A DNA stretch of 64,000 nucleotides, from the IMG/VR virus record IMGVR_UViG_3300032236_002285, positions 1-64,000 of that record. One strand, 5' to 3'. Below, one piece after another: positions 1 to 64,000 of this stretch. The translations under genes and the position numbers were made by a program. The notes beneath the pieces were generated by a model. The model was given only the letters and a program-made list of their open reading frames with translations. It made no database searches and was not told where the DNA came from. The stretch's first letter is position 1, and each line of letters opens with the position of its first letter.

Positions 1-1632
1 TCAAGTGGTTCTTCGGGATCATCTGGTAACTCAGGTTCATCTGGATCAAGTGGTACATCAGGTTCTTCTGGATCAAGTGGTACATCAGGATCAAGTGGTT
101 CTTCGGGATCATCTGGTAACTCCGGTTCAAGTGGTTCTTCAGGTTCTTCAGGTTCAAGTGGTAACTCCGGTTCAAGTGGTTCTTCAGGTTCTTCAGGTTC
201 AAGTGGTAACTCAGGTTCATCTGGATCAAGTGGTACATCAGGATCAAGTGGTTCTTCAGGATCATCTGGTAACTCCGGATCAAGTGGTTCTTCAGGATCA
301 TCTGGTACGAGTGGATCTTCGGGATCTTCAGGTTCTTCTGGATCAAGTGGTACATCTGGTACTTCAGGTAGTTCAGGATCAAGTGGTAACTCAGGTTCCT
401 CAGGCTCTAGTGGTGTAAGTGGTTCAAGTGGATCAAGTGGTACATCAGGTTCAAGTGGATCAAGTGGTACATCAGGTAGTTCAGGATCATCTGGTAACTC
501 AGGCTCTTCAGGCTCCTCAGGTACATCAGGATCTTCAGGATCATCTGGTAACTCAGGTTCAAGTGGATCGAGTGGTACATCAGGTTCTTCGGGATCATCT
601 GGTAACTCAGGCTCAAGTGGTTCATCTGGTACATCAGGTTCTTCAGGATCATCTGGTAACTCAGGTTCTTCAGGATCATCTGGTAACTCAGGTTCTTCGG
701 GATCATCTGGTAACTCAGGTTCAAGTGGATCGAGTGGCACATCAGGTTCTTCAGGATCATCTGGTAACTCAGGTTCAAGTGGATCAAGTGGTAACTCAGG
801 TTCAAGTGGATCAAGTGGTACATCAGGTAACTCAGGCTCAAGTGGATCAAGTGGTACATCAGGTTCAAGTGGATCAAGTGGTACATCAGGTAGTTCAGGA
901 TCAAGTGGTAACTCAGGTTCTTCAGGATCATCTGGTAACTCAGGTTCTTCAGGATCATCTGGTAACTCAGGCTCAAGTGGATCAAGTGGTAACTCAGGTT
1001 CTTCAGGATCAAGTGGTACATCTGGTAACTCAGGCTCAAGTGGATCAAGTGGTAACTCAGGTTCAAGTGGATCGAGTGGTAACTCAGGTTCAAGTGGTTC
1101 ATCTGGTACATCAGGTTCTTCAGGATCAAGTGGTAACTCAGGTTCAAGTGGATCGAGTGGTACATCAGGTTCAAGTGGATCAAGTGGTACATCAGGTAGT
1201 TCAGGATCAAGTGGTAACTCAGGTTCTTCAGGATCAAGTGGTAACTCAGGTTCAAGTGGATCGAGTGGTACATCAGGTAGTTCAGGATCAAGTGGTACAT
1301 CAGGTAGTTCAGGATCAAGTGGTACATCAGGCTCACATGGATCAAGTGGATCTTCAGGAACATCAGGATCATCAGGATCATCAGGTGTTAATGGTGCTTC
1401 CGGTTCTTCAGGTTCTTCAGGTGTTAATGGTGCTTCAGGATCAAGTGGATCTTCAGGATCATCAGGATCATCAGGTGTTAATGGTGCTTCCGGTTCTTCA
1501 GGTTCTTCAGGTGTTAATGGTGCTTCAGGATCAAGTGGATCTTCAGGAACATCAGGCTCATCAGGCTCAAGTGGTAATTCAGGTTCAAGTGGATCATCAG
1601 GTACTTCAGGTAGCTCAGGTTCTTCTGGTACA
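1..1632 (+). repeat. Coding tandem repeat, 9-nt period (Gly-X-Ser; X mostly S/T/N), roughly 180 triplets
   Basis: Repeating ggt/gga-(tca/tct/aca/aac)-(agt/tca/tct) units with synonymous variation. A second short block lies near 2056-2187. Confidence 0.95.
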
Positions 1633-2679
1633 AGTGTTTCAGTTACTTCCCCATCAAATAACTCAGTATTAACATCAAATGGTACTGCAAATGGTGCTGT
1701 TGCTCAAGCTAACCTAATATTTAATGGTAGTATATTGAGTGTTACGGGTAGTATTGTTGCTGCAAATGGTTTATATAGTGTTGGTTCATATTCAGGTTCC
1801 TACTCAGATGGTACCGTTGTTGATTATGTTACTGGTAATGGTAGAATATCTGTAGGTCCTGCTGATAATTTAACTTTATATGCTGGTGGTCCGGCAAATA
1901 CATCTATTGGTGTTTTTGCAAGTGGTTCAACTACATTAAACCAACAATTATATTTGACTGGTATAGGTACTCAATCATCTACATTGTATTTAACTATAAG
2001 TACTCCTAGTGGTAAGATTGGCTATGCTACTGCTTCTGGTAGTGGTGGTGGTGGTGCTTCTGGTTCATCAGGTTCATCAGGTACAAGTGGCTCTTCGGGA
2101 TCAAGTGGTACATCAGGCTCACATGGTTCATCTGGATCAAGTGGAACTTCTGGATCAAGTGGTACATCGGGTACTTCTGGTACATCTCCTACTGCTGCTG
2201 TAGTTAGTAGTAGTGGTTCGGCTCTTTTTATTCCTCAGTGGTTAAACTCTACTACTTTACAGAATAGTGCAATGCAACAAGCCGGTTCTTTCCCAACTGC
2301 CAAAATTGGTATTAACCAAGTTCCTACTTCATATGCTTTAGAGGTAACTGGTGATATCTATGCTACAGGTAATATTATAGCATTCTCTGATGAATCAGTA
2401 AAAGATAATGTTAAAACAATTACAAATGCTCTTGATAAAGTCAATAAAATGAGAGGTGTTACCTTTACTAGAAATGACGAACAAGATAAAGATAGAGTGT
2501 ATGCCGGTGTTATAGCACAAGAAATGGCTCAGGCTTTCCCTGAAGTTGTATTCGATAATGCTGATGGTACTAAAGCCGTGGCTTACCCAAGTATTGTATC
2601 TGTCTTAATAGAGGCTATTAAAGAACAACAACTTCAAATAGACCAACTAAAAGAAGAGATTAAAAATCTAAAGAAATAA
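1..2679 (+). CDS. Tail fibre/spike-like protein (5'-truncated by window) with long Gly-X-Ser repeat and C-terminal intramolecular chaperone (peptidase S74-like) domain
   Basis: Frame 1 reads SSGSSGSSGNSG... from base 1 and continues without a stop into the 1735..2679 ORF. The C-terminus has AFSDESVKDNV...GVIAQE...VLIEAIKEQQLQI, typical of S74 chaperones of trimeric fibres. Confidence 0.85.
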   Translation, partial: SSGSSGSSGNSGSSGSSGTSGSSGSSGTSGSSGSSGSSGNSGSSGSSGSSGSSGNSGSSGSSGSSGSSGNSGSSGSSGTSGSSGSSGSSGNSGSSGSSGSSGTSGSSGSSGSSGSSGTSGTSGSSGSSGNSGSSGSSGVSGSSGSSGTSGSSGSSGTSGSSGSSGNSGSSGSSGTSGSSGSSGNSGSSGSSGTSGSSGSSGNSGSSGSSGTSGSSGSSGNSGSSGSSGNSGSSGSSGNSGSSGSSGTSGSSGSSGNSGSSGSSGNSGSSGSSGTSGNSGSSGSSGTSGSSGSSGTSGSSGSSGNSGSSGSSGNSGSSGSSGNSGSSGSSGNSGSSGSSGTSGNSGSSGSSGNSGSSGSSGNSGSSGSSGTSGSSGSSGNSGSSGSSGTSGSSGSSGTSGSSGSSGNSGSSGSSGNSGSSGSSGTSGSSGSSGTSGSSGSSGTSGSHGSSGSSGTSGSSGSSGVNGASGSSGSSGVNGASGSSGSSGSSGSSGVNGASGSSGSSGVNGASGSSGSSGTSGSSGSSGNSGSSGSSGTSGSSGSSGTSVSVTSPSNNSVLTSNGTANGAVAQANLIFNGSILSVTGSIVAANGLYSVGSYSGSYSDGTVVDYVTGNGRISVGPADNLTLYAGGPANTSIGVFASGSTTLNQQLYLTGIGTQSSTLYLTISTPSGKIGYATASGSGGGGASGSSGSSGTSGSSGSSGTSGSHGSSGSSGTSGSSGTSGTSGTSPTAAVVSSSGSALFIPQWLNSTTLQNSAMQQAGSFPTAKIGINQVPTSYALEVTGDIYATGNIIAFSDESVKDNVKTITNALDKVNKMRGVTFTRNDEQDKDRVYAGVIAQEMAQAFPEVVFDNADGTKAVAYPSIVSVLIEAIKEQQLQIDQLKEEIKNLKK

Positions 2680-2712
2680 AAAAAGACCCGTTGTAATTAA
2701 CGGGTCTTTTAA
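2677..2712. terminator. Bidirectional intrinsic terminator
   Basis: AAAAGACCCGTT-loop-AACGGGTCTTTT between convergent genes. Confidence 0.8.
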
Positions 2713-2714
2713 TT

Positions 2715-3455
2715 TTAAGGTGTTGCTACACCTCTTTTCGAGACGACAATAGAAGCCATTTCATTTGCCCAAATTATAGATGATTTGATATCACCTGTTT
2801 CTATGTATTTTAAGATAAAAGCTGATGTAAATGTATCACCTGCACCGCTAACATCTATTGTTTCTTGTGGATTAGGACTTGGATATATTATATCTTTGAA
2901 CTTTGTGCCCCTACTACCTAATGTTATTATAATATTATTACACTCTAATAAGTCTGAATTTTGAATAGACTCTTTTTCATTTAATTTTACAAAAGAATAA
3001 CTTTTAACAATTTCCTTACTTAGCCTCCTTTTTGAGTCTAGTATGGATATTTTGCTACTTCTAGCAATTTTACCAAGGTCTTCATCACTTATAAAGCCTT
3101 TATGATAATCACTAACAATAACAATACTATAATTAACTAAAGAAGATAATTTTTCACTTGTTAGTTCTAATTTAGATATACTTGTTTCACCCTCATCTAA
3201 TCTTAAAAACATATGATTACTCTTTTTCTCTACAAATCTTGTTTTTGTAATTATCTCATCTTGATGCCAATGGTCTACCTCAATATTTTTATTCATTGAT
3301 TTTAAGTTTCTAACAACATTACCAGCCATTCCATCATTTTCAACTATTTCCATAGGGTTTAGAACAGGTACTGGTGCTTCAGGACTAAATCTAGAAACAT
3401 CACAATACATGAATCTATCAATACATTTTTCTCCTATTACTAAAATCTTAATCAT
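2715..3455 (-). CDS. HldE/RfaE domain I-like heptose-7-phosphate kinase (PfkB family)
   Basis: MIKILVIGE...SRFSPEAPVPV...GMAGNV, SDYHKG, DVSGAGDTF anion-hole motif. Start moved to ATG 3455. Confidence 0.85.
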   Translation of the reverse strand: MIKILVIGEKCIDRFMYCDVSRFSPEAPVPVLNPMEIVENDGMAGNVVRNLKSMNKNIEVDHWHQDEIITKTRFVEKKSNHMFLRLDEGETSISKLELTSEKLSSLVNYSIVIVSDYHKGFISDEDLGKIARSSKISILDSKRRLSKEIVKSYSFVKLNEKESIQNSDLLECNNIIITLGSRGTKFKDIIYPSPNPQETIDVSGAGDTFTSAFILKYIETGDIKSSIIWANEMASIVVSKRGVATP

Positions 3456-3465
3456 TTTATACTTT

Positions 3466-3852
3466 TTATTTTTGAGAGTCACCTTTCCAAACTCTATATG
3501 AATCTGAATCAGAATGTGTTGTTGAAACTTCAAAGATAACACCATCTGTTAAAGCTTCTAATTGGTGAGGTTGACCTGGTCTTTGTCTAACGGTATCACC
3601 TTCAACTAACCTTTGTTCTATAACATCAGCTGTTTCGGTATCTATCCAACGATATAGGAATTCACCTTTATCAACATACCAAGTTTCATCTTTAATCATA
3701 TGATAGTGCATCGAAAATTTTGCACCTTTATTAAAACAAAGTAACTTGCCACAATAAAGTTCATTATTTTCAATAATAACTTCCTTACCCCAACCCTTTG
3801 GTACACAACATCCTTCTGTATGAAGTGCGTTTATAACAATTGGTTTATCCAT
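3466..3852 (-). CDS. Cupin-fold sugar isomerase-like protein
   Basis: KGWGKE...SMHYHMIKDETWYV...PGQPHQL...FEVST cupin motifs. Confidence 0.75.
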   Translation of the reverse strand: MDKPIVINALHTEGCCVPKGWGKEVIIENNELYCGKLLCFNKGAKFSMHYHMIKDETWYVDKGEFLYRWIDTETADVIEQRLVEGDTVRQRPGQPHQLEALTDGVIFEVSTTHSDSDSYRVWKGDSQK

Positions 3853-6025
3853 TTATTACTTGATTTATTTTTTCAATTACCATAGATGATGTAATTTGTT
3901 TAGTACATTCAAATTGCCTCTCAGTGTCTTTATGATCCGGACACCAGTTCCAATCACCTCCATTTAATCTATGTCGATTAAAACATCCTGTACAAACATT
4001 TTTATTTATAACACGATAGGTATTTGATGTAGTTTCACTATACTCTTCACTGAAGCCAGATATAAGTACGGTAGGTAATCCAATTGTCCAAGACAACCAA
4101 CTTAAACCAGAACCTAAACCAACAAAGAATTGACAAGTAGCCATTTCTTCAATTAATCTATCAATTGAGCCAGCTTCAAATTTAGTTATGCCTTTTGGTT
4201 GAAAATTACCCATATAACCATCAGGTTCTTTTGAGTAAAGAACAACTTCATAACCAAGTGATATTAAATAATCAACTACTTCTTGCCAACCATTTGGATT
4301 GTTCCAATATTTAGCTTGACAAGTGGCATGAATTCCAATACCAACTTTCTTTTTCTTTTCAACATTTGGAACTTTTAATAAAGCTCTTGTTTCTTTATAA
4401 TCTAAGCCTAAAATATCAGAGGCTGTTTTTTGTAATGGTTCTTTTCTAAAGTCATTTGGATTTCTCGCTTCATCATATTTACCATCTTTATAGAACCAAC
4501 CTATTTTATACATAGCGTATAGATTATCAACAACGCTGCCTGGTTCAACAAATGTAATATCTGGATATGTTTCTCTAAACAAATAGTTCATAAAACAAGA
4601 TACTACTAATTGACATTCATTTTTATCTTTAAATTCTCTAATAAAAGGAATCCAAGCTAATGTATCACCTAATGAGCTACTTTCTAATGTGATAAATACT
4701 TTCTTATCTTTTAAGTCTAAAGTTTTATCATATAATAAAGTACCACCTTCCCAAATCTTAGTATTCCATTTTGTAAAATATTCTCGATTTAACTTAACCC
4801 AGTGATTTATTGGTAGTATTTCAGAGTAATGACATCTACCTGACTCATCATAGAATTCTATTTTGAATTTACTATCAGAACTTCCAGTTATTTCTAAAAA
4901 TGGATTAACTATAAAATGTTGAGTTACTATTGGTTTAGGTATAAATTTAGTTTGTTCCATTATAGGCATTCTGTGTACTTTTTTATAAAAGTTATAATAA
5001 GTATTTGCGAAAGATTCTGACTCATCAATAACTTCATACTTTTTATCACTTTGTAATAAAGCAATGATTTTATACTTTGTAGAAACAAGATCCTCATTTA
5101 TTTCAGTAATATATGGAGTAAACATACTCATATATTGAGGTAAGTTTCTTGAAATTATTTTAAGACCGTGTGAAGCCGATTCTTTAAGAACTAAAGGATT
5201 ACACTCCCATGTTGAATTAAACATAAAGACATCGGCCGCTTTCATAAAAGTATCTATATCAGATCTTTCACCCCAAACTTTTACATTTGAAGGAATATTT
5301 TGCATAATTGGACTCCAATACTCTGAAAAGTTCATTGCTTGATTTCCTATAAAGTGAAATTGTATATCAGGATTTGATTGTTCCATCAATCTAGCTATTT
5401 CAACACCTTCTCCTTGATTCTTACCAGATGTCCAAAGACCTACATTAATTACATGTTTTTTATTAGGATCCATACCTAATAGTATTTTGGATTCTAATTT
5501 TTCAGCATCTGTTGGTACTTTATTTTCTAAAGGAAATTGTATAACCTCGCTATAAGAAGGCATTTTAGCAAATGTTTTTTCTTTGTGCCATGGTGTACAA
5601 AAAGCGTAAGCATCTGGGTTAAATATTTTACCTGAATCAGGGTTAAACCAAACATTATGACAAGTTTCAACTATTTTCCAAGTTCTATTATTATCATATA
5701 GTTCGTTTAAAAAGTTGCTAGGAAATTGTTGACCAAAACCTTCTAATATCTCATCAACATGTACAACATCTATGTTGTTTTCTTTAATTATATCAAGTAC
5801 TCTATTTTTATCTTCATAAAGAGTAAAGAAGTTTTCAGGTTTTATTAGCTTTTTAATTTGCTCTTTTTGAACAACATACTCATTGCTAAAATTTGAATAT
5901 TCAATTACAAATAACTCCAAATCTTCATAAGATATTAAAGCTTCAATTCTTCTTAAAAGAAATGAAGGCATCCCACCAGTTGAAAGATGTGGTGCTAAAA
6001 ATAAAATCTTTATCTTTTCTTGCAT
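3845..6025 (-). CDS. Fused glycosyltransferase: N-terminal GT4-like domain plus C-terminal Aah/TibC-like protein heptosyltransferase
   Basis: N-half has PHLSTGGMP, KNQGE and ECNPLVLKE. C-half has SSSLGDTLAWIP, KYWNNPNGW, GLGSGLSWLSW and a Cys cluster VCTGCFN...WNWCPDH...QFECTKQIT. Confidence 0.8.
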   Translation of the reverse strand: MQEKIKILFLAPHLSTGGMPSFLLRRIEALISYEDLELFVIEYSNFSNEYVVQKEQIKKLIKPENFFTLYEDKNRVLDIIKENNIDVVHVDEILEGFGQQFPSNFLNELYDNNRTWKIVETCHNVWFNPDSGKIFNPDAYAFCTPWHKEKTFAKMPSYSEVIQFPLENKVPTDAEKLESKILLGMDPNKKHVINVGLWTSGKNQGEGVEIARLMEQSNPDIQFHFIGNQAMNFSEYWSPIMQNIPSNVKVWGERSDIDTFMKAADVFMFNSTWECNPLVLKESASHGLKIISRNLPQYMSMFTPYITEINEDLVSTKYKIIALLQSDKKYEVIDESESFANTYYNFYKKVHRMPIMEQTKFIPKPIVTQHFIVNPFLEITGSSDSKFKIEFYDESGRCHYSEILPINHWVKLNREYFTKWNTKIWEGGTLLYDKTLDLKDKKVFITLESSSLGDTLAWIPFIREFKDKNECQLVVSCFMNYLFRETYPDITFVEPGSVVDNLYAMYKIGWFYKDGKYDEARNPNDFRKEPLQKTASDILGLDYKETRALLKVPNVEKKKKVGIGIHATCQAKYWNNPNGWQEVVDYLISLGYEVVLYSKEPDGYMGNFQPKGITKFEAGSIDRLIEEMATCQFFVGLGSGLSWLSWTIGLPTVLISGFSEEYSETTSNTYRVINKNVCTGCFNRHRLNGGDWNWCPDHKDTERQFECTKQITSSMVIEKINQVING

Positions 6026-6112
6026 AGTTACACTTATATTTTTTCTTATAGTTTATATAAAATTTTGTAATAAAGTTATATTCTTTATTATTAAAAAGTA
6101 TGTATGAAAATT

Positions 6113-6120
6113 AATATATA
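6113..6120 (+). promoter_or_regulatory. Putative late promoter AATATATA
   Basis: Recurring octamer, 5 nt before ATG 6126. Confidence 0.6.
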
Positions 6121-6125
6121 CTCAT

Positions 6126-6890
6126 ATGAAACTTGTAAAATATTTTGAATTTAATCAACAAGATTTAGAACCTATTAAATCTTTTTATCTTAAAGAAGAA
6201 TTAAATCCTAGATTATGGGATGATTTTAAGTTAGATGATGAAGTAAGAGAAGAATTACTTACAATTGCTCAAGATTTTTATGAAAATGTTGAGGCTGGTG
6301 CTGATGTAGTTGATATAGTACTTGCTGGATCTTTATGTAACTATAACTGGTCTGAAAAGTATTCAGATTTTGATTTACATATTATTATTGATTTTGATGA
6401 TGTTGATGAAAACTTTGAATTAGTTGAGAAGTTTTGTGATTATGCTAAAAAGATTTGGAATGAACAACATGATATTAAAATCAAAGGCTATGAAGTTGAA
6501 ATAGCTATTCAAGATAATGATGATTTAGATAAAGCTATTGAAGGTGGTAGAATGGGTGGTGTTTTTTCTTTATTGAAAAATAAATGGATTAAAAGACCAG
6601 AAAGAATAGATTTTGAGCCTGATGAAAAGCTAATAGAAGAAAAATCTAAAACTATTATGATGTCTGTTGATGATATCGAAGAACAATCAGAAGAAGATAA
6701 ATATGAAGCTTTTGATGAAAAGATTTCAAAGGTTTGGAAGAAGATTAAAGATTTTAGACAAAGTGGTTTAGATTCTGAATCTGGCGAGTTTTCAGTTGGT
6801 AACTTAGTATTTAAGTTACTAAGAAGAAATGGGTACATTGGTAAAATAATGGAACTAAAGAGAAAAGTTTACGATAAACAATTTAAGTAA
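6126..6890 (+). CDS. Pol-beta superfamily nucleotidyltransferase with N-terminal CTS-like tag
   Basis: DIVLAGSLCNYNWSEKYSDFDLHIIID (GS...DxD motif), third acidic residue in YEVE. Confidence 0.75.
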   Translation: MKLVKYFEFNQQDLEPIKSFYLKEELNPRLWDDFKLDDEVREELLTIAQDFYENVEAGADVVDIVLAGSLCNYNWSEKYSDFDLHIIIDFDDVDENFELVEKFCDYAKKIWNEQHDIKIKGYEVEIAIQDNDDLDKAIEGGRMGGVFSLLKNKWIKRPERIDFEPDEKLIEEKSKTIMMSVDDIEEQSEEDKYEAFDEKISKVWKKIKDFRQSGLDSESGEFSVGNLVFKLLRRNGYIGKIMELKRKVYDKQFK

Positions 6891-6891
6891 T

Positions 6892-7587
6892 ATGGAAATT
6901 AAAATATCAGAAATAGAACAAGTATTCAAAGATGTCTTTGTTGCTGAAGAAGGTGTAGTAAATACAGTTGAATCTGTATATGAGATGTCAAGAGATGAAG
7001 ATTTCTACAAACTTGTTATCTCTATACATGGTTTATCAACTCAAGATACTTCAATTATACATACTAAGTTTATATTCAAAACAGACTTAAATAAAAGACA
7101 TCTTATTGAAGATTCTTTTATCTATCTATATGATATCAATTGTGTTTATCATAAGATAGAGTTTACAAATGTTGTAGACATGAAAAAGAAAATAGAAGAT
7201 ATTGTTGAATCAAAAAACTTTGGAGAGGATTTGCAAATTCTTTCTGACTTTATTGAAGCTCCAGCTATGTTCTTAAACTATTACATGAGAAGAGATAAGA
7301 TTACGGATTATTCAATATTTGATGTTGAGTATGAACCTAAGTTTAAAACAACTCCTTGTGATAAAACAACATTTGATTTTAAGATTAACATTAATAATAA
7401 TTATAAAATGGAACTATCTATACATAAAATAGATAGAGTTGATGAGGAAGAACTAGATACTTATAAGTTTCAATTTAAGTTTATGGATGAGATTGAAACA
7501 TTTGAAACAGATACTCTTAAAAACCTACACTTCTTTATTGGAGACCATATTGCTAAAATTTTAGATAGAAAATTAAAGAATAAGTAA
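6892..7587 (+). CDS. Hypothetical protein
   Basis: 231-aa ORF in operon, typical codon usage. Confidence 0.7.
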   Translation: MEIKISEIEQVFKDVFVAEEGVVNTVESVYEMSRDEDFYKLVISIHGLSTQDTSIIHTKFIFKTDLNKRHLIEDSFIYLYDINCVYHKIEFTNVVDMKKKIEDIVESKNFGEDLQILSDFIEAPAMFLNYYMRRDKITDYSIFDVEYEPKFKTTPCDKTTFDFKININNNYKMELSIHKIDRVDEEELDTYKFQFKFMDEIETFETDTLKNLHFFIGDHIAKILDRKLKNK

Positions 7588-8243
7588 TGAGATATCTTGA
7601 AAAATTTGTCAATTATTTAAATGAATCAACAGAGGATATAACCGATTTAACTAAAGAAGAGTTAGATGAGTTACTTATTCCTATTACAGATTTAGGTGTT
7701 CAATATACATTTTCACCACCAAGAGTTATCACGGATGGTGAATTTTCTGGATTCAAATCAATGAATATAGTTTTTAGAAACTCTTTTCAATTAGGACCAT
7801 CTGGTGGATATACTGAGCAAATTATTGATGATAAATTCTGGGACTTCTTAGATGAGTTAATAGCTCTTAAAAATCGTTTAGAAAGTTCTAGAGTTTCTAT
7901 TAATACTAACTGGAGACACCACATAGTTGTTACTTTTGTACAAAAAGCCAAAGTTGAAGGTGATTTATTTACAATACAAAAGTTGTATAATGATATGTGT
8001 TTAAGAACTAATGCCGCAAAGAGTGATTTTGTAAATAACATGACTAAGAGTTTAGATAAAGAAAATTTAAAAATTACAGTTAATTGTAATGGTTATAGAG
8101 AGGGTGCTTATACTGATAGAAAGTGGAATGGTCTTTTCAGAGGTATAGATTTTTCTAAATTTAATGTTGAAAAGGATATTACTGAAGATAGATATGGTAT
8201 TAAAAATGCTGTTATTACAATTACTCTTAAAAGTGAATCATAA
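7587..8243 (+). CDS. Hypothetical protein with CTS-like N-terminus (MRYLEKFVNYLNES)
   Basis: ORF coupled to the upstream gene through a TAATG overlap. Confidence 0.7.
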   Translation: MRYLEKFVNYLNESTEDITDLTKEELDELLIPITDLGVQYTFSPPRVITDGEFSGFKSMNIVFRNSFQLGPSGGYTEQIIDDKFWDFLDELIALKNRLESSRVSINTNWRHHIVVTFVQKAKVEGDLFTIQKLYNDMCLRTNAAKSDFVNNMTKSLDKENLKITVNCNGYREGAYTDRKWNGLFRGIDFSKFNVEKDITEDRYGIKNAVITITLKSES

Positions 8244-8280
8244 CATTTAATATATATGTTAATAAAAATATTATAGTAAG

Positions 8281-9720
8281 ATGTCTCATATATTATTAAA
8301 ACAAGTACCAACTTCAGCGATTACTGCACCTGCATCAACAGATGTTAAATTTTTTAGTAATTTTAACGATGGTGGTCTTTTGTATTATATGGATAGTTCA
8401 GGCAATCCGATGCCTGTTGGTAGTGGAGGGGGTGGTTCTACATATGTTCCAGTTGTATCAACAACATATGCTAGTTTATACTCTTTGTGTACTTCAAGTG
8501 GATTTGCTACAGGTTCTTATTATTTAATTAATGACTTTGAATCAATTTATGAACAGCCAGATTTTTATTGTGATGGTACTCCTAAGTCTTCCTTAGATTT
8601 AAAAGGTAAGCCTTCTGGTTGGGGATACCAACCTATTTTAGTAATGGCCACTTCTAAAAATTCTTTATCAATTGATGCTTATCAACCGCCTATCACTGGT
8701 GGTAGTTATTATGGTTTTAATAATGATAAAATTAAATATGATTTTTCTTTTAATAAAACAGAGTTTAATAATAACACTAAAGGTAGAATAACAGAAAGAA
8801 TAGATCAGTTTGGTAACAGAACTGATTATGACCATAGAGCTATTAGATTTAAAAGATATCAAAATTATACTAAAAATACTATTAAATCGGGCATTATAGA
8901 CTCATATAATTGCACCACTGGTGATTTGACTGGTGTTGGTACTTTTTTCCTATCCGAACTATCAGCTAATGATATTATTATTATAGATTCAATGTCTGAT
9001 TTAGGTTATAATATTGGATTAAAAGTTAGATCCGTAACAAATGATGTCATGGCTACTGTTTTCATCGATAGCTTATACTCTGGTAGTGTTCCAAGTGTTG
9101 TTGCTTTAAATAGTGGTACGACAATTACTCCTGTTGATTACAGCTTTGGTGGTAAAAATTATGATTATTATTCAACAACGGCTACCGGTGTTTATAATCA
9201 ATATAAGGAAGTTTATTTTGGACAAGGTGATAATAATGATTGTAATAAGGAAGTTTATACGTTTCAATTATCATATCCTAATTTAACATCAGGTGCTACT
9301 AATAATAAAATTGGCAATTACTCTCAGATTTACTTATCTGGTTCTACTAATAATGTTTTTATATTACCTAATAATGTTTTTGGTTCATCTTGTAATAACA
9401 ATGTTATTTTAGATAATTGTTATAACAATCATATTGGTGATGGTTTCTTTGATAATAATTTAGGTTATAATTTTAGTAAAAATTTAATAGGTGATAATTT
9501 CTCAAAGAATACTACTATTGATACATTTTCTTCTAATATTATATCTGATAATTTTAGATGGAATATAATACAAACAGGTATTTCAACCTATGATTTTACA
9601 TCATCAACACATGTTTATAGTAACTATACCTGCTATATGTTTTCAAATTCTTCGGGGTTTTCTAGATTGTCATATTATGACCCATCTGATGTATTGACGA
9701 TTGTTAATGTTGATGCTTAA
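8281..9720 (+). CDS. Virion/tail-associated protein with Asn-rich beta-helix-like C-terminal repeats
   Basis: About 11-residue repeats (NNHIGDGFFDNNLGYNFSKNLIGDNF); AATATATA upstream near 8249. Confidence 0.55.
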   Translation: MSHILLKQVPTSAITAPASTDVKFFSNFNDGGLLYYMDSSGNPMPVGSGGGGSTYVPVVSTTYASLYSLCTSSGFATGSYYLINDFESIYEQPDFYCDGTPKSSLDLKGKPSGWGYQPILVMATSKNSLSIDAYQPPITGGSYYGFNNDKIKYDFSFNKTEFNNNTKGRITERIDQFGNRTDYDHRAIRFKRYQNYTKNTIKSGIIDSYNCTTGDLTGVGTFFLSELSANDIIIIDSMSDLGYNIGLKVRSVTNDVMATVFIDSLYSGSVPSVVALNSGTTITPVDYSFGGKNYDYYSTTATGVYNQYKEVYFGQGDNNDCNKEVYTFQLSYPNLTSGATNNKIGNYSQIYLSGSTNNVFILPNNVFGSSCNNNVILDNCYNNHIGDGFFDNNLGYNFSKNLIGDNFSKNTTIDTFSSNIISDNFRWNIIQTGISTYDFTSSTHVYSNYTCYMFSNSSGFSRLSYYDPSDVLTIVNVDA

Positions 9721-9986
9721 TTCATAAAAGAAATAACCTTATCTAAGTTTTCTCTGTTGAATCCGTCTAATGGTTTTCCGCCACTTTTTAAGTAGTCTCC
9801 GTATAAGTTATTATACTCATCTATTGTGTAGAATCTATTATCTATCTCTGATAATATTACATTTGTATCATGAAAGGTAACAGTTTTGTTTTGTAATCCC
9901 GTCTCTCCATATGCTGGTCCAATTGGTCCTACCAATTCAGTACCAGATACTTCTTCATTAAACTGTTTAAATGATTTAATCTTCAT
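9717..9986 (-). CDS. Small protein with CTS-like N-terminus (MKIKSFKQFNEE)
   Basis: 89-aa ORF carrying the shared N-terminal motif. Confidence 0.7.
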   Translation of the reverse strand: MKIKSFKQFNEEVSGTELVGPIGPAYGETGLQNKTVTFHDTNVILSEIDNRFYTIDEYNNLYGDYLKSGGKPLDGFNRENLDKVISFMN

Positions 9987-10437
9987 TTTCCTTTTCTATT
10001 TTTTCAAAATATTCATCTTGTTCTTCTAATGAATATTCTCTTTTCTTTGTATTATATATTAAATTATAAAGGAACTTATCATGTAGTTTGTGATGCTCAT
10101 CATGAACCATAGTTATGGTACAAGTTTCATCTTCAAAGTTATTTTCTACTTTTATTATTTCCATTCCAAATTTACCATCTTTGTCATGTAAGTTGCAAAT
10201 AACTTTTATTTTTTTCTCTAATAACTCAAGCACTTTATTAAAAGTGGTGTTTTTGGAAAGATATAAAAAGTCTTTCATATCCTCTTTGTTAGTGGATTGA
10301 TATAACTCTAAGAAATCACGCTCTCTTTTAGTTAGTGACTTTTTTTTATAAACCTTTTCTTTTATCTTATTTAATTCCATCTCTTTAACAGATTCGTTTA
10401 GTAGATAATATTTAATAATTCTTTCAAATTTGTTCAT
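9976..10437 (-). CDS. Hypothetical protein (N-terminal ...YLLNES; short 'SLTKRERDFL' helical motif)
   Basis: 153-aa ORF; reverse-strand AATATATA near 10461-10468. Confidence 0.65.
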   Translation of the reverse strand: MNKFERIIKYYLLNESVKEMELNKIKEKVYKKKSLTKRERDFLELYQSTNKEDMKDFLYLSKNTTFNKVLELLEKKIKVICNLHDKDGKFGMEIIKVENNFEDETCTITMVHDEHHKLHDKFLYNLIYNTKKREYSLEEQDEYFEKIEKENED

Positions 10438-10518
10438 ACAAATATAATACTTTCTTACATTATATATTAAGAAGTATTTACTTATTTTATATATACATTG
10501 TAAAATTACACTAAATTA

Positions 10519-13503
10519 ATGGATAAGAAGTTACTTGACGCTCTGAATAATTTATCTATCGCCCTTGGTGATATAGCACAGGCACTTGCTGATAAAAGTG
10601 AGGCTACTTCTGCAACAGCAAAGGCTATGAAGGGAGGTGATTTTATTAGTGAGATTAAAGAAATTAATGTAGGTGTAAAACAACTACAGAAAGATACTAA
10701 GCAAATTTTAAGTAATCAACAAACGATTATGAAAATGGCTGAAACAAAATCTAAAGATTCTAAAACATCAGATGTTGAGGGTTTAGGAAAAGATAAAACA
10801 TCACAAAAGAACTTCAAAGAAGGTATCGGTGTTATATTACTTATTGCAGTTGCTGTATTAGCTTTGGGTGTTGCCTTTAACTTAGTTGGTAAGGTTAACT
10901 TTCTTTCTGTTGTTGCTTTGTCATTAGCACTTCCGTTACTTGCTATTGGTTTTGCTAAAGTTTTAACGACACTAAAAGAAGTTGGTTTTAATGCTAAAGA
11001 AGATAGTAAGAATTTTCTTATTGCTATAGGTGCTATTGCACTATCTATAACAATGGCATCTTGGATATTACAAATGATTATTCCTTTGTCATTTTCTAAA
11101 GCCATGACTGCCACATTTATTGCTGTTACATTTGCACTATTAGCTCCTTCTATTTCAAGTTTTATGACGGCATTTAAGGGTCTAACCTGGATGGAGATAG
11201 CAAAAGGAGCAGTATCAATGGTTATAATATTACCAGCAATGGCTTTAGGTCTTGCTTTTGCATCTTGGGCATTTCAATTAATTAGACCTATTGGTATTGC
11301 ACAATTTCTTACTGCTGTTGGTATATCAGTTGCCTTTGTTGTTATTTCTTTTGGTTTAAAAAAGATGTTAGAGTCGTTTAAAGATGTAGATCTTAAAACG
11401 GCTGTAAAAGATATTGTACTTCTTCCTTTAGTTTTACCAGCAGTTGCTTTGGGTATAGCTCTATCATCATATGCTTTTCAATTAATAAAACCTGTAGGTT
11501 TATCTCAAATGTTTACCGCTGTTTTTATATCAGTTGCGTTTACTGTTATTGCTTATGGTTTGAATAAAATACTAACTTCATTTAAGGATATTTCTCCAGA
11601 ACAAGCAATTGAAGCCGCTATAATGATACCAATATTATTTGTTGGTATATCATATGCGATAGCCTTTTCATCTATAGCTTTTTCTAAAATAGTTCCAATT
11701 AGTTTTACTCAATTTCTTACCGCTGTTGGTATAGCCGCTGTTTTTGTTGTTATATCACTTGGTTTGAAGCTTATGACTAAAGCGATATCTCAGCTGAATT
11801 GGAAAGATGTTTTACTGATACCTGCTTTATACTCTGTTATATCAGTTGCTATATTTATATCTTCAGCTATTTTATCAAAAACTACAGTTATACCATTGTC
11901 TACATTAACCTCTATATTAGCATTTAGTATTACAATAGCGGGTGCTGTTGTTGCTATGGGAGGTGCTGTTTGGTTACTTACAAAAATGGGACTAGGTATT
12001 AAAGATGCTGTTATAGGTGGTTTACTAACTGTAATTATATCAACTGCTATAATGGTATCATCTCATATATTAGCACTTGGTAATTATAAAGATTACCCAG
12101 ATTGGAAATGGGCACTTGGTGTTGGTTTATCATTATTGGCTTTTGCCCCAGCTATGGTTGCTTTGGGTTTAATTAGTATGAGTGGTGTTGGTGCTCTTGC
12201 TTTATTGGCAGGTGCAGCCGCTGTCTTGGGTGTTGCTGGTACTATAGTTGTGACATCTCATATATTATCATCTGGTAAATATACAGGTGGTCCTCCACTT
12301 TGGTGGTCTATGTCTACTGCACTTTCATTAACTGCTTTTACTGCTGGTATGGTTTTACTTGGTGGTATGATTGTTGCTAGTTTTGGATTAGGTGCTTTGG
12401 CGCTTGCTGCTGGTAGTAAGGCTGTTCTAACTGTTGCTCAAACAATAGTTGATACATCTTTTATATTACAAAAGGGTAAGTATGTGGGTGGTCCTACTAA
12501 AGAATGGGCTGAGGGTATATCATTGGCTTTAGGTGCTTTTTCACCTGTTTATGGTATGTTAATGGCTAATAAAATAATGAGTCTATTTGGTGGTGGTGTT
12601 GGTCCAGATGATTTTACAAAGGCAATAAGAGTTGTTTCACAAGGTATAGTAGATGCTGCTATTTTCTTTGCAAATGTTGATCGTAGCATATTTAAGGGTG
12701 GTCCTACTAAAGAATGGTCGGATGGTGTAGGCGGTGCTATTGGTGCTTTCTCGCCTGTGTTTAAGGCTTTACATGAAGATAGTGGTTGGTTTACATCAAG
12801 TGATGATGTTATTAAAAACATGACAAATGCTGTAAAATCCATATCACAAAGTATAGTTGATGTTGCTACAAATTTTTCATCAGCAGGTAATATATGGACA
12901 AATTATCCTACCGCAGATTGGACTAAGAATATAGGACAAGCCATAACAAGTTTTGCAGATTTAGTTAAAAATCTTAAAGGTTATGAGAATTCAGGATTTA
13001 AATCTCTAATTGGTGCTGATCCTATAACTAATATTTCAAATGGTATGATTAAAATAGCCGGTGCTTATGATAGATTAGCAAGAGCTATAAAAAACTTTGG
13101 TTCAGCTCTTAATGGATTGGATATTGTTAAAGTTAATGCCTTTAGATCACTCACTGCTAACTTAGCTATGTTATCTGCTATGGATTCAACGATGTTTAGT
13201 AACATGTTGAAGGTTATTGAAAGTAGAAGTGGTGTTTTTGCTAACTTATTGAAATCACAAACAGCTGAGATTACTAAAAGACCAGGTGTTAATGTTGCAG
13301 GTGCTGCTGGTGCTGCTGGCCAAGGTAAAAAGGTTGATGAGTCATATATGAGAGATAATAAGGGTGAAACTCAACTACAAAAACTTGATAAAGTTGTTGC
13401 TTTATTAAGTGAATTGAGAAACTCAGCAAGAAGCATTGATGAGCATCTTCAAAATCCTAAAATGAAGAAAAATGAAGATATCGGCGCTAAAGGTGATGAT
13501 TAA
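10519..13503 (+). CDS. Tape-measure-like, multi-hydrophobic-helix virion protein
   Basis: 994 aa, Ala/Gly/Ile-rich with ~69-aa repeated hydrophobic units (LIRPIGIAQFLTAV / LIKPVGLSQMFTAV / IVPISFTQFLTAV) and GGPTKEW repeats; TATATATA upstream. Confidence 0.5.
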   Translation: MDKKLLDALNNLSIALGDIAQALADKSEATSATAKAMKGGDFISEIKEINVGVKQLQKDTKQILSNQQTIMKMAETKSKDSKTSDVEGLGKDKTSQKNFKEGIGVILLIAVAVLALGVAFNLVGKVNFLSVVALSLALPLLAIGFAKVLTTLKEVGFNAKEDSKNFLIAIGAIALSITMASWILQMIIPLSFSKAMTATFIAVTFALLAPSISSFMTAFKGLTWMEIAKGAVSMVIILPAMALGLAFASWAFQLIRPIGIAQFLTAVGISVAFVVISFGLKKMLESFKDVDLKTAVKDIVLLPLVLPAVALGIALSSYAFQLIKPVGLSQMFTAVFISVAFTVIAYGLNKILTSFKDISPEQAIEAAIMIPILFVGISYAIAFSSIAFSKIVPISFTQFLTAVGIAAVFVVISLGLKLMTKAISQLNWKDVLLIPALYSVISVAIFISSAILSKTTVIPLSTLTSILAFSITIAGAVVAMGGAVWLLTKMGLGIKDAVIGGLLTVIISTAIMVSSHILALGNYKDYPDWKWALGVGLSLLAFAPAMVALGLISMSGVGALALLAGAAAVLGVAGTIVVTSHILSSGKYTGGPPLWWSMSTALSLTAFTAGMVLLGGMIVASFGLGALALAAGSKAVLTVAQTIVDTSFILQKGKYVGGPTKEWAEGISLALGAFSPVYGMLMANKIMSLFGGGVGPDDFTKAIRVVSQGIVDAAIFFANVDRSIFKGGPTKEWSDGVGGAIGAFSPVFKALHEDSGWFTSSDDVIKNMTNAVKSISQSIVDVATNFSSAGNIWTNYPTADWTKNIGQAITSFADLVKNLKGYENSGFKSLIGADPITNISNGMIKIAGAYDRLARAIKNFGSALNGLDIVKVNAFRSLTANLAMLSAMDSTMFSNMLKVIESRSGVFANLLKSQTAEITKRPGVNVAGAAGAAGQGKKVDESYMRDNKGETQLQKLDKVVALLSELRNSARSIDEHLQNPKMKKNEDIGAKGDD

Positions 13504-13532
13504 ACATTTTAAACAATTATTATATAATCTAT

Positions 13533-13982
13533 ATGGCAAATAAAATTTCTTTTATTAAAAAACTAAGTATCTTTAGAGATTTCAAAAAAGTATTGAGATT
13601 AAATAAGATAGAAATACAAGAGGTATTTGGTGCTAGAGTTGATAATGCTTATAGAATTTACAATGTTATTAATGTACCAGTTGAAGAGATAGGCGAACCT
13701 TATAATTTAAGAAAGTCAGATATTGATTTAATAGCCGAAAAAACAGTTAGAGAATACTCTTCAGGTATTTCCAAGTATTTAGATTCAAAAGGACTACAAG
13801 AGATGTATGATTTCTATGAGATTAGAAAAGTAGATAAATATTCTTATTTAATAGTTATTGGATTTTCATTACCAAATGATCCTTTCAGAAGTAATATATA
13901 TTATGATAATTTGAGGTATAGAGTTATACCGATTTTATCAGTTATAAGTTTGATAATTTTATCGCTTATTTTATTTCTTTAA
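13533..13982 (+). CDS. Hypothetical protein with C-terminal transmembrane anchor
   Basis: C-terminal VIPILSVISLIILSLILFL. Confidence 0.65.
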   Translation: MANKISFIKKLSIFRDFKKVLRLNKIEIQEVFGARVDNAYRIYNVINVPVEEIGEPYNLRKSDIDLIAEKTVREYSSGISKYLDSKGLQEMYDFYEIRKVDKYSYLIVIGFSLPNDPFRSNIYYDNLRYRVIPILSVISLIILSLILFL

Positions 13983-14030
13983 CTAAACTTTTACCACTAC
14001 TCAACTTATAAAATAAAAAATAATTCTAAA

Positions 14031-14462
14031 ATGGATAAATTTTACGAGGTATCTGAAGATGCAATCGCACGCTTTTACGAAATCTTTAACAAAAAAACTT
14101 TCCCAGTAGCTATTGGTTTTCAGTTTATTGGTTGTGAAAAACAAAAAGAACTTATTAAAATTTCAAAAGTTGCAGACCAGTATGCTTTTCTTCTTAAAAA
14201 AGAAATACTAGTTTCTATCAATGATGATTTAATGAGTGTATTTGATGATGAATCAATTGAAATCTTAATCGAACAAGAAATTGATAAGGTAACAATGAAC
14301 ATTGAAACTGGAAAGATTAAATTAATCAAAACAGACTTAAATACTTTCTCAGCTATTGTTAATAAGTATGGTGTTGAAAAAGTAGCAAGAGCTAATAAAG
14401 TTGAAGAACTTTATCAAGAACAAAAGAAAGACGGTAAAGCTGACGAAGAATTTATAGCTTAA
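14031..14462 (+). CDS. Phage metallopeptidase-like protein, probably catalytically inactive
   Basis: ILIEQEIDKV where HExxH is expected, followed by DLNTFSAIVNKYG. Confidence 0.4.
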   Translation: MDKFYEVSEDAIARFYEIFNKKTFPVAIGFQFIGCEKQKELIKISKVADQYAFLLKKEILVSINDDLMSVFDDESIEILIEQEIDKVTMNIETGKIKLIKTDLNTFSAIVNKYGVEKVARANKVEELYQEQKKDGKADEEFIA

Positions 14463-14483
14463 TAAAATAAAAATAAAATTAAT

Positions 14484-15146
14484 ATGGAAAACATTGAAAC
14501 AAGAGTAGTTAAACCAGCAGTATCATTTTTTGAAAATGAGGAGGTTTATTTAGTTATAGATCCTCAAGAAGAATCTAATTTAGATTCTAAAATTAAAGAT
14601 ATTGAGGATTACATGAAAAATAATACAGGTAAAGGTAAAACTGAACAAGAGAAAGATGACCTTTATAAAAGTGCACAAGATTTGTGGAATAATTATGCTA
14701 CAGCACTTAAAAGTGCTCAGTATAATTTTCAATTAAATAGACCACAACACAGATTTTTAACTGATTTAATTCTCACTAAAATGGAATATGATGTTAATAC
14801 TGTATTTTTTGCTATAGAATTAACAGATATGTTAGGTAGTATGAAAGGTGCTAAATATACAGATGATAAGAATTTAATTTCTTTCCCTGTAAACGCAACA
14901 GAAATCACTTATATTTATCACTTAATCTCTAAGCATAAAGTAAAAGGTCTTTCAAAAGAAGCTTACTTATTTTCACAAATTCTTTATAGAATTGGTGGTA
15001 TCAGTAAGATGTTTAATTACTATGAGGCAGCTCATAAAAATTTATCAAGTGATATCCAAAATTGGGTTCTTACTTTTGATGAAGGTGTTGAGTTAGACAC
15101 TGTTACAACAAAAAAATCTTCTAAGAAAGAAAAAGTAACTGAATAG
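14484..15146 (+). CDS. Hypothetical protein
   Basis: 220-aa ORF followed by a terminator. Confidence 0.7.
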   Translation: MENIETRVVKPAVSFFENEEVYLVIDPQEESNLDSKIKDIEDYMKNNTGKGKTEQEKDDLYKSAQDLWNNYATALKSAQYNFQLNRPQHRFLTDLILTKMEYDVNTVFFAIELTDMLGSMKGAKYTDDKNLISFPVNATEITYIYHLISKHKVKGLSKEAYLFSQILYRIGGISKMFNYYEAAHKNLSSDIQNWVLTFDEGVELDTVTTKKSSKKEKVTE

Positions 15147-15165
15147 TAAATATCGGTTAAAAAAT

Positions 15166-15197
15166 TAAAACCTCTGTAAAACTACAGAGGTTTTTTA
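15166..15197. terminator. Bidirectional intrinsic terminator
   Basis: AAAACCTCTGTA-loop-TACAGAGGTTTT. Confidence 0.8.
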
Positions 15198-15199
15198 TT

Positions 15200-18100
15200 T
15201 TAATATATTGGTGTTATTGGTTGAAATGGACCTATTAAATCAATATAAGTCACCGGTTGTCTCAAGTCTTTAAGACCTCTTATTTCATAGTTCTTTTTAT
15301 CTTTATAAACCAACCCATACCCATTGTCTGTTGTTATCTCGATAACAATAAAAGGATCTATATTAGAGTCAATTGTAAAATTGAATGGTAATATAGGATT
15401 TGGTGGTGGTAACAACGAAGTAGTTGACTGTGTTGCATATTTAGGAACTTGTCTAAACTCTTTAATAGTCTGAACTGGTTCATAGTTAATTTCTTTCCAC
15501 TCAGTTATTTTTAACCAATTTTGAGTATCAACTACAGGTGTTATAGAGCTAGTTGCTGTTGAAGCCGTTCCTAATCCACTATAAACAAATATATCTCTAT
15601 TATACTCAACAATACTTGTTACACTATAGGATAGTCCAGATACCCATGATTGTACATTTTCGTAAGTTCTTGGGTTATGTACTTTATTATTATCAATTTG
15701 TGACTCATATATCTTACCATAATAGCTTACTTTATCTCCAATATTATAAGTTGTAAATGGATACCACTCTTTATATGTTTTATAAGTTCTAACTAATATA
15801 TCAAAATATTCTGGTAGTTCTAATGGAATACCATTATATGGTTTTGGTGGTGGTGTTAATCCAGTTGGATTTTTATCAGCACCTACTTTATCTATTATTG
15901 AGTAAAAATCAATTACACAATTGTAAACAGTTGAACCACTATTAATTGGCATCAAGTAAGCTTCGTTTAACTTAAATGATATTGGTGTCATATTCTGTCT
16001 AATATTGAATATTTGAACATCATATGATGTGTGTTGTATCTGTGGTTGATCATTAAAATAAGCCTTACCGGTTATATCTAATATCTTATGTGTTAAAGGT
16101 ATGATATTTCTCTTTAACCAATATTTAAGACCTTGTAATTTAATGATTACTTCATCTATTGAATAGTTTAGTACATTGTTACCATCTTTATCAGTAATAG
16201 CATAGGTTAGATTGAATAGATTTGTAGCCTCATAATCATTATTTGGGAAGTTATTTTTGAAGAAATCACTTTCTGTCCAACCTGGAACTGAATTATCAAA
16301 TATATCAGGAATTTCTTGTTTGAACAATTTTAAGAACTTTTCAGATTGTGGGTTAATGTTTCTATAATACTCATTTAATTGTAAATCATTATAACCAAAA
16401 AAGTTAATAGCATTAATAATTGATTTATAAGCACCGATATAAGGATATATCAAATGCTTCATCATTAACATTTCTTTTCTTTTCTTATTTAAGTATGTCC
16501 AGTCGATGCCACCTTCTAGTATATCATACTCCTTGAATATAAATACTTCACTAGGTGCTACCAATTTACCTACATTTCCCAATTCTGTTTTAAATCTTAT
16601 GTCTTCGATTTCAGTTTGACCGTAAGTTATAAATCTACCAATTTCTCTATCAATTACATTGATGTTAACAGTACAATATGTTGTGCTTCCACTAGATGGA
16701 TAATTACTTATTACAGAACTTTCTTGATATAAATAGTCATCAGAGTTAATAAAATCAACAATAATACTTTTGTAGTAAACACTTCTAATTTTAACAATTG
16801 TTCCATTGTTATCGGATATGTATTGTTTTTTATTGTTAGTTGTATCTTTTACATAGATAGTAATAATTTGACCTTCTTTTAACCCAATATCTGTGAAGCT
16901 ATATGGTGAGTTAACATTAAGCTCTATATAACCTCTTCTATCAGGTCCGTAAACATCAAGAGTTTGAAATGACATTATAGAATTATTAGTTGATGTTGAA
17001 TCAAATATAAGAGATATATCTTCTTTTTTATAAAGTTGAAGGATTGATCTTATTGCTCCTTCCTCATCTGCTCTAAAACCTATAAATAATTCTAAAGGTT
17101 CAGGTGAGGTTGATATGTCATTATCATCATCTATGTAACTTAAAGCATAAGAAACCGTTCCAAATATAGTTTGCTGATATTCTGGTGCGCTTAATTTTGT
17201 TAAGTCTTTATTAGGTTTAGTATTTAAAACCGCTGTTGTTAGTGGTTTAGGTCCAACATATGAATAACTACCGGTTGTTGGTAATTGAGTTCCTGAAAAA
17301 TCATACATGAAAAATTCAGGTGATACATCAGAATACCATTTAAAGTAGTATGTAACTTGAGCATCATTTTTGAAGTTTTCTCTTGGTTTTCTTAAATATT
17401 CTTTAGTCTTTAGCCAAAGGTCTACATGTGGTGTATAATCAGGACTTAAAGTTCCATATAAATTATCTTCAGCTATTTGAGTATTTATAACCTCTGGTGT
17501 TATTACACTATTTAATGTGACCTCCATCTCAAGTACTGAGTTTATTGATGGTTGTATAGTCCAAATAGACTTTCTTTCAGGATTGTATATTATTCTTCCT
17601 GAACCAGCTGATAAAGCCTCTGTATGTACTACTGAGCCGTTTGTAGGGTTTATAACTTGTATTACATTACTTAGCTTTGATGATAGATATACATCACCAT
17701 CATATTGATTTAGTGATAAATAACCCCAGTTACCAAGTGCTGTATTAACAACAACAGAGTTAGAATTTAAATCTAGAGCTTTAAATGATGTTGTTGAATC
17801 GGATATATTAACATCTCCTGTTAAATTGTTATAAATGATATCTTCAAATCCGCTTGTTAATACATTTGGTATTGATATTGTTAAACTATTATCTATTTTC
17901 CATAATGATGCTGAGCCATAAACATAAATTGATTCGTTAACTGGCTCATAGAAAATTGAGCCTGTTGCGCCTGGTACACCAAATGTAGTTTGTATAGCTC
18001 TTGTTGAGCCTAAAACTCTTAAAACAGAGCTTGTATTTGAGTTTGTGATGATATACATATCACCTTCAAAATCATTGAATATCATAGTACCCGTAGATGT

Positions 18101-21031
18101 TGCATCAACTGGGAAATTAGTAGAAGATGTTGTTAAAGTTTGTGATAAAACATTATTTAAATTGTATATTTCTACCTTAGCTACATCAGTATAAGAGATA
18201 TAAATATCACCATTGGAATTGTTTATTTGTAAATCCTTAGCCATATTTGGTAATGACCAATAAGTAACTAATGTATTCAATAATGGATCAACAACATATA
18301 CTTTTTGCTTTGATAAGCAATATAAATAATTGTTTATACCGTTGAATCTCATCAAGATACTTTGTGTGTTACCTGGTAGATTTACACTTGATATATAATT
18401 TCCTGAATAAGCATCTAATACAATTACACCATCACCAAATGCGTACATTGAACTTGATAATTGAACATATAATATGTCTACTAGATTAGAAGAACCAGGA
18501 TATGATAATAATGTGTAGTTATTTAAGTTATATGTGTTTGGATTGTATGTTAAACTAAACGCTGAGCTAAATTGTGACTTATTAAAAGGTCCACCAACCG
18601 CACTAGCACCTGTTGGTCCTACTATTGGTCCACATCCAGTTTGTCCAAATCCTACCTCAAATGCTAAGGTAATAAATGGTGATGAGTTACAAAGTTCGTT
18701 ATTAGTTCCCCAAAAAGGTCCTTGATAACTTAAATTCATTACACTTGGGTCAAGATGTTGTATATTATACTCTTGATTATTATAAGAATGGAATGTGTTG
18801 TTTATTGAAAACGCCATTCCGGTTGCAAACCCCGCATCTTCAAATGAGTAAGTTCCAGTTGATGTTGTTGATAGATTTACTTCATTTGAAGATATCAAAA
18901 CACCAAAATTTCCTTTAAGTTTTTTAGTTATAATGTAATCGTTTATACCTGGTAGAGTACTTTTACCAGTACTTATTGTGTAATCCAATCTTTGAATTGC
19001 AGACTTTATATCAAATTTCAATAAATTATTAATATTTGATACTACAATACCATATGTACTTAGATAATCACCATGTTCTTTAACCCAAGCAGATAAAGTA
19101 GATGGTATATCTGGATATTGTGAATATGTTCCTGTTAAATAAATTGTACTTTGGTCATATGTATCACCATTTATATTAAATGATAAATAGTTACCCATGT
19201 CATTGAATAAGACTCTTGAGTGTTCGATATAATAATTAGCAGTTGTACCAACTAAAACATTGTTTATAACCATTTCAACATTTGGATAATCCGTTGTTAA
19301 TTTAATTGAATTATAAAAAGGAGAAACAAAAGAACCAATATATTGTAGATCTGCTACTATACCTAACTTTTGTAAATCTACATAGTTTCTAGTTAGCCAA
19401 GATCTTAAAGTTCTATCAATAGTTCTTTGCATGTCTGGTGCAATACCACTATATACCCAAGCAATTTCCTCTTCAAATACTTGCTTGTTTATTACTATTT
19501 TAAATCCATACTCATCTAAATCAGTAAATACAATATTTACAGAGAAATTAGAAGAAAAATTATAGTTTAATTCTTTATTTACCGACTCAGTTACTTGTAT
19601 AAGTCTTTCATATGTTTCCTTAACATGACCAATAGAATATGTTGGTCCTATTGATGTTTGGTAAAAATTAACCTCAACATATTTAGAAGGGTACATCAAG
19701 TCTGCCTTTAGTTTACTATTTTCATAGTATAATTCAACATTAAATGATTTTAAGTCATTTACATATTTTTGAGCAGCAGATGCTAATGTTACCTCACTAC
19801 TTTGAGTCCAACCATATTGGAAATAAAGTTTATCTGTTGTTAAATATATTTGACAACTTGATAATGTTTCTGGTGTTATTAACTCATCTACTTCTAAATA
19901 TGAAATAACACTTGTCCAGTATGTTGTACTTGATTTTGGTGTTACAAATTGAGTTGTTGGGTCTGCAAAACTCTGAGTATAAGCTTGAATACATTCATAT
20001 ATTACATTTTCATATAATACATGAGATTGTACATCATAGAAAGTTTGTTGTGTATTTCCATTAAACGTAGGAATACTAGCTACCGTGAAAAAGTTTTGAT
20101 TGTTAACTGATCCAGTTATTTTAAATTGTGTTCCAGGTTTCAAAACAGCAGGTACCGTACTACCAAATACTATTTTATTTGTAGATGAATGTGTACTAGA
20201 TATGTATTGAAGCGTTAAAGAACCATCATATATTTTAGGTAGGTCTGTTTTTGTAGCAACTTCAATTATTAAGTCATTATTTAACAAATCAGATGTTGAT
20301 GTGTAATATTCAAAAAACTTATTATCAGTTACTTGTTCTTCTAATACCGTAAATGTTTTATTATTGTTAGTTGTATTTACGACATTTAACTTCTTTTTCT
20401 TGTATAACTTGTCATAAAAGTTTGGTTCATTCCAAGTTGATAAGTTATTCGCATATGACTGATTTATATAATTATAAATACCAATAGCATTTATAGCCGA
20501 TATAGATTTGCCTGTATATGTAGCATCATATATGTATTGACTATAAAAATTAGTCTCAAATGTTGCATTATCAACAGATGATATAATCATGATGGCACCT
20601 TTTTTAACACCAACAACCGTATATGTTTGTAATGGATTTGTAAATTCTAAAAGAGGGTAATCAAATCTTATAATTGTTCCAACAGGAAATGATTTATCTA
20701 AAAGTGTACCATATATCCACTTTGAATAAAAGCCTGGGTCGTTATTAATTGGTTCTATTTTAGTAATAGATTGTGTTGAAAAGTTACCAGCGTAAAAGTC
20801 AAATCCAAACTCATTGAATAATTGAAATTTATTCAAAGTCATTTCACCTGGTGATTCAAATTCAAAAGAAGGAATTCTTTCTAATGTATAAAGACCAGCA
20901 GTCTTGAATGTATCATTTGAGTTTTCATCAAAAAGGATTGTTCCTTCAAATCTATCGTTTGTATCGCTATAATTAAAATTTAAATTATCTCCTTCTTTGT
21001 TGAAAAATAATAAGTTCTTGTGATTAGACAT
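15200..21031 (-). CDS. Large baseplate wedge-like protein with beta-propeller and carbohydrate-binding-like modules
   Basis: IYPYIGAYKSIINAINFFGY wedge-type helix; YVTN-like repeats (YLYCLSKQKVYVVDP, DVYLSSKLSNVIQVINP); CBM5/12-like WYPFTTYNIGDKVSYYGKIYES. Confidence 0.6.
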   Translation of the reverse strand: MSNHKNLLFFNKEGDNLNFNYSDTNDRFEGTILFDENSNDTFKTAGLYTLERIPSFEFESPGEMTLNKFQLFNEFGFDFYAGNFSTQSITKIEPINNDPGFYSKWIYGTLLDKSFPVGTIIRFDYPLLEFTNPLQTYTVVGVKKGAIMIISSVDNATFETNFYSQYIYDATYTGKSISAINAIGIYNYINQSYANNLSTWNEPNFYDKLYKKKKLNVVNTTNNNKTFTVLEEQVTDNKFFEYYTSTSDLLNNDLIIEVATKTDLPKIYDGSLTLQYISSTHSSTNKIVFGSTVPAVLKPGTQFKITGSVNNQNFFTVASIPTFNGNTQQTFYDVQSHVLYENVIYECIQAYTQSFADPTTQFVTPKSSTTYWTSVISYLEVDELITPETLSSCQIYLTTDKLYFQYGWTQSSEVTLASAAQKYVNDLKSFNVELYYENSKLKADLMYPSKYVEVNFYQTSIGPTYSIGHVKETYERLIQVTESVNKELNYNFSSNFSVNIVFTDLDEYGFKIVINKQVFEEEIAWVYSGIAPDMQRTIDRTLRSWLTRNYVDLQKLGIVADLQYIGSFVSPFYNSIKLTTDYPNVEMVINNVLVGTTANYYIEHSRVLFNDMGNYLSFNINGDTYDQSTIYLTGTYSQYPDIPSTLSAWVKEHGDYLSTYGIVVSNINNLLKFDIKSAIQRLDYTISTGKSTLPGINDYIITKKLKGNFGVLISSNEVNLSTTSTGTYSFEDAGFATGMAFSINNTFHSYNNQEYNIQHLDPSVMNLSYQGPFWGTNNELCNSSPFITLAFEVGFGQTGCGPIVGPTGASAVGGPFNKSQFSSAFSLTYNPNTYNLNNYTLLSYPGSSNLVDILYVQLSSSMYAFGDGVIVLDAYSGNYISSVNLPGNTQSILMRFNGINNYLYCLSKQKVYVVDPLLNTLVTYWSLPNMAKDLQINNSNGDIYISYTDVAKVEIYNLNNVLSQTLTTSSTNFPVDATSTGTMIFNDFEGDMYIITNSNTSSVLRVLGSTRAIQTTFGVPGATGSIFYEPVNESIYVYGSASLWKIDNSLTISIPNVLTSGFEDIIYNNLTGDVNISDSTTSFKALDLNSNSVVVNTALGNWGYLSLNQYDGDVYLSSKLSNVIQVINPTNGSVVHTEALSAGSGRIIYNPERKSIWTIQPSINSVLEMEVTLNSVITPEVINTQIAEDNLYGTLSPDYTPHVDLWLKTKEYLRKPRENFKNDAQVTYYFKWYSDVSPEFFMYDFSGTQLPTTGSYSYVGPKPLTTAVLNTKPNKDLTKLSAPEYQQTIFGTVSYALSYIDDDNDISTSPEPLELFIGFRADEEGAIRSILQLYKKEDISLIFDSTSTNNSIMSFQTLDVYGPDRRGYIELNVNSPYSFTDIGLKEGQIITIYVKDTTNNKKQYISDNNGTIVKIRSVYYKSIIVDFINSDDYLYQESSVISNYPSSGSTTYCTVNINVIDREIGRFITYGQTEIEDIRFKTELGNVGKLVAPSEVFIFKEYDILEGGIDWTYLNKKRKEMLMMKHLIYPYIGAYKSIINAINFFGYNDLQLNEYYRNINPQSEKFLKLFKQEIPDIFDNSVPGWTESDFFKNNFPNNDYEATNLFNLTYAITDKDGNNVLNYSIDEVIIKLQGLKYWLKRNIIPLTHKILDITGKAYFNDQPQIQHTSYDVQIFNIRQNMTPISFKLNEAYLMPINSGSTVYNCVIDFYSIIDKVGADKNPTGLTPPPKPYNGIPLELPEYFDILVRTYKTYKEWYPFTTYNIGDKVSYYGKIYESQIDNNKVHNPRTYENVQSWVSGLSYSVTSIVEYNRDIFVYSGLGTASTATSSITPVVDTQNWLKITEWKEINYEPVQTIKEFRQVPKYATQSTTSLLPPPNPILPFNFTIDSNIDPFIVIEITTDNGYGLVYKDKKNYEIRGLKDLRQPVTYIDLIGPFQPITPIY

Positions 21032-21124
21032 CTATGGTTATAAACTTTTACATATATATTAATTTATCTTTTCTTAGTAAGTGATTTTAATATATACAAA
21101 TAATGAAAAAATAAACATTTATGT

Positions 21125-22258
21125 ATGAGACATATTAAAAAGTTCAATGAAACAAAAAAGTCAGAAAAAGTAAAAGACCAAGAGGTTCTTTTTAATGCTG
21201 AGGTTTTAGCTGATAAAGATGAGAAACCATCTTTTAAAACAGAAGTTGAAGACCAAGAAGAGGTTAAAAAAGAATTTGATAAGTTAAGAGGTAAAGTTGA
21301 GAAATTTGAAAACTTTATCATCGCTATCGAGATTGAACCTACTGATGAACTTGAAAAAGAAATAGAATCTGAATATGAAGAAGATAATGGTTGTGGTTGT
21401 TGTGATAACTGCACTGGTCAGCCTGGTTGTGATTGCGGTTGTGGTAACTGCACTTGTAGTGATGTTCAACATCCTGAAGAAGTTCAAGTTTTACCTGCTT
21501 CCCAGTTTGTTAACAATATGTTCGTTTTGCAGTTTTCTGAGAGTTTAAAGTTTCATTTAGATAATAATAAACCAATTACTGAAAATATATTCAGACCTGG
21601 TTCAGATGCTTTTTATGAAGTAATCAAAGAAGCAAGACAAATGTTTGATTTAGCTAAAGTTACTTTATGTGATGTTGATAAAGATATCTTTGAATCTACT
21701 GAGATTGGTAACTTTGCTATGTTCAAAGGTGAATTAGTTCCTTTAGATTTACCAATGGAAAGTATAGTTGAGACAAATCAACCAGCATTTTCTATACACG
21801 ATGTAACTCCTGATTTCAATTATGAGGTTATGGGTAAAACCGTTACAAATATTAAACCATTGGCTTGGACTAAAAATAAAGAGGCTTCTTGTATAACATT
21901 TGAAGGTGAGGTTGATGGTCAAACTTGTAAATGTAAATATGATGATGGTCAAGATGGATATGTATTTGAGGCTAAATATCAAGGAAAAGAAGTTAAATTA
22001 AACTACCCTATGAGAGGTGGTGCTAAGAAGTACCATGTTTTTGTGAAGACACCTAAAGGTAATGTTAAAAAGATTTCATTTGGTGATGTTCATGGTGGGT
22101 TAACGGCTAAGGTTAGTGATCCTAAAGCAAGAAAGTCATTTGCTGCCAGACATCAATGTGATATGAAGAAAGATAAAACTAAAGCTGGATATTGGGCTTG
22201 TAGAATTAATAAATATGGTCACCTATGGGGTGGCAAAACTTATCCTGGTTACTGGTAA
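21125..22258 (+). CDS. Multi-module protein: CTS-like N-terminus, Cys-rich segment, basic C-terminal domain (KSFAARHQC...AGYWAC)
   Basis: MRHIKKFNE; GCGCCDNCTGQPGCDCGCGNCTC; C-terminal domain resembles DUF6321-type phage proteins; AATATATA at 21089. Confidence 0.65.
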   Translation: MRHIKKFNETKKSEKVKDQEVLFNAEVLADKDEKPSFKTEVEDQEEVKKEFDKLRGKVEKFENFIIAIEIEPTDELEKEIESEYEEDNGCGCCDNCTGQPGCDCGCGNCTCSDVQHPEEVQVLPASQFVNNMFVLQFSESLKFHLDNNKPITENIFRPGSDAFYEVIKEARQMFDLAKVTLCDVDKDIFESTEIGNFAMFKGELVPLDLPMESIVETNQPAFSIHDVTPDFNYEVMGKTVTNIKPLAWTKNKEASCITFEGEVDGQTCKCKYDDGQDGYVFEAKYQGKEVKLNYPMRGGAKKYHVFVKTPKGNVKKISFGDVHGGLTAKVSDPKARKSFAARHQCDMKKDKTKAGYWACRINKYGHLWGGKTYPGYW

Positions 22259-22260
22259 TT

Positions 22261-22677
22261 ATGAAACACTTAAAAACATATCAAATATTTGAATCTGTTG
22301 ATAAAACATTTGTTAAAGATTTTTTAACAGATTTTGGCATACTTATGTCTCTTAATTTTAGTCAAATAACTAGAATGGGTAAAGATGCTGATGCTACAAA
22401 AGAGTTAACTCTTATGATGCAACAACTTAGAAAGCCAATAATAAATGGTCAAAATTATTTTGAATTTATTCAAGATAACATAAATAGTGTTTCAAATAAT
22501 CCTAAGTTACTTTCTACTATTTTAGGTATAGTAAGAGATTATTTAATCTATATAGAACCAAGAATTAAAAAGTTTGTAACTGATGAGCCATCTTCAAATG
22601 GTGTTAATTATAAAGAATCTTGGTTAAAAAGAATTGAAAAAATTAAAAACGACTATAAATTAATAGTAAGTCAATAA
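22261..22677 (+). CDS. Hypothetical protein with CTS-like N-terminus (MKHLKTYQIFES)
   Basis: Start moved to ATG 22261, directly after the upstream stop. Confidence 0.7.
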   Translation: MKHLKTYQIFESVDKTFVKDFLTDFGILMSLNFSQITRMGKDADATKELTLMMQQLRKPIINGQNYFEFIQDNINSVSNNPKLLSTILGIVRDYLIYIEPRIKKFVTDEPSSNGVNYKESWLKRIEKIKNDYKLIVSQ

Positions 22678-22678
22678 T

Positions 22679-22948
22679 ATGTCACTGCCATTCAAAGAAA
22701 CTAAATTAGGTGATAATACATTTATCAGAGAGTTCAAACAAGATACTGACTCTGGTGAGTTTATGTGGCATCGTGATAGAGAAGATAGAATAATTGAATC
22801 TATTGGCGAAACAGATTGGTTAATTCAAATTGATAATGAATTACCTAAAGAAATTAATAAAGAAGTGTTTATACCAATGGGTGTTTATCATAGATTGATA
22901 AAAGGTACAAATGATTTAAAGATAAAGTTAATAAAAAACCCATCTTAA
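22679..22948 (+). CDS. Small cupin-like protein
   Basis: WHRDREDR...FIPMGVYHRLIKG. Confidence 0.6.
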   Translation: MSLPFKETKLGDNTFIREFKQDTDSGEFMWHRDREDRIIESIGETDWLIQIDNELPKEINKEVFIPMGVYHRLIKGTNDLKIKLIKNPS

Positions 22949-22960
22949 AGATGGGTTTTT
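22934..22960. terminator. Bidirectional intrinsic terminator
   Basis: AAAAACCCATCTT-AAGATGGGTTTTT. Confidence 0.8.
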
Positions 22961-22963
22961 GTT

Positions 22964-24097
22964 TTAGTCAGCTTTGACTTTATAATTTTCATTGTATATT
23001 TTAATAACTTCATCAAATTCATTTACAATTCCTGATTTGAACTTATCATTATCATAAGATTGTTTTAAGATATACTCTTTGATATAATCTTCATATTCTA
23101 ATTGAACTGATATTTCCATTCCATTCTCATCAAATTCAACTTCATTAGATTCATTTACTTCTTCACCATCTACTAACTCTTTAGTAATGTCATCAATATA
23201 CTCTACTGAAGCAAAGTTACCTTTCTCTAACATAACTTCTAACTTTCTACGAAGCTTTCTGTTGTTGATTAATAAGTTATTTGAAATAGCCAAATCAATA
23301 TAATCTTTAGTATCTCTTAACTCATCTAAGTTATCAACATCTTCTTCTGTAACAACTCTAAATTTTCTAAATACAGGAGAAACATTATTTGGAAAAAATT
23401 CTTCAGTGTCATCATCTGTGTTTATTACAAAAATACCTTTTTGGTCACCTATGTCATTTCTGTCCATTTGAAATATAGAACCTACGAATGTAAATTGTTT
23501 ATTTGATTGAATTAAATGTATATGACCTGACCTAACTTTTTTGAATGATATGAAGTCGCTTATGTCTATTTTATCAGCATTTTTATGAGCAACTGATGTT
23601 AGGTGCATTTTACAACCATTTAGATCAGAGTGACAGAATAGATAATCACAGTTTTTATTATCATCTATGGCTTTTATTTGATCTAATCTTTTTTCAAAGA
23701 AAGGCATCATAAGTATTTTTAAACCATTGTATTCTATTACTTCGGTAGAGTTATAAACTTTAACATTTGGTATGTATCTAAATGGTCTTACTGAGTTAAT
23801 TTCGGAAGCACTTTTTGACCATAAGTCGTGATTTCCAATAATAATATGAAGAGGAGCAATTTTAGATATCTCTTCTACAACATCCATTCCATAATTAAGT
23901 AAGTTAATTGGAATAATGTTTCTATTATCAAAAAGGTCACCTAAGTGAACTATTATATCACCTGGTTTTACTTCTTTTTTAAGAAGGGGTATTAAAAATT
24001 TACTAAAGTATTCTTGGTGTACTTTGAACCATTTATCAACACTGTTTGGGTAGCCAAGACCTATATGTGTGTCACCTATTAGAAATATTTTACTCAT
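22964..24097 (-). CDS. gp47: Recombination endonuclease subunit (Mre11/SbcD-like)
   Basis: GDTHIG, HLGDLFD, GNHD, SGHIH metallophosphoesterase motifs. Confidence 0.85.
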   Translation of the reverse strand: MSKIFLIGDTHIGLGYPNSVDKWFKVHQEYFSKFLIPLLKKEVKPGDIIVHLGDLFDNRNIIPINLLNYGMDVVEEISKIAPLHIIIGNHDLWSKSASEINSVRPFRYIPNVKVYNSTEVIEYNGLKILMMPFFEKRLDQIKAIDDNKNCDYLFCHSDLNGCKMHLTSVAHKNADKIDISDFISFKKVRSGHIHLIQSNKQFTFVGSIFQMDRNDIGDQKGIFVINTDDDTEEFFPNNVSPVFRKFRVVTEEDVDNLDELRDTKDYIDLAISNNLLINNRKLRRKLEVMLEKGNFASVEYIDDITKELVDGEEVNESNEVEFDENGMEISVQLEYEDYIKEYILKQSYDNDKFKSGIVNEFDEVIKIYNENYKVKAD

Positions 24098-24166
24098 GTG
24101 TAAAAGGACGGAATTATTTTTTAATATATAGATATATTAGTTTATATTAAAAAAATAAGAATAGTT

Positions 24167-24967
24167 ATGATATATGATAAGAATTTCGTTTATTTCCTTG
24201 GATTCCTTTGGTCCGATGGTAATATTGAGAGATATAGAACAGTTTTGGAAATAGTTGAGGATGATGCTCTAGATATAGTTGAAGATATAAAGCTTATAAG
24301 TTTTCTAAATATTAAAACTATGAACCGTGTTAGAAAAAATAGAAGACCTCAGATGTCCATTTATTTTTGTGACTCTAAGTTCTATGATAGTTATCAATCA
24401 AAATATTTTATTGATAAAAGTGTAAAGGCACCGCTTGATTTACTATCTGATATACCCGTTGATTTGGTTAGGTATTTTTATCTTGGTCTTATTGATGGTG
24501 ATGGATGTTTTTATTTTAATGAGAAGAATAAATCAAGACAATTTTATATCACATCTTGTTATGATCAAGATTGGTCACATATAGAAGACTTATTTATATC
24601 ATTGAATATTAAACAATATGAGATTAGAAGAACAATTAATAAAAATGGAAATAGTAGTTCATATATAAGAATAAAAAAACATCAAGAAATAGAAATTCTA
24701 TATGAATATTTATATCCTATTGGATATGAGATAGGTTTAAAAAGAAAGTATAATAAGTGTAAAAGTATTGTTGATAATAAGCCTAAAAATTCATCTAATA
24801 AATCCAATATAGATACTGATTTGTTAATATCAAAAATAAACGAAGGTTTGGATATAATAGATATTGCCAACCATTTTGAGTGTAATTGGAGAAAGATATA
24901 CAATTGTTGTAAGAAAAACAATATATCTTATAATAGAGGTTTCTTTAAAAGAACTAGAAAAGTTTAA
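24167..24967 (+). mobile_element. Free-standing LAGLIDADG homing endonuclease
   Basis: YFLGFLWSDG and FYLGLIDGDG motifs; C-terminal HTH-like segment. Confidence 0.8.
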
Positions 24968-25299
24968 TCTTTTCTTCTGGCTTCTCTAGCACATTTCTCA
25001 CATCCACTACCTGCATATAAGTGAGCATTTGGTGTTTGTTCAAACTCACCATGTATAGGACATATTATTTTGACTTTAGTTCTACAGTTCTCATAAAGAA
25101 CTAAGTCGTAGTTATACTTATAGTTATGTTTAATATTTGACTTTTCAACAAATTCTTTACTCTTTTTACTTCTTCTATTAAGAGCTTTTAATTCTTTTGA
25201 TATGGCTTTTTCTTTAGACTTGCAATTTTTATTACAAAACTTTCTATCGGGTCTACCCCAAATAATCTCTTTATTGCAATATCTATAGTTACAGTTCAT
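24964..25299 (-). CDS. Zn-binding homing-endonuclease-associated protein (DUF723-like); no nuclease domain evident
   Basis: CNYRYC...KFCNKNC; KVKIICPIHGEFEQTPNAHL...GCEKC. Confidence 0.65.
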   Translation of the reverse strand: MNCNYRYCNKEIIWGRPDRKFCNKNCKSKEKAISKELKALNRRSKKSKEFVEKSNIKHNYKYNYDLVLYENCRTKVKIICPIHGEFEQTPNAHLYAGSGCEKCAREARRKD

Positions 25300-25412
25300 A
25301 TACTATTTATTAAATAGTGGAAATGGCATTTTTTACAACATAATATTTTAAAATAGAGCTAAAGAGAGAAAGAAGAAAAATATATAATTTATAAAAAATA
25401 ATTTAAAAAAAT

Positions 25413-26033
25413 ATGCCATTACCACACTTCACTCAACTTTTAAACACCGGTTCACCGGGTGGACCAGGTACGTTACCTGATGAAGTAGTATATACAAATT
25501 TGTTTGAGACGACATTTGTATTACCTGTAATTTTACAGGCTCAAGGTAGAAACCCTATCTTACTTCTTCAAAATGCGTTGAATATAGATTTTAACTTAAC
25601 AGAATTTGATGTTGCGGTTAAAGAACAAAGATTTAAATATTCAACAAGAGCGTTTTTAACAACTCCTACAAAAACTTCTGGTTCATTTAACATTAAGTTT
25701 AATGTTAACGTAAATCAACAAGGTTCTATGGAGACTTGGAACGCAATGAAAGCTTGGTACGATTTAGTATTTAACTCACAAAATGGTACACTTCACTATA
25801 AATCTGATATCATTGGTACAATTATTGTTAACCAACATGATAAAAAAGGTGTTGTTTTAAGACGTGTAACATTCCAAAACTGCCAAATCAGTAAGTTACA
25901 AGGTTATTCACTTGATTGGTCATCTAATAATATTATTGAATCAGTTCAAGCAGACTTTATCTATGATTACTTCATTGATGAATATATTGATAACAACTTT
26001 ACTATTAATCCTCCGATTGTATCTGGATACTAA
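25413..26033 (+). CDS. gp19: Tail tube protein
   Basis: MPLPHF start, AWYDLVFN...YKSDIIG...QHDKKG...LDWSS...FIYDYF pattern of T4-like tubes; close to the sheath gene. Confidence 0.8.
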   Translation: MPLPHFTQLLNTGSPGGPGTLPDEVVYTNLFETTFVLPVILQAQGRNPILLLQNALNIDFNLTEFDVAVKEQRFKYSTRAFLTTPTKTSGSFNIKFNVNVNQQGSMETWNAMKAWYDLVFNSQNGTLHYKSDIIGTIIVNQHDKKGVVLRRVTFQNCQISKLQGYSLDWSSNNIIESVQADFIYDYFIDEYIDNNFTINPPIVSGY

Positions 26034-26049
26034 GAATAGTGTTAAAAAT

Positions 26050-26111
26050 AAAAACCCATCTTTTAGATGGGTTTTTTTATGCACTAAAAAACCCACTTTT
26101 CAGTGGGTTTA
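26050..26111. terminator. Tandem pair of intrinsic terminators
   Basis: AAAACCCATCT..AGATGGGTTTT and AAAACCCACT..AGTGGGTTTT. Confidence 0.8.
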
Positions 26112-26117
26112 ATTATT

Positions 26118-26369
26118 TTAGAATTTTGGAATATTATTTGTCATATTTGAAGCATTTTTCATCATTGAATTAGCATCAAAGTTAGGCATTCCTTTTTGTT
26201 GTTCTTGCTCTTGTTTCTTTCTACTTGTTTCTTCTTCCTCAACAATTTCATTTACTAACTTAATGTTTTCTTCAAACATCCAGAAAGGCCACTCATCCAT
26301 AGCCATTTCTTGAGTGTGAAAATGCTTTTGTAAAAGAAGCTTATTCTTTAATATATGCTTCAAAGGCAT
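26118..26369 (-). CDS. Baseplate hub assembly protein (gp51-like)
   Basis: LQKHFH...MDEWPFWMFE motif; overlaps the 3' end of the gp26-like gene; start set at ATG 26369. Confidence 0.6.
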   Translation of the reverse strand: MPLKHILKNKLLLQKHFHTQEMAMDEWPFWMFEENIKLVNEIVEEEETSRKKQEQEQQKGMPNFDANSMMKNASNMTNNIPKF

Positions 26370-27279
26370 CGTGAATAACGAAAATACCTGACGCTCCGTT
26401 GGGAAATTGCATATCTGTGTGGACCTCCTCACCACACGAACAAGTTTTCTTCAATTCTTTGATACCAAATGTCATTTTACTAACTGCTGCATTTAAGAAT
26501 TGGAATGAAATATCATCAATCTCTTCAAACTCTTTCAATTTAGATTTAATACCTTCGTATGTTATTGAAGATCTACCTGTTAGCATGAAAGGAATAATCT
26601 TTAAGAAAGATAAGTTTGGAGTTCTTTTCTCGTTATTTTCTTTTAAGATATAATCTGTGAATGCTTTTTGTAGACCGATGTTCGGTGGAGTTAATTCAAA
26701 CTCTTTTCCATTTACTGTTCTAAAGTGATAAGATCTTGTAGAAGCACTGAAGTACTTGTCAAGTTTCTCATCAATTTCATGAAATGAAAAGTTTTCTCTT
26801 TTTAATTCCAATTGTAATTCATTTCCACAACCGCATCTTGTAGTTACTGTTAATGAATTGCCTTGTTGGAATGTTAATTCTCTAACTAAGAATATTAAGA
26901 ATAATCTATCTTGGTCTTTTATTTCAAGGTAAGAACTCATTCTACCATCTGAGTATTTAATTCTAACACAAGATTGTAGAATATCATTCATTTTTTCAAC
27001 AATATCATAGAAGTTTTGATCATCAACCATTGAATATGCTTGAATTTCTTTTACCTGAGCTGGTCTCACCATAAATATAGTACCTGCTGGATAAAAATCA
27101 CCACAAGGTAATTCTTTAATATCAAAATTAAAAAACTGAAGATCTGTAGTTCTTGTGTTGTCAATTTTTGGTTGTTCTACAAATGGAATATCAGAGTTAC
27201 TTTGACTCTTAGAAGCTTCTAAATTACCAAGATGTTTCTTTAAGTAATCTTCTTCGCTCATATTATTTTGTTCAGACAT
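26341..27279 (-). CDS. gp26: Baseplate hub subunit / tail assembly chaperone (gp26-like)
   Basis: ELPCG..FY, VRPAQVKE, DRLFLIFLVRELT, CGCG and CSCG Zn motifs. Confidence 0.65.
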   Translation of the reverse strand: MSEQNNMSEEDYLKKHLGNLEASKSQSNSDIPFVEQPKIDNTRTTDLQFFNFDIKELPCGDFYPAGTIFMVRPAQVKEIQAYSMVDDQNFYDIVEKMNDILQSCVRIKYSDGRMSSYLEIKDQDRLFLIFLVRELTFQQGNSLTVTTRCGCGNELQLELKRENFSFHEIDEKLDKYFSASTRSYHFRTVNGKEFELTPPNIGLQKAFTDYILKENNEKRTPNLSFLKIIPFMLTGRSSITYEGIKSKLKEFEEIDDISFQFLNAAVSKMTFGIKELKKTCSCGEEVHTDMQFPNGASGIFVIHDAFEAYIKE

Positions 27280-27350
27280 ATTAATTATTTATTTTTTATT
27301 ATATATTCGTGGGTTTATTATCCCTTGAATTCACCTTATGGTTATAATAA

Positions 27351-27383
27351 AAAAAAGAGGAAAGTTTTCACTTTCCTCTTTTT
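27351..27383 (-). terminator. Intrinsic terminator after the sheath gene
   Basis: AAAAAGAGGAAAG...CTTTCCTCTTTTT. Confidence 0.75.
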
Positions 27384-27402
27384 AGTATAAATTTAATGTT
27401 TA

Positions 27403-30400
27403 TTATCCGTTTATGAATCCACCTGCTGAGATAGCACCTGTTCTCAAGATTGTAATATTATTTACAATAATACCCATACCCTTGATTGGTTCAACATAAG
27501 TATCAAGAACACCAATTTGGTTGTCAATGATTTCACTTGTGTTATTTTCTTCATCCATTTTGTTAAAGTAGTTATATAAACCATTCTTACTTACATAAGT
27601 TTCACAGATAACGTCTGCTCTAAGTTTAATTTCTGATCTAACATCAGGTGTATTAAATTTCCATTGGAAGTCTAATAACATTCTTGATAATTCTCTCTCA
27701 AGTTCAATCAACACCTCTCTAACGTGTAAGTATGAAAGAGCTGATTTGTAAAGTGTTTGAGCTGTATTTTCAGTTTCAATTACATTTCCTCTGTTTCTCT
27801 TGAACACAATTGGGTTCATTTGAGCACCATTTATGTATTCGATATCAGTTGGAGTGAAATCCATTTCAGTTTTTGTAATGTTAGTGATTCTACCATTAGT
27901 AACACCTGCTGCGATTGTCCAAGGAGTAACACCACTTACATTAGAGATGTGTTTTCTCATATAAGTTGAAGCTACCCAAGCTGCTGGTGGTACATCTATT
28001 GGTCTACCATTGTCATCAACTGTAACATAAGGCATAAAGTAACCTACTGAAGTTGAACCTAATCCATCACCAAAAGAGTAAAGGAATGCAGGAGAGCTTG
28101 TTGGGTCACCGCCTTCTGCTACATAGTCAAGTCTAAGAGTACCATATGTAGGAGATGTTGGGTCATTGTCCATAAATGATGGAGATGTTGAGTTCTTGAA
28201 CTCCTTCATAGAAGGCATATTAATAATTCCAAGAGCGTCTAATCTTTCACCACAAATATCTACTAATTGTTGTTTAGATCTTTCAGTTAAACCAAGACCG
28301 AATGAGTCGATTAAATATCTAAAGTCAATAGCTTCTTTGTTAGTTATTGCTTTGAATAAAGGAGTTCCTTTAGCAACAATATTTAATATTGTATTTTGTC
28401 TTGATTCAGTACCGTCAGGTAAAGAAGCTGTTCTGATTCTAAATCCTTTCATAGCAATACCTTTGTAAGTAAGAGCATAGTCTTCAATTGCTGTATATCT
28501 AGTTGTTTCTAAACGTCCACCATAGTTAACTTTATAAATCTTATCATCACAAGTGATTTCAGATAATGTTGAGTCACCACTGTAAGCTTTCTTAGTTAGA
28601 ATTCTTGTAAGTTTTCTAGGTACACCAGCTTCAGGTGTTGTATTCCAACCTTCTGCTAATAAGAAGTTACCAGGAACGATTTCAGTATATCTACTTGACT
28701 TAACAAGTATTTTATTAGCCACTTGAACATATCCAGAAGGAACTTCAATTTCAACTGTTTGAGTGAAGTTTGATTTTTCTGATTGAATATAGATAGTATT
28801 ATTAGCTATTATATCAAGAGCTGTATTACCACTGAATGCAGCATCATCAAAGAATCCAACATAAAGATCTCCACTATTTAGATACATTTTAATAAATTTC
28901 TTATTAATGTAGTCATAAATTTCAGAAACATTCATAACTTCTTCATATACTACAGCCTCACTAACTTCATAAGCAAAATAACCACTATAACCTAAGTGAG
29001 TTGCTAAAGTTGCAGGTGCAGTATTTGATGCTATTATAAATGAACCAGTATTTTTTGTAGAATCTGGAACAATAAATTGTTCATATACATTGAAGGCTGG
29101 GTCAACAGCACCATCAAATATAACATAATTATGACCAGCATATGCAGATGTTGCACCTGTAGCTGTTTCACCATCAATGAATATAATAGTGTAAGTTTCG
29201 CCGTTTTGTATCATTGACTGAGGAACTCTATTAGTATAGAAGAAATCACCAGTGTTGATAATACCATCATAGTAGTTTGTGTAGTATTTAGAGTATAAAC
29301 CTACGACACCATCTGAAGTTGTAGCAGCTTCCATTTTAGTAGTCATAGAATCTTCACCCATTATAAGTTCATTATCTACTGTGTAAACTACAAAGAAACC
29401 AGCAAGTATATCAGATAATTGACCACTTGATAATCCTGTATTTAATACAAATGATTTGTTAGCAGTTGTTGTAGTAACAATATTTGTTATTGTCATTCCT
29501 GATAAGCTAACTTTATCAAAGTTATTAGCTGGACCAAGATTTAATACCATTTTGTCTTTGTTAACTGAACTAATAAGACTTACCAACTTGTTGAATAATT
29601 TAATTCTTCTATATTGTTGGTAGTTAGCACTTGTAGGTGTTGCGTTAGTGTTCATAAATTCTACCTTGATAGAACCAGAACCTAAGTTAGTGATATGATA
29701 ATCATCAGAACCACCTGTACCATAACTAAGATCTACAAAACTATTTAAGTCTACGTTTACATCTGTTATAGTAAGTGAGTTAGGTATAATTTGACCGTTA
29801 ATCATTCTAAAGTTAGCATAACCTAGAACGATATCAGTTGCTGGAACTGATGGGTGTGTAGTATTTACACCCGATGTTGAACCAGTTGTGTTAGAAACCA
29901 TTGTTATAGCTCCTGTGCTATCCAATACAAATGTAGATACAAATGATAATGTAGCTGAAGAAACTGAATAGTCAGTTGCACTTATAGTTAATGATGTTGT
30001 TGCAGAAACCGGAACTTGAACATCACCTATCATAGCAAAGGCATTATCTGCTACATTGTAGGTAACTACGATAGAAGCAGAAGCTGATGATGTAGCACCA
30101 TTTCTTGTTACGTTATACACATAACCTTCACCAAACCAGAATGTTCTGTTTTCACCATATGCGATTACACCAGTGCTTTCAGGGCCATTACCATTATCAA
30201 ATGCGTGGTATGGTTGTCCATTATAGTTGTATGTTACGTTTGTTAAAGCTGTAACGTTACCTGGTAAGTCTAATGGAGTATTTGTAATTTCAATAGACTC
30301 TGCGATTGTTTCTTTATAAGACAAGAACTCAATTGATGATTCATCAATACCTGCAGTTGTTTGACCTACTAAGTCTAATAAACCGTTGTAGTAATCTGTT

Positions 30401-31293
30401 TCAACTAAATCTGAGTTAAAAGCGCAGAATAAACCAGTTTTATCTGTATCTCTGTTAATTGTTGTTTCAATAAAAATATTAGTACCGTTGGCATCTCTAA
30501 AATATGGAATTAATGACAATCCTTGATAATAAGCTAATAAAGTAACATTTCTATCATTAGCGAAGTTTCCAATCTGTTCTTTAATAAGACCAGATGTGTT
30601 GAAGTAAGATTTCCATCTATTGTCAACTGCTAAAGTTTGGTAATCAGTCCAATCACCACCTACAACTAAAACATCTACTAAGTAGTCAGATGCCCAGTCA
30701 TTAGCATTTACATATGGCGGAAGTTTTTCTTGAGAACCATACCATTCGATAAGAGTTCTGTCGAAACCAGTTCTAGCACTTTTAATGATAAATGTAGTAA
30801 TATATTTATCAGAAAGATTAGTGATATTGAAAGCTCTCTCAGTATAACCAGTATTACCTTTAGTTAAATTGATGAAAGATTCTGTATCTCTTTTCCAGAA
30901 GCCAGTAGTGTCAAAGAATCTTCTGTATGCACCACTTCTTTCGATGTCGTTCATATATCCAGCAGAAGCTGATAATGATTTATAATCAATAACATCAAGA
31001 GTATCATCTGTACTTAAAAGATTGATAGCGTATACCGGAGCAGATTCTAACATTTTTTGGATAGTTCTGTGGAAAAATGAACCTTTTCTTTCCAAGCCTC
31101 TGTCAAGTTGACCAAATATCGACTCTAGGTCGCTAAGAGTTGTAAGTCTAATAGGTGTGTTTACTGGTCCTTTTTTAGAAACACCAATAACCATATTAGT
31201 AATACCCTCAACAACAGGAGATGTTATAATTGAATTATCATACTCTTCTATGAAGATTCCTGGTCTTTTGTATTTTCCAATTTGAATTGCCAT
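27403..31293 (-). CDS. gp18: Tail sheath protein (extended, 1296 aa)
   Basis: PGIFIEEYD, KGPVNTP, PWTIAAG..NG, LSYLHVRE, FNTPDVR, ENNTSEIID, YVEP. Confidence 0.92.
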   Translation of the reverse strand: MAIQIGKYKRPGIFIEEYDNSIITSPVVEGITNMVIGVSKKGPVNTPIRLTTLSDLESIFGQLDRGLERKGSFFHRTIQKMLESAPVYAINLLSTDDTLDVIDYKSLSASAGYMNDIERSGAYRRFFDTTGFWKRDTESFINLTKGNTGYTERAFNITNLSDKYITTFIIKSARTGFDRTLIEWYGSQEKLPPYVNANDWASDYLVDVLVVGGDWTDYQTLAVDNRWKSYFNTSGLIKEQIGNFANDRNVTLLAYYQGLSLIPYFRDANGTNIFIETTINRDTDKTGLFCAFNSDLVETDYYNGLLDLVGQTTAGIDESSIEFLSYKETIAESIEITNTPLDLPGNVTALTNVTYNYNGQPYHAFDNGNGPESTGVIAYGENRTFWFGEGYVYNVTRNGATSSASASIVVTYNVADNAFAMIGDVQVPVSATTSLTISATDYSVSSATLSFVSTFVLDSTGAITMVSNTTGSTSGVNTTHPSVPATDIVLGYANFRMINGQIIPNSLTITDVNVDLNSFVDLSYGTGGSDDYHITNLGSGSIKVEFMNTNATPTSANYQQYRRIKLFNKLVSLISSVNKDKMVLNLGPANNFDKVSLSGMTITNIVTTTTANKSFVLNTGLSSGQLSDILAGFFVVYTVDNELIMGEDSMTTKMEAATTSDGVVGLYSKYYTNYYDGIINTGDFFYTNRVPQSMIQNGETYTIIFIDGETATGATSAYAGHNYVIFDGAVDPAFNVYEQFIVPDSTKNTGSFIIASNTAPATLATHLGYSGYFAYEVSEAVVYEEVMNVSEIYDYINKKFIKMYLNSGDLYVGFFDDAAFSGNTALDIIANNTIYIQSEKSNFTQTVEIEVPSGYVQVANKILVKSSRYTEIVPGNFLLAEGWNTTPEAGVPRKLTRILTKKAYSGDSTLSEITCDDKIYKVNYGGRLETTRYTAIEDYALTYKGIAMKGFRIRTASLPDGTESRQNTILNIVAKGTPLFKAITNKEAIDFRYLIDSFGLGLTERSKQQLVDICGERLDALGIINMPSMKEFKNSTSPSFMDNDPTSPTYGTLRLDYVAEGGDPTSSPAFLYSFGDGLGSTSVGYFMPYVTVDDNGRPIDVPPAAWVASTYMRKHISNVSGVTPWTIAAGVTNGRITNITKTEMDFTPTDIEYINGAQMNPIVFKRNRGNVIETENTAQTLYKSALSYLHVREVLIELERELSRMLLDFQWKFNTPDVRSEIKLRADVICETYVSKNGLYNYFNKMDEENNTSEIIDNQIGVLDTYVEPIKGMGIIVNNITILRTGAISAGGFING

Positions 31294-31354
31294 ATTTTTA
31301 ATATTTTTTTTTATGTTATAGAGTATATATAAAATGTAAAAAATGATATTTTTT

Positions 31355-31915
31355 CTATTTTGATGTCTGACTTGACATCTTCTTGATATTATCCATCATA
31401 TTTTTTTCTACATCTTTCATTTTATCATCTAATGACTTTTGTGCTTCTGCTATATCTTTAACTAAAGAAGCTATAGTTGTCGTATTTGTCGATATTCTGT
31501 TGGTTATATCAGTGATTTTACCATTTACAGATTGTTTTGTACTGTCGTCGGTTATACTTTGTAGTTGACTACTAAAATCATCTTTTTTAACTTTATCATC
31601 AGCAATACTATTTTGAAGATTATCAACTTTTCTTTTAAGATTAGCAACATGTAAGTATTCAACTAAAAAAGGATTTTTAGGTGTTTTTTCATCGGCCTTG
31701 CCTATAATCTCATCAACCTTTATTTGTAAGTCAGCATCTGATTTTATTTTAAGATAAGCATTGTCTAACAAAGGTTTCTTTGTTTTGTATTCAGCCAATT
31801 GCTTTTGAGTTATTGATAACTCATCTTTAGCCATTTTAACATCAGGTTCGTCTGTTAGATTAATATCAAAGTCTGCTTCTTCTATAAAGAGTTTATATGT
31901 TTTAAGAGTTCTCAT
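31355..31915 (-). CDS. Coiled-coil protein with CTS-like N-terminus (MRTLKTYKLFIEE)
   Basis: 186-aa helical ORF. Confidence 0.7.
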   Translation of the reverse strand: MRTLKTYKLFIEEADFDINLTDEPDVKMAKDELSITQKQLAEYKTKKPLLDNAYLKIKSDADLQIKVDEIIGKADEKTPKNPFLVEYLHVANLKRKVDNLQNSIADDKVKKDDFSSQLQSITDDSTKQSVNGKITDITNRISTNTTTIASLVKDIAEAQKSLDDKMKDVEKNMMDNIKKMSSQTSK

Positions 31916-34797
31916 TATTTTTTAACTATTGATGTTTTGTTAGCATCGTTTGATGCTGCAATATTTACAAAGCCGCCATTTTTTGTTATTGAATTTGAGG
32001 CATTTGTTAATACAAATCTCCTAACTATATCTTTACCCTCTTTATCTTTTAATTTTTCCTGTAAAGTAAATATTGACTTAATATCAATTTCAGCCTCTTC
32101 TGATAATTTTGAAGATGCTGCTTTATTTTTACCCTCATCAAACTTAGTTATGGCTTTAATTGAATATTTACCACTTAACTTAAACTTACCATCTTTATCA
32201 ATAAGAGATTCTGGTTTTATTCTAAAAGCTGATATTATAAATTCCTTACCATCTTTATTTTTTTGATTTTTATTTAAACCAAATGGTAGATTACCACCTT
32301 CTAACTTAATAGAATTTCCCGATTCTGTTATGTATTTGTCAAAAAAGTACATACTTCTACAATATGAGATGTATAACTCACCATTTTGCAAGTCTTGTAT
32401 GTAGAAATATAATACTTTATTGTCATTTGTACTTGTTGCAAAGAAAGTACCTTTTAATTGTTCGTAGTTATCAAACTTTAATGGTTTTTCTGTAAAATTT
32501 AAGTTTCTAACCTTTATAGAATCTGCAATTTTACCATTTTCATTCATTTCTTTTTCTCCACCGATAGCCAACTTTTCGTTATCTACGGATGTACCAAAGT
32601 ATTTTTCAATAAATTCGGCTTGTTTGCCTTTCCCGGATTTATCAGTTTTGTATAAGGTATCACCATCAATCATATCATTCATGAATCTTAAAAGGTTCTT
32701 ACCCGCATCTTTTATTATGTTACCTTCTTCGGTTTTTAGTGTAGTCTCTTGTCTAAATATTTTTTGATATTTTGTATCTTTTTTAATATTAAGAACCGCA
32801 TCTTCCCATTGGTCAAAAATCGCATTATTTCTATATGGACCACCAGTAGAACCCGCGTTGTCTGGTGACCCACCGCCAAATGTTGTGTACTCTCTAAATG
32901 TTTTATTAGATACCCTTCCTCCTTGTCTGCCTGTTGGTATAACTTGAGTTGTATGTAATTTATATGCTCTATTAAAAACTTTAACTATTTCAATAATAGG
33001 ATCCATTCCTTGTATCACAATAGAATCGCTTTTACTAGCCTTGTCAAATGCTATACGAGCTTTTTCCATTTCACTCTTTGTCATTACAAAGCTTTTGATA
33101 TCTACATTTTTATCCCAATAATCTTTTATCTTTTGAGACATGATCATTTGAGTTGGTTCTGAAACCTCTTCAGTTTTATCGGTTGTTATTTTTTCCTCTT
33201 TAGAATCTACATCCTCGTCAGCTTCATTTATAAAGTCAAAATATCTAAATATTGATTTAGATTCTTTTTTTAATTGATTGGGTCTAACAGCAAATGTTCC
33301 ATTTGATTTGTCAGTTGCTACTGATAAAAGGTCTTTATTATCTAATTCTTTTCCTTTTTTATCATCAGATGTTAGATATTTTTTATCATCACCTGGATAA
33401 ACAACTTTATCCTTATCTACTGCAATAACATCTTTAGTCTCGCCTTTTTTATTGGTGTATTTATAATGCTTACCTAATTCAATATCATCTTCTGTTTTAA
33501 CCTCTGATTCAGTATTGGAATCTTTAGTTTCTTGAGACGATTTTAACTTTGGTAATAGTTCTTTTAATTTATCATATGAACTAATAAAATCTTTAATAGG
33601 TTGATTAGCTTCTGTTAGTTGAGCTGATAAGCCCATATCACCTTTGAATGCTAAAATAACATTACCAAATAATGAAATAGCCTTAGGTATGTCATTATCA
33701 GAATCTGGATTTAATTCTTCTTTAACAAGATCATCATGGCTTAATAGGTTCTTACCAATAGTTTGCTCATTCATAACTACTTGGTATCCTATTTTACTTA
33801 TAGTTTTTTTATATAGTTCTGCATTCTCACCGGATTCAGAGTTCTTAATAAGATCTTGAATTCTAGTAACCATATTAGAAATACCTGACTTAGTGTAAGC
33901 ACTTTCAACTTTTTTCCAAGCATTAATAGCTTTAGTTTCATTTGATGCTAACTCTGACTCAAATATTGGAAGAGACTCATTTTCATAAAAAAATCTTTCA
34001 GTTGTTACCTCTGCTTTTACAGGTTCTTTTGTATCAACTTTAGTTGTTTCTTTTTCATTTGGTTTAGCCTGAGTTGTTGATTTTGGATAAGTTATTTTAC
34101 CATCTTTTACAACATCGCATAAAGAAATAACAGATTTTAGTAAAGTAACTGATGTTTTGTAAAATAATTCAGATGTTTCACTTGATACCTCTGGCTTTTC
34201 TTCACTTTTTTCTTCACCTTCTGTTTCTACAGGCTTTTCTTCTTCTCCTTTTTTAAACTCATTTAAGAATTCTCTAAACTTTTTTAATTCTTTTATTAAT
34301 TTATCTAAATCACTCTTATCAATTGTTAATTCATCCGCTGGTGTTTTATTTTCAAAGTCTGTAATTTCTTTGATAGCGGTATCGGTTAGATTTTTTAACC
34401 CTTCTATTTCTTTAAGTGTCTCATCATCACTTTTACCTTCAAGTTCCTCAACTGAATTCTTTAACTCTTCTAAAAAAGCATATAGTGAAACTTTATTATA
34501 TCTAGCTTTATCTTCTTTTGATAAGCCAGATGCGTATGATCTACTTAATAAATCATCAAAAGCTTCTTGCAATCTTTTACCAACTTGCTTTATTTTAACT
34601 AGATTTGCACCTATTTTTGCTTTTCTGATGGCAGAGTTTATCAATCTACCAAGTAATGAGTCATTCCAAGGTATATCATTGGCAAATGGACCAGATTCAA
34701 TTTCTTCATTGATTGAATCATCTTTTATAGATATATGTTCATCGATCTTGATTATACTTCTTTTAAGGAATTCATCTCTATTACTAAGATACTTCAT
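31915..34797 (-). CDS. Large charged putative internal head protein
   Basis: Start at ATG 34797 (MKYLSNRDEFL); several x-N/F-E processing-like sites (SINEE, PIFES, DFINEA); reverse-strand AATATATA at 34821-34828. Confidence 0.55.
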   Translation of the reverse strand: MKYLSNRDEFLKRSIIKIDEHISIKDDSINEEIESGPFANDIPWNDSLLGRLINSAIRKAKIGANLVKIKQVGKRLQEAFDDLLSRSYASGLSKEDKARYNKVSLYAFLEELKNSVEELEGKSDDETLKEIEGLKNLTDTAIKEITDFENKTPADELTIDKSDLDKLIKELKKFREFLNEFKKGEEEKPVETEGEEKSEEKPEVSSETSELFYKTSVTLLKSVISLCDVVKDGKITYPKSTTQAKPNEKETTKVDTKEPVKAEVTTERFFYENESLPIFESELASNETKAINAWKKVESAYTKSGISNMVTRIQDLIKNSESGENAELYKKTISKIGYQVVMNEQTIGKNLLSHDDLVKEELNPDSDNDIPKAISLFGNVILAFKGDMGLSAQLTEANQPIKDFISSYDKLKELLPKLKSSQETKDSNTESEVKTEDDIELGKHYKYTNKKGETKDVIAVDKDKVVYPGDDKKYLTSDDKKGKELDNKDLLSVATDKSNGTFAVRPNQLKKESKSIFRYFDFINEADEDVDSKEEKITTDKTEEVSEPTQMIMSQKIKDYWDKNVDIKSFVMTKSEMEKARIAFDKASKSDSIVIQGMDPIIEIVKVFNRAYKLHTTQVIPTGRQGGRVSNKTFREYTTFGGGSPDNAGSTGGPYRNNAIFDQWEDAVLNIKKDTKYQKIFRQETTLKTEEGNIIKDAGKNLLRFMNDMIDGDTLYKTDKSGKGKQAEFIEKYFGTSVDNEKLAIGGEKEMNENGKIADSIKVRNLNFTEKPLKFDNYEQLKGTFFATSTNDNKVLYFYIQDLQNGELYISYCRSMYFFDKYITESGNSIKLEGGNLPFGLNKNQKNKDGKEFIISAFRIKPESLIDKDGKFKLSGKYSIKAITKFDEGKNKAASSKLSEEAEIDIKSIFTLQEKLKDKEGKDIVRRFVLTNASNSITKNGGFVNIAASNDANKTSIVKK

Positions 34798-34847
34798 AAA
34801 TTTATGTAATTTTTTCAACTTATATATTAAAAACTATTTACTTAAAA

Positions 34848-34878
34848 TTGGTAAATTAGATAATAATGCTTATATTTG
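34848..34878 (+). promoter_or_regulatory. Bacteroidota housekeeping-sigma type promoter (-33 TTG / -7 TAnnTTTG)
   Basis: TTG at 34848, 20-nt spacer, TATATTTG at 34871. Confidence 0.65.
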
Positions 34879-34902
34879 TATAACAAATTAACCACTACAA
34901 CA

Positions 34903-35370
34903 ATGAAATCTATGAATATTGACATCAACAAAATTGTTCACTTAGAATTGAGAAACAAACACGGTAAAAAGTTTTCTAACACAAGACTTAAATTTATTGC
35001 TGAATTTCTATCAATTAACTCTGATTTTTTGGTTGATTTAAGTGATAAGTATGACAATATCTGGTTTATCAATACTGGTGTTACAACTATGGTATTCGCT
35101 ACCTGTGGTGTATCTTCTTATTCTTTTGAGCCTTTTAGTGTTGGATATGATGTTGTTAGAGATATAAAAGCCATTGAAGTTCCAAAAACTCCACCTCAAA
35201 CTAAAAAATCTAAAGTTGTTAAAACTAATGAAGTTGGTAACGTCTTTATTGAAGATTTGATTGGTGATTTAGATTTAGACGTGGATACTATTCTTGATAA
35301 GATTTCTGCTACTGGTATGGCATCTTTGACCAAGAGAGAATTAGAGTTTTTGAACAGCCTTAATAAATAA
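34903..35370 (+). CDS. Hypothetical (probably early) protein with C-terminal DUF6576-like helix
   Basis: VDTILDKISATGMASLTKRELEFL; start set at ATG 34903. Confidence 0.6.
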   Translation: MKSMNIDINKIVHLELRNKHGKKFSNTRLKFIAEFLSINSDFLVDLSDKYDNIWFINTGVTTMVFATCGVSSYSFEPFSVGYDVVRDIKAIEVPKTPPQTKKSKVVKTNEVGNVFIEDLIGDLDLDVDTILDKISATGMASLTKRELEFLNSLNK

Positions 35371-35395
35371 AAAAAATCATTTTTTTCCACTTCTT

Positions 35396-35424
35396 AAAAA
35401 ACCAGGCATATGTCTGGTTTTTTT
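35396..35424 (+). terminator. Intrinsic terminator
   Basis: AAAAACCAGGCA-TA-TGTCTGGTTTTT. Confidence 0.75.
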
Positions 35425-35536
35425 TATTTTAAAATATATTTTTTTTATCCACCTTTGAAATTTTTGTAAATTCCACGATTGTCTTTTTAATAATAAAAAA
35501 ATAGAATATATAAGTCATACAAATTCATATTTTATT

Positions 35537-35830
35537 ATGAGATATACAGAGTTAAATTATCGTGGTAAAACTTACACAAGTACAAATGAAATACACGATA
35601 TTCTTCTTAAAGAAAAATTCTACTGGCTTATTGACTCAGAGATTGAGAATGCTCAGTTAGAAATAAAAAACAACACACTTATATGGAAAAAAGGTAGTTT
35701 CTATAATGGAGACTGGTACTATGGTATTTTTAAAGACGGTAGCTTTTATGGAAACTGGGAAAACGGTATATGGGAAAACGGCAATTTTGGCGGTAAATGG
35801 CAAAGCGGCATTAATCTTACAAAGATATAA
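35537..35830 (+). CDS. Small protein with G-x-W/F pentapeptide-type repeats
   Basis: GDWYYGIFKDGSFYGNWENGIWENGNF. Confidence 0.65.
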   Translation: MRYTELNYRGKTYTSTNEIHDILLKEKFYWLIDSEIENAQLEIKNNTLIWKKGSFYNGDWYYGIFKDGSFYGNWENGIWENGNFGGKWQSGINLTKI

Positions 35831-35847
35831 AAAAAAACTAAATTACC

Positions 35848-36321
35848 ATGAAGAGAAAAAGAATTGCTCTTGAAACTAAAGAAAAGAAACAAGAAGCTAA
35901 TGAAATTTTGAATCAGAGAGAATTAAGAGTAACAAAAGAAGGAACTGAGTACTTCTTTGAGATTGGTCCAGAAATGACATCAGATTTAGCAGAGGCGGTG
36001 TCAATATTAATGAGAAAGGCTGACTGGAATGATCCGATTTGGAATACGGCAATAGATAAAAAAATGATTTATGAAGATATAACCCCTGAAAAAGCACTAT
36101 ATTGGTTATCTGGTGGACACAAAGAATGGGACTCACTAGATCATTATAATAGACCTTGGTGTGATTGTTATTTAGAATTTCAAGAAGAATTTGGGTTTTT
36201 AATAATAAACATAGTTAAAAAGTCAAAAACGTTATTAGATATAAGAAATGGCTTTATGAAATACTTAAATTTACCAACATTATATAACTTCGCAATAGGC
36301 AAAAGCATGGTAAGAAACTAA
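35848..36321 (+). CDS. Hypothetical protein
   Basis: 157-aa ORF followed by a terminator at 36338-36366. Confidence 0.65.
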   Translation: MKRKRIALETKEKKQEANEILNQRELRVTKEGTEYFFEIGPEMTSDLAEAVSILMRKADWNDPIWNTAIDKKMIYEDITPEKALYWLSGGHKEWDSLDHYNRPWCDCYLEFQEEFGFLIINIVKKSKTLLDIRNGFMKYLNLPTLYNFAIGKSMVRN

Positions 36322-36382
36322 AAATAATATATTTAAGAAATCCCGTTAGAAATGACGGGATTTTTTATTTAATATATACATT

Positions 36383-36664
36383 ATGGAAAAAATGAAAAAG
36401 GTTTGTAGCAACCCCTGGTGTAAAGCACATTTCTATTACACAGAAGATGATATGGTGGAAGTTAAAAACGACCATAGAATATCTAAGATAGATAATGTTT
36501 TGAGGGAAGTTCAAAAAATTGCACCAAGTGAGTGTCCAAAGTGTAGAAGCTTTGCTACTGAACTAAGTGGTGGTGTTGAATGGAAAGATAAAGAATATGA
36601 GGGTCCAAGATTTGATGGTACTCCACATGAATTTAGATATAAAGTAACAAATTATAAATTATAA
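36383..36664 (+). CDS. Zn-ribbon protein
   Basis: CSNPWC...CPKC; AATATATA 4 nt upstream. Confidence 0.65.
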   Translation: MEKMKKVCSNPWCKAHFYYTEDDMVEVKNDHRISKIDNVLREVQKIAPSECPKCRSFATELSGGVEWKDKEYEGPRFDGTPHEFRYKVTNYKL

Positions 36665-37509
36665 TGAAATCACATTTTTTTGACTTAGATGTAATATTGA
36701 CTACTAATAGTTCTGTTTGGATTGTTGATAAAACAAAACCTAATATTCCTATTATGAAAATATCTGAATCAGATTTTAATTTGATTAAAAGAGGTATTTA
36801 TAAAAGCCAAGGAAACTCAATTAATTTTGGTGGTCATATTTACTGGATTCCAACAGAAATGTTTGAAACACTGAAGATAAAAGCAAAAAACTATAAAGCT
36901 GATATTTCAAATCTTGCTTTTTCTATGCAAGAATTCATGAATAAAGAATTAATAGAAAATTTAGAATATACTATTAATTTAGATAACATTTTACATTTAA
37001 AAAATACCAACGATGATATTTACGTTATTTGTTCTAGAAATAATAAAAGAAATTATGAGTTAATGATTTCTAAGATAGAAGATAAATTAAAAGAGAATGG
37101 ATTGGTTATAAAGAAGTTTTACTATATTTCTGAAACTTTTTATAATAGAAACTCTGACGATATATCACATAAAAAAGTAAGATTATTATTACAACATATT
37201 ATTGGTCTAAAAACAGATGGTGAAAAATTCACTGATGAGAAATTAGAACAATATGATGAGTTATTCTATTATGATGATGAAGATAGTGCTATAAAATTAG
37301 CAAAAGATTCTAACAAATTATTAACAGTTTTATTATCAAATACTGAATCAGATCTAAAAGACAATATTAAAGAAGAATTAAAATCTAAAGAACATACACT
37401 ATATGTTAATTATGCAACTGGTAATAAAGTAAATAGATTTATAATCACAAAAGTTGATATTCAATTTAGTAATTTAATAACTGTATTTGAAAGTTTTAAG
37501 TGGAGATAA
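36664..37509 (+). CDS. HAD-fold-like protein
   Basis: FFDLDV motif I-like, ICSR motif II-like, YYDD motif IV-like. Confidence 0.5.
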   Translation: MKSHFFDLDVILTTNSSVWIVDKTKPNIPIMKISESDFNLIKRGIYKSQGNSINFGGHIYWIPTEMFETLKIKAKNYKADISNLAFSMQEFMNKELIENLEYTINLDNILHLKNTNDDIYVICSRNNKRNYELMISKIEDKLKENGLVIKKFYYISETFYNRNSDDISHKKVRLLLQHIIGLKTDGEKFTDEKLEQYDELFYYDDEDSAIKLAKDSNKLLTVLLSNTESDLKDNIKEELKSKEHTLYVNYATGNKVNRFIITKVDIQFSNLITVFESFKWR

Positions 37510-38145
37510 TTATTTATCCTTATCTTTATTTATCATAGCATTCTTAATCAAATCATTCAACTTTCTATTATCCATAATAGCACCTGATGCGTCTTCACTT
37601 GCTGCTTCTTCTGATGCTGCATTTTGAGCTTTAATAACATCTGGATTTTCAATTTCGTTAAGACCTAAGTCTTTTCTCAATCCTTTATAAAACTTTTCAA
37701 GTTCGGTTCTTTGTGTAGATGAGAATTTAGAATTTTCTCTAATTTGACCAATTGTTTGATTGACAACCTCGTGCATTCTAGCAGAGTTATCACCATTATC
37801 AACTTGTCTTAATTGTGATAAGAAGTTCTTTCTTGTCATTTTTTGTAAGAAGATAGTCTCAGCATATACTTTAGCATCTTCTTTCATTTTATTTCTAATA
37901 TAAGGGTGTTCTTTTAATTGAGGTACATCACTTAAATATAAATCAATAAGTGATTCTAATACGTCCATAGACTGTTGTGTTGCAACTGTCATATCTGAGT
38001 CGTAATCATATATTTCTATCTCACCTAAATCTGGTAAATCTTCAGGTCTGGCAAGGTGTTTACTAATATCAAATTCACCACTCTCTGATTGGATTTCATC
38101 GAATTCGTCTTTGATTCTATTTCTTTCATTCTCTGTTTTTGACAT
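37510..38145 (-). CDS. gp16: Terminase small subunit (gp16-like)
   Basis: SARMHEVVNQTIGQ resembles the gp16 PRxxEV motif; divergent from the large terminase; start set at ATG 38145. Confidence 0.6.
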   Translation of the reverse strand: MSKTENERNRIKDEFDEIQSESGEFDISKHLARPEDLPDLGEIEIYDYDSDMTVATQQSMDVLESLIDLYLSDVPQLKEHPYIRNKMKEDAKVYAETIFLQKMTRKNFLSQLRQVDNGDNSARMHEVVNQTIGQIRENSKFSSTQRTELEKFYKGLRKDLGLNEIENPDVIKAQNAASEEAASEDASGAIMDNRKLNDLIKNAMINKDKDK

Positions 38146-38163
38146 AAGAAGGCGGTTTTTTAC

Positions 38164-38173
38164 AATATATATT
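38164..38173. promoter_or_regulatory. Palindromic bidirectional late promoter AATATATATT
   Basis: Only such motif in the 50-nt gap between divergent TerS and TerL. Confidence 0.6.
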
Positions 38174-38195
38174 AAAAAATATCTTTTCCTAAAAT

Positions 38196-40340
38196 ATGGC
38201 GTTTGCTCCACAACAAGAAAGACAAATGGTTTTCACAACCAAATTGGTAGATGATGCTACAGATAAGATTAATGACGGTGTTGTTGTTAAGAGATATCAA
38301 AATCCTTGGTTAAAGTCTGAAGTAGGACTTAGAAGAGCCGGTGTTACATTTAAAATGACCGCTGATGAACAATCAGAATATGTTAGGTGTGCTTTAGATG
38401 TTCATTACTTTACTGAAAAGTATTGTAAGGTTAAAACCGAAGATGGTTCTATTAATAATATAAAACTAAGAGATTATCAAGAAGAGATATTAGATAACTT
38501 TGTAAACAACAGATTTAATATTTTAATGGCATCTCGTCAGGTTGGTAAAACAATCTCATCATCTATTTTCATGTTGCATACAATTTTATTTAATAATGAT
38601 AAAAATATAATGATTGTAGCCAACAAAGGTGATACAGCAGTAGAGATTGTTGATAAGATTAAATCAATTTATTCATTATTACCTTTCTTCTTAAAACCAG
38701 GTATTAAAACTTGGAATCAAAAGTCATTAACATTTGAAAATGGTTGTAGAATTAAAACATCTGCTAGAACAAAGACTCCAGCCATCGGTTTTACCATTGA
38801 CGTACTTTATTTAGATGAGTTTGCTCATATTCCTTCAAATATTATTGAGCCTTATTATACCGCGGCTTTTCCAACTGTATCAGCCGTTCAGAATTCAAAA
38901 ATTATTATTACATCTACTCCAAATGGTATGAATTTATTTCATAGATTATTGATAGATGCGGAAAGACCTGAGGGTGATCCTTTAAAAAATAACTATAAAC
39001 CAATGAGGGTTTATTGGTATCAAGTACCTGGTCGTTTCGTTACTTATATAAGGTTAAATGCTCATAAATTGTATGAACATGGTGTCACTAAAGAAGACAT
39101 TTTTAATACTGTTAGTGATGCTTGGTCTTCTGTTACTAAGGTTGAGATGAAGTTTATCACAGATACAATGAAAGATGTCATTTATGTTTATAATAATGAT
39201 AAGTGTACTGATGAAGATGTTAGAAAAATGACATTTATTGATAGTAAAGGACACGAGGTTCCTATTTTAGCAATATCAGAAATGACAACCTGGAAAGAAG
39301 AAGCCATTAAGGACATTGGTGGTGAAGATGCGTTTAACCAAGAATATGGTTTAAGATTTATTAATGCTTCTAAGTCATTATTAAACGAAGCAATTATTGA
39401 TGAGTTATTAAGAAATAAAAAGCATTATGTTCATGAGCCTATAATGGAATTTGATAAAAGACTAAAATTTAGTTATGCCGATTTAAAATGGGTAGATGAT
39501 GATGAGGTTTTTATACCTATCATGAGAAAAGATTATAAATATGTAATATCGGTCGATATATCAGAAGGACTTGGTCAGGATTACTCTATTATAAATATAT
39601 TTAAGATATCTGAAAAACCAAGAGATTTAATAGAAATTCAAAAACCATCTTATAAGTCAATAGTTGATTTCTTTAGGTTAGAACAGATTGGTATTTATAG
39701 AAATAATTACATATCTGTCAAGCAGTTGGCTGAGTTACTTTATATGATAGTATTTGAATATTTAAACCCGGATAACTGTAAGGTGGTTGTTGAGTTAAAT
39801 AATTATGGCAACACTTTATTTGCTGAATTGCCACATGTATTTGATGGTAATAATAATTATGGTTCTTCGGTATTTGTTAGATATAAACACAGAGCAGACG
39901 CTACTGAAGAAAAGGTCGGATTAAAAGTGGGTGAGAATAAAAATCTTATGGTTAAAGATTATCAAGATTTGATGCAAAGTAAGGGTTTTGTTATTACCAA
40001 TGAAGAAAACATAAGAGAGATTACAACATTTGTTAAACACACTACATCAGCAGGTAATACTAGATATGCCGCTGACGTTGGACATGATGATACCGTAATG
40101 ACAATTGTCAATGCTACCACTGTGTTTGGTAGACATGACTTTAGTGAGATGATTGAAGAGTGGTCAAGTAAGTTTGTTGATAAGGAGTTTATGAGTTATG
40201 TTCAAGAAACATTAAAAAATATGGACTATGTAGAAGGTTTAGACTATGGTCAAGTCTTAAAAATAAGAAAACAGCAAATGAATCGATTTAAGGCTAATAA
40301 TAATGGATTTGGTACGGGTACTAATTGGTTTGGTAAATAA
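38196..40340 (+). CDS. gp17: Terminase large subunit
   Basis: LRDYQ, SRQVGKT Walker A, LYLDEFA Walker B, ITSTPNG, VDISEGLGQDYS, HDDTVM. Confidence 0.95.
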   Translation: MAFAPQQERQMVFTTKLVDDATDKINDGVVVKRYQNPWLKSEVGLRRAGVTFKMTADEQSEYVRCALDVHYFTEKYCKVKTEDGSINNIKLRDYQEEILDNFVNNRFNILMASRQVGKTISSSIFMLHTILFNNDKNIMIVANKGDTAVEIVDKIKSIYSLLPFFLKPGIKTWNQKSLTFENGCRIKTSARTKTPAIGFTIDVLYLDEFAHIPSNIIEPYYTAAFPTVSAVQNSKIIITSTPNGMNLFHRLLIDAERPEGDPLKNNYKPMRVYWYQVPGRFVTYIRLNAHKLYEHGVTKEDIFNTVSDAWSSVTKVEMKFITDTMKDVIYVYNNDKCTDEDVRKMTFIDSKGHEVPILAISEMTTWKEEAIKDIGGEDAFNQEYGLRFINASKSLLNEAIIDELLRNKKHYVHEPIMEFDKRLKFSYADLKWVDDDEVFIPIMRKDYKYVISVDISEGLGQDYSIINIFKISEKPRDLIEIQKPSYKSIVDFFRLEQIGIYRNNYISVKQLAELLYMIVFEYLNPDNCKVVVELNNYGNTLFAELPHVFDGNNNYGSSVFVRYKHRADATEEKVGLKVGENKNLMVKDYQDLMQSKGFVITNEENIREITTFVKHTTSAGNTRYAADVGHDDTVMTIVNATTVFGRHDFSEMIEEWSSKFVDKEFMSYVQETLKNMDYVEGLDYGQVLKIRKQQMNRFKANNNGFGTGTNWFGK

Positions 40341-40367
40341 AAAAAAGACACATTTCTGTGTCTTTTT
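40340..40367. terminator. Bidirectional intrinsic terminator
   Basis: AAAAGACACA-TTTC-TGTGTCTTTT. Confidence 0.75.
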
Positions 40368-40369
40368 TA

Positions 40370-40654
40370 TTAATTATTTGCTTCCATTGTCGCACTTAGT
40401 CCAGCACTTCTTAGTTTATCCTTCATTGTTGAGATTGTTTCTATATCACCATATTTAACATCACAAAATCCGTTATAGTGAACTATGTGAGCACACTGAG
40501 TTGCTTGCTCTTGCTCGTGTTTACAAACTTTCATTAAACAAGTGATAACCCAATCAAACGTATTGTGATCATCATTGTGAAGTATTAACTTATAAGGTTT
40601 TGATAAAATCTCATCTACCTTTGATTCAGTTTTCTTTTTGGTAATTGTCGCCAT
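40370..40654 (-). CDS. clpS: ATP-dependent Clp protease adaptor ClpS
   Basis: YKLILHNDDHNTFDWVI...AHIVHYNG. Confidence 0.85.
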   Translation of the reverse strand: MATITKKKTESKVDEILSKPYKLILHNDDHNTFDWVITCLMKVCKHEQEQATQCAHIVHYNGFCDVKYGDIETISTMKDKLRSAGLSATMEANN

Positions 40655-40660
40655 AATTTA

Positions 40661-41191
40661 TTATATATTATTTGAGAAAATAGTTTCTTTTTTGTTAACA
40701 ACATCAACTACTGTAACTTTCACATGATGTTCTTCAGCCCATTCTTCAAACTTAATTAAATGTTCATGTCTATCGTCAAAAAGTATAAACTCATGGACTC
40801 CTAGTTCTTCAATCTTTTCTTCAAATAGTTTAGTTTTGAAGTTATATGTATCACCACCCCAGTTTAAATGTACTTCATCAAATGATAGATTATGTTGGTT
40901 TAGAATACTCATAACATTTTCAAGCATTCCTGTTTTTTTTCTAAGACGACCTGTTGCCAAAATAACATAGTTATCTGGATCTGATACGGCTTCTAAGTAT
41001 TTTTTATAAACCCATTGATTTAATGGTACATAAAATATTTCAGGGTCTATACTTTCTGGTCTACCCCACCAACCACCAAACGGCCAATCAGTTCCAGTTT
41101 TTTCTTTCCAAATTTTTTGACCTTCTTCAGGCTTTGGGGTGTGACAAATTGTATCGTCAAAGTCAAATGATATCAGCCTTTTATAACTCAT
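40661..41191 (-). CDS. HAD phosphatase (RNA-repair 'Swiss army knife'-like)
   Basis: SFDFDDT, WWGRPES, LATGR, FDDRHEH. Confidence 0.7.
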   Translation of the reverse strand: MSYKRLISFDFDDTICHTPKPEEGQKIWKEKTGTDWPFGGWWGRPESIDPEIFYVPLNQWVYKKYLEAVSDPDNYVILATGRLRKKTGMLENVMSILNQHNLSFDEVHLNWGGDTYNFKTKLFEEKIEELGVHEFILFDDRHEHLIKFEEWAEEHHVKVTVVDVVNKKETIFSNNI

Positions 41192-41292
41192 TATTGTAGT
41201 TTATTTTTAAATATTTACAAATATATATAAAATTTTTGAAAATTAAAAGGGTAAATTGAAAAATAATATATATTGCAAAAATAATAAGTTTT

Positions 41293-41709
41293 ATGAAATT
41301 AGACATTAAGTCAATTTTGATACTTGTTTTACTTGGACTAACAATTTTATTTGGTTTCAAATGGTTTTTATCTGGTGATTCAGCATCAAAAGAAAGAGTT
41401 AAACAATTAGAGTTACAATTCGACTCATTACAAAAACAAAAAGCAGCGGTTGATATTGAAATAAACTCCTGGAAAGCAAAATCTGATAGTCTTAAACAAT
41501 TGGATATTAAATTACAATCAGAATTAGTTAAGCAAGAGGCTCAAACAAAAAAAGCAGAAATTGAAGCTAATAAATCTAAAGCTAATTTAGATAAGTTAAG
41601 ACATGATATGGCTGAAACTAAAAGTAAAATAAATGATTTTAAGAACCATCCACCTAATAGAACAGGAGATTCACTCTTGCAGTCACTAAAAAATAAACTA
41701 TCACACTAA
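41293..41709 (+). CDS. Membrane-anchored coiled-coil protein, i-spanin-like
   Basis: N-terminal TM (SILILVLLGLTILFGF) followed by a coiled coil. Confidence 0.5.
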   Translation: MKLDIKSILILVLLGLTILFGFKWFLSGDSASKERVKQLELQFDSLQKQKAAVDIEINSWKAKSDSLKQLDIKLQSELVKQEAQTKKAEIEANKSKANLDKLRHDMAETKSKINDFKNHPPNRTGDSLLQSLKNKLSH

Positions 41710-42221
41710 TGAAAAAACTTTTATCAATAATTATAGGAATGACTTTAAGTTTAACAGCTTTTTGTCAATATTCAAATCCTATAGAATACCCAAGATATGA
41801 AAAGGATTCAAATGGTCAAGATGTTGTTGTTATAACTATACAACAAGCTCAAACTCTTGATAATAATATGGAGCTATTAGGACTTTTAGAACAACTTAAT
41901 TCTCAATTGCAAAATTCAGATTCAGTTTGTATTAAAGTTATTAACGATAAAGACCAGGTAATTTCTTCACAAAAAATGGAAATTCAAAAATTAAAAGAGT
42001 CTTTAGATAATAAAGATCAACAAATTTCAGCATTACAAGGTGAGATTGCTGGTTATCTTAAAAAGATTATGGTTTTAGAGGACCAAGTAGAAAATAGACA
42101 AAATGTTATAGATGAGAAGAATTTACAATTAAGAAAAGCAAAGACTAAAATGGTCATAGGTGGTATAGGCGGTACTGCCATTATTATTGGCTTAATAGTA
42201 AGTATTATAACACATCATTAA
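41709..42221 (+). CDS. Exported coiled-coil protein with C-terminal TM, spanin-like partner
   Basis: Signal peptide MKKLLSIIIGMTLSLTAFCQ; C-terminal hydrophobic helix; coupled to the upstream gene. Confidence 0.45.
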   Translation: MKKLLSIIIGMTLSLTAFCQYSNPIEYPRYEKDSNGQDVVVITIQQAQTLDNNMELLGLLEQLNSQLQNSDSVCIKVINDKDQVISSQKMEIQKLKESLDNKDQQISALQGEIAGYLKKIMVLEDQVENRQNVIDEKNLQLRKAKTKMVIGGIGGTAIIIGLIVSIITHH

Positions 42222-42280
42222 TGTGAAAAAAATGACTTTTTATACTTAATATATAATCTATAAAAAATATTCAAATACAA

Positions 42281-42847
42281 ATGAAGCATATTAGAACATA
42301 TGAAAGTTATCGTGTTAAAAAGAATAGAGAAGAAATTATTAGAGAATCTGTTCTTCAAGTTAACGATATTTACAAAGTAAAGACAATGATTGATATTCCT
42401 CAATCTTTAATCAATGCTTATGTAAAAAAAGTAAAAGATACTACTGGTAAAAACTTACGCACGTTCTTTGGTGATGTTGATATTGCTGAAGAAATTGTAA
42501 AGTTTATTAATATGGATAACTTAGATGTTGATAAAATCCCTGGTGGTGCTTTAATGGGTGGTGGTCAATCACAAACTCAAACACAATCACAGGCTCAACC
42601 TCAAGTTCAAGTAGAAGCACAACCTCAAGCTCAAACTCAAGAAGCTCCTCAGGCACAAGCTCAACCAGCTCAAACTGAAGAAGCTCCTCAAGCTCAAGCA
42701 CCTGCACAAGGTGAATTTGAAGAACCTGCACAAGGACAAGCTCAAGCACCTGCACAAGGACAAGCTCAGGCTCCTGCTGAAGAGGAAGAAGCTCCAGCAC
42801 AAGGTGAAGAAGAAAAAGAAGAAGGTGAAGAAGAATTACCTCTTTAA
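42281..42847 (+). CDS. Protein with CTS-like N-terminus and Q/A/P/E low-complexity tail
   Basis: MKHIRTYESY...IIRES; AATATATA at 42248; terminator at 42870-42899. Confidence 0.7.
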   Translation: MKHIRTYESYRVKKNREEIIRESVLQVNDIYKVKTMIDIPQSLINAYVKKVKDTTGKNLRTFFGDVDIAEEIVKFINMDNLDVDKIPGGALMGGGQSQTQTQSQAQPQVQVEAQPQAQTQEAPQAQAQPAQTEEAPQAQAPAQGEFEEPAQGQAQAPAQGQAQAPAEEEEAPAQGEEEKEEGEEELPL

Positions 42848-42964
42848 TTAATAAAATATTAAAAGAATTAAAACCCATCAAATATTTGATGGGTTTTTTA
42901 TTTAATAAAATTACCATCAATGTGATTATCAATTTTTAATATATATAATAAAAATAAGTTATTT

Positions 42965-43654
42965 ATGAAAGTTTGTTGTTCATGTAAACAGGTAAAAACA
43001 CTTGATTCATTTGGTAAATTAAAATCAAGTAAAGATGGCTATAGACATAATTGTAAAGATTGTAGAAAAATATACTCTATAGATAATAAAGATAAAATTA
43101 AAGAATATAGAAAAGGTTATTATTTATCAAATAAAGAAAAGTGTAATTATAAAAGTAAGCAGTGGTACATAGAAAATATAGAATTCAAAAAAGAATATGA
43201 CAAAGAATATGCTTTAGTAAATAAAGATAAAAGAAGTGAAACTTATAAGAAGTGGAGAAATGATAATATTGATAAAATAAGAGAATATAAAAAAAATTAT
43301 TATCATAATGTTACTACAAAAGATCCTGATAAACTAATTAAAGTTTCTGCTAGGTCTTTAGTTAAGAGATTTATGAAGGTTAAAAATCACAAAACAAATG
43401 AGATAATTGGGTGTTCTTATGAGTATCTAAGATTTTATTTAGAATCTAAATTTGAAAAATGGATGACTTGGGATAATTATGGTTTATATAATGGTGAATT
43501 AAATCATGGGTGGGATATTGATCACATAATACCACTATCGTCTGCTAAAACAGACGAAGAATTAATTAGATTAAATCACTATACTAACTTACAACCTCTT
43601 TGTAGTAAAGTGAATAGAGATATTAAAAATGATAAAATTGATTTTTATATATAG
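42965..43654 (+). mobile_element. HNH-type homing endonuclease
   Basis: N-terminal CxxC...CKDC; WDNYG...WDIDHIIPL...HYTNLQPL. Confidence 0.75.
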
Positions 43655-43657
43655 TTA

Positions 43658-44272
43658 ATGGCTTATATTAAAAAATTTGAGAGTTTTCAAAGTCAATCTA
43701 TATTGGTTATAGTTGATGTTCAGAAAAGCTTTCGTAAGTTTTTTTCAGAAATGTATCTGAATGAATTAAAGAAGTATTGTAAACAATTTGATATTGTTTA
43801 TCAAATTTTTGATAATCACATAGATGGTAAGAATGTGGATAAAGATTATTTATATGATGATGAGCCGATTATTCCTATTCATAAAGATCTTTATCATTTC
43901 CCTAATCAAAAAGAACTTATTGAAAAAAGATACAATTATAAAGTAGATGCTGACTTTTATAAGAAAATTCTAGATAAAGAAGTATATAATGATATTTCTG
44001 ATAAAGAAGATAAGAAATTATTAAAGAAAGGTGATATATTTCCTACTAAAGAATATACATACATAGTTTATATTGGTAATAACCATCAGTGGTATCACTG
44101 CCCTAAGAAGTTATATGAGTTATTAACATCATTAAAAGATAAAGAAGTTACAATAGTTGGTGGTGCTGATGGTGAATGTCTTGAAGACATTGTAACCACC
44201 GCTGAAAGTTTAGGCGTTAAAATTAAAAGAAATTACAAGTATATCTATACTGCTAGTAGTTGTCCGATTTAA
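43658..44272 (+). CDS. Cysteine hydrolase (isochorismatase/nicotinamidase-like) with CTS-like N-terminus
   Basis: ILVIVDVQKSF; VTIVGGADGECL; N-terminus MAYIKKFES. Confidence 0.6.
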   Translation: MAYIKKFESFQSQSILVIVDVQKSFRKFFSEMYLNELKKYCKQFDIVYQIFDNHIDGKNVDKDYLYDDEPIIPIHKDLYHFPNQKELIEKRYNYKVDADFYKKILDKEVYNDISDKEDKKLLKKGDIFPTKEYTYIVYIGNNHQWYHCPKKLYELLTSLKDKEVTIVGGADGECLEDIVTTAESLGVKIKRNYKYIYTASSCPI

Positions 44273-44760
44273 CCCTCGTCAGGCATATCAAAACAAATTC
44301 TTAAAACATCACCGTCAAATCCAACCGAACATTGTTCAAAGTTAGAAAAAGCTTGAAACCTCGGAACAATTTCTTCTTGAAGTAGTTTAAATATTTTTTT
44401 AATTTTATTATTATTTGCCATAATAATGTTCTTTAATTTTTCTAGATTTTCGATCTGATTGTCAACTGAATAGCCAAGTGGTGTATAAAGTAACTCTATA
44501 TTACCTGGTTCATCTGTTGGTGGTATTACTTCAAGTAAATATTTAGCTGTTAAGTAAGTTCCTTCTTCATCAACTTCCTCATCATTTATTTGAGGTATCG
44601 TTAATTCACAATCGTAAAAATAGTCGTTCTCTTTTGTATAGTCGTGAAATTCGCAGTGGAAATAATCAGATAATTCCATCATAATCTCTTTGAATGTTTC
44701 AAAATCACATTCTTCTCCTGAAGCTTCGTTGAACTTTTTTAAGTAAGTCATCTTTTTCAT
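44269..44760 (-). CDS. Acidic protein with CTS-like N-terminus (MTYLKKFNEA)
   Basis: 163-aa ORF. Confidence 0.65.
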   Translation of the reverse strand: MKKMTYLKKFNEASGEECDFETFKEIMMELSDYFHCEFHDYTKENDYFYDCELTIPQINDEEVDEEGTYLTAKYLLEVIPPTDEPGNIELLYTPLGYSVDNQIENLEKLKNIIMANNNKIKKIFKLLQEEIVPRFQAFSNFEQCSVGFDGDVLRICFDMPDEG

Positions 44761-45845
44761 AGTGTATCTATAAATTTATATAGTTTTTTAGTATATTCTT
44801 TTCTTTTGTATTCTGCATTTGTCATACAATAAGCAACAAAAGCAAAGTACTTAACTTTCTCTATTAGTACTTCTCTTGATAGTACACCACCAGCATATCT
44901 AAACTCAACATAATTATTGGATAGTTTTGTTATATTGAAGCCAAGATTCTTAAATCCGATATCAGTAACTTTTTTACTTATGAATTGATTTAATACAACT
45001 TCAGCTTCTTTTAAATTATGTAGGTCTAAAGATTTTAGCTTTAACTTTTCTTTATCAGTTAGTTTTCTCAAATATGGTATTAAAGAACCACAAAACTTGT
45101 TATTCATTCTCCAAGTCATGTCTTTGAATGTGTAGGGTGTTGTTTCTTTTTCTGAGAAGTCATTTAACAACATTAAACCTTTAATTGGATTCCACTCTAC
45201 TGGTTGGTTTGAACCAATGTTTATGTGTATACCAGTTCTTTCTGAGAAGTACCAATAATCTTGTTTTTCTAAATCATTATAAAAGTCATTTATCATCTCA
45301 ATTGATTCTGATAAACTTGGTATGTAAGTTTTTGGTTTAATTTCAATACCTCTATCTAAAGTAGAATCACCCACAAAATCAATCTTTCTATACCATTTTC
45401 TTGTAAAGTTAGGCATATGTTGTTTAACCATCCTTTTTAGATGTGAATAATTCTCCTCGTAAATAAATGATTTAATTGAGTTTTTAAGATGATCTATTAT
45501 TTCTTTTTCTCTTTCAGTTTCGTATTTATTAATATCAAACATCTCTTCAAATGTATTTAAATCAATAGATTTATCTTCAACATGATCATATAATTTATAC
45601 ATTAAATCATAAACTAAATCTTTTTCGGATTTCTTTCTTATTCTCATGTCTTTGTAAACAATATCTATAATATCTTCTACCGCATCTTCGTCAATATCTT
45701 TAAATTTAACCTTAATATTACTTCTATCTAATGTTTCTATTTCAAACTCAAATGCCACCGTGAAGTAATCGCTGAAGCTTTCAATCATTGCGATATCTTT
45801 AGGGTTTACTTCTTCAAATAAAGAGAATTTAATTAGATGTTTCAT
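44757..45845 (-). CDS. Putative amidoligase (COOH-NH2 ligase type 2) with CTS-like N-terminus
   Basis: AFEFEIE, DSTL..GIEI, TGIHINIG, VEFRYAGG; N-terminus MKHLIKFSLFEE. Confidence 0.7.
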   Translation of the reverse strand: MKHLIKFSLFEEVNPKDIAMIESFSDYFTVAFEFEIETLDRSNIKVKFKDIDEDAVEDIIDIVYKDMRIRKKSEKDLVYDLMYKLYDHVEDKSIDLNTFEEMFDINKYETEREKEIIDHLKNSIKSFIYEENYSHLKRMVKQHMPNFTRKWYRKIDFVGDSTLDRGIEIKPKTYIPSLSESIEMINDFYNDLEKQDYWYFSERTGIHINIGSNQPVEWNPIKGLMLLNDFSEKETTPYTFKDMTWRMNNKFCGSLIPYLRKLTDKEKLKLKSLDLHNLKEAEVVLNQFISKKVTDIGFKNLGFNITKLSNNYVEFRYAGGVLSREVLIEKVKYFAFVAYCMTNAEYKRKEYTKKLYKFIDTL

Positions 45846-45893
45846 ATTGTCTATATATATAAAATTAATATATACTAAAAATTAATGTGAATT

Positions 45894-46340
45894 ATGCCAG
45901 CTCGTTCAAAAACACAACAAAGATTAATGGGTCAAGCTTATGCTTACAAAACAGGTGAGTTAAAGTCAAAAGATATGGATCCAGAGTATGCTGATGAGAT
46001 AAAGAAATTAGCTAAGTCAATGACTGAGAAACAGCTAAGAGATTTTGCTAAGACAAAACATAAAAATCTTCCTGAGAAAGTAGAAGAAAAAATAAAAAGA
46101 TTTGATTCTTTTAATGAATCTATTGAAGATGGTATGAATGATAGAGTTGTCTATATAATAATAGACCAAGATATGCACAGTTATGAAGCTATTCTAGGTA
46201 TATATGACACATTTGAAAAGGCAATGAACTCTAATGTGTGGTCAAATAGAGGTATAACTCCTAATGAAGAAGGTGAAGGAGATTCTCTATTCATCTATAA
46301 AGAGTATGTGAACAAAGAACTACAACCAAAATATAATTAA
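45894..46340 (+). CDS. DUF3008-like protein with internal CTS-like motif
   Basis: MPARSKTQQRLMG...SMTEKQLRDFAKTKHKNLP followed by KIKRFDSFNES. Confidence 0.65.
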   Translation: MPARSKTQQRLMGQAYAYKTGELKSKDMDPEYADEIKKLAKSMTEKQLRDFAKTKHKNLPEKVEEKIKRFDSFNESIEDGMNDRVVYIIIDQDMHSYEAILGIYDTFEKAMNSNVWSNRGITPNEEGEGDSLFIYKEYVNKELQPKYN

Positions 46341-46344
46341 AAAC

Positions 46345-46370
46345 AAAAACCAGTCATTTGACTGGTTTTT
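46345..46370. terminator. Bidirectional intrinsic terminator
   Basis: AAAACCAGTCA-TT-TGACTGGTTTT. Confidence 0.75.
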
Positions 46371-46743
46371 ATGTTATAACTGCATATACATTATAGTCTG
46401 CTATTTGAAATAGTATCTCCATATATTCCTGATATCTTTCGGGGTCTTCATAAAAGTTAACTTGTAATTGATAAGATATTGAATCTAATTCAGGTATATA
46501 ATTTTTTACTTGATTTCTTAATTCCGCTTCAATTGTTTCGGCTGATAATCTTGTCTCATGTAAATATCTTGGTAAATCTCCGCCAAAATTTGGCTCACAT
46601 AATAATTCACCTCTATTGGTGAATATCATCATCTCCCATTTTTGCACGACAACTTTAACAAGATCATCTTCAATGATTTGAGAATCATTAAATCTTGGGT
46701 GTCCAGTGTATTCAATATAAAAATCTGTAAAGTCAAAAGCCAT
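46369..46743 (-). CDS. gp25: Baseplate wedge subunit / sheath initiator
   Basis: FTNRGELLCEPNFGGDLPRYLHE...YIPEL. Confidence 0.8.
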   Translation of the reverse strand: MAFDFTDFYIEYTGHPRFNDSQIIEDDLVKVVVQKWEMMIFTNRGELLCEPNFGGDLPRYLHETRLSAETIEAELRNQVKNYIPELDSISYQLQVNFYEDPERYQEYMEILFQIADYNVYAVIT

Positions 46744-46775
46744 AACATATATATTAATATATTATGGCTCTTTTG

Positions 46776-47738
46776 TTATAGTAAAATCTCTCTGAATTTA
46801 CCAACTATTGTTAAACCTAAAACAATAGGGTCAGTGTTGGTTTCTAGCTTGGAAGAATAATCAGCAATAATAAAATTACATTCAAATAATTTATCTATAT
46901 TCTTACTCTCTGAGATAGACCAATCAATAAATGGCCTGCCTAATAGTTTAATCATGACATCAATCTTTTCAGCGCCAAAGTTAGTCATTAAAAAGTGATA
47001 TATTTTCTCATAATCTAAAGATTTATCATAGATACAATTGTATAAGTCTGTTTTTACTTTATTAGATACATTTGAAGTATTATCACCAAGACTACCTGTT
47101 TCTAAGTAGTTTTGAACTTCAACCATTATAGACCTAAAGTCTGGAAACTTCTTAGTAATAATAGAAATTAAATCTTCTTTAGGTATTTGTTTACCTTCTT
47201 TAGGTAGAATTACATTATTAATTCTTTTATAAATCTCTTGTTTAAGATATTTCTCTTCTTCAACACCTTGACAATCAAAGTTTATTTGAGGAATTCTTGA
47301 TTTGATTCCATCAGAAATCTTATTTAAGTGATTGGTGGTAATAATGAATCTAACATTCTTATTGTACTTTTCTATAAAAGCTTTGAATGCGTCTTGGAAT
47401 TGAGCAGATACTCTTTCAAACTCATCTAAGAAGATATATTTAATATCAGAATCTGTCTCCATCATTGGTTTGAATTTACAAAAATCTTCTATTTCACTTC
47501 TTAAAACATCAATAGATGTGTATAAAGATGAGTTTAGTTCTAAGTAAGGCTTATCTTTTGTGTACTTACCAACAAGTATTCTAGCTAAGCTAGTTTTACC
47601 AGTTCCAAAGTGACCGTAAAATATAAAGTTTTGATTTATACCATTTTCAAAGTGTTTCTTGATTCTTGGTAAAAGAATAACATCGTCCATATTCTTTGGA
47701 CGCCATTTTTCCCATAAAAGTAAAGATTTAACTGACAT
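46776..47738 (-). CDS. gp44: Sliding clamp loader large subunit (RFC-like AAA+)
   Basis: LWEKWRP, GHFGTGKT, FLDEFE, FIITTN, KSR, FPDFR. Confidence 0.9.
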   Translation of the reverse strand: MSVKSLLLWEKWRPKNMDDVILLPRIKKHFENGINQNFIFYGHFGTGKTSLARILVGKYTKDKPYLELNSSLYTSIDVLRSEIEDFCKFKPMMETDSDIKYIFLDEFERVSAQFQDAFKAFIEKYNKNVRFIITTNHLNKISDGIKSRIPQINFDCQGVEEEKYLKQEIYKRINNVILPKEGKQIPKEDLISIITKKFPDFRSIMVEVQNYLETGSLGDNTSNVSNKVKTDLYNCIYDKSLDYEKIYHFLMTNFGAEKIDVMIKLLGRPFIDWSISESKNIDKLFECNFIIADYSSKLETNTDPIVLGLTIVGKFREILL

Positions 47739-47788
47739 ATTAGGTATATAAATTATTAAGAGAAAGTTTATATTTAATATATACTCGT

Positions 47789-48736
47789 ATGATAGGTGAA
47801 AGATTTAATTTTGAAGATGTATTTTTTAGAGATTTAACCGTTTGTGTTTTAGATACTTTAGAGGGACAAGTTAAATGGATCAACAGGTTTTCATCTGGTG
47901 ATGTTTTTGTTGAGGTTCCCTTTTATTATTCACTTACGGGTGACGAGAGATTTCTATTAGATTCATTTGCGGATGATATAGTATCAGAAAACAGATTTGT
48001 TGAGTTAAATACAGATATGATTCCAAGAGGTCATTTAACAATGACTGGTTTTAATATCAAGTCTGATGAATTTGCTAACCCAAATGTTTGGCTAAGAATG
48101 GTTGTTGAGAATGAAGTAGAGATTAGAAAAATAATAGCTAAAGTTAGAGCTGTTCCAATTACCGTAAACTATGATTTAGAAATATTACTAAACTCTGAAA
48201 TTGACACATTCAAGTGTTCTCAGGCTATTATGGATACTCTTTGGTTATATAAGTTTATGTACTTTGAGTATAACTTCATGAATATAGATGCTGTTATTTT
48301 AATGCCTGATTCAAATCAAATTGAAATGTCAAGAGAGAAAAATCTAACATCAGATAATAGTATTAAATTAAAAGTTTCTTTTACGGTTGATACTTATTAT
48401 CCAGCTTTTAGAAGTGATAGAGTTAATGGTACTGGTTACCCTCAACAATATGGTTCAGGTATGAAAGATAGTAATGGTTTTGCATTTTCTGGTGGATATT
48501 CAGAGTATTTTGACCAACCTAAGCAAGCAACACCTTATGGTGCTACTACTAGTTTTTATAATACGCAATCAGCTTCACCAAATAGTGCTTATGGTCAGTT
48601 TGCTAACTCTGATTATATGATAATATCACCTAAAAGAACTAGATGGTTTAACAACATCTTAAAAGCAAGAGAAAAGGCAACCGGTAATATAATTAACCCT
48701 AATGGTAAGGATCCAGGTGGTCCTCCAAATCATTAA
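47789..48736 (+). CDS. gp15: Tail terminator / sheath stabiliser
   Basis: VPFYYS, IPRGHL, AVPITVNYDLEI pattern; late promoter 5 nt upstream. Confidence 0.7.
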   Translation: MIGERFNFEDVFFRDLTVCVLDTLEGQVKWINRFSSGDVFVEVPFYYSLTGDERFLLDSFADDIVSENRFVELNTDMIPRGHLTMTGFNIKSDEFANPNVWLRMVVENEVEIRKIIAKVRAVPITVNYDLEILLNSEIDTFKCSQAIMDTLWLYKFMYFEYNFMNIDAVILMPDSNQIEMSREKNLTSDNSIKLKVSFTVDTYYPAFRSDRVNGTGYPQQYGSGMKDSNGFAFSGGYSEYFDQPKQATPYGATTSFYNTQSASPNSAYGQFANSDYMIISPKRTRWFNNILKAREKATGNIINPNGKDPGGPPNH

Positions 48737-48815
48737 TACAACTAATTTAAAAAATGGTAAAAAATGACTTTTTATCTATAATATATAGAGTATATAAAAA
48801 AAAATATTTTAAAAT

Positions 48816-50099
48816 ATGAAGAATCTTAAACTTGAGTTATTTAACTTCAAAAAGGATCTTACTCTAGACCAGGAGGAAGTTTCTGTGATAGTTGAGGGAC
48901 ATATGAATGCTTGTAATCAGTTATCTGAGAAGCAAATCATAGTTTCTCTTAACGAAAGACTTAAACCATACACTTATGATAAAAGCGTTAAATCTTTATT
49001 AGAAAGTCTTAACGATGATATGAAGAATTATGAGTTGTTATATGAATTGAAGAATTTATATAATGTTCTTAACTCTAAGAATCAAGGAGAGCTTTACAGA
49101 CAACCTTTGAATGTTGTTCTTCAAACAATTAATTTAGAAACTGATCAAGATAGAATGTCTAAAATTCTTAATGAATTAGCAGTTTATGACTGGGTTCCAG
49201 AAGTTAAATTATTCGTTCATAATTTAACAAAATCACCTGAAAAGAAAACAAACCTTTTAAGTGGCGGTAAAGCGGAATCAACATTTACTATTGTTGAGCA
49301 AGTTGAAGATGGTCACATCGCTTTAGTTAAAGATTCATGGTTCTTATTATCTGAAAATACAATTGAAAAAACATTATTAGAAACTCATGTTAAAGATGAA
49401 GAGTCTTTGAAGTCTTTAAGAATGTTAGAAACAGCAATGAAATATGCTCAAGTTACAGAAGATAGAGTTAATTTCAGAATTTCTGAATATTTAACAATCG
49501 GTCTTGCAGTTGGTAAAAAATCTGGTCTTTTTATCAATGATGACGAAATGAACGAAGAAACAACATTAGAAAGTTTATTCTCTTCTCCTATTGTTCCTAT
49601 CGTTAACAAAAATTTCTACCCTATTTTATTAGAAGTTTCTAAAAACTTAGATAAATTCGTAGAATTAGATGTTGTTAAAAGAGTTAACAACTTAATCAAT
49701 CCTTATTTGGAATTATTTGCTTTCAATTACAAAAACAATACTTTTGTTTACAGATGTGATGAGAGATATGGTAATTCATTCTTCAAATACGAATCTGCTT
49801 TAGAATTAGTAAACGAAGTAAGAAACGAATTAAACTATGATTTAACTTATTTCTTTGAAAATAAATTAGATAAAGAATTAATCGTTAAAAGAAAATTAGA
49901 AGATAAAGAAAGAGAAATCACTTTGAAACTTGAAGATGTTAACTTTAACATCGCTAAAGTTAAAGGTTCTATCCAAATGATTGGTGAATCTGAAGTTTTA
50001 ACTACTGCTCTTAAAAACTTAGAAAAGAGAAAAGATAACTTAGATGTTGAATTACAAGCTACTAAGGAACTTCAATACAAAGAAAGAATTAAACTTTAA
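48816..50099 (+). CDS. Hypothetical late protein, possibly a prohead core component
   Basis: 427 aa with highly expressed-type codon usage; late promoter at 48780; terminator at 50114-50143. Confidence 0.55.
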   Translation: MKNLKLELFNFKKDLTLDQEEVSVIVEGHMNACNQLSEKQIIVSLNERLKPYTYDKSVKSLLESLNDDMKNYELLYELKNLYNVLNSKNQGELYRQPLNVVLQTINLETDQDRMSKILNELAVYDWVPEVKLFVHNLTKSPEKKTNLLSGGKAESTFTIVEQVEDGHIALVKDSWFLLSENTIEKTLLETHVKDEESLKSLRMLETAMKYAQVTEDRVNFRISEYLTIGLAVGKKSGLFINDDEMNEETTLESLFSSPIVPIVNKNFYPILLEVSKNLDKFVELDVVKRVNNLINPYLELFAFNYKNNTFVYRCDERYGNSFFKYESALELVNEVRNELNYDLTYFFENKLDKELIVKRKLEDKEREITLKLEDVNFNIAKVKGSIQMIGESEVLTTALKNLEKRKDNLDVELQATKELQYKERIKL

Positions 50100-50239
50100 T
50101 ATCAAATATTAATAAAATCCTCAAAGAAATTTGAGGATTTTTTATTTTAAAATAAACTTTCATGTTGCATGTATGTATAACATGAAAGCATGAAAAAAAG
50201 GCTCTACTCTTTAGAGACTTAAAAAATAAGTACTTATGA

Positions 50240-50605
50240 ATGTATTTAAATAATAAAGACCTTTATATTGAGGTAATCGTATCAAAAGCACAAGGCAAAC
50301 TAACAAGAAATGCTGAAAAAATGTTAGAACTACTTGCCAAAAAAACAATCAAAAAAATGAGATATTGGTCTAATGATGATAAATTAGACTGCTACCAATC
50401 AGGACTATTAGATATGTTCCAAAACTGGTATAACTTTAATGAAGATAAATCCGTAAATGCTTTCGCATACTTTACAGAGGTATTCAAAAGAGGAATCGCC
50501 AAAGGTTATAACGAACTTTATAAGAAGAAAGGTGATAACGAACACTTAATCAAATTAATTTCAATTGAAGGTTCAAACGATGGACAAGGACTTCACTCAC
50601 TCTAA
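50240..50605 (+). CDS. gp55: Late-transcription sigma factor (gp55-like, minimal)
   Basis: YLNNKDL start; NFNEDKSVNAFAYFTEV sigma region 2 motif. Confidence 0.75.
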   Translation: MYLNNKDLYIEVIVSKAQGKLTRNAEKMLELLAKKTIKKMRYWSNDDKLDCYQSGLLDMFQNWYNFNEDKSVNAFAYFTEVFKRGIAKGYNELYKKKGDNEHLIKLISIEGSNDGQGLHSL

Positions 50606-50729
50606 TATTAATATCAAAACATTTGATATAGTTATGGAACCCGCCTTTGGTGTGAGTTCTATACCTATAACTATACTTCCCTCTCGACAGAAAAGAATAA
50701 AGCAAAAAATTGAAAACATCTTTAAAATA

Positions 50730-50757
50730 AAAAATCCACTCAATTGAGTGGATTTTT
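50730..50757. terminator. Bidirectional intrinsic terminator
   Basis: AAAATCCACTCAATTGAGTGGATTTT. Confidence 0.75.
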
Positions 50758-50773
50758 ACTTTATAATCATTTA

Positions 50774-51865
50774 TTATGCTTCTGTTGAAACTTCAACTTC
50801 TGAGTAAACCGTTTGTAACATTCTGAGTGATACTTGATAAGGGTCGCAGTTAGAAGCAGGTCTTCTATCTTCAAAATATCCTTTGTTTTCTACAATTGCT
50901 TGAGCTGGAATTCTTATAGAAGTGTCTCTTGTAGAGAATCCATAACTAAAATCGTTGATACTTGATGTTTCATGAGCACCAGTTAATCTTTGGTCGTTGT
51001 ATAATCCATAAACTTCAATGTGTTCTTTTTGATATTTTTCCAATCTACTCATAGTATCTTTGATAATATCTAAACCACCTTCTTCTCTCATTTCTTTAGT
51101 AGAGAAGTTAACGTGACAACCTGTTCCGTTCCAATCACCTTTAATTGGTTTTGGGTGAAGTGATACATTTACGTTATGTTTCTCCGCAACTCTATCAAGA
51201 ATATATCTTGAAACCCATAGTTGATCAGAGCCATTTAAAGCGGTAACTGGTCCAATTTGATATTCCCATTGTCCTAAAAGAACTTCCGCATTTATACCAG
51301 AGATATCTAAACCAATTTCCATACACATATTCATATGTTCTTCGACAATTTCTCTACCAATTACATTGTCAGCGCCTATACCACAATAGTAATCACCTTG
51401 AGGTCTTGGAGCGATGTTTTCTTGAAAGCCTAATGGTAAACCAATACCTTCACCAAAAGGTGAACCTGACTTGTGCATTAATGTGTATTCTTGTTCCCAA
51501 CCAAACCAAGGAAGTTCATTTTTAACATAATTTTCGTTTAACTTTAATGCTTTTAATTTTTCGGATAATGCTTTTCTGTGATTTGTTTTGTGTGGTGTTC
51601 CATCTGGGTTTAAAACTTCACAAAAAACTAATTTATTTGTTCCTTTTCTGAAAGGATCATAGGTTACAAATACAGGCTTTAGTAAACAATCTGTATTTTT
51701 ACCTTTACCTGATTGAGCTTGTAGTGTTGAACTCCCATCAAAAGACCATACCGGAAAATCATTAGGACTCATTGAGTCGATTTCATTAGTAATTTTAGTT
51801 TTACTTCTAAGTCTTTGTGGATTTGAACCATCAAGCCAAATGTACTCTAATTTGATATTACTCAT
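50774..51865 (-). CDS. glnII: Glutamine synthetase type II
   Basis: LEYIWLDG, WSFDGSST, EQEY, GINAEV..GQWEYQIGP, HPKPIKGDWNGTGCH, RLTGAHET, YFEDRRPASNCDPY. Confidence 0.93.
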   Translation of the reverse strand: MSNIKLEYIWLDGSNPQRLRSKTKITNEIDSMSPNDFPVWSFDGSSTLQAQSGKGKNTDCLLKPVFVTYDPFRKGTNKLVFCEVLNPDGTPHKTNHRKALSEKLKALKLNENYVKNELPWFGWEQEYTLMHKSGSPFGEGIGLPLGFQENIAPRPQGDYYCGIGADNVIGREIVEEHMNMCMEIGLDISGINAEVLLGQWEYQIGPVTALNGSDQLWVSRYILDRVAEKHNVNVSLHPKPIKGDWNGTGCHVNFSTKEMREEGGLDIIKDTMSRLEKYQKEHIEVYGLYNDQRLTGAHETSSINDFSYGFSTRDTSIRIPAQAIVENKGYFEDRRPASNCDPYQVSLRMLQTVYSEVEVSTEA

Positions 51866-51947
51866 ATGTTATTGTTTTTTTTTATTTTATATCAATTATT
51901 AAACTTTGTTTAATTTAATTCCTAAAATATGTACAAAATTTAAAATA

Positions 51948-52253
51948 ATGAATAAGGTAATTTTACAACTTTGGGAGGAATCTAACACCAAAGAAGGTTT
52001 TCTTAGTAATGGGTGCTCATTACATATAAATTTAAAAGAAAGAGGTGACTACGTTGCCGATGTTTATAAAGATAGAGTAGATTCATCTATCCCTAATGAA
52101 TATGATAGAATAGTAGGTGAATGTGTTGAGGTCTTTGTAGATGATAGATTATACAATATGATTGTTGAGGAAAAATCAGTTAAAATAAATGAGGCTTCTT
52201 TTCAAAATCTACTAAATTTTCAAGAGATAATTTTTAACAGAAATAATATATGA
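51948..52253 (+). CDS. Hypothetical protein
   Basis: Start set at ATG 51948 (MNKVILQLWEES). Confidence 0.6.
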   Translation: MNKVILQLWEESNTKEGFLSNGCSLHINLKERGDYVADVYKDRVDSSIPNEYDRIVGECVEVFVDDRLYNMIVEEKSVKINEASFQNLLNFQEIIFNRNNI

Positions 52254-52597
52254 TAACTTTTTTATTTTACATAGTATCAATTCTTTTTGCCTGTAACGAA
52301 GTTTATTATGTACTTAATAAGCTACGATTAGATACTAATTTTAAGAACTTGGATCTTACATCATCTAGTAAGGTAGATATAGCACATTATTTATTTAGAA
52401 TTATGTTTTGGGTTTGGATGATTATTGGTATTTGGTCATCTCAATCTGGCTTATTTATATTTCTGTGTATATTACACGCTGTTAGATTTCCTTTTTATCA
52501 TCTTAGTAGAAGACTTTATATAATTTGGACTAATATCTTACCAAGTATATCCTTTATCTTTATACTTATAATATTAGTTTATAAAATTAAAGGTTAA
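52250..52597 (+). CDS. Small multi-pass membrane protein
   Basis: Three to four hydrophobic segments in 115 aa. Confidence 0.6.
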   Translation: MITFLFYIVSILFACNEVYYVLNKLRLDTNFKNLDLTSSSKVDIAHYLFRIMFWVWMIIGIWSSQSGLFIFLCILHAVRFPFYHLSRRLYIIWTNILPSISFIFILIILVYKIKG

Positions 52598-53114
52598 ACT
52601 TTTTTAGATGTTGTTCAGTTATGATAATAAATTCATAGCCTTTCTTATTACACCAATTTATCATAGTCTCCCATTTTTGCTTATTTTTATAAGCCATTTT
52701 AAGGTCATATTCAAAGTTTTTTAACTTCTTCATTCCAGACTCTGGTACGTTAAGGTTGCCTTCATTTAAGTCTTGAACCATCTTATACTCTTTGAATGGT
52801 TTAACCTCTACAACGACTTGTTTAAGTACTCCATCTGAATTTCTCATCTCATAGTAGAAGTCAGGATAATAACAATGTTCTTTTATCTTAGTATCACCGT
52901 TATCAAAGTGTGTCATTTGATATGGTATTCTCATACACTCAGCACCCCACTTTGTAATGGTTTTATTATTATCTAACCAAGTCATTATTTTCTTTTCCCA
53001 AGAACTTCTGTAATAAACACCACCTTGTGTATTTAATTTAATTACTTTGTCTTTGTACTTTGGTATATAGTTGCCTTGATTATAGTTAGTGTTATTTGGT
53101 TTTGAATTTAACAT
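52587..53114 (-). CDS. gp4: Head completion nuclease
   Basis: YRSSWE, WGAE..IPY, YYPDF, VEVKP, NKQKWE, FIIITE. Confidence 0.85.
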   Translation of the reverse strand: MLNSKPNNTNYNQGNYIPKYKDKVIKLNTQGGVYYRSSWEKKIMTWLDNNKTITKWGAECMRIPYQMTHFDNGDTKIKEHCYYPDFYYEMRNSDGVLKQVVVEVKPFKEYKMVQDLNEGNLNVPESGMKKLKNFEYDLKMAYKNKQKWETMINWCNKKGYEFIIITEQHLKKFNL

Positions 53115-53130
53115 ACCTTGGATTAGTTTA

Positions 53131-53144
53131 TTTTATATATAAAA
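53131..53144. promoter_or_regulatory. 14-bp palindrome TTTTATATATAAAA, putative bidirectional late promoter
   Basis: Lies in the 44-nt gap between divergent gp4 and gp2. Confidence 0.55.
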
Positions 53145-53158
53145 GAAAATAGATTTCC

Positions 53159-53854
53159 ATGGGTGAATTAGTAGATAGAGTCGGACTAAGAATGTTAGTT
53201 GATGGTGATGGGTTAGTAGATAACTTCAAAAACAATTCATTATACTTCTATGATAAATATCAAAAATCAGATAAAGATGTTAAAGCTGTTGATGTTAAAG
53301 ATATTTATCCAGGTGGCTTTTATCACTTTCATTATTTAGATGATTCTAATTGGATGAAATATTCACCGGTATTTATTACCAACTTTAAGAAGATATCAAA
53401 TCAAATAATAATATTTGGTGTAAATTTTAATTTTATTCCACTAGAGATAAGAGCTTACTTATTTGATAAATTTATAAAAGAAGAAGATTTTGATAAAGAT
53501 AATTTATTAAAAGTTAACTACGAGGGAATGTATTCTGAATTAATTAAATATGGCTTTGAATATGCTTTAGTTGAGTATAATGCTATACAAATAAGATTAG
53601 TACATAAAATAAGTATGAATCTTGTTCCTAGATTTATAATGTCAGCACACCCTAAGAATAAATACGACCCTGCTAAGTTATTTGATATATGGAAAGCTAA
53701 AATAGGTGATAAGAGTAAGAGAAATCAAGAGATAATGAAATCAATGATAGATGATTTTTATGACGTTAAAGGTGAGATTAATGAGAAGTATGTTTTATTA
53801 AAAGACCATATACAAAGAATACAGAATAGTATGAAAAAATATGGTGGTGGATAA
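53159..53854 (+). CDS. gp2: DNA end protector
   Basis: PGGFYHFHY...SPVF...FGVNFNFIPLEIR; adjacent to gp4. Confidence 0.65.
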   Translation: MGELVDRVGLRMLVDGDGLVDNFKNNSLYFYDKYQKSDKDVKAVDVKDIYPGGFYHFHYLDDSNWMKYSPVFITNFKKISNQIIIFGVNFNFIPLEIRAYLFDKFIKEEDFDKDNLLKVNYEGMYSELIKYGFEYALVEYNAIQIRLVHKISMNLVPRFIMSAHPKNKYDPAKLFDIWKAKIGDKSKRNQEIMKSMIDDFYDVKGEINEKYVLLKDHIQRIQNSMKKYGGG

Positions 53855-53887
53855 TAATATATACACTATAAAAAATTAAAACTCTAA

Positions 53888-54361
53888 ATGAAACATTTAA
53901 GAAAATTTGAAGAACTTCAGTATTCTACATATATGAAAGCGGCTGATAAGATGCAGTCTTATGGTCAAACTGGTAAATCAGAGGTAATGAGAAAACATGC
54001 TAAAGATATCTCTAGAAAAGAGATAGATGAGATGACATTTGGTATATTAGTTGGTAATGTAAAAGAGTTTCCAAATGCTAAGCTTCAAACAGCTAGACTT
54101 TTTAAATCAGCTTCTTCTTGGGTTTTACAAGCTATTTTTAATTCTAATGAAAATACACATAGTATAACTTGTAGTGTTTCAAATAAAGGTGAAATTACCT
54201 GGTCAAGTGGTAATAAGTTCATCAATAGAAAATCAGTTGCTAAATTTCAACATTTAGTTTTATTACTTGCTAACTACCAACCAGATTTTTTAACATTCTT
54301 AAAAGATAATAACCTTAAATCTGAAGATTTAAAATTAGTGTCAAGAACATTTTATATCTAA
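53888..54361 (+). CDS. Hypothetical protein with CTS-like N-terminus (MKHLRKFEE)
   Basis: 157-aa ORF; AATATATA upstream near 53856. Confidence 0.7.
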   Translation: MKHLRKFEELQYSTYMKAADKMQSYGQTGKSEVMRKHAKDISRKEIDEMTFGILVGNVKEFPNAKLQTARLFKSASSWVLQAIFNSNENTHSITCSVSNKGEITWSSGNKFINRKSVAKFQHLVLLLANYQPDFLTFLKDNNLKSEDLKLVSRTFYI

Positions 54362-54434
54362 CACCTAATCTGGTTCTGACTTTAGAGGAAGGTTAGAAAT
54401 TTAATATATAAACGAAATAGTTATTTTAAAATAA

Positions 54435-56162
54435 ATGGCATCTTATAATCAATTTCAAGCCGGCTCAGGTCAATCAAATTTCACTTATACAAATAGTGCT
54501 GTTGAAAATAAAGGACTTTTTAGTAGAATTTTAAGAAGTTTGTCATCATACGGTATGAACTATGATGATATGATTGTTAGAAACCAAGTTGGTATTGGTA
54601 TCAACGAAGATCCATTTGCTGCTAGAGGAAACTCAATGTATGATTTCTTTTCACAAAGAGCAGTGGCTTCTGTTTTAAACAGAAAATCAATTCCTTATTT
54701 AGATAAAGCATACGCTGATAAAAGAAGAATTCTAAGAGAATATTCAATTAAAGATGAAATCAGAGATTTCGTTAGTTCTATTACAGATGAAAGTATTGTT
54801 TATAATGATGAAAGAGATTTTTGCTCACCTGCTGCTTTAGGTAATGACTATTCTCAAGAAATTAAAGATAAATACCAAGAATATTTTGAAAAAATTTATA
54901 ATAAATATGGCTTTGGTGATAACATCACAGCTTGGAATATGATGAGAGATTTCTTAATTGATGGTTATCTAGCATTGGAAGTTATTTATGATGATAAGAA
55001 AAAGAATATTATTGGTTTTAATAGATTAAGACCTGAAACATTAGTTCCCGCATTTGAACCAACAATTGGTCACTTGTGGATCCAGTTTCCAGAAGATCCT
55101 CAATTAAGAAGAATCTTCTTAGACTCTCAAATTGTTTATATCTCATATTCAACTCAAAATGATTATTCAGAAACATCTTATGTAGAGGGTTTAATTAAAC
55201 CTTATAACCAATTAAAGATTCTTGAACAAACAAGAGTAATGTTTAACATTATTAATGCTACGGTTTATCAAAAGTTTACTATTCCTATTAAGGGTTTATC
55301 AAGACAAAGAGCCGAAGAACAAATCGGTCAATTGATTAATGACTATTCGGAAGAAGTTGAATGGGATGATTCATTAGGTACATTAACTATTAATGGTGCT
55401 AAACACTTACCTTATAATAAACAAATTTGGTTCCCTGAAGGAGATGCTGGTACTCCAGCTATGGAATTGGTTTCACCTGAAGGACATAATTTGAATGAGT
55501 CAGATATGTTGACTTGGTTCTACAATGCTCTAAAAAGAGCTTCTAAAATTCCTTTCCAACGTTTTGATAAAGAAAATGGTGGTGGTAACTTAATCAATGA
55601 CTCATCAGATATGACAAGAGATGAGATTAAATTTTATAACTTTATTAATAGATTAAGAGCTAACTTCAAAGAGATTATCGTTAAGCCGTTAAAACTTCAA
55701 ATGTTAATTGAGTTTCCTGAATTAAAAGAAGATGAGGTTCTTATGAACCAAATTGATATTATCTTTAACTCAAATCAAGTATTTGAAGAATGGAAAAAAT
55801 TAAATAATTTGGCTAAGAAAGCTGAAATATTTGGTACTTTAGTTGGTATTATGAATGGTGAAAAACCTTACTTCCATATTGAGTATTTAATTGATAACGT
55901 ATTCAAATTAACTCCAGAAGAAAAAGCAGAAAACCAAAAATATTGGGCTAAAGATGCCGCTGGTGCTCCTGGTGGAGGCGGTGGTGCTGGTGCTCCAGGT
56001 GGTGAAGGCGGTGGTGAAGGCGTTGTTCCTGGTGAAGGCGGTGAAGCCGGTGGTGGTGAGGCTCCTGAAGCTGGTGGTGCTCAAGCTGCTCCTGAAGCTC
56101 AGGCGGCTCCTGAAAATCCTCCTCCAGCCGAAGGTGGTGGTGAAACCGAATTTGAATTCTAA
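54435..56162 (+). CDS. gp20: Portal protein
   Basis: FLIDG, KPYNQLKILE, AEEQIGQLINDY, ASKIPFQRF, MTRDEIKFYNFINRLR; Gly/Glu/Ala-rich tail. Confidence 0.92.
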   Translation: MASYNQFQAGSGQSNFTYTNSAVENKGLFSRILRSLSSYGMNYDDMIVRNQVGIGINEDPFAARGNSMYDFFSQRAVASVLNRKSIPYLDKAYADKRRILREYSIKDEIRDFVSSITDESIVYNDERDFCSPAALGNDYSQEIKDKYQEYFEKIYNKYGFGDNITAWNMMRDFLIDGYLALEVIYDDKKKNIIGFNRLRPETLVPAFEPTIGHLWIQFPEDPQLRRIFLDSQIVYISYSTQNDYSETSYVEGLIKPYNQLKILEQTRVMFNIINATVYQKFTIPIKGLSRQRAEEQIGQLINDYSEEVEWDDSLGTLTINGAKHLPYNKQIWFPEGDAGTPAMELVSPEGHNLNESDMLTWFYNALKRASKIPFQRFDKENGGGNLINDSSDMTRDEIKFYNFINRLRANFKEIIVKPLKLQMLIEFPELKEDEVLMNQIDIIFNSNQVFEEWKKLNNLAKKAEIFGTLVGIMNGEKPYFHIEYLIDNVFKLTPEEKAENQKYWAKDAAGAPGGGGGAGAPGGEGGGEGVVPGEGGEAGGGEAPEAGGAQAAPEAQAAPENPPPAEGGGETEFEF

Positions 56163-56173
56163 AACATATTATA

Positions 56174-56205
56174 AAAAAAGCCTCTCAAAATTGAGAGGCT
56201 TTTTT
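56174..56205. terminator. Bidirectional intrinsic terminator
   Basis: AAAAGCCTCTCAA-AA-TTGAGAGGCTTTT. Confidence 0.8.
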
Positions 56206-56656
56206 ATGCTGCTTGTTTTGGATAATCTATATAAAAGTATTTTATATTATTGTCAATGATTAATTGATTAATTTCAATCTCTACATTTGATTCTATCAAT
56301 GATTTTAACAAATCACCCATATCAGTACTTAATGGCTTTATACCTAATGTTAGTTTTTCAACTAAGTCGTCTTTTATTATAAAGTGCATAGACTTTACAT
56401 CAAAACAAGCTTCTTTTATTTTTGCTTCTTCTTTAATATTTGGTGTCATCATACCCCAAATCATTCCTTTGTTGTATATTTCTTCAATATCAAACTGAAC
56501 TCTTCTTCCTTCTAATAAGTTAGTTAGTTTAATCTCTCTTTTAAATGAAATCCAGTCGCTAAAATTTTTAAGTATATCTTCATAATACTCTAATTTAGCA
56601 TCTTTTAAAATGACATCATATTTATATGTTTCACTATTTAATGATAAAAGTCCCAT
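56204..56656 (-). CDS. Hypothetical protein
   Basis: 150-aa ORF coupled to rnr. Confidence 0.6.
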   Translation of the reverse strand: MGLLSLNSETYKYDVILKDAKLEYYEDILKNFSDWISFKREIKLTNLLEGRRVQFDIEEIYNKGMIWGMMTPNIKEEAKIKEACFDVKSMHFIIKDDLVEKLTLGIKPLSTDMGDLLKSLIESNVEIEINQLIIDNNIKYFYIDYPKQAA

Positions 56657-58536
56657 TACAATAAAGTAAAATCTATTTGTTTTCTTTCTAAATCTACAGA
56701 CTTAACCACAACTTTAAGAGCATCTCCTAATCTAATTTTATCACCAGATTCATTAGTTATTGTGTAGTTATTTGTATCAACTGACCAAGTTCCTTCTAAA
56801 GATTGATATCTAACCATTCCTTCGCACTTACTTTCAATCAATTCAACATACATACCCCAGTCAGTTACACCTGAAACAATACCATCAAATACATTACCTA
56901 TCTTATCTAAAAGATATTCAGCTTGTTTATATTTAATTGAATCTCTTTGAGCCTTAGCCGCAACCAATTCTCTAGCAGAACACCATTTAGCTTGCTCTTC
57001 AATCTTACCTGGATTTCCTTGACCTGCTTTGTTTAAGAAATCAAACAAAATTCTATGTGTAATTAAGTCCGGGTATCTACGAATTGGAGAAGTAAAGTGA
57101 GAATAGTGAGTAAATCCTAAACCATAGTGTCCGATGTTCTTAATTGTATAAGTTGCTTTAGACATACATCTAGTAACTAAAGTCTCAATCATATTTTCTT
57201 CAGGAGTGTCTTTAATCTCTTTTAGTAAGTTATTAAGTGATTTTTTAATTTCAGCTGGATCATCAAAGATTTCCACATCATATCCAAAAGTTTTACAAAC
57301 TCCAACTAAAGCATTTAACTTGTCTATATTTGGTGTGTCGTGAACACGATAAACATTTGCCCAAATAGCATCAGATAAAGTTTTAGCAACTGACTTATTA
57401 GCAAGTAACATAAACTCTTCAATTAACTTGTTGGCTTCTTTTTGTTCTTTGAAATAAACTCCAATTGGCTTTTTATTATCTTCAGCTAATTTGAATCTTA
57501 CTTCAATGCCTCCCATTTCAATGGAACCTTCATTAATTCTTTTCTTTCTAATCTTTTTTGCTAGTGTGTCAAGTAATCTAATTTCTTTAGAATAATCACC
57601 ATCTTTGCCTTCAATGATTTCTTGTGCTTCTTCATAAGCATATCTTCTATCAGAATGAATAACGGTTTTACCCATCCAAGTATTTAATATCTCACCATTA
57701 CTATTCAAAGTAAATACAACAGAAAATGCTAATCTGTCTTCGTGTGGTTTAAGTGAACATATACCATTACTTAAACGTTCTGGTAACATTGGAACACATC
57801 TATCAACTAGATAAACAGAGGTAGCTCTTTTGAAAGCTTCATCGTCTAATTTAGTTCCTGGTTTAACATAGTGACCTACGTCAGCAATGTGAACACCTAC
57901 TTCAATTTTATTATCACTAATAATATTAACTGATAAGGCATCATCAAAGTCTTTAGCATCAACTGGGTCAATGGTTAAAGTAGTAACACTTCTCATATCT
58001 TTACGAGACTTTATTTCTTTTTCAGTGATAGTCTCAGGAACTAATTGAGATTCATCAATAACTTCTTGTGGAAACTCAACAGGTAAACCATACTCAATCA
58101 TAATTGAGTTCATTTCTGTATTGTTGTCACCTGAATTTCCTAGTATTTTTGTGATTTTTCCTTGTGGTGATTTAGAATCTTCCCACTTTGTTAGTTCAAC
58201 TACAACCTTTTGGTCGTGTTCGGCTTTTAATCCGCCTTTAATATAAAAGTCAACTGGTACTTTATAACTATCAGGTACAACAAATATTGTTTTTTTACCT
58301 ATTTGTACTCTACCGACATATTCAGTTTTAAATCTTGAAACAACTTCAATGACTTTCCCTTCTAATTTTCTTTCGGCTTGAAATATTTGAATTTTTACTT
58401 TATCTAAGTGTAAAGCCTTACCTGTGTTTTTCTTGTAGATAAAGATTTCTTTATCTTCTACTAATAAGGATGCGTTACCACTTGTCGCAAATTCTATCTG
58501 ACCTTCAAATACATCCCCTTCTTTTAATTTTATCAT
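56656..58536 (-). CDS. rnr: Ribonuclease R
   Basis: TIDPVDAKDFDDALS, HIADV, IEEFMLLAN, HFTSPIRRYPDL, C-terminal S1 domain. Confidence 0.93.
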   Translation of the reverse strand: MIKLKEGDVFEGQIEFATSGNASLLVEDKEIFIYKKNTGKALHLDKVKIQIFQAERKLEGKVIEVVSRFKTEYVGRVQIGKKTIFVVPDSYKVPVDFYIKGGLKAEHDQKVVVELTKWEDSKSPQGKITKILGNSGDNNTEMNSIMIEYGLPVEFPQEVIDESQLVPETITEKEIKSRKDMRSVTTLTIDPVDAKDFDDALSVNIISDNKIEVGVHIADVGHYVKPGTKLDDEAFKRATSVYLVDRCVPMLPERLSNGICSLKPHEDRLAFSVVFTLNSNGEILNTWMGKTVIHSDRRYAYEEAQEIIEGKDGDYSKEIRLLDTLAKKIRKKRINEGSIEMGGIEVRFKLAEDNKKPIGVYFKEQKEANKLIEEFMLLANKSVAKTLSDAIWANVYRVHDTPNIDKLNALVGVCKTFGYDVEIFDDPAEIKKSLNNLLKEIKDTPEENMIETLVTRCMSKATYTIKNIGHYGLGFTHYSHFTSPIRRYPDLITHRILFDFLNKAGQGNPGKIEEQAKWCSARELVAAKAQRDSIKYKQAEYLLDKIGNVFDGIVSGVTDWGMYVELIESKCEGMVRYQSLEGTWSVDTNNYTITNESGDKIRLGDALKVVVKSVDLERKQIDFTLL

Positions 58537-58551
58537 ATATGAGTATTCTAT

Positions 58552-58947
58552 TTAAGAAACCTCATTTTGTTTATCTCTTTTTGATATATTATCTACACCA
58601 TATTTCTCAATAAGTGTATTCTTCATCTTATTAAGTACTTTTTTATTTTGTATTGGGTAGTCAACTCCAAAGTTTTTTCTTAGGGTTTCTTTTCTTTTTA
58701 CCTCTGAGCATTTTCTACAATAGTATTCTCCAAACTTGTTATCATATTTAACATAGTTCTTAAATATTACTTCTTTCTCAACTCCACATCCATCACACTT
58801 ACATTTTATTTTATAATGTGATCCTTTTGACATTAATTCAATTGGTATTTTAATTATTTCACCAATTGCTACATCATATCCTAAATCATCATAATACTGA
58901 TAATTTGATTCATTAATTTTTATCTCTATCTCTCTTGTTAGGATCAT
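58552..58947 (-). CDS. Zn-ribbon protein with homing-endonuclease-associated 'KYGVD' repeats; no nuclease domain evident
   Basis: CDGCG...CRKC; KNFGVDYP, EKYGVDN. Confidence 0.6.
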   Translation of the reverse strand: MILTREIEIKINESNYQYYDDLGYDVAIGEIIKIPIELMSKGSHYKIKCKCDGCGVEKEVIFKNYVKYDNKFGEYYCRKCSEVKRKETLRKNFGVDYPIQNKKVLNKMKNTLIEKYGVDNISKRDKQNEVS

Positions 58948-59058
58948 AAAAAACCGCTCAATTTCTTTTATTTATTAAATTTTATTCCTTTCCTCTTGAA
59001 TCTATCTATAAATAATCCTAACTTTTATAAATATGGTTTTCCTTTTAATAAATAGTGT

Positions 59059-59691
59059 ATGGCTTTTAAAAGAAAATGTACTAATTGTTTTTTTATTGGA
59101 ATGGATGATCAATACTTTACAAATAATAAAAAAATTTGTAATACTTGTTTTGATTTAAAATCTGAAGTTAAAATAAAGAAAAAATTAGAATCAAAAATAA
59201 AAAAGAGTGAGTATCTAAAATCTTGGCGATTAAAAAATAAAGAATATCTGAAAAAATATTCAGATAAGTGGATAAGTGAGAATCCTGAGAAAGTTAAAAA
59301 GTACTCAAAAAAAGCGTATTTAAAGAACAAAGAGTCTATAAATGAATATCAAAAATTTTATGTAAAAAAAAGAAGATTGAGTGATCCACTATTTAAATTG
59401 AAAACCAATCTAAGAAATCTAATAAAGAATAGTTTACAAAAACAAGGTTATACTAAAAAATCTAAAACCTATGATATAGTTGGGATATCTTATGATGAAT
59501 TTAGAGAGTATATAGAGAGTCAGTTTACAGATGGTATGTGTTGGGATAATTATGGAGAATGGCACTTAGATCATATAATTCCTATATGTTCTGCTGACTC
59601 TGAATCATCAGCTATTGATTTATGTTATTATAAAAATTTTCAACCATTATGGGCGGTTGATAATCAAACTAAAAGTGGTAAAATTTTATAG
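59059..59691 (+). mobile_element. HNH-type homing endonuclease
   Basis: CTNC...CNTC; DPLFKLK; WDNYGEWHLDHIIP...NFQPLWA..N. Confidence 0.75.
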
Positions 59692-59696
59692 GTTGG

Positions 59697-59745
59697 AACG
59701 TCTAAAATGTTGATTTTTATTTAAAAAATCAACATTTTAGACGTT
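59697..59745. repeat. Perfect 22-bp inverted repeat (hairpin)
   Basis: AACGTCTAAAATGTTGATTTTT-ATTTA-AAAAATCAACATTTTAGACGTT. Confidence 0.9.
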
Positions 59746-59875
59746 TTATTTTTACACACTCTTGAAACAAAATGCCCTGATAGATTACACTCGGTCTGTA
59801 AATAATCCACCTTTGATTTTTTTGAATAAATAAGGTCTTATATATACTCTATATTTTAAAAAATAATAAACTTAA

Positions 59876-62038
59876 ATGAAACCAGTATTAATTATAGAAA
59901 ATTCAACAAACTCTCTTATTAGAGAGAATAATGGTTCACAAAAGAAGGATTATATTTTAGGTGGTACATTCACAGAATTTGGTGTTAAAAACCGTAATGA
60001 AAGAATTTACACTGCTGAGAAATTTCTTCCAGCGTTACAAGAACTAAATGAAAGAATGAGCAGCTTAGGTGTTGTTTATGGTGAGTTTGATCATCCAGAT
60101 GTTTTCGATACATCTCTTTCTAGAGCATCACACATCATTACAAAAGCTAATTATGTTAAAGAGTCAAATCTTGTTAGTGGTGAAATCAGATTATTAAATA
60201 CTTATTGGGGTAGAGAAGCTAAGGCATTGGTCGATGACGGATGTCCTGTTTTTGTTTCTTCAAGAGCAGCTGGTATCACTGAATCAGATGGTACTGTTTC
60301 GTTAAAAAAATTATTCACTTATGATATCGTTGCTGATCCGGGTTTTGCTTCAGCTAAAATGTCTATCAAGACGCTTAATGAATCATTAGGATATAATGAA
60401 AACTCTAACTTTAGGATATATGAAATGTCCGATGAGTCCAAAATAAATCAACTATTTGATATGAACAAAAATGAATTTGTTACAAAGCAACAGTTAACTG
60501 AATATTCTCAGTATTTAGTTAAGGAATTAGCTTCTACTAAAAAAGAAGTTAAAGGTGCTCTTACTAAAGGTAACTTATCTCCAAAGAAAATGGAGCAACT
60601 TTTAGAGTACTATGAAGAGTTAAATTCAACAAATGCTCAAGTTGTTAAATATCTAGATTATTTGGCTGAAAAAGTACAAGTTATGGTTAATGAGAACAAG
60701 TCGTTAAAAGAAACAACTGACAAACTTATTAAGCACAATGACTATTTAGCTGAAAATTTAGAGAAAGCTGTTAACTACTCTGAATATTTAGCTGAAAACT
60801 TAGACAAAAATATTGAGTATTCTGAATACTTAGCTGAGAACTTAGATAAGAACATTTCTTACTCTGAATACATTGCTGAAAACTTAGATAAGAACATTTC
60901 TTACTCTGAATATTTAGCTGAAAACTTAGACAAAAATATCGAATACTCTGAATACTTAGCAGAAAATCTTGATAAGAATATTGCTTATTCAGAATATATC
61001 GCTGAAAACTTAGACAAAAATATTGCATACGCTGAATACATTGCTGAGCACGTTGATAATTCAATTGCTTACTCTGAATACTTAGCAGAACATGTTGAAG
61101 GTAACATTGCTTACTCTGAATACATTGCTGAACATTTAGATGATAACATTGCTTATTCAGAATATATTGCTGAAAATCTTGACAAATCAATTTCATATCA
61201 AGGTTTAATCGTTGAAAAGTTAAATTCTAAAAAATTAAACGAATCAATGAATGAAGAAGATGAGGAAGCTTTCCCATCATTACATGATGCTGGTTTTGAA
61301 GATGCTCACGAAGAAGAAGGTCATGAAGATGCTCACGAAGATGACGAAGAAGATTGTGGTCCAATGGGTCATGAAGAAGAAGGTCATGAAGAAGAAGCTC
61401 ACGAAGACGTTCACGAAAATAAAGAAGAAGATGACGAAGAAGATTGCGGTCCAATGAGTCATGAAGAAGAAGGACATGAAGATGAAGAAGAAGAAAACTG
61501 GGAAGTTAAAGGTAACAGCGATTCTGAATTATCTGAGTCAATAAATAAATTAATTGAAGAAGCTAAAAAACGTAAAGTTTCTGAAAATAGTGATTTGAAT
61601 TTCTTAAAATTCTTAAACAAATCACAAGTAGATAGTTTCTATGCTTTGTCTGATGAAGACCAAGAGGCTGTTAAATTTCACATAAGCGAAAGAAATTACT
61701 TCACATCTAAAGATGTGTTAAGCCTAATCGCAGAAGCACTATCATCTAAGAATGAATCTCTTGAAGAAAGAGTTATCAGATTAATGCCTGAAAACACTAA
61801 GGCTATCTGGAGTCAAATGAATGAATCTGCTAAAAAATCTATCTTATCACAAGCTAGACTTTACCCAGCTGAAGTTTTAATGACTGAATCACAAATTGAA
61901 CATTTCTGGTTAACTAGAAATTTCAAGAAAAACGAATCTGTAACTAAAAAGTTAGTAGCTCATGAAAGTTTAATACAAGAAGATAAACTTTCTGATAATG
62001 ACGTTACTGCGATTATGGAAAGATTCAAAAACATCTAA
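59876..62038 (+). CDS. gp21: Prohead protease fused to scaffold/core protein (gp21+gp22-like)
   Basis: KNRNERIY, GEFDHP, ASHII, VSSRAAG, YDIVADPGF, followed by coiled-coil repeats and an acidic tract; directly upstream of the MCP. Confidence 0.9.
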   Translation: MKPVLIIENSTNSLIRENNGSQKKDYILGGTFTEFGVKNRNERIYTAEKFLPALQELNERMSSLGVVYGEFDHPDVFDTSLSRASHIITKANYVKESNLVSGEIRLLNTYWGREAKALVDDGCPVFVSSRAAGITESDGTVSLKKLFTYDIVADPGFASAKMSIKTLNESLGYNENSNFRIYEMSDESKINQLFDMNKNEFVTKQQLTEYSQYLVKELASTKKEVKGALTKGNLSPKKMEQLLEYYEELNSTNAQVVKYLDYLAEKVQVMVNENKSLKETTDKLIKHNDYLAENLEKAVNYSEYLAENLDKNIEYSEYLAENLDKNISYSEYIAENLDKNISYSEYLAENLDKNIEYSEYLAENLDKNIAYSEYIAENLDKNIAYAEYIAEHVDNSIAYSEYLAEHVEGNIAYSEYIAEHLDDNIAYSEYIAENLDKSISYQGLIVEKLNSKKLNESMNEEDEEAFPSLHDAGFEDAHEEEGHEDAHEDDEEDCGPMGHEEEGHEEEAHEDVHENKEEDDEEDCGPMSHEEEGHEDEEEENWEVKGNSDSELSESINKLIEEAKKRKVSENSDLNFLKFLNKSQVDSFYALSDEDQEAVKFHISERNYFTSKDVLSLIAEALSSKNESLEERVIRLMPENTKAIWSQMNESAKKSILSQARLYPAEVLMTESQIEHFWLTRNFKKNESVTKKLVAHESLIQEDKLSDNDVTAIMERFKNI
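60733..61200 (+). repeat. Coding tandem repeat, 42 nt / 14 aa (YSEY[LI]AENLDKNI[AES]), 10 full copies plus degenerate flanks
   Basis: Read directly in the translation of 59876..62038. Confidence 0.95.
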
Positions 62039-62114
62039 TCTATAAAAAATCCACACTTACGAAAATCAAGTAAATAAAGGGTTATATATAGATCATAAAA
62101 AAAAATAAAAAATT

Positions 62115-63809
62115 ATGTCACACATTAGAATAGACAAAACAAAAGCAGTTAAGAAATGGGCTCCTGTATTGGAGAACATGGGCGTTGCTGCTGATAGAGT
62201 TGAATGGATGTCAGAAATGGCTGAGTATCACTCAATCAATGAAAACGCATATGTAAATGCTTCTAACGTAGCAGGTATGGGTAGTGTATTGAATCCAGTT
62301 GTTGGTTCATTAGCTGGTAACCCAGGTAACTACACAAATGCTTACGGTAACGTAGCAGGTTCTGGCGACGTAGGTCAAAACTTACTTCCAGTAGCTATGA
62401 AAATCGCGGGTCAAACTATCGGTTTAGACTTAGTAGCTGTTAAACCAACTCCTGGTCCAAAAATCGATTTGTTATATATCGACTTCCAATATGACGATAT
62501 TAACACATCATCAAATGAAAGACCACAAGTTTTCAAATTGACTTGTGATAACGTAGCAGCTATCGAAGCAGCTATTACTTCTGATCTTTCTGGTTATTCA
62601 ATTAATCAAAGTCAAGGTGGTTTACAAGGTGGTAGAGTATTCTACGGTATTACTGCATCTAGCGTTTATAAAACAACAACTGAACCAGGTACTAAAACAA
62701 ACATCGTTGAGTTCTTAGGTTTCTCTCGTGTTGATGGTTTACCAATGTTCAGAGCTTACAGACAAAATAACTCTACAGCAGTAGGTGCTTATAATAACAC
62801 TTTTGACGCAACTAAAAACACTTTTGACCAAACTAGTCCAATAGTTTCTCAAATTTTAAGTATCTCTGGTGTAACTCCAACAGCTAACTCTAATAAAGCA
62901 GTTCAATTAGTATCTGCTCTTGAAGATCATCTTCCTGGTTTCTCTGCAAACTGGACATCTTCTACAGGTGCTGCTTCTGGTAACTACCCAATGGGTCGTC
63001 AAGCAGATGATGACAGCTATGCTGGTGTTATCGGTCCAAAAATTTCTTCTAAAACTGTTGCAGTTGGTACTATTGAAGTATCTTCAGCTCTTAGAAGAAC
63101 TGAAATTGAAGATATCAAAGCTAATACAGGTATGGATATCGTTCAAAAAATGGAATCAATCCTTGTTAACGAACTTTCTCAAACAATCTCTAAACAAATT
63201 GTTGCTAAAGTATTCGAAATGGGTGATTTGAACAGAACAGGCGCTCCTGCTTCTTCTGCAACTGCTAACCCTAACTCACTTTCAGGTTGGACAATTTTTG
63301 ACTTGGATACTGCATACGCATCTAACCAAGTTGGTGGTGAAACAACTCACGCTGTTCAACGTAAGTTGATCACTAAGATTGCTCACGCTTCTAACTATAT
63401 CGCAACTGAAGGTCGTGTTGGTCCTGCTCAATACCTTATCACAAACGGAGGTCTTGCTGCCGCTTTACAAGATATCGCTGGTTATACAATTAACCCAGTT
63501 AAATCTAAATTAAACGGTCAAGGTCAACTTTATCCAGTTGGTTCAATCGGAGATATCTCTATCTATGTAGATCCATATCAAAGATACAACGATAATAGAA
63601 TCGTTCTTGGTAGAAAAAACAACCCAGATCAACCAGGTATCATTTTCGTACCTTACTTGATGGCTCAGTCTATCTCAGTTATCTCTGAAGCTACATTCGC
63701 TCCACGTATGTTACTTCGTTCAAGATACGCTGTAACTGAAGTTGGTTGGTACCCACACAAGCAATACATGACTATTAAAGTTAATGATGCTGCTCAATTA
63801 CTTAACTAA
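62115..63809 (+). CDS. gp23: Major capsid protein
   Basis: KKWAPVLE, QTIGLDLVAVKP, IYVDPY, GIIFVPY, TFAPRMLLRSRYA; probable processing site SINE near residue 43. Confidence 0.93.
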   Translation: MSHIRIDKTKAVKKWAPVLENMGVAADRVEWMSEMAEYHSINENAYVNASNVAGMGSVLNPVVGSLAGNPGNYTNAYGNVAGSGDVGQNLLPVAMKIAGQTIGLDLVAVKPTPGPKIDLLYIDFQYDDINTSSNERPQVFKLTCDNVAAIEAAITSDLSGYSINQSQGGLQGGRVFYGITASSVYKTTTEPGTKTNIVEFLGFSRVDGLPMFRAYRQNNSTAVGAYNNTFDATKNTFDQTSPIVSQILSISGVTPTANSNKAVQLVSALEDHLPGFSANWTSSTGAASGNYPMGRQADDDSYAGVIGPKISSKTVAVGTIEVSSALRRTEIEDIKANTGMDIVQKMESILVNELSQTISKQIVAKVFEMGDLNRTGAPASSATANPNSLSGWTIFDLDTAYASNQVGGETTHAVQRKLITKIAHASNYIATEGRVGPAQYLITNGGLAAALQDIAGYTINPVKSKLNGQGQLYPVGSIGDISIYVDPYQRYNDNRIVLGRKNNPDQPGIIFVPYLMAQSISVISEATFAPRMLLRSRYAVTEVGWYPHKQYMTIKVNDAAQLLN

Positions 63810-63829
63810 TTTGAGTTACCAAATATTGA

Positions 63830-63855
63830 AAAAAGACCCTTTATGGGTCTTTTTT
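63830..63855 (+). terminator. Intrinsic terminator after the MCP gene
   Basis: AAAAGACCC-TTTAT-GGGTCTTTT. Confidence 0.8.
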
Positions 63856-63889
63856 CTTTTTAAACAATTTTGAATTTAATATATACTTT

Positions 63890-64000
63890 ATGAAAAAATA
63901 CTTACTTATTGAGGTAAATTCTGATGATGATATCATTGTTAAGTACTTTGATGATTTAACTGATGTACATTCTTATGTTTGTCATGAGTTAATGTACGAG
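63890..64000 (+). CDS. Partial hypothetical protein running off the window
   Basis: ATG 4 nt after AATATATA (63878-63885); open to the end of the window. Confidence 0.5.
   Translation, partial: MKKYLLIEVNSDDDIIVKYFDDLTDVHSYVCHELMYE

What the first reader, a model, noticed from the sequence alone, without database searches (positions are those of the whole stretch)
60733..61200. Protease-scaffold fusion with a perforated 14-aa repeat coil
Seen: ten near-perfect YSEY[LI]AENLDKNI repeats (two heptads each), each containing L/I-A-E. Known: T4 gp21 cleaves after L/I-x-E, the T4 CTS ends in FIAE, and gp21 and gp22 are separate genes in T4. Inference: a coiled-coil ruler whose copy number may tune head size, with built-in cut sites for disassembly. 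It may also be the multivalent docking surface (acidic/aromatic) for the basic-aromatic cargo tags.
Basis: partly seen in the sequence, partly recalled or inferred. Interest (0 to 1): 0.65.

Follow-up and report, generated by a model that had tools for sequence, protein, structure and literature searches.

The report
Head protease fused to repeat scaffold
In a huge (over 476 kb) freshwater phage, one gene joins the head-maturation protease to a long helical scaffold of fourteen 14-residue repeats; each repeat carries a likely protease cut site and the same short motif as the phage's apparent cargo-targeting tags, so the fusion is a known kind, the repeat design looks new, and the "head-size ruler" idea has only weak support.

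Summary
Window 59876-62038 (+) encodes a 720-aa protein with a period-14 array at aa 259-454: 10 near-perfect units plus 4 degenerate ones.

- **Protease:** the N-terminal 185 aa are a T4 gp21-type prohead protease. The profile matches PDB 5JBL at E 7e-30, the fold matches, and H73/S128/D150 are invariant.
- **Scaffold:** the rest lies where T4 gp22 lies, between protease and gp23-like capsid gene. It is a predicted long helix, then an acidic disordered stretch, then a conserved helical C-domain.
- **Repeat unit:** each unit keeps Y-x-x-Y-[ILV]-A-E. [LIVM]-x-E is present in 87% of 174 units across deep clades, matching the T4 cleavage rule.
- **Tags:** 24-43 of 547 genes in this genome start with M-basic-[YF]-x-x-F-[IL]-x-E (about 3 expected). 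This mirrors the T4 capsid-targeting sequence and the repeat's own first heptad.
- **Ruler:** copy number is always integral (9-18; 14 in 83% of close relatives). It tracks genome size only loosely (n=5, rho 0.82, p 0.09), and the 543-kb Lak phage fusion has no coil.

Protease-scaffold fusions are already annotated (Tenacibaculum phage PTm1). Verdict: a new variant of a known kind. Cleavage and cargo docking are plausible but untested.

The parts
59838..59846 (+). Promoter-like TTATATATA about 30 nt upstream of the start codon. A similar element precedes the capsid gene.
   Evidence: Read from the sequence. Related T[TA]ATATAT elements precede 143 of 547 genes. Function is inferred only.
59876..62038 (+). 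Protease-scaffold fusion gene, 720 aa (P0001). Single copy in the 476-kb contig.
59876..60430 (+). T4 gp21-type prohead serine protease domain (aa 1-185). Catalytic H73 (60092-60094), S128 (60257-60259), D150 (60323-60325). Conserved candidate autocleavage sites: L-I-I-E8|N and L-N-E169|S (60380-60382).
   Evidence: phrog_207 E 1e-31. Profile against PDB 5JBL, E 6.8e-30. Foldseek 5jbl, probability 1.0, TMt 0.70. Invariant residues in A2. The triad is assigned by analogy with PMC5694885. T4 has LIE-9 and a C-terminal cut (PMC9026906).
60431..60649 (+). Helical linker (aa 186-258), not repetitive.
   Evidence: AF2 helices 204-231 and 236 onward.
60650..61237 (+). Array of 14 units of 14 residues (aa 259-454). 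The ten near-perfect units are at 60776-61195. Net charge -26. Predicted near-continuous alpha-helix, about 29 nm if straight. One [LI]-x-E per unit.
61238..61507 (+). Acidic, His-rich, predicted disordered segment (aa 455-544, net charge -45, 10 His, 2 Cys), with the duplicated motif EEDCGPM[GS]HEEEGHE. Highly variable among relatives except for F-P-S-L..A-G-F-E and a C-G-P motif.
61508..62035 (+). Conserved helical C-terminal domain (aa 545-720). Invariant F576, P638, W645, F677, W678, R681, with a basic tail in most clades. Likely the end that anchors the protein in the prohead.
   Evidence: A3 alignment. AF2 pLDDT 70.6. No PDB fold match. BFVD matches to another fusion protein and to the Tenacibaculum phage pT24 'prohead core scaffold'.
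62115..63809 (+). gp23-like major capsid protein (P0002), with conserved H-x-[ILM]-x-E|N at about residue 43 (candidate propeptide cut).
   Evidence: Pfam Gp23 E 4.5e-27. N-terminal comparison of 25 orthologues.
54435..56162 (+). gp20-like portal protein. It defines the T4-like order portal - protease - scaffold - capsid.
   Evidence: Pfam Portal_T4 E 4.7e-59.
31355..31915 (-). Gene with an N-terminal CTS-like tag (MRTLKTYKLFIEE|A). It is one of the tagged genes inside the window.
7587..8243 (+). Gene with an N-terminal CTS-like tag (MRYLEKFVNYLNE|S).

Best explanation
The gene encodes a T4-type prohead core protein in which the maturation protease (gp21 type) and the scaffold (the functional counterpart of gp22) are one polypeptide.

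**Shown**
- The N-terminal domain has the gp21 fold and an intact His/Ser/Asp set.
- The gene sits between portal and capsid genes.
- The middle is a long amphipathic, acidic helix made of 14 in-register 14-residue units.
- The unit's first heptad Y-x-x-Y-[ILV]-A-E is its most conserved part.
- Copy number changes only in whole units.

**Inferred**
- The conserved C-terminal domain anchors the protein in the assembling prohead, and the helices pack side by side to form the core.
- After shell completion the protease frees itself at the conserved [LIV]-x-E sites (E8, E169).
- It then cuts after the Glu of every unit, dicing the helix into 14-mers of about 1.6-1.7 kDa and charge -1 to -4. These can leave the head, as T4 gp22 fragments do.
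- It also cuts the capsid propeptide at [ILM]-x-E|N.

**More speculative**
- The heptad equals the consensus of the phage's own N-terminal tags and of the T4 capsid-targeting sequence. In T4 the two aromatic residues serve targeting, and I and E serve processing.
- So each unit may double as a docking site where tagged cargo helices join the core by like-with-like packing and are released by the same cut.
For: **Protease**
- phrog_207 E 1e-31.
- Profile against 5JBL, E 6.8e-30.
- Foldseek 5jbl, probability 1.0.
- H73, S128 and D150 invariant in 28 fused and free relatives.

**Gene order and copy number**
- Order is portal, protease-scaffold, gp23-like capsid.
- There is no second protease or C-domain gene in the contig.
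- More distant relatives have free proteases of about 215 aa.
- Serratia phage BF has adjacent separate protease and scaffold genes.

**Helix**
- AF2 helices 236-343 and 347-451.
- 3.5-residue hydrophobic period.

**Selection on the peptide**
- pN/pS is 0.09-0.23 with saturated pS.

**Unit conservation over 14 clade representatives, 174 units**
- Y1 80%, Y4 70%, [ILV]5 100%, A6 68%, E7 87%.

**Cut-site logic**
- T4 rule L/I-x-E, and gp22 is cut into multiple fragments (PMC9026906; PMC5694885).
- T4 gp22 has 16 [LI]-x-E sites against 5.8 expected; the array has 14 against 5.8.
- The capsid site is conserved.
- E8 and E169 are invariant and align with T4 LIE-9 and ITE-187.
- PTm1's unrelated 16-residue repeat also carries one [LI]-x-E per unit.

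**Tags**
- 24 of 547 genes by the strict motif (2.9 expected) and 43 by a broad motif (3.2 expected). The tagged proteins are mutually unrelated.
- Codon choice at the conserved positions follows genome usage, so selection acts on the peptide.
- The tag is kept in RNA ligase orthologues of two relatives and absent from two others.
- T4 CTS MKTYQEFIAE (PMC8442874), with targeting at residues 4 and 7 and processing at 8 and 10.
Against: - No cleavage, assembly or binding has been observed; all functional steps are by analogy.
- The scaffold part has no detectable sequence similarity to T4 gp22 or to the BF scaffold (E 0.86). It has no Pfam or PHROG family.
- This protein's own Pfam S77 score (20.2 bits) is below the gathering cut-off of 27.
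- E7 could be conserved for helix packing or an i/i+4 salt bridge with K11 rather than for cleavage.
- In the 462-kb relative only about half the units keep [LIV]-x-E.
- A 1:1 protease:scaffold ratio differs from T4 (about 100 gp21 to 576 gp22), and no conserved internal start was found.
- The Lak fusion has an acidic linker in place of the coil. The middle part may therefore be a spacer, with another protein as the true scaffold.
- AF2 confidence in the array is only 50-70.
- The complex prediction of repeat plus tag gave no answer.
- Some tagged proteins (DeoC aldolase, methyltransferase) are not obvious capsid cargo.
Confidence: 0.7

Rival explanations
1. Molecular ruler: the number of 14-residue units sets the length of the core helix and thereby the capsid size (T number), as a tape-measure protein sets tail length.
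For: - The length changes only in whole units. All anchor-to-anchor distances are multiples of 14 in 168 unique close relatives.
- 14 units are held in 83% of sequences that differ by up to about 25% in protein sequence, which suggests stabilising selection on length.
- In five complete genomes the units rise with size: 462 kb 12 units, 636 kb 13, 635 kb 14, 642 kb 14, 735 kb 16. Spearman rho is 0.82 (genome sizes in PMC7162821).
- T4 core proteins are thought to influence head size.
Against: - With n = 5, p is 0.09, and the points are not phylogenetically independent.
- Close relatives carry 11, 12, 13, 15 and 18 units.
- A JGI contig of 816,658 bp carries 14 units (its completeness is unknown).
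- The 543-kb Lak-B5 fusion has no coil.
- A straight 196-residue helix (about 29 nm) is under half the roughly 65-70 nm inner radius expected for a 640-kb genome. That radius is my own estimate from a DNA packing density of about 0.5 bp per cubic nm.
- One unit adds only 2.1 nm.
- Short-read unitigs break inside the array, so some copy numbers may be assembly errors.
Confidence: 0.15
2. Cargo-docking platform: the array's main role is to bind the N-terminal tags of 24-43 phage proteins, one site per unit, and so load them into the prohead. Cleavage at [IL]-x-E then releases both. This is compatible with the best explanation, as an added function.
For: - The heptad is shared between unit (Y-S-E-Y-[IL]-A-E), tags ([YF]-x-x-F-[IL]-x-E) and T4 CTS residues 4-10 (Y-Q-E-F-I-A-E).
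- In T4 the aromatic positions are the targeting determinants, and internal proteins co-purify with gp22.
- Tags are basic (M-I-K-K...) while the array is acidic (net -26).
- P0001 alone holds 12 of the 106 such heptads in the proteome.
- The tag is a portable add-on.
Against: - No binding evidence exists; the complex prediction gave no answer.
- The shared heptad may simply be the protease's extended recognition motif.
- It is not shown that the tagged proteins are virion components.
- Many tagged genes share a start-proximal promoter-like element (11 of 24), so co-regulation rather than packaging may link them.
Confidence: 0.3
3. Protease-delivery tether: the C-terminal domain targets the protease to the shell or portal. 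The repeat helix is a spacer or oligomerisation stalk that is not diced at every unit, and a different protein is the real scaffold.
For: - The protease and C-domain are the parts conserved in all fusions (PTm1, Lak, Mahaphage-like). The middle differs: 16-residue repeat, acidic linker, 14-residue repeat.
- Fusion stoichiometry of 1:1 is unlike T4.
- There is no homology to gp22.
Against: - No other gene lies between protease and capsid gene, where T4-like phages keep the scaffold.
- No other protein in the contig has a comparable helical repeat.
- The array is under strong peptide-level selection, with a cut-site motif in every unit.
- GenBank annotators of PTm1 and pT24 also read the homologous protein as core scaffold. 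That is annotation, not experiment.
Confidence: 0.15

Closest known systems
Bacteriophage T4 gp21 (prohead protease, MEROPS S77, PDB 5JBL) together with gp22 (core scaffold)
   Same: - Same protease fold and catalytic residues.
- Same gene order: portal, protease, scaffold, gp23-like capsid.
- The scaffold is acidic and helical, with about 3-fold enrichment of [LI]-x-E, many as [LI]-A-E.
- N- and C-terminal candidate autocleavage sites align.
   Different: - There are two genes in T4 and one here.
- No sequence similarity is detectable in the scaffold part.
- T4 gp22 has no tandem repeat.
- The T4 ratio of protease to scaffold is about 1:6.
- T4 also has gp67 and gp68, which were not found here between portal and protease.
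Tenacibaculum phage PTm1 ORF-300, 'prohead core scaffolding protein and protease' (BBI90692.1), and the pT24 'prohead core scaffold'
   Same: - Cultured Bacteroidetes jumbo phage with the same fusion architecture: protease, repeat helix, acidic stretch, homologous C-domain. The gene sits directly upstream of a related capsid gene.
- There is one [LI]-x-E per repeat unit.
   Different: - The repeat is 16 residues (E-x-W-[IL]...L-S-E-x-x), 6-7 units, and unrelated in sequence to the 14-residue unit.
- The genome is 225 kb.
Protease-scaffold fusions or nested genes of herpesviruses (UL26/UL26.5), lambda (C/Nu3) and P2 (gpO). Recalled from general knowledge, not tested here.
   Same: - A protease is joined to a scaffold whose C-terminus binds the shell.
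- Self-release happens by cleavage.
- Herpesvirus proteases appear as weak fold matches.
   Different: - Those systems make extra scaffold from an internal start; none was established here.
- None is known to me to have a tandem-repeat scaffold with one cut site per unit.
T4 capsid-targeting sequence (CTS, MKTYQEFIAE) of internal proteins
   Same: - The repeat's first heptad matches CTS residues 4-10 at 5 of 7 positions, plus F/Y. The match includes the targeting (aromatic) and processing (I, E) determinants.
- The genome carries 24-43 N-terminal tags of this type.
   Different: - The CTS is a single N-terminal peptide on cargo.
- Here the motif is internal, repeated 10-14 times, and lies in the scaffold itself.
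Lak megaphage (Prevotella phage Lak-B5) protease fusion
   Same: - gp21-type protease (46% identity over the domain) fused to a C-terminal extension ending in a related domain.
- Same Mahaphage clade.
   Different: - The middle is an acidic low-complexity linker with no 14-residue coil.
- The gene is not next to the capsid gene.
- It holds in-frame TAG codons (6 of 6 internal stops), read through in my script only.

Membership tests
Peptidase S77 (T4 gp21 prohead protease) | gp21/assemblin-like fold | tested here: met
   Foldseek of the AF2 model: 5jbl chains E 2e-8, probability 1.0, TMt 0.67-0.71. Herpesvirus proteases appear as weaker hits.
Peptidase S77 (T4 gp21 prohead protease) | Catalytic His, Ser (and Asp) conserved | tested here: met
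   H73, S128 and D150 are invariant in 28 fused and free relatives. They align with the mutated His and Ser positions of the 5JBL chain. The triad is as in PMC5694885.
Peptidase S77 (T4 gp21 prohead protease) | Pfam PF03420 gathering score | tested here: not met
   20.2 bits against a cut-off of 27 for P0001. Relatives P0123, P0165 and P0241 pass with 41-51 bits and also pass S80. Family profile against 5JBL gives E 6.8e-30. I take this as a divergent member, not a non-member.
Peptidase S77 (T4 gp21 prohead protease) | Cleaves after Glu in [LI]-x-E and autoprocesses | not testable with these tools
   Only conserved candidate sites are seen: E8, E169, the capsid I-N-E43|N, the tags and the repeat units.
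T4 gp22-type prohead core scaffold | Sequence homology to gp22 or to annotated scaffolds | tested here: not met
   No Pfam or PHROG scaffold family. BLASTP against the Serratia BF scaffold gives E 0.86. Only the C-domain matches the pT24 'prohead core scaffold', in fold space (E 0.088, probability 0.97).
T4 gp22-type prohead core scaffold | Encoded between protease and major capsid gene; acidic, helical; rich in protease sites | tested here: met
T4 gp22-type prohead core scaffold | Forms the prohead core and is degraded at maturation | not testable with these tools
   Needs prohead biochemistry.
Alpha-helical coiled coil | Heptad (3.5-residue) hydrophobic periodicity on a continuous helix | tested here: met
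   The strongest hydrophobic period is 3.5. AF2 gives helices 236-343 and 347-451 at pLDDT 50-70. The hydrophobic and aromatic positions (1, 4, 5 and 6, 9, 13) form two seams rather than one a/d stripe. This is read from the unit and is my inference.
Alpha-helical coiled coil | Self-association into a bundle | not tested
   The single complex job scored the tag peptide as partner, not the self-association of the two array copies, and it gave no answer.
Molecular ruler (tape-measure-like) | Length of the protein scales with the size of the structure built | tested here: inconclusive
   Five complete genomes give rho 0.82, p 0.09. Counter-examples are the 816-kb contig with 14 units, 11-18 units among close relatives, and the coil-less 543-kb Lak fusion.
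T4-type capsid-targeting sequence | Short N-terminal peptide, aromatic-x-x-aromatic-[IL]-x-E, on otherwise unrelated proteins | tested here: met
   This holds for the tags, not for the repeat. 24 of 547 gene starts match against 2.9 expected, and there is only one paralogous pair among them. The broad form gives 43 against 3.2. The tag is modular in RNA ligase orthologues. Packaging itself is not testable here.

The most novel reading that the evidence does not exclude
The scaffold is a tandem array of capsid-targeting-sequence modules. Each 14-residue unit would be both a docking site for one tagged cargo helix (like-with-like aromatic packing) and a protease cut site. The number of units would then set how much cargo, drawn from roughly 24-43 tagged proteins, is loaded. 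The whole core and its cargo links would be dissolved by one protease specificity. This would identify what a T4-type CTS binds, and would suggest that CTS tags arose as detached scaffold units.
Probability: 0.22. Interest if true: 0.8.

Novelty: new variant of a known kind. Interest (0 to 1): 0.55.

Why it matters
How very large phage heads (genomes of 0.5-0.7 Mb) are scaffolded is unknown, and for the phiKZ-type giant phages no counterpart of the T4 gp22 scaffold has been confirmed (PMC5694885).

- **A candidate core protein.** This family has more than 4,700 clusters at 90% identity in public metagenomes. It offers a concrete candidate for the Mahaphage-like clade, with a simple periodic design that can be tested in vitro: protease domain plus repeat substrate.
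- **A link to cargo targeting.** The repeat's heptad coincides with the T4 capsid-targeting sequence and with dozens of N-terminal tags in the same genome. That makes an old question directly testable: what the CTS recognises in the core.
- **Possible tools.** The system points to a natural, modular way to load proteins into very large capsids, which is of interest for phage-based delivery.
- **If only the ordinary reading holds,** the result is still a usable annotation for a very abundant gene now labelled "hypothetical" or, wrongly, "methyl-accepting chemotaxis protein".

Tried and rejected
1. **Complex prediction.** I submitted two copies of array aa 285-412 plus the first 40 aa of the tagged protein at 31355-31915 (-). 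The verdict was "no answer" (score 0.00, controls not run). It is not evidence either way.
2. **Direct PDB sequence search.** P0001 and its N-terminal 200 aa gave nothing useful. Only the family profile found 5JBL.
3. **Homology of the scaffold part.** The Serratia BF scaffold gave E 0.86. PHROG and Pfam gave only chance coiled-coil hits such as bZIP and tail fibre. The one-piece tblastn match across the BF protease and scaffold genes is therefore protease homology plus coiled-coil composition.
4. **C-domain fold.** It had no PDB match. tblastn of the C-domain found only the six uncultured huge phages.
5. **Size of the window's own genome.**
   - The contig starts inside an ORF and has no terminal repeat.
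   - DNA mapping of its ends on LR745206 and LR756502 was uninformative because of divergence and rearrangement.
   - So 476 kb is a lower bound, and I left this genome out of the size correlation.
6. **The 816,658-bp JGI contig.** It could not be searched for self-overlap because the record is not held.
7. **Lak protease.** I first looked next to the Lak capsid gene and found nothing. It lies elsewhere in that genome.
8. **Internal start for a scaffold-only product.** There is only a weak promoter-like TTTAGGATATAT before in-frame M184, and it is not conserved in deeper clades. I did not adopt it.
9. **Reads.**
   - All available runs are Logan contigs. They break inside the array and cannot show copy-number variants or transcription.
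10. **Large representative-protein search.** I did not use it, since the word search and family scans settled the family.
Full report
**1. What is there**

The window region 59876-62038 (+) is one open frame of 720 aa (P0001). Tandem Repeats Finder gives 60739-61186, period 42 nt, 10.7 copies, only 74% nucleotide matches.

At the protein level:
- Ten units Y-[SA]-E-Y-[LI]-A-E-[NH]-[LV]-[DE]-x-[NS]-I-x lie at aa 301-440.
- HNDYLAENLEKAVN precedes them.
- Degenerate units in the same register extend the array to 14 units, aa 259-454, nt 60650-61237.

Between units, synonymous sites are close to saturation (pS 0.68-0.76) while pN is 0.07-0.155. The array is therefore old and conserved as a peptide, not a recent slippage product. 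Hydrophobicity peaks at period 3.5. The antisense 141-aa ORF is a shadow of the repeat.

**2. What the protein is**

*Protease domain (aa 1-185)*
- It matches PHROG 207, head maturation protease, at E 1e-31.
- It matches Pfam S77 only weakly: 20.2 bits against a cut-off of 27.
- A profile of 28 fused and free relatives hits the T4 gp21 structure 5JBL at E 6.8e-30.
- The AlphaFold model matches 5JBL with probability 1.0 and TMt 0.70.
- H73, S128 and D150 are invariant. They correspond to the T4 triad (the 5JBL chain carries substitutions at the His and Ser positions).

*Gene context*
- The downstream gene is a gp23-like capsid protein.
- A gp20-like portal lies upstream at 54435-56162.
- An RNase II/R-like gene and two endonuclease-like genes are inserted between portal and protease.
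- This is the T4 order 20 - 21 - 22 - 23, with the 21 and 22 positions occupied by one gene.

*The rest of the protein, from AlphaFold and composition*
- Helices at 204-231, 236-343 and 347-451, with pLDDT 50-70.
- A disordered acidic stretch at 452-548, net charge -45.
- A helical C-domain at 550-720.

*C-domain*
- It is conserved across the whole family.
- It has no PDB fold match.
- In BFVD it matches another "T4 prohead protease" fusion and the "prohead core scaffold" of Tenacibaculum phage pT24.

*Scaffold assignment*
- The scaffold part has no detectable similarity to T4 gp22 or to the Serratia BF scaffold.
- "Scaffold" therefore rests on position, composition and architecture, not homology.
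- Both domains are single copy in the 476-kb contig.

**3. Relatives**

*Closest records.* These are the uncultured huge phages of Al-Shayeb et al.:

| Record | Genome size (bp) | Identity to P0001 |
|---|---|---|
| LR745206 | 634,780 | 84% |
| LR756502 | 642,428 | 82% |
| LR756501 | 735,411 | 54% |
| LR756504 | 636,363 | 50% |
| LR756500 | 462,018 | 34% |

The four largest are complete circular Mahaphage-clade genomes with predicted Bacteroidetes hosts (PMC7162821). All have the same fusion architecture.

*Abundance.* The family is very abundant. More than 4,702 clusters at 90% identity were found, and a comparable number around a deeper clade. IMG/VR holds 346 loci.

*Free proteases.* More distant relatives are free proteases of about 215 aa.

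*PTm1.* The cultured Tenacibaculum phage PTm1 (225 kb) carries a homologous fusion already annotated "prohead core scaffolding protein and protease". Its middle part is a different repeat of 6-7 units of 16 residues, each with one [LI]-x-E.

*Lak-B5.* Lak-B5 (543 kb) also has a fusion, but with an acidic linker and no coil. Its six internal stops are all TAG, so in my own script I marked them as read-through.

The fusion is thus a known kind. The 14-residue array is specific to the Mahaphage-like lineages.

**4. The unit and the cut-site reading**

Over 14 clade representatives (174 units), the conserved positions are Y1 (80%), Y4 (70%), [ILV]5 (100%), A6 (68%), E7 (87%), D10 and I13. [LIVM]-x-E at positions 5-7 holds in 87% of units.

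What is known from T4:
- gp21 cleaves after Glu in L/I-x-E.
- It cuts gp22, gp67 and gp68 into multiple fragments that leave the head (PMC9026906; PMC5694885).

Observations that fit this rule here:
- T4 gp22 holds 16 [LI]-x-E sites where 5.8 are expected. Five have the form [LI]-A-E, including E-W-L-A-E|N.
- The array here holds 14 where 5.8 are expected.
- The capsid protein keeps H-x-[ILM]-x-E|N at about residue 43 in every clade.
- E8 and E169 of the protease domain are invariant. They align with T4 LIE-9 and ITE-187. This fits self-release of the protease from the scaffold.

Cutting after each unit's Glu would give thirteen 14-mers of 1.58-1.70 kDa with charge +1 to -4, and -1 to -4 for the twelve from the repeat proper. 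None of this has been observed directly. E7 could equally be kept for helix packing.

**5. The tags**

Scanning the whole contig showed a recurrent gene start.
- 24 of 547 predicted genes begin with M-(2-9 residues, mostly basic)-[YFW]-x-x-[YFWL]-[LIVM]-x-E, typically M-I-K-K-Y-x-[DQ]-F-I-[KN]-E. Only 2.9 are expected.
- Only one pair among the tagged proteins is paralogous.
- A broader pattern finds 43 starts against 3.2 expected.
- Codons at the conserved positions follow genome-wide usage, and I/L/V and Y/F/W interchange. Selection therefore acts on the peptide.
- The exact M-I-K-K-Y..F form occurs in three of five relatives and in none of the reversed-pattern controls.
- In the RNA ligase 1-like gene, the tag is present in this genome and in two close relatives. 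It is missing from two more distant orthologues, whose conserved core starts immediately. This is the behaviour of a portable leader.
- Tagged proteins include an RNA ligase, a methyltransferase, an RNase T-like exonuclease, a DeoC aldolase, an AAA_33/zeta-type kinase, and many unknowns.

The tag mirrors the T4 capsid-targeting sequence MKTYQEFIAE (PMC8442874). In that sequence, residues 4 and 7 (Y, F) serve targeting and residues 8 and 10 (I, E) serve processing.

The repeat's first heptad Y-S-E-Y-[IL]-A-E has the same four determinants. P0001 alone contains 12 of the 106 such heptads in the predicted proteome.

This supports two points:
- The protease specificity is inferred to be T4-like.

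Binding is untested; the one complex prediction returned "no answer".

**6. The ruler idea**

Anchor-to-anchor distances are always multiples of 14.
- In 168 unique close relatives, 14 units occur in 139, 15 in 22, 11-13 in 6, and 18 in 1.
- Deeper clades have 9-18 units. Expansions of different local unit types appear in different lineages.

In the five complete genomes the counts are:

| Genome size | Units |
|---|---|
| 462 kb | 12 |
| 636 kb | 13 |
| 635 kb | 14 |
| 642 kb | 14 |
| 735 kb | 16 |

Spearman rho is 0.82, p 0.09, and the points are not independent.

Points against a ruler:
- The window's own contig is truncated, since it starts inside an ORF, and cannot be used.
- An 816,658-bp JGI contig carries 14 units.
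- Lak at 543 kb has no coil.
- Short-read unitigs break within the array, so some deviant counts may be assembly errors.
- A straight array is about 29 nm long. That is less than half the inner radius I estimate for a 640-kb head.

I rate the ruler as possible but weak (0.15). The modal count does suggest some constraint on length.

**7. Verdict**

- **Best explanation (0.7):** a gp21-type protease fused to a clade-specific helical repeat scaffold. It is built to be diced by its own protease, and its C-domain serves as the anchor.
- **Added hypotheses:** cargo docking (0.3) and ruler (0.15).
- **Main rival:** a protease tether with the true scaffold elsewhere (0.15).
- **Novelty:** a new variant of a known kind.
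- **Interest:** 0.55. This rests mainly on the periodic CTS-like design and the large tag family it points to.

Noticed in passing
Whole contig G000. In the window: 7587-8243 (+), 31355-31915 (-), 9717-9986 (-), 44757-45845 (-). Looser forms at 6126 (+) and 43658 (+).: A large family of N-terminal tags, M-(basic)-[YF]-x-x-F-[IL]-x-E, on mutually unrelated proteins: 24 strict and 43 broad of 547 gene starts, with about 3 expected. They resemble the T4 capsid-targeting sequence. Tagged proteins include an RNA ligase 1-like enzyme, a methyltransferase, an RNase T-like exonuclease, a DeoC aldolase and an AAA_33/zeta-type kinase. The tag is gained or lost between orthologues.
   Followed up: partly
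G000 genome-wide, e.g. upstream of the genes at 100383 (-), 117885 (-), 135178 (-), 146938 (+), 164451 (+). In the window, 59838-59846 and upstream of 62115.: The promoter-like element T[TA]ATATAT precedes 143 of 547 genes. There is a sharp peak ending 5-6 nt before the ATG (49 genes) and a second peak at -20 to -26. This suggests leaderless or very short-leader transcripts. 11 of the 24 tagged genes belong to the start-proximal class.
   Followed up: partly
window 56204-59691: Inserted between the portal and protease genes are four genes:
- a 150-aa ORF;
- an RNase II/R-like gene (626 aa; RNB, S1 and CSD2 domains in the identical relative; phrog_13933 E 1e-147);
- a DUF7487 / homing-endonuclease-like gene;
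- an endonuclease VII-like gene.

The last one is absent from some relatives (L158) and present in others (L159).
   Followed up: partly
window 1-2679 (+): The contig begins inside a very long Ser/Gly-rich ORF, open for at least 892 aa, with a 27-nt period of about 50 copies and nested 9/18/36/90-nt periods. This is probably where the assembly broke. IMG/VR labels the record a 'provirus' and 97% complete, which looks doubtful.
   Followed up: partly
window 61238-61507: The acidic linker holds a duplicated His/Cys motif, EEDCGPM[GS]HEEEGHE. A C-G-P motif and F-P-S-L..A-G-F-E recur in the otherwise hypervariable linkers of relatives. The motif might be a metal site, or a further recognition or cleavage element.
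   Followed up: no
window 62115-62250 and orthologues in L001-L130: The capsid protein N-terminus is conserved: K-K-W-x-P-[VI]-[LI]-[ED] (as in T4 gp23), W-M-S-E-Y-A-E-[FYM]-H, then [ILM]-x-E|N at about residue 43. The S-E-Y-A-E stretch resembles the repeat heptad with one residue missing.
   Followed up: partly
window 60413-60430: A weak promoter-like TTTAGGATATAT lies 3 nt before the in-frame M184, exactly at the protease/scaffold boundary. It could give a scaffold-only product, as in lambda or herpesviruses, but M184 is not conserved in deeper clades.
   Followed up: partly
L158 (JGI 3300071516, contig Ga0620986_00085): A metagenome contig of 816,658 bp carries a 90%-identical 14-unit orthologue. 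If it is not a concatemer, it would exceed the largest published phage genome of this clade (735 kb).
   Followed up: partly
L162:4237-5931 (Tenacibaculum phage PTm1 ORF-300): This homologous fusion has an independent 16-residue repeat, E-x-W-[IL]-x-x-x-[FYL]-x-K-x-L-S-E-x-x, in 6-7 units (aa 257-368). Each unit has one [LI]-x-E and conserved aromatic residues. This is a convergent 'one cut site per unit' design in a cultured phage.
   Followed up: partly
window 60805-61126 in runs X1-X3 and X15: Logan unitigs from freshwater, riverine and estuary metagenomes all break inside the array. One metatranscriptome (X15) holds contigs of relatives of the gene, which does not prove transcription.
   Followed up: partly
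proteins P0182, P0197, P0223, P0225, P0236: Public annotation calls some family members 'methyl-accepting chemotaxis protein' or 'YoxC'. This is presumably a coiled-coil artefact.
   Followed up: no
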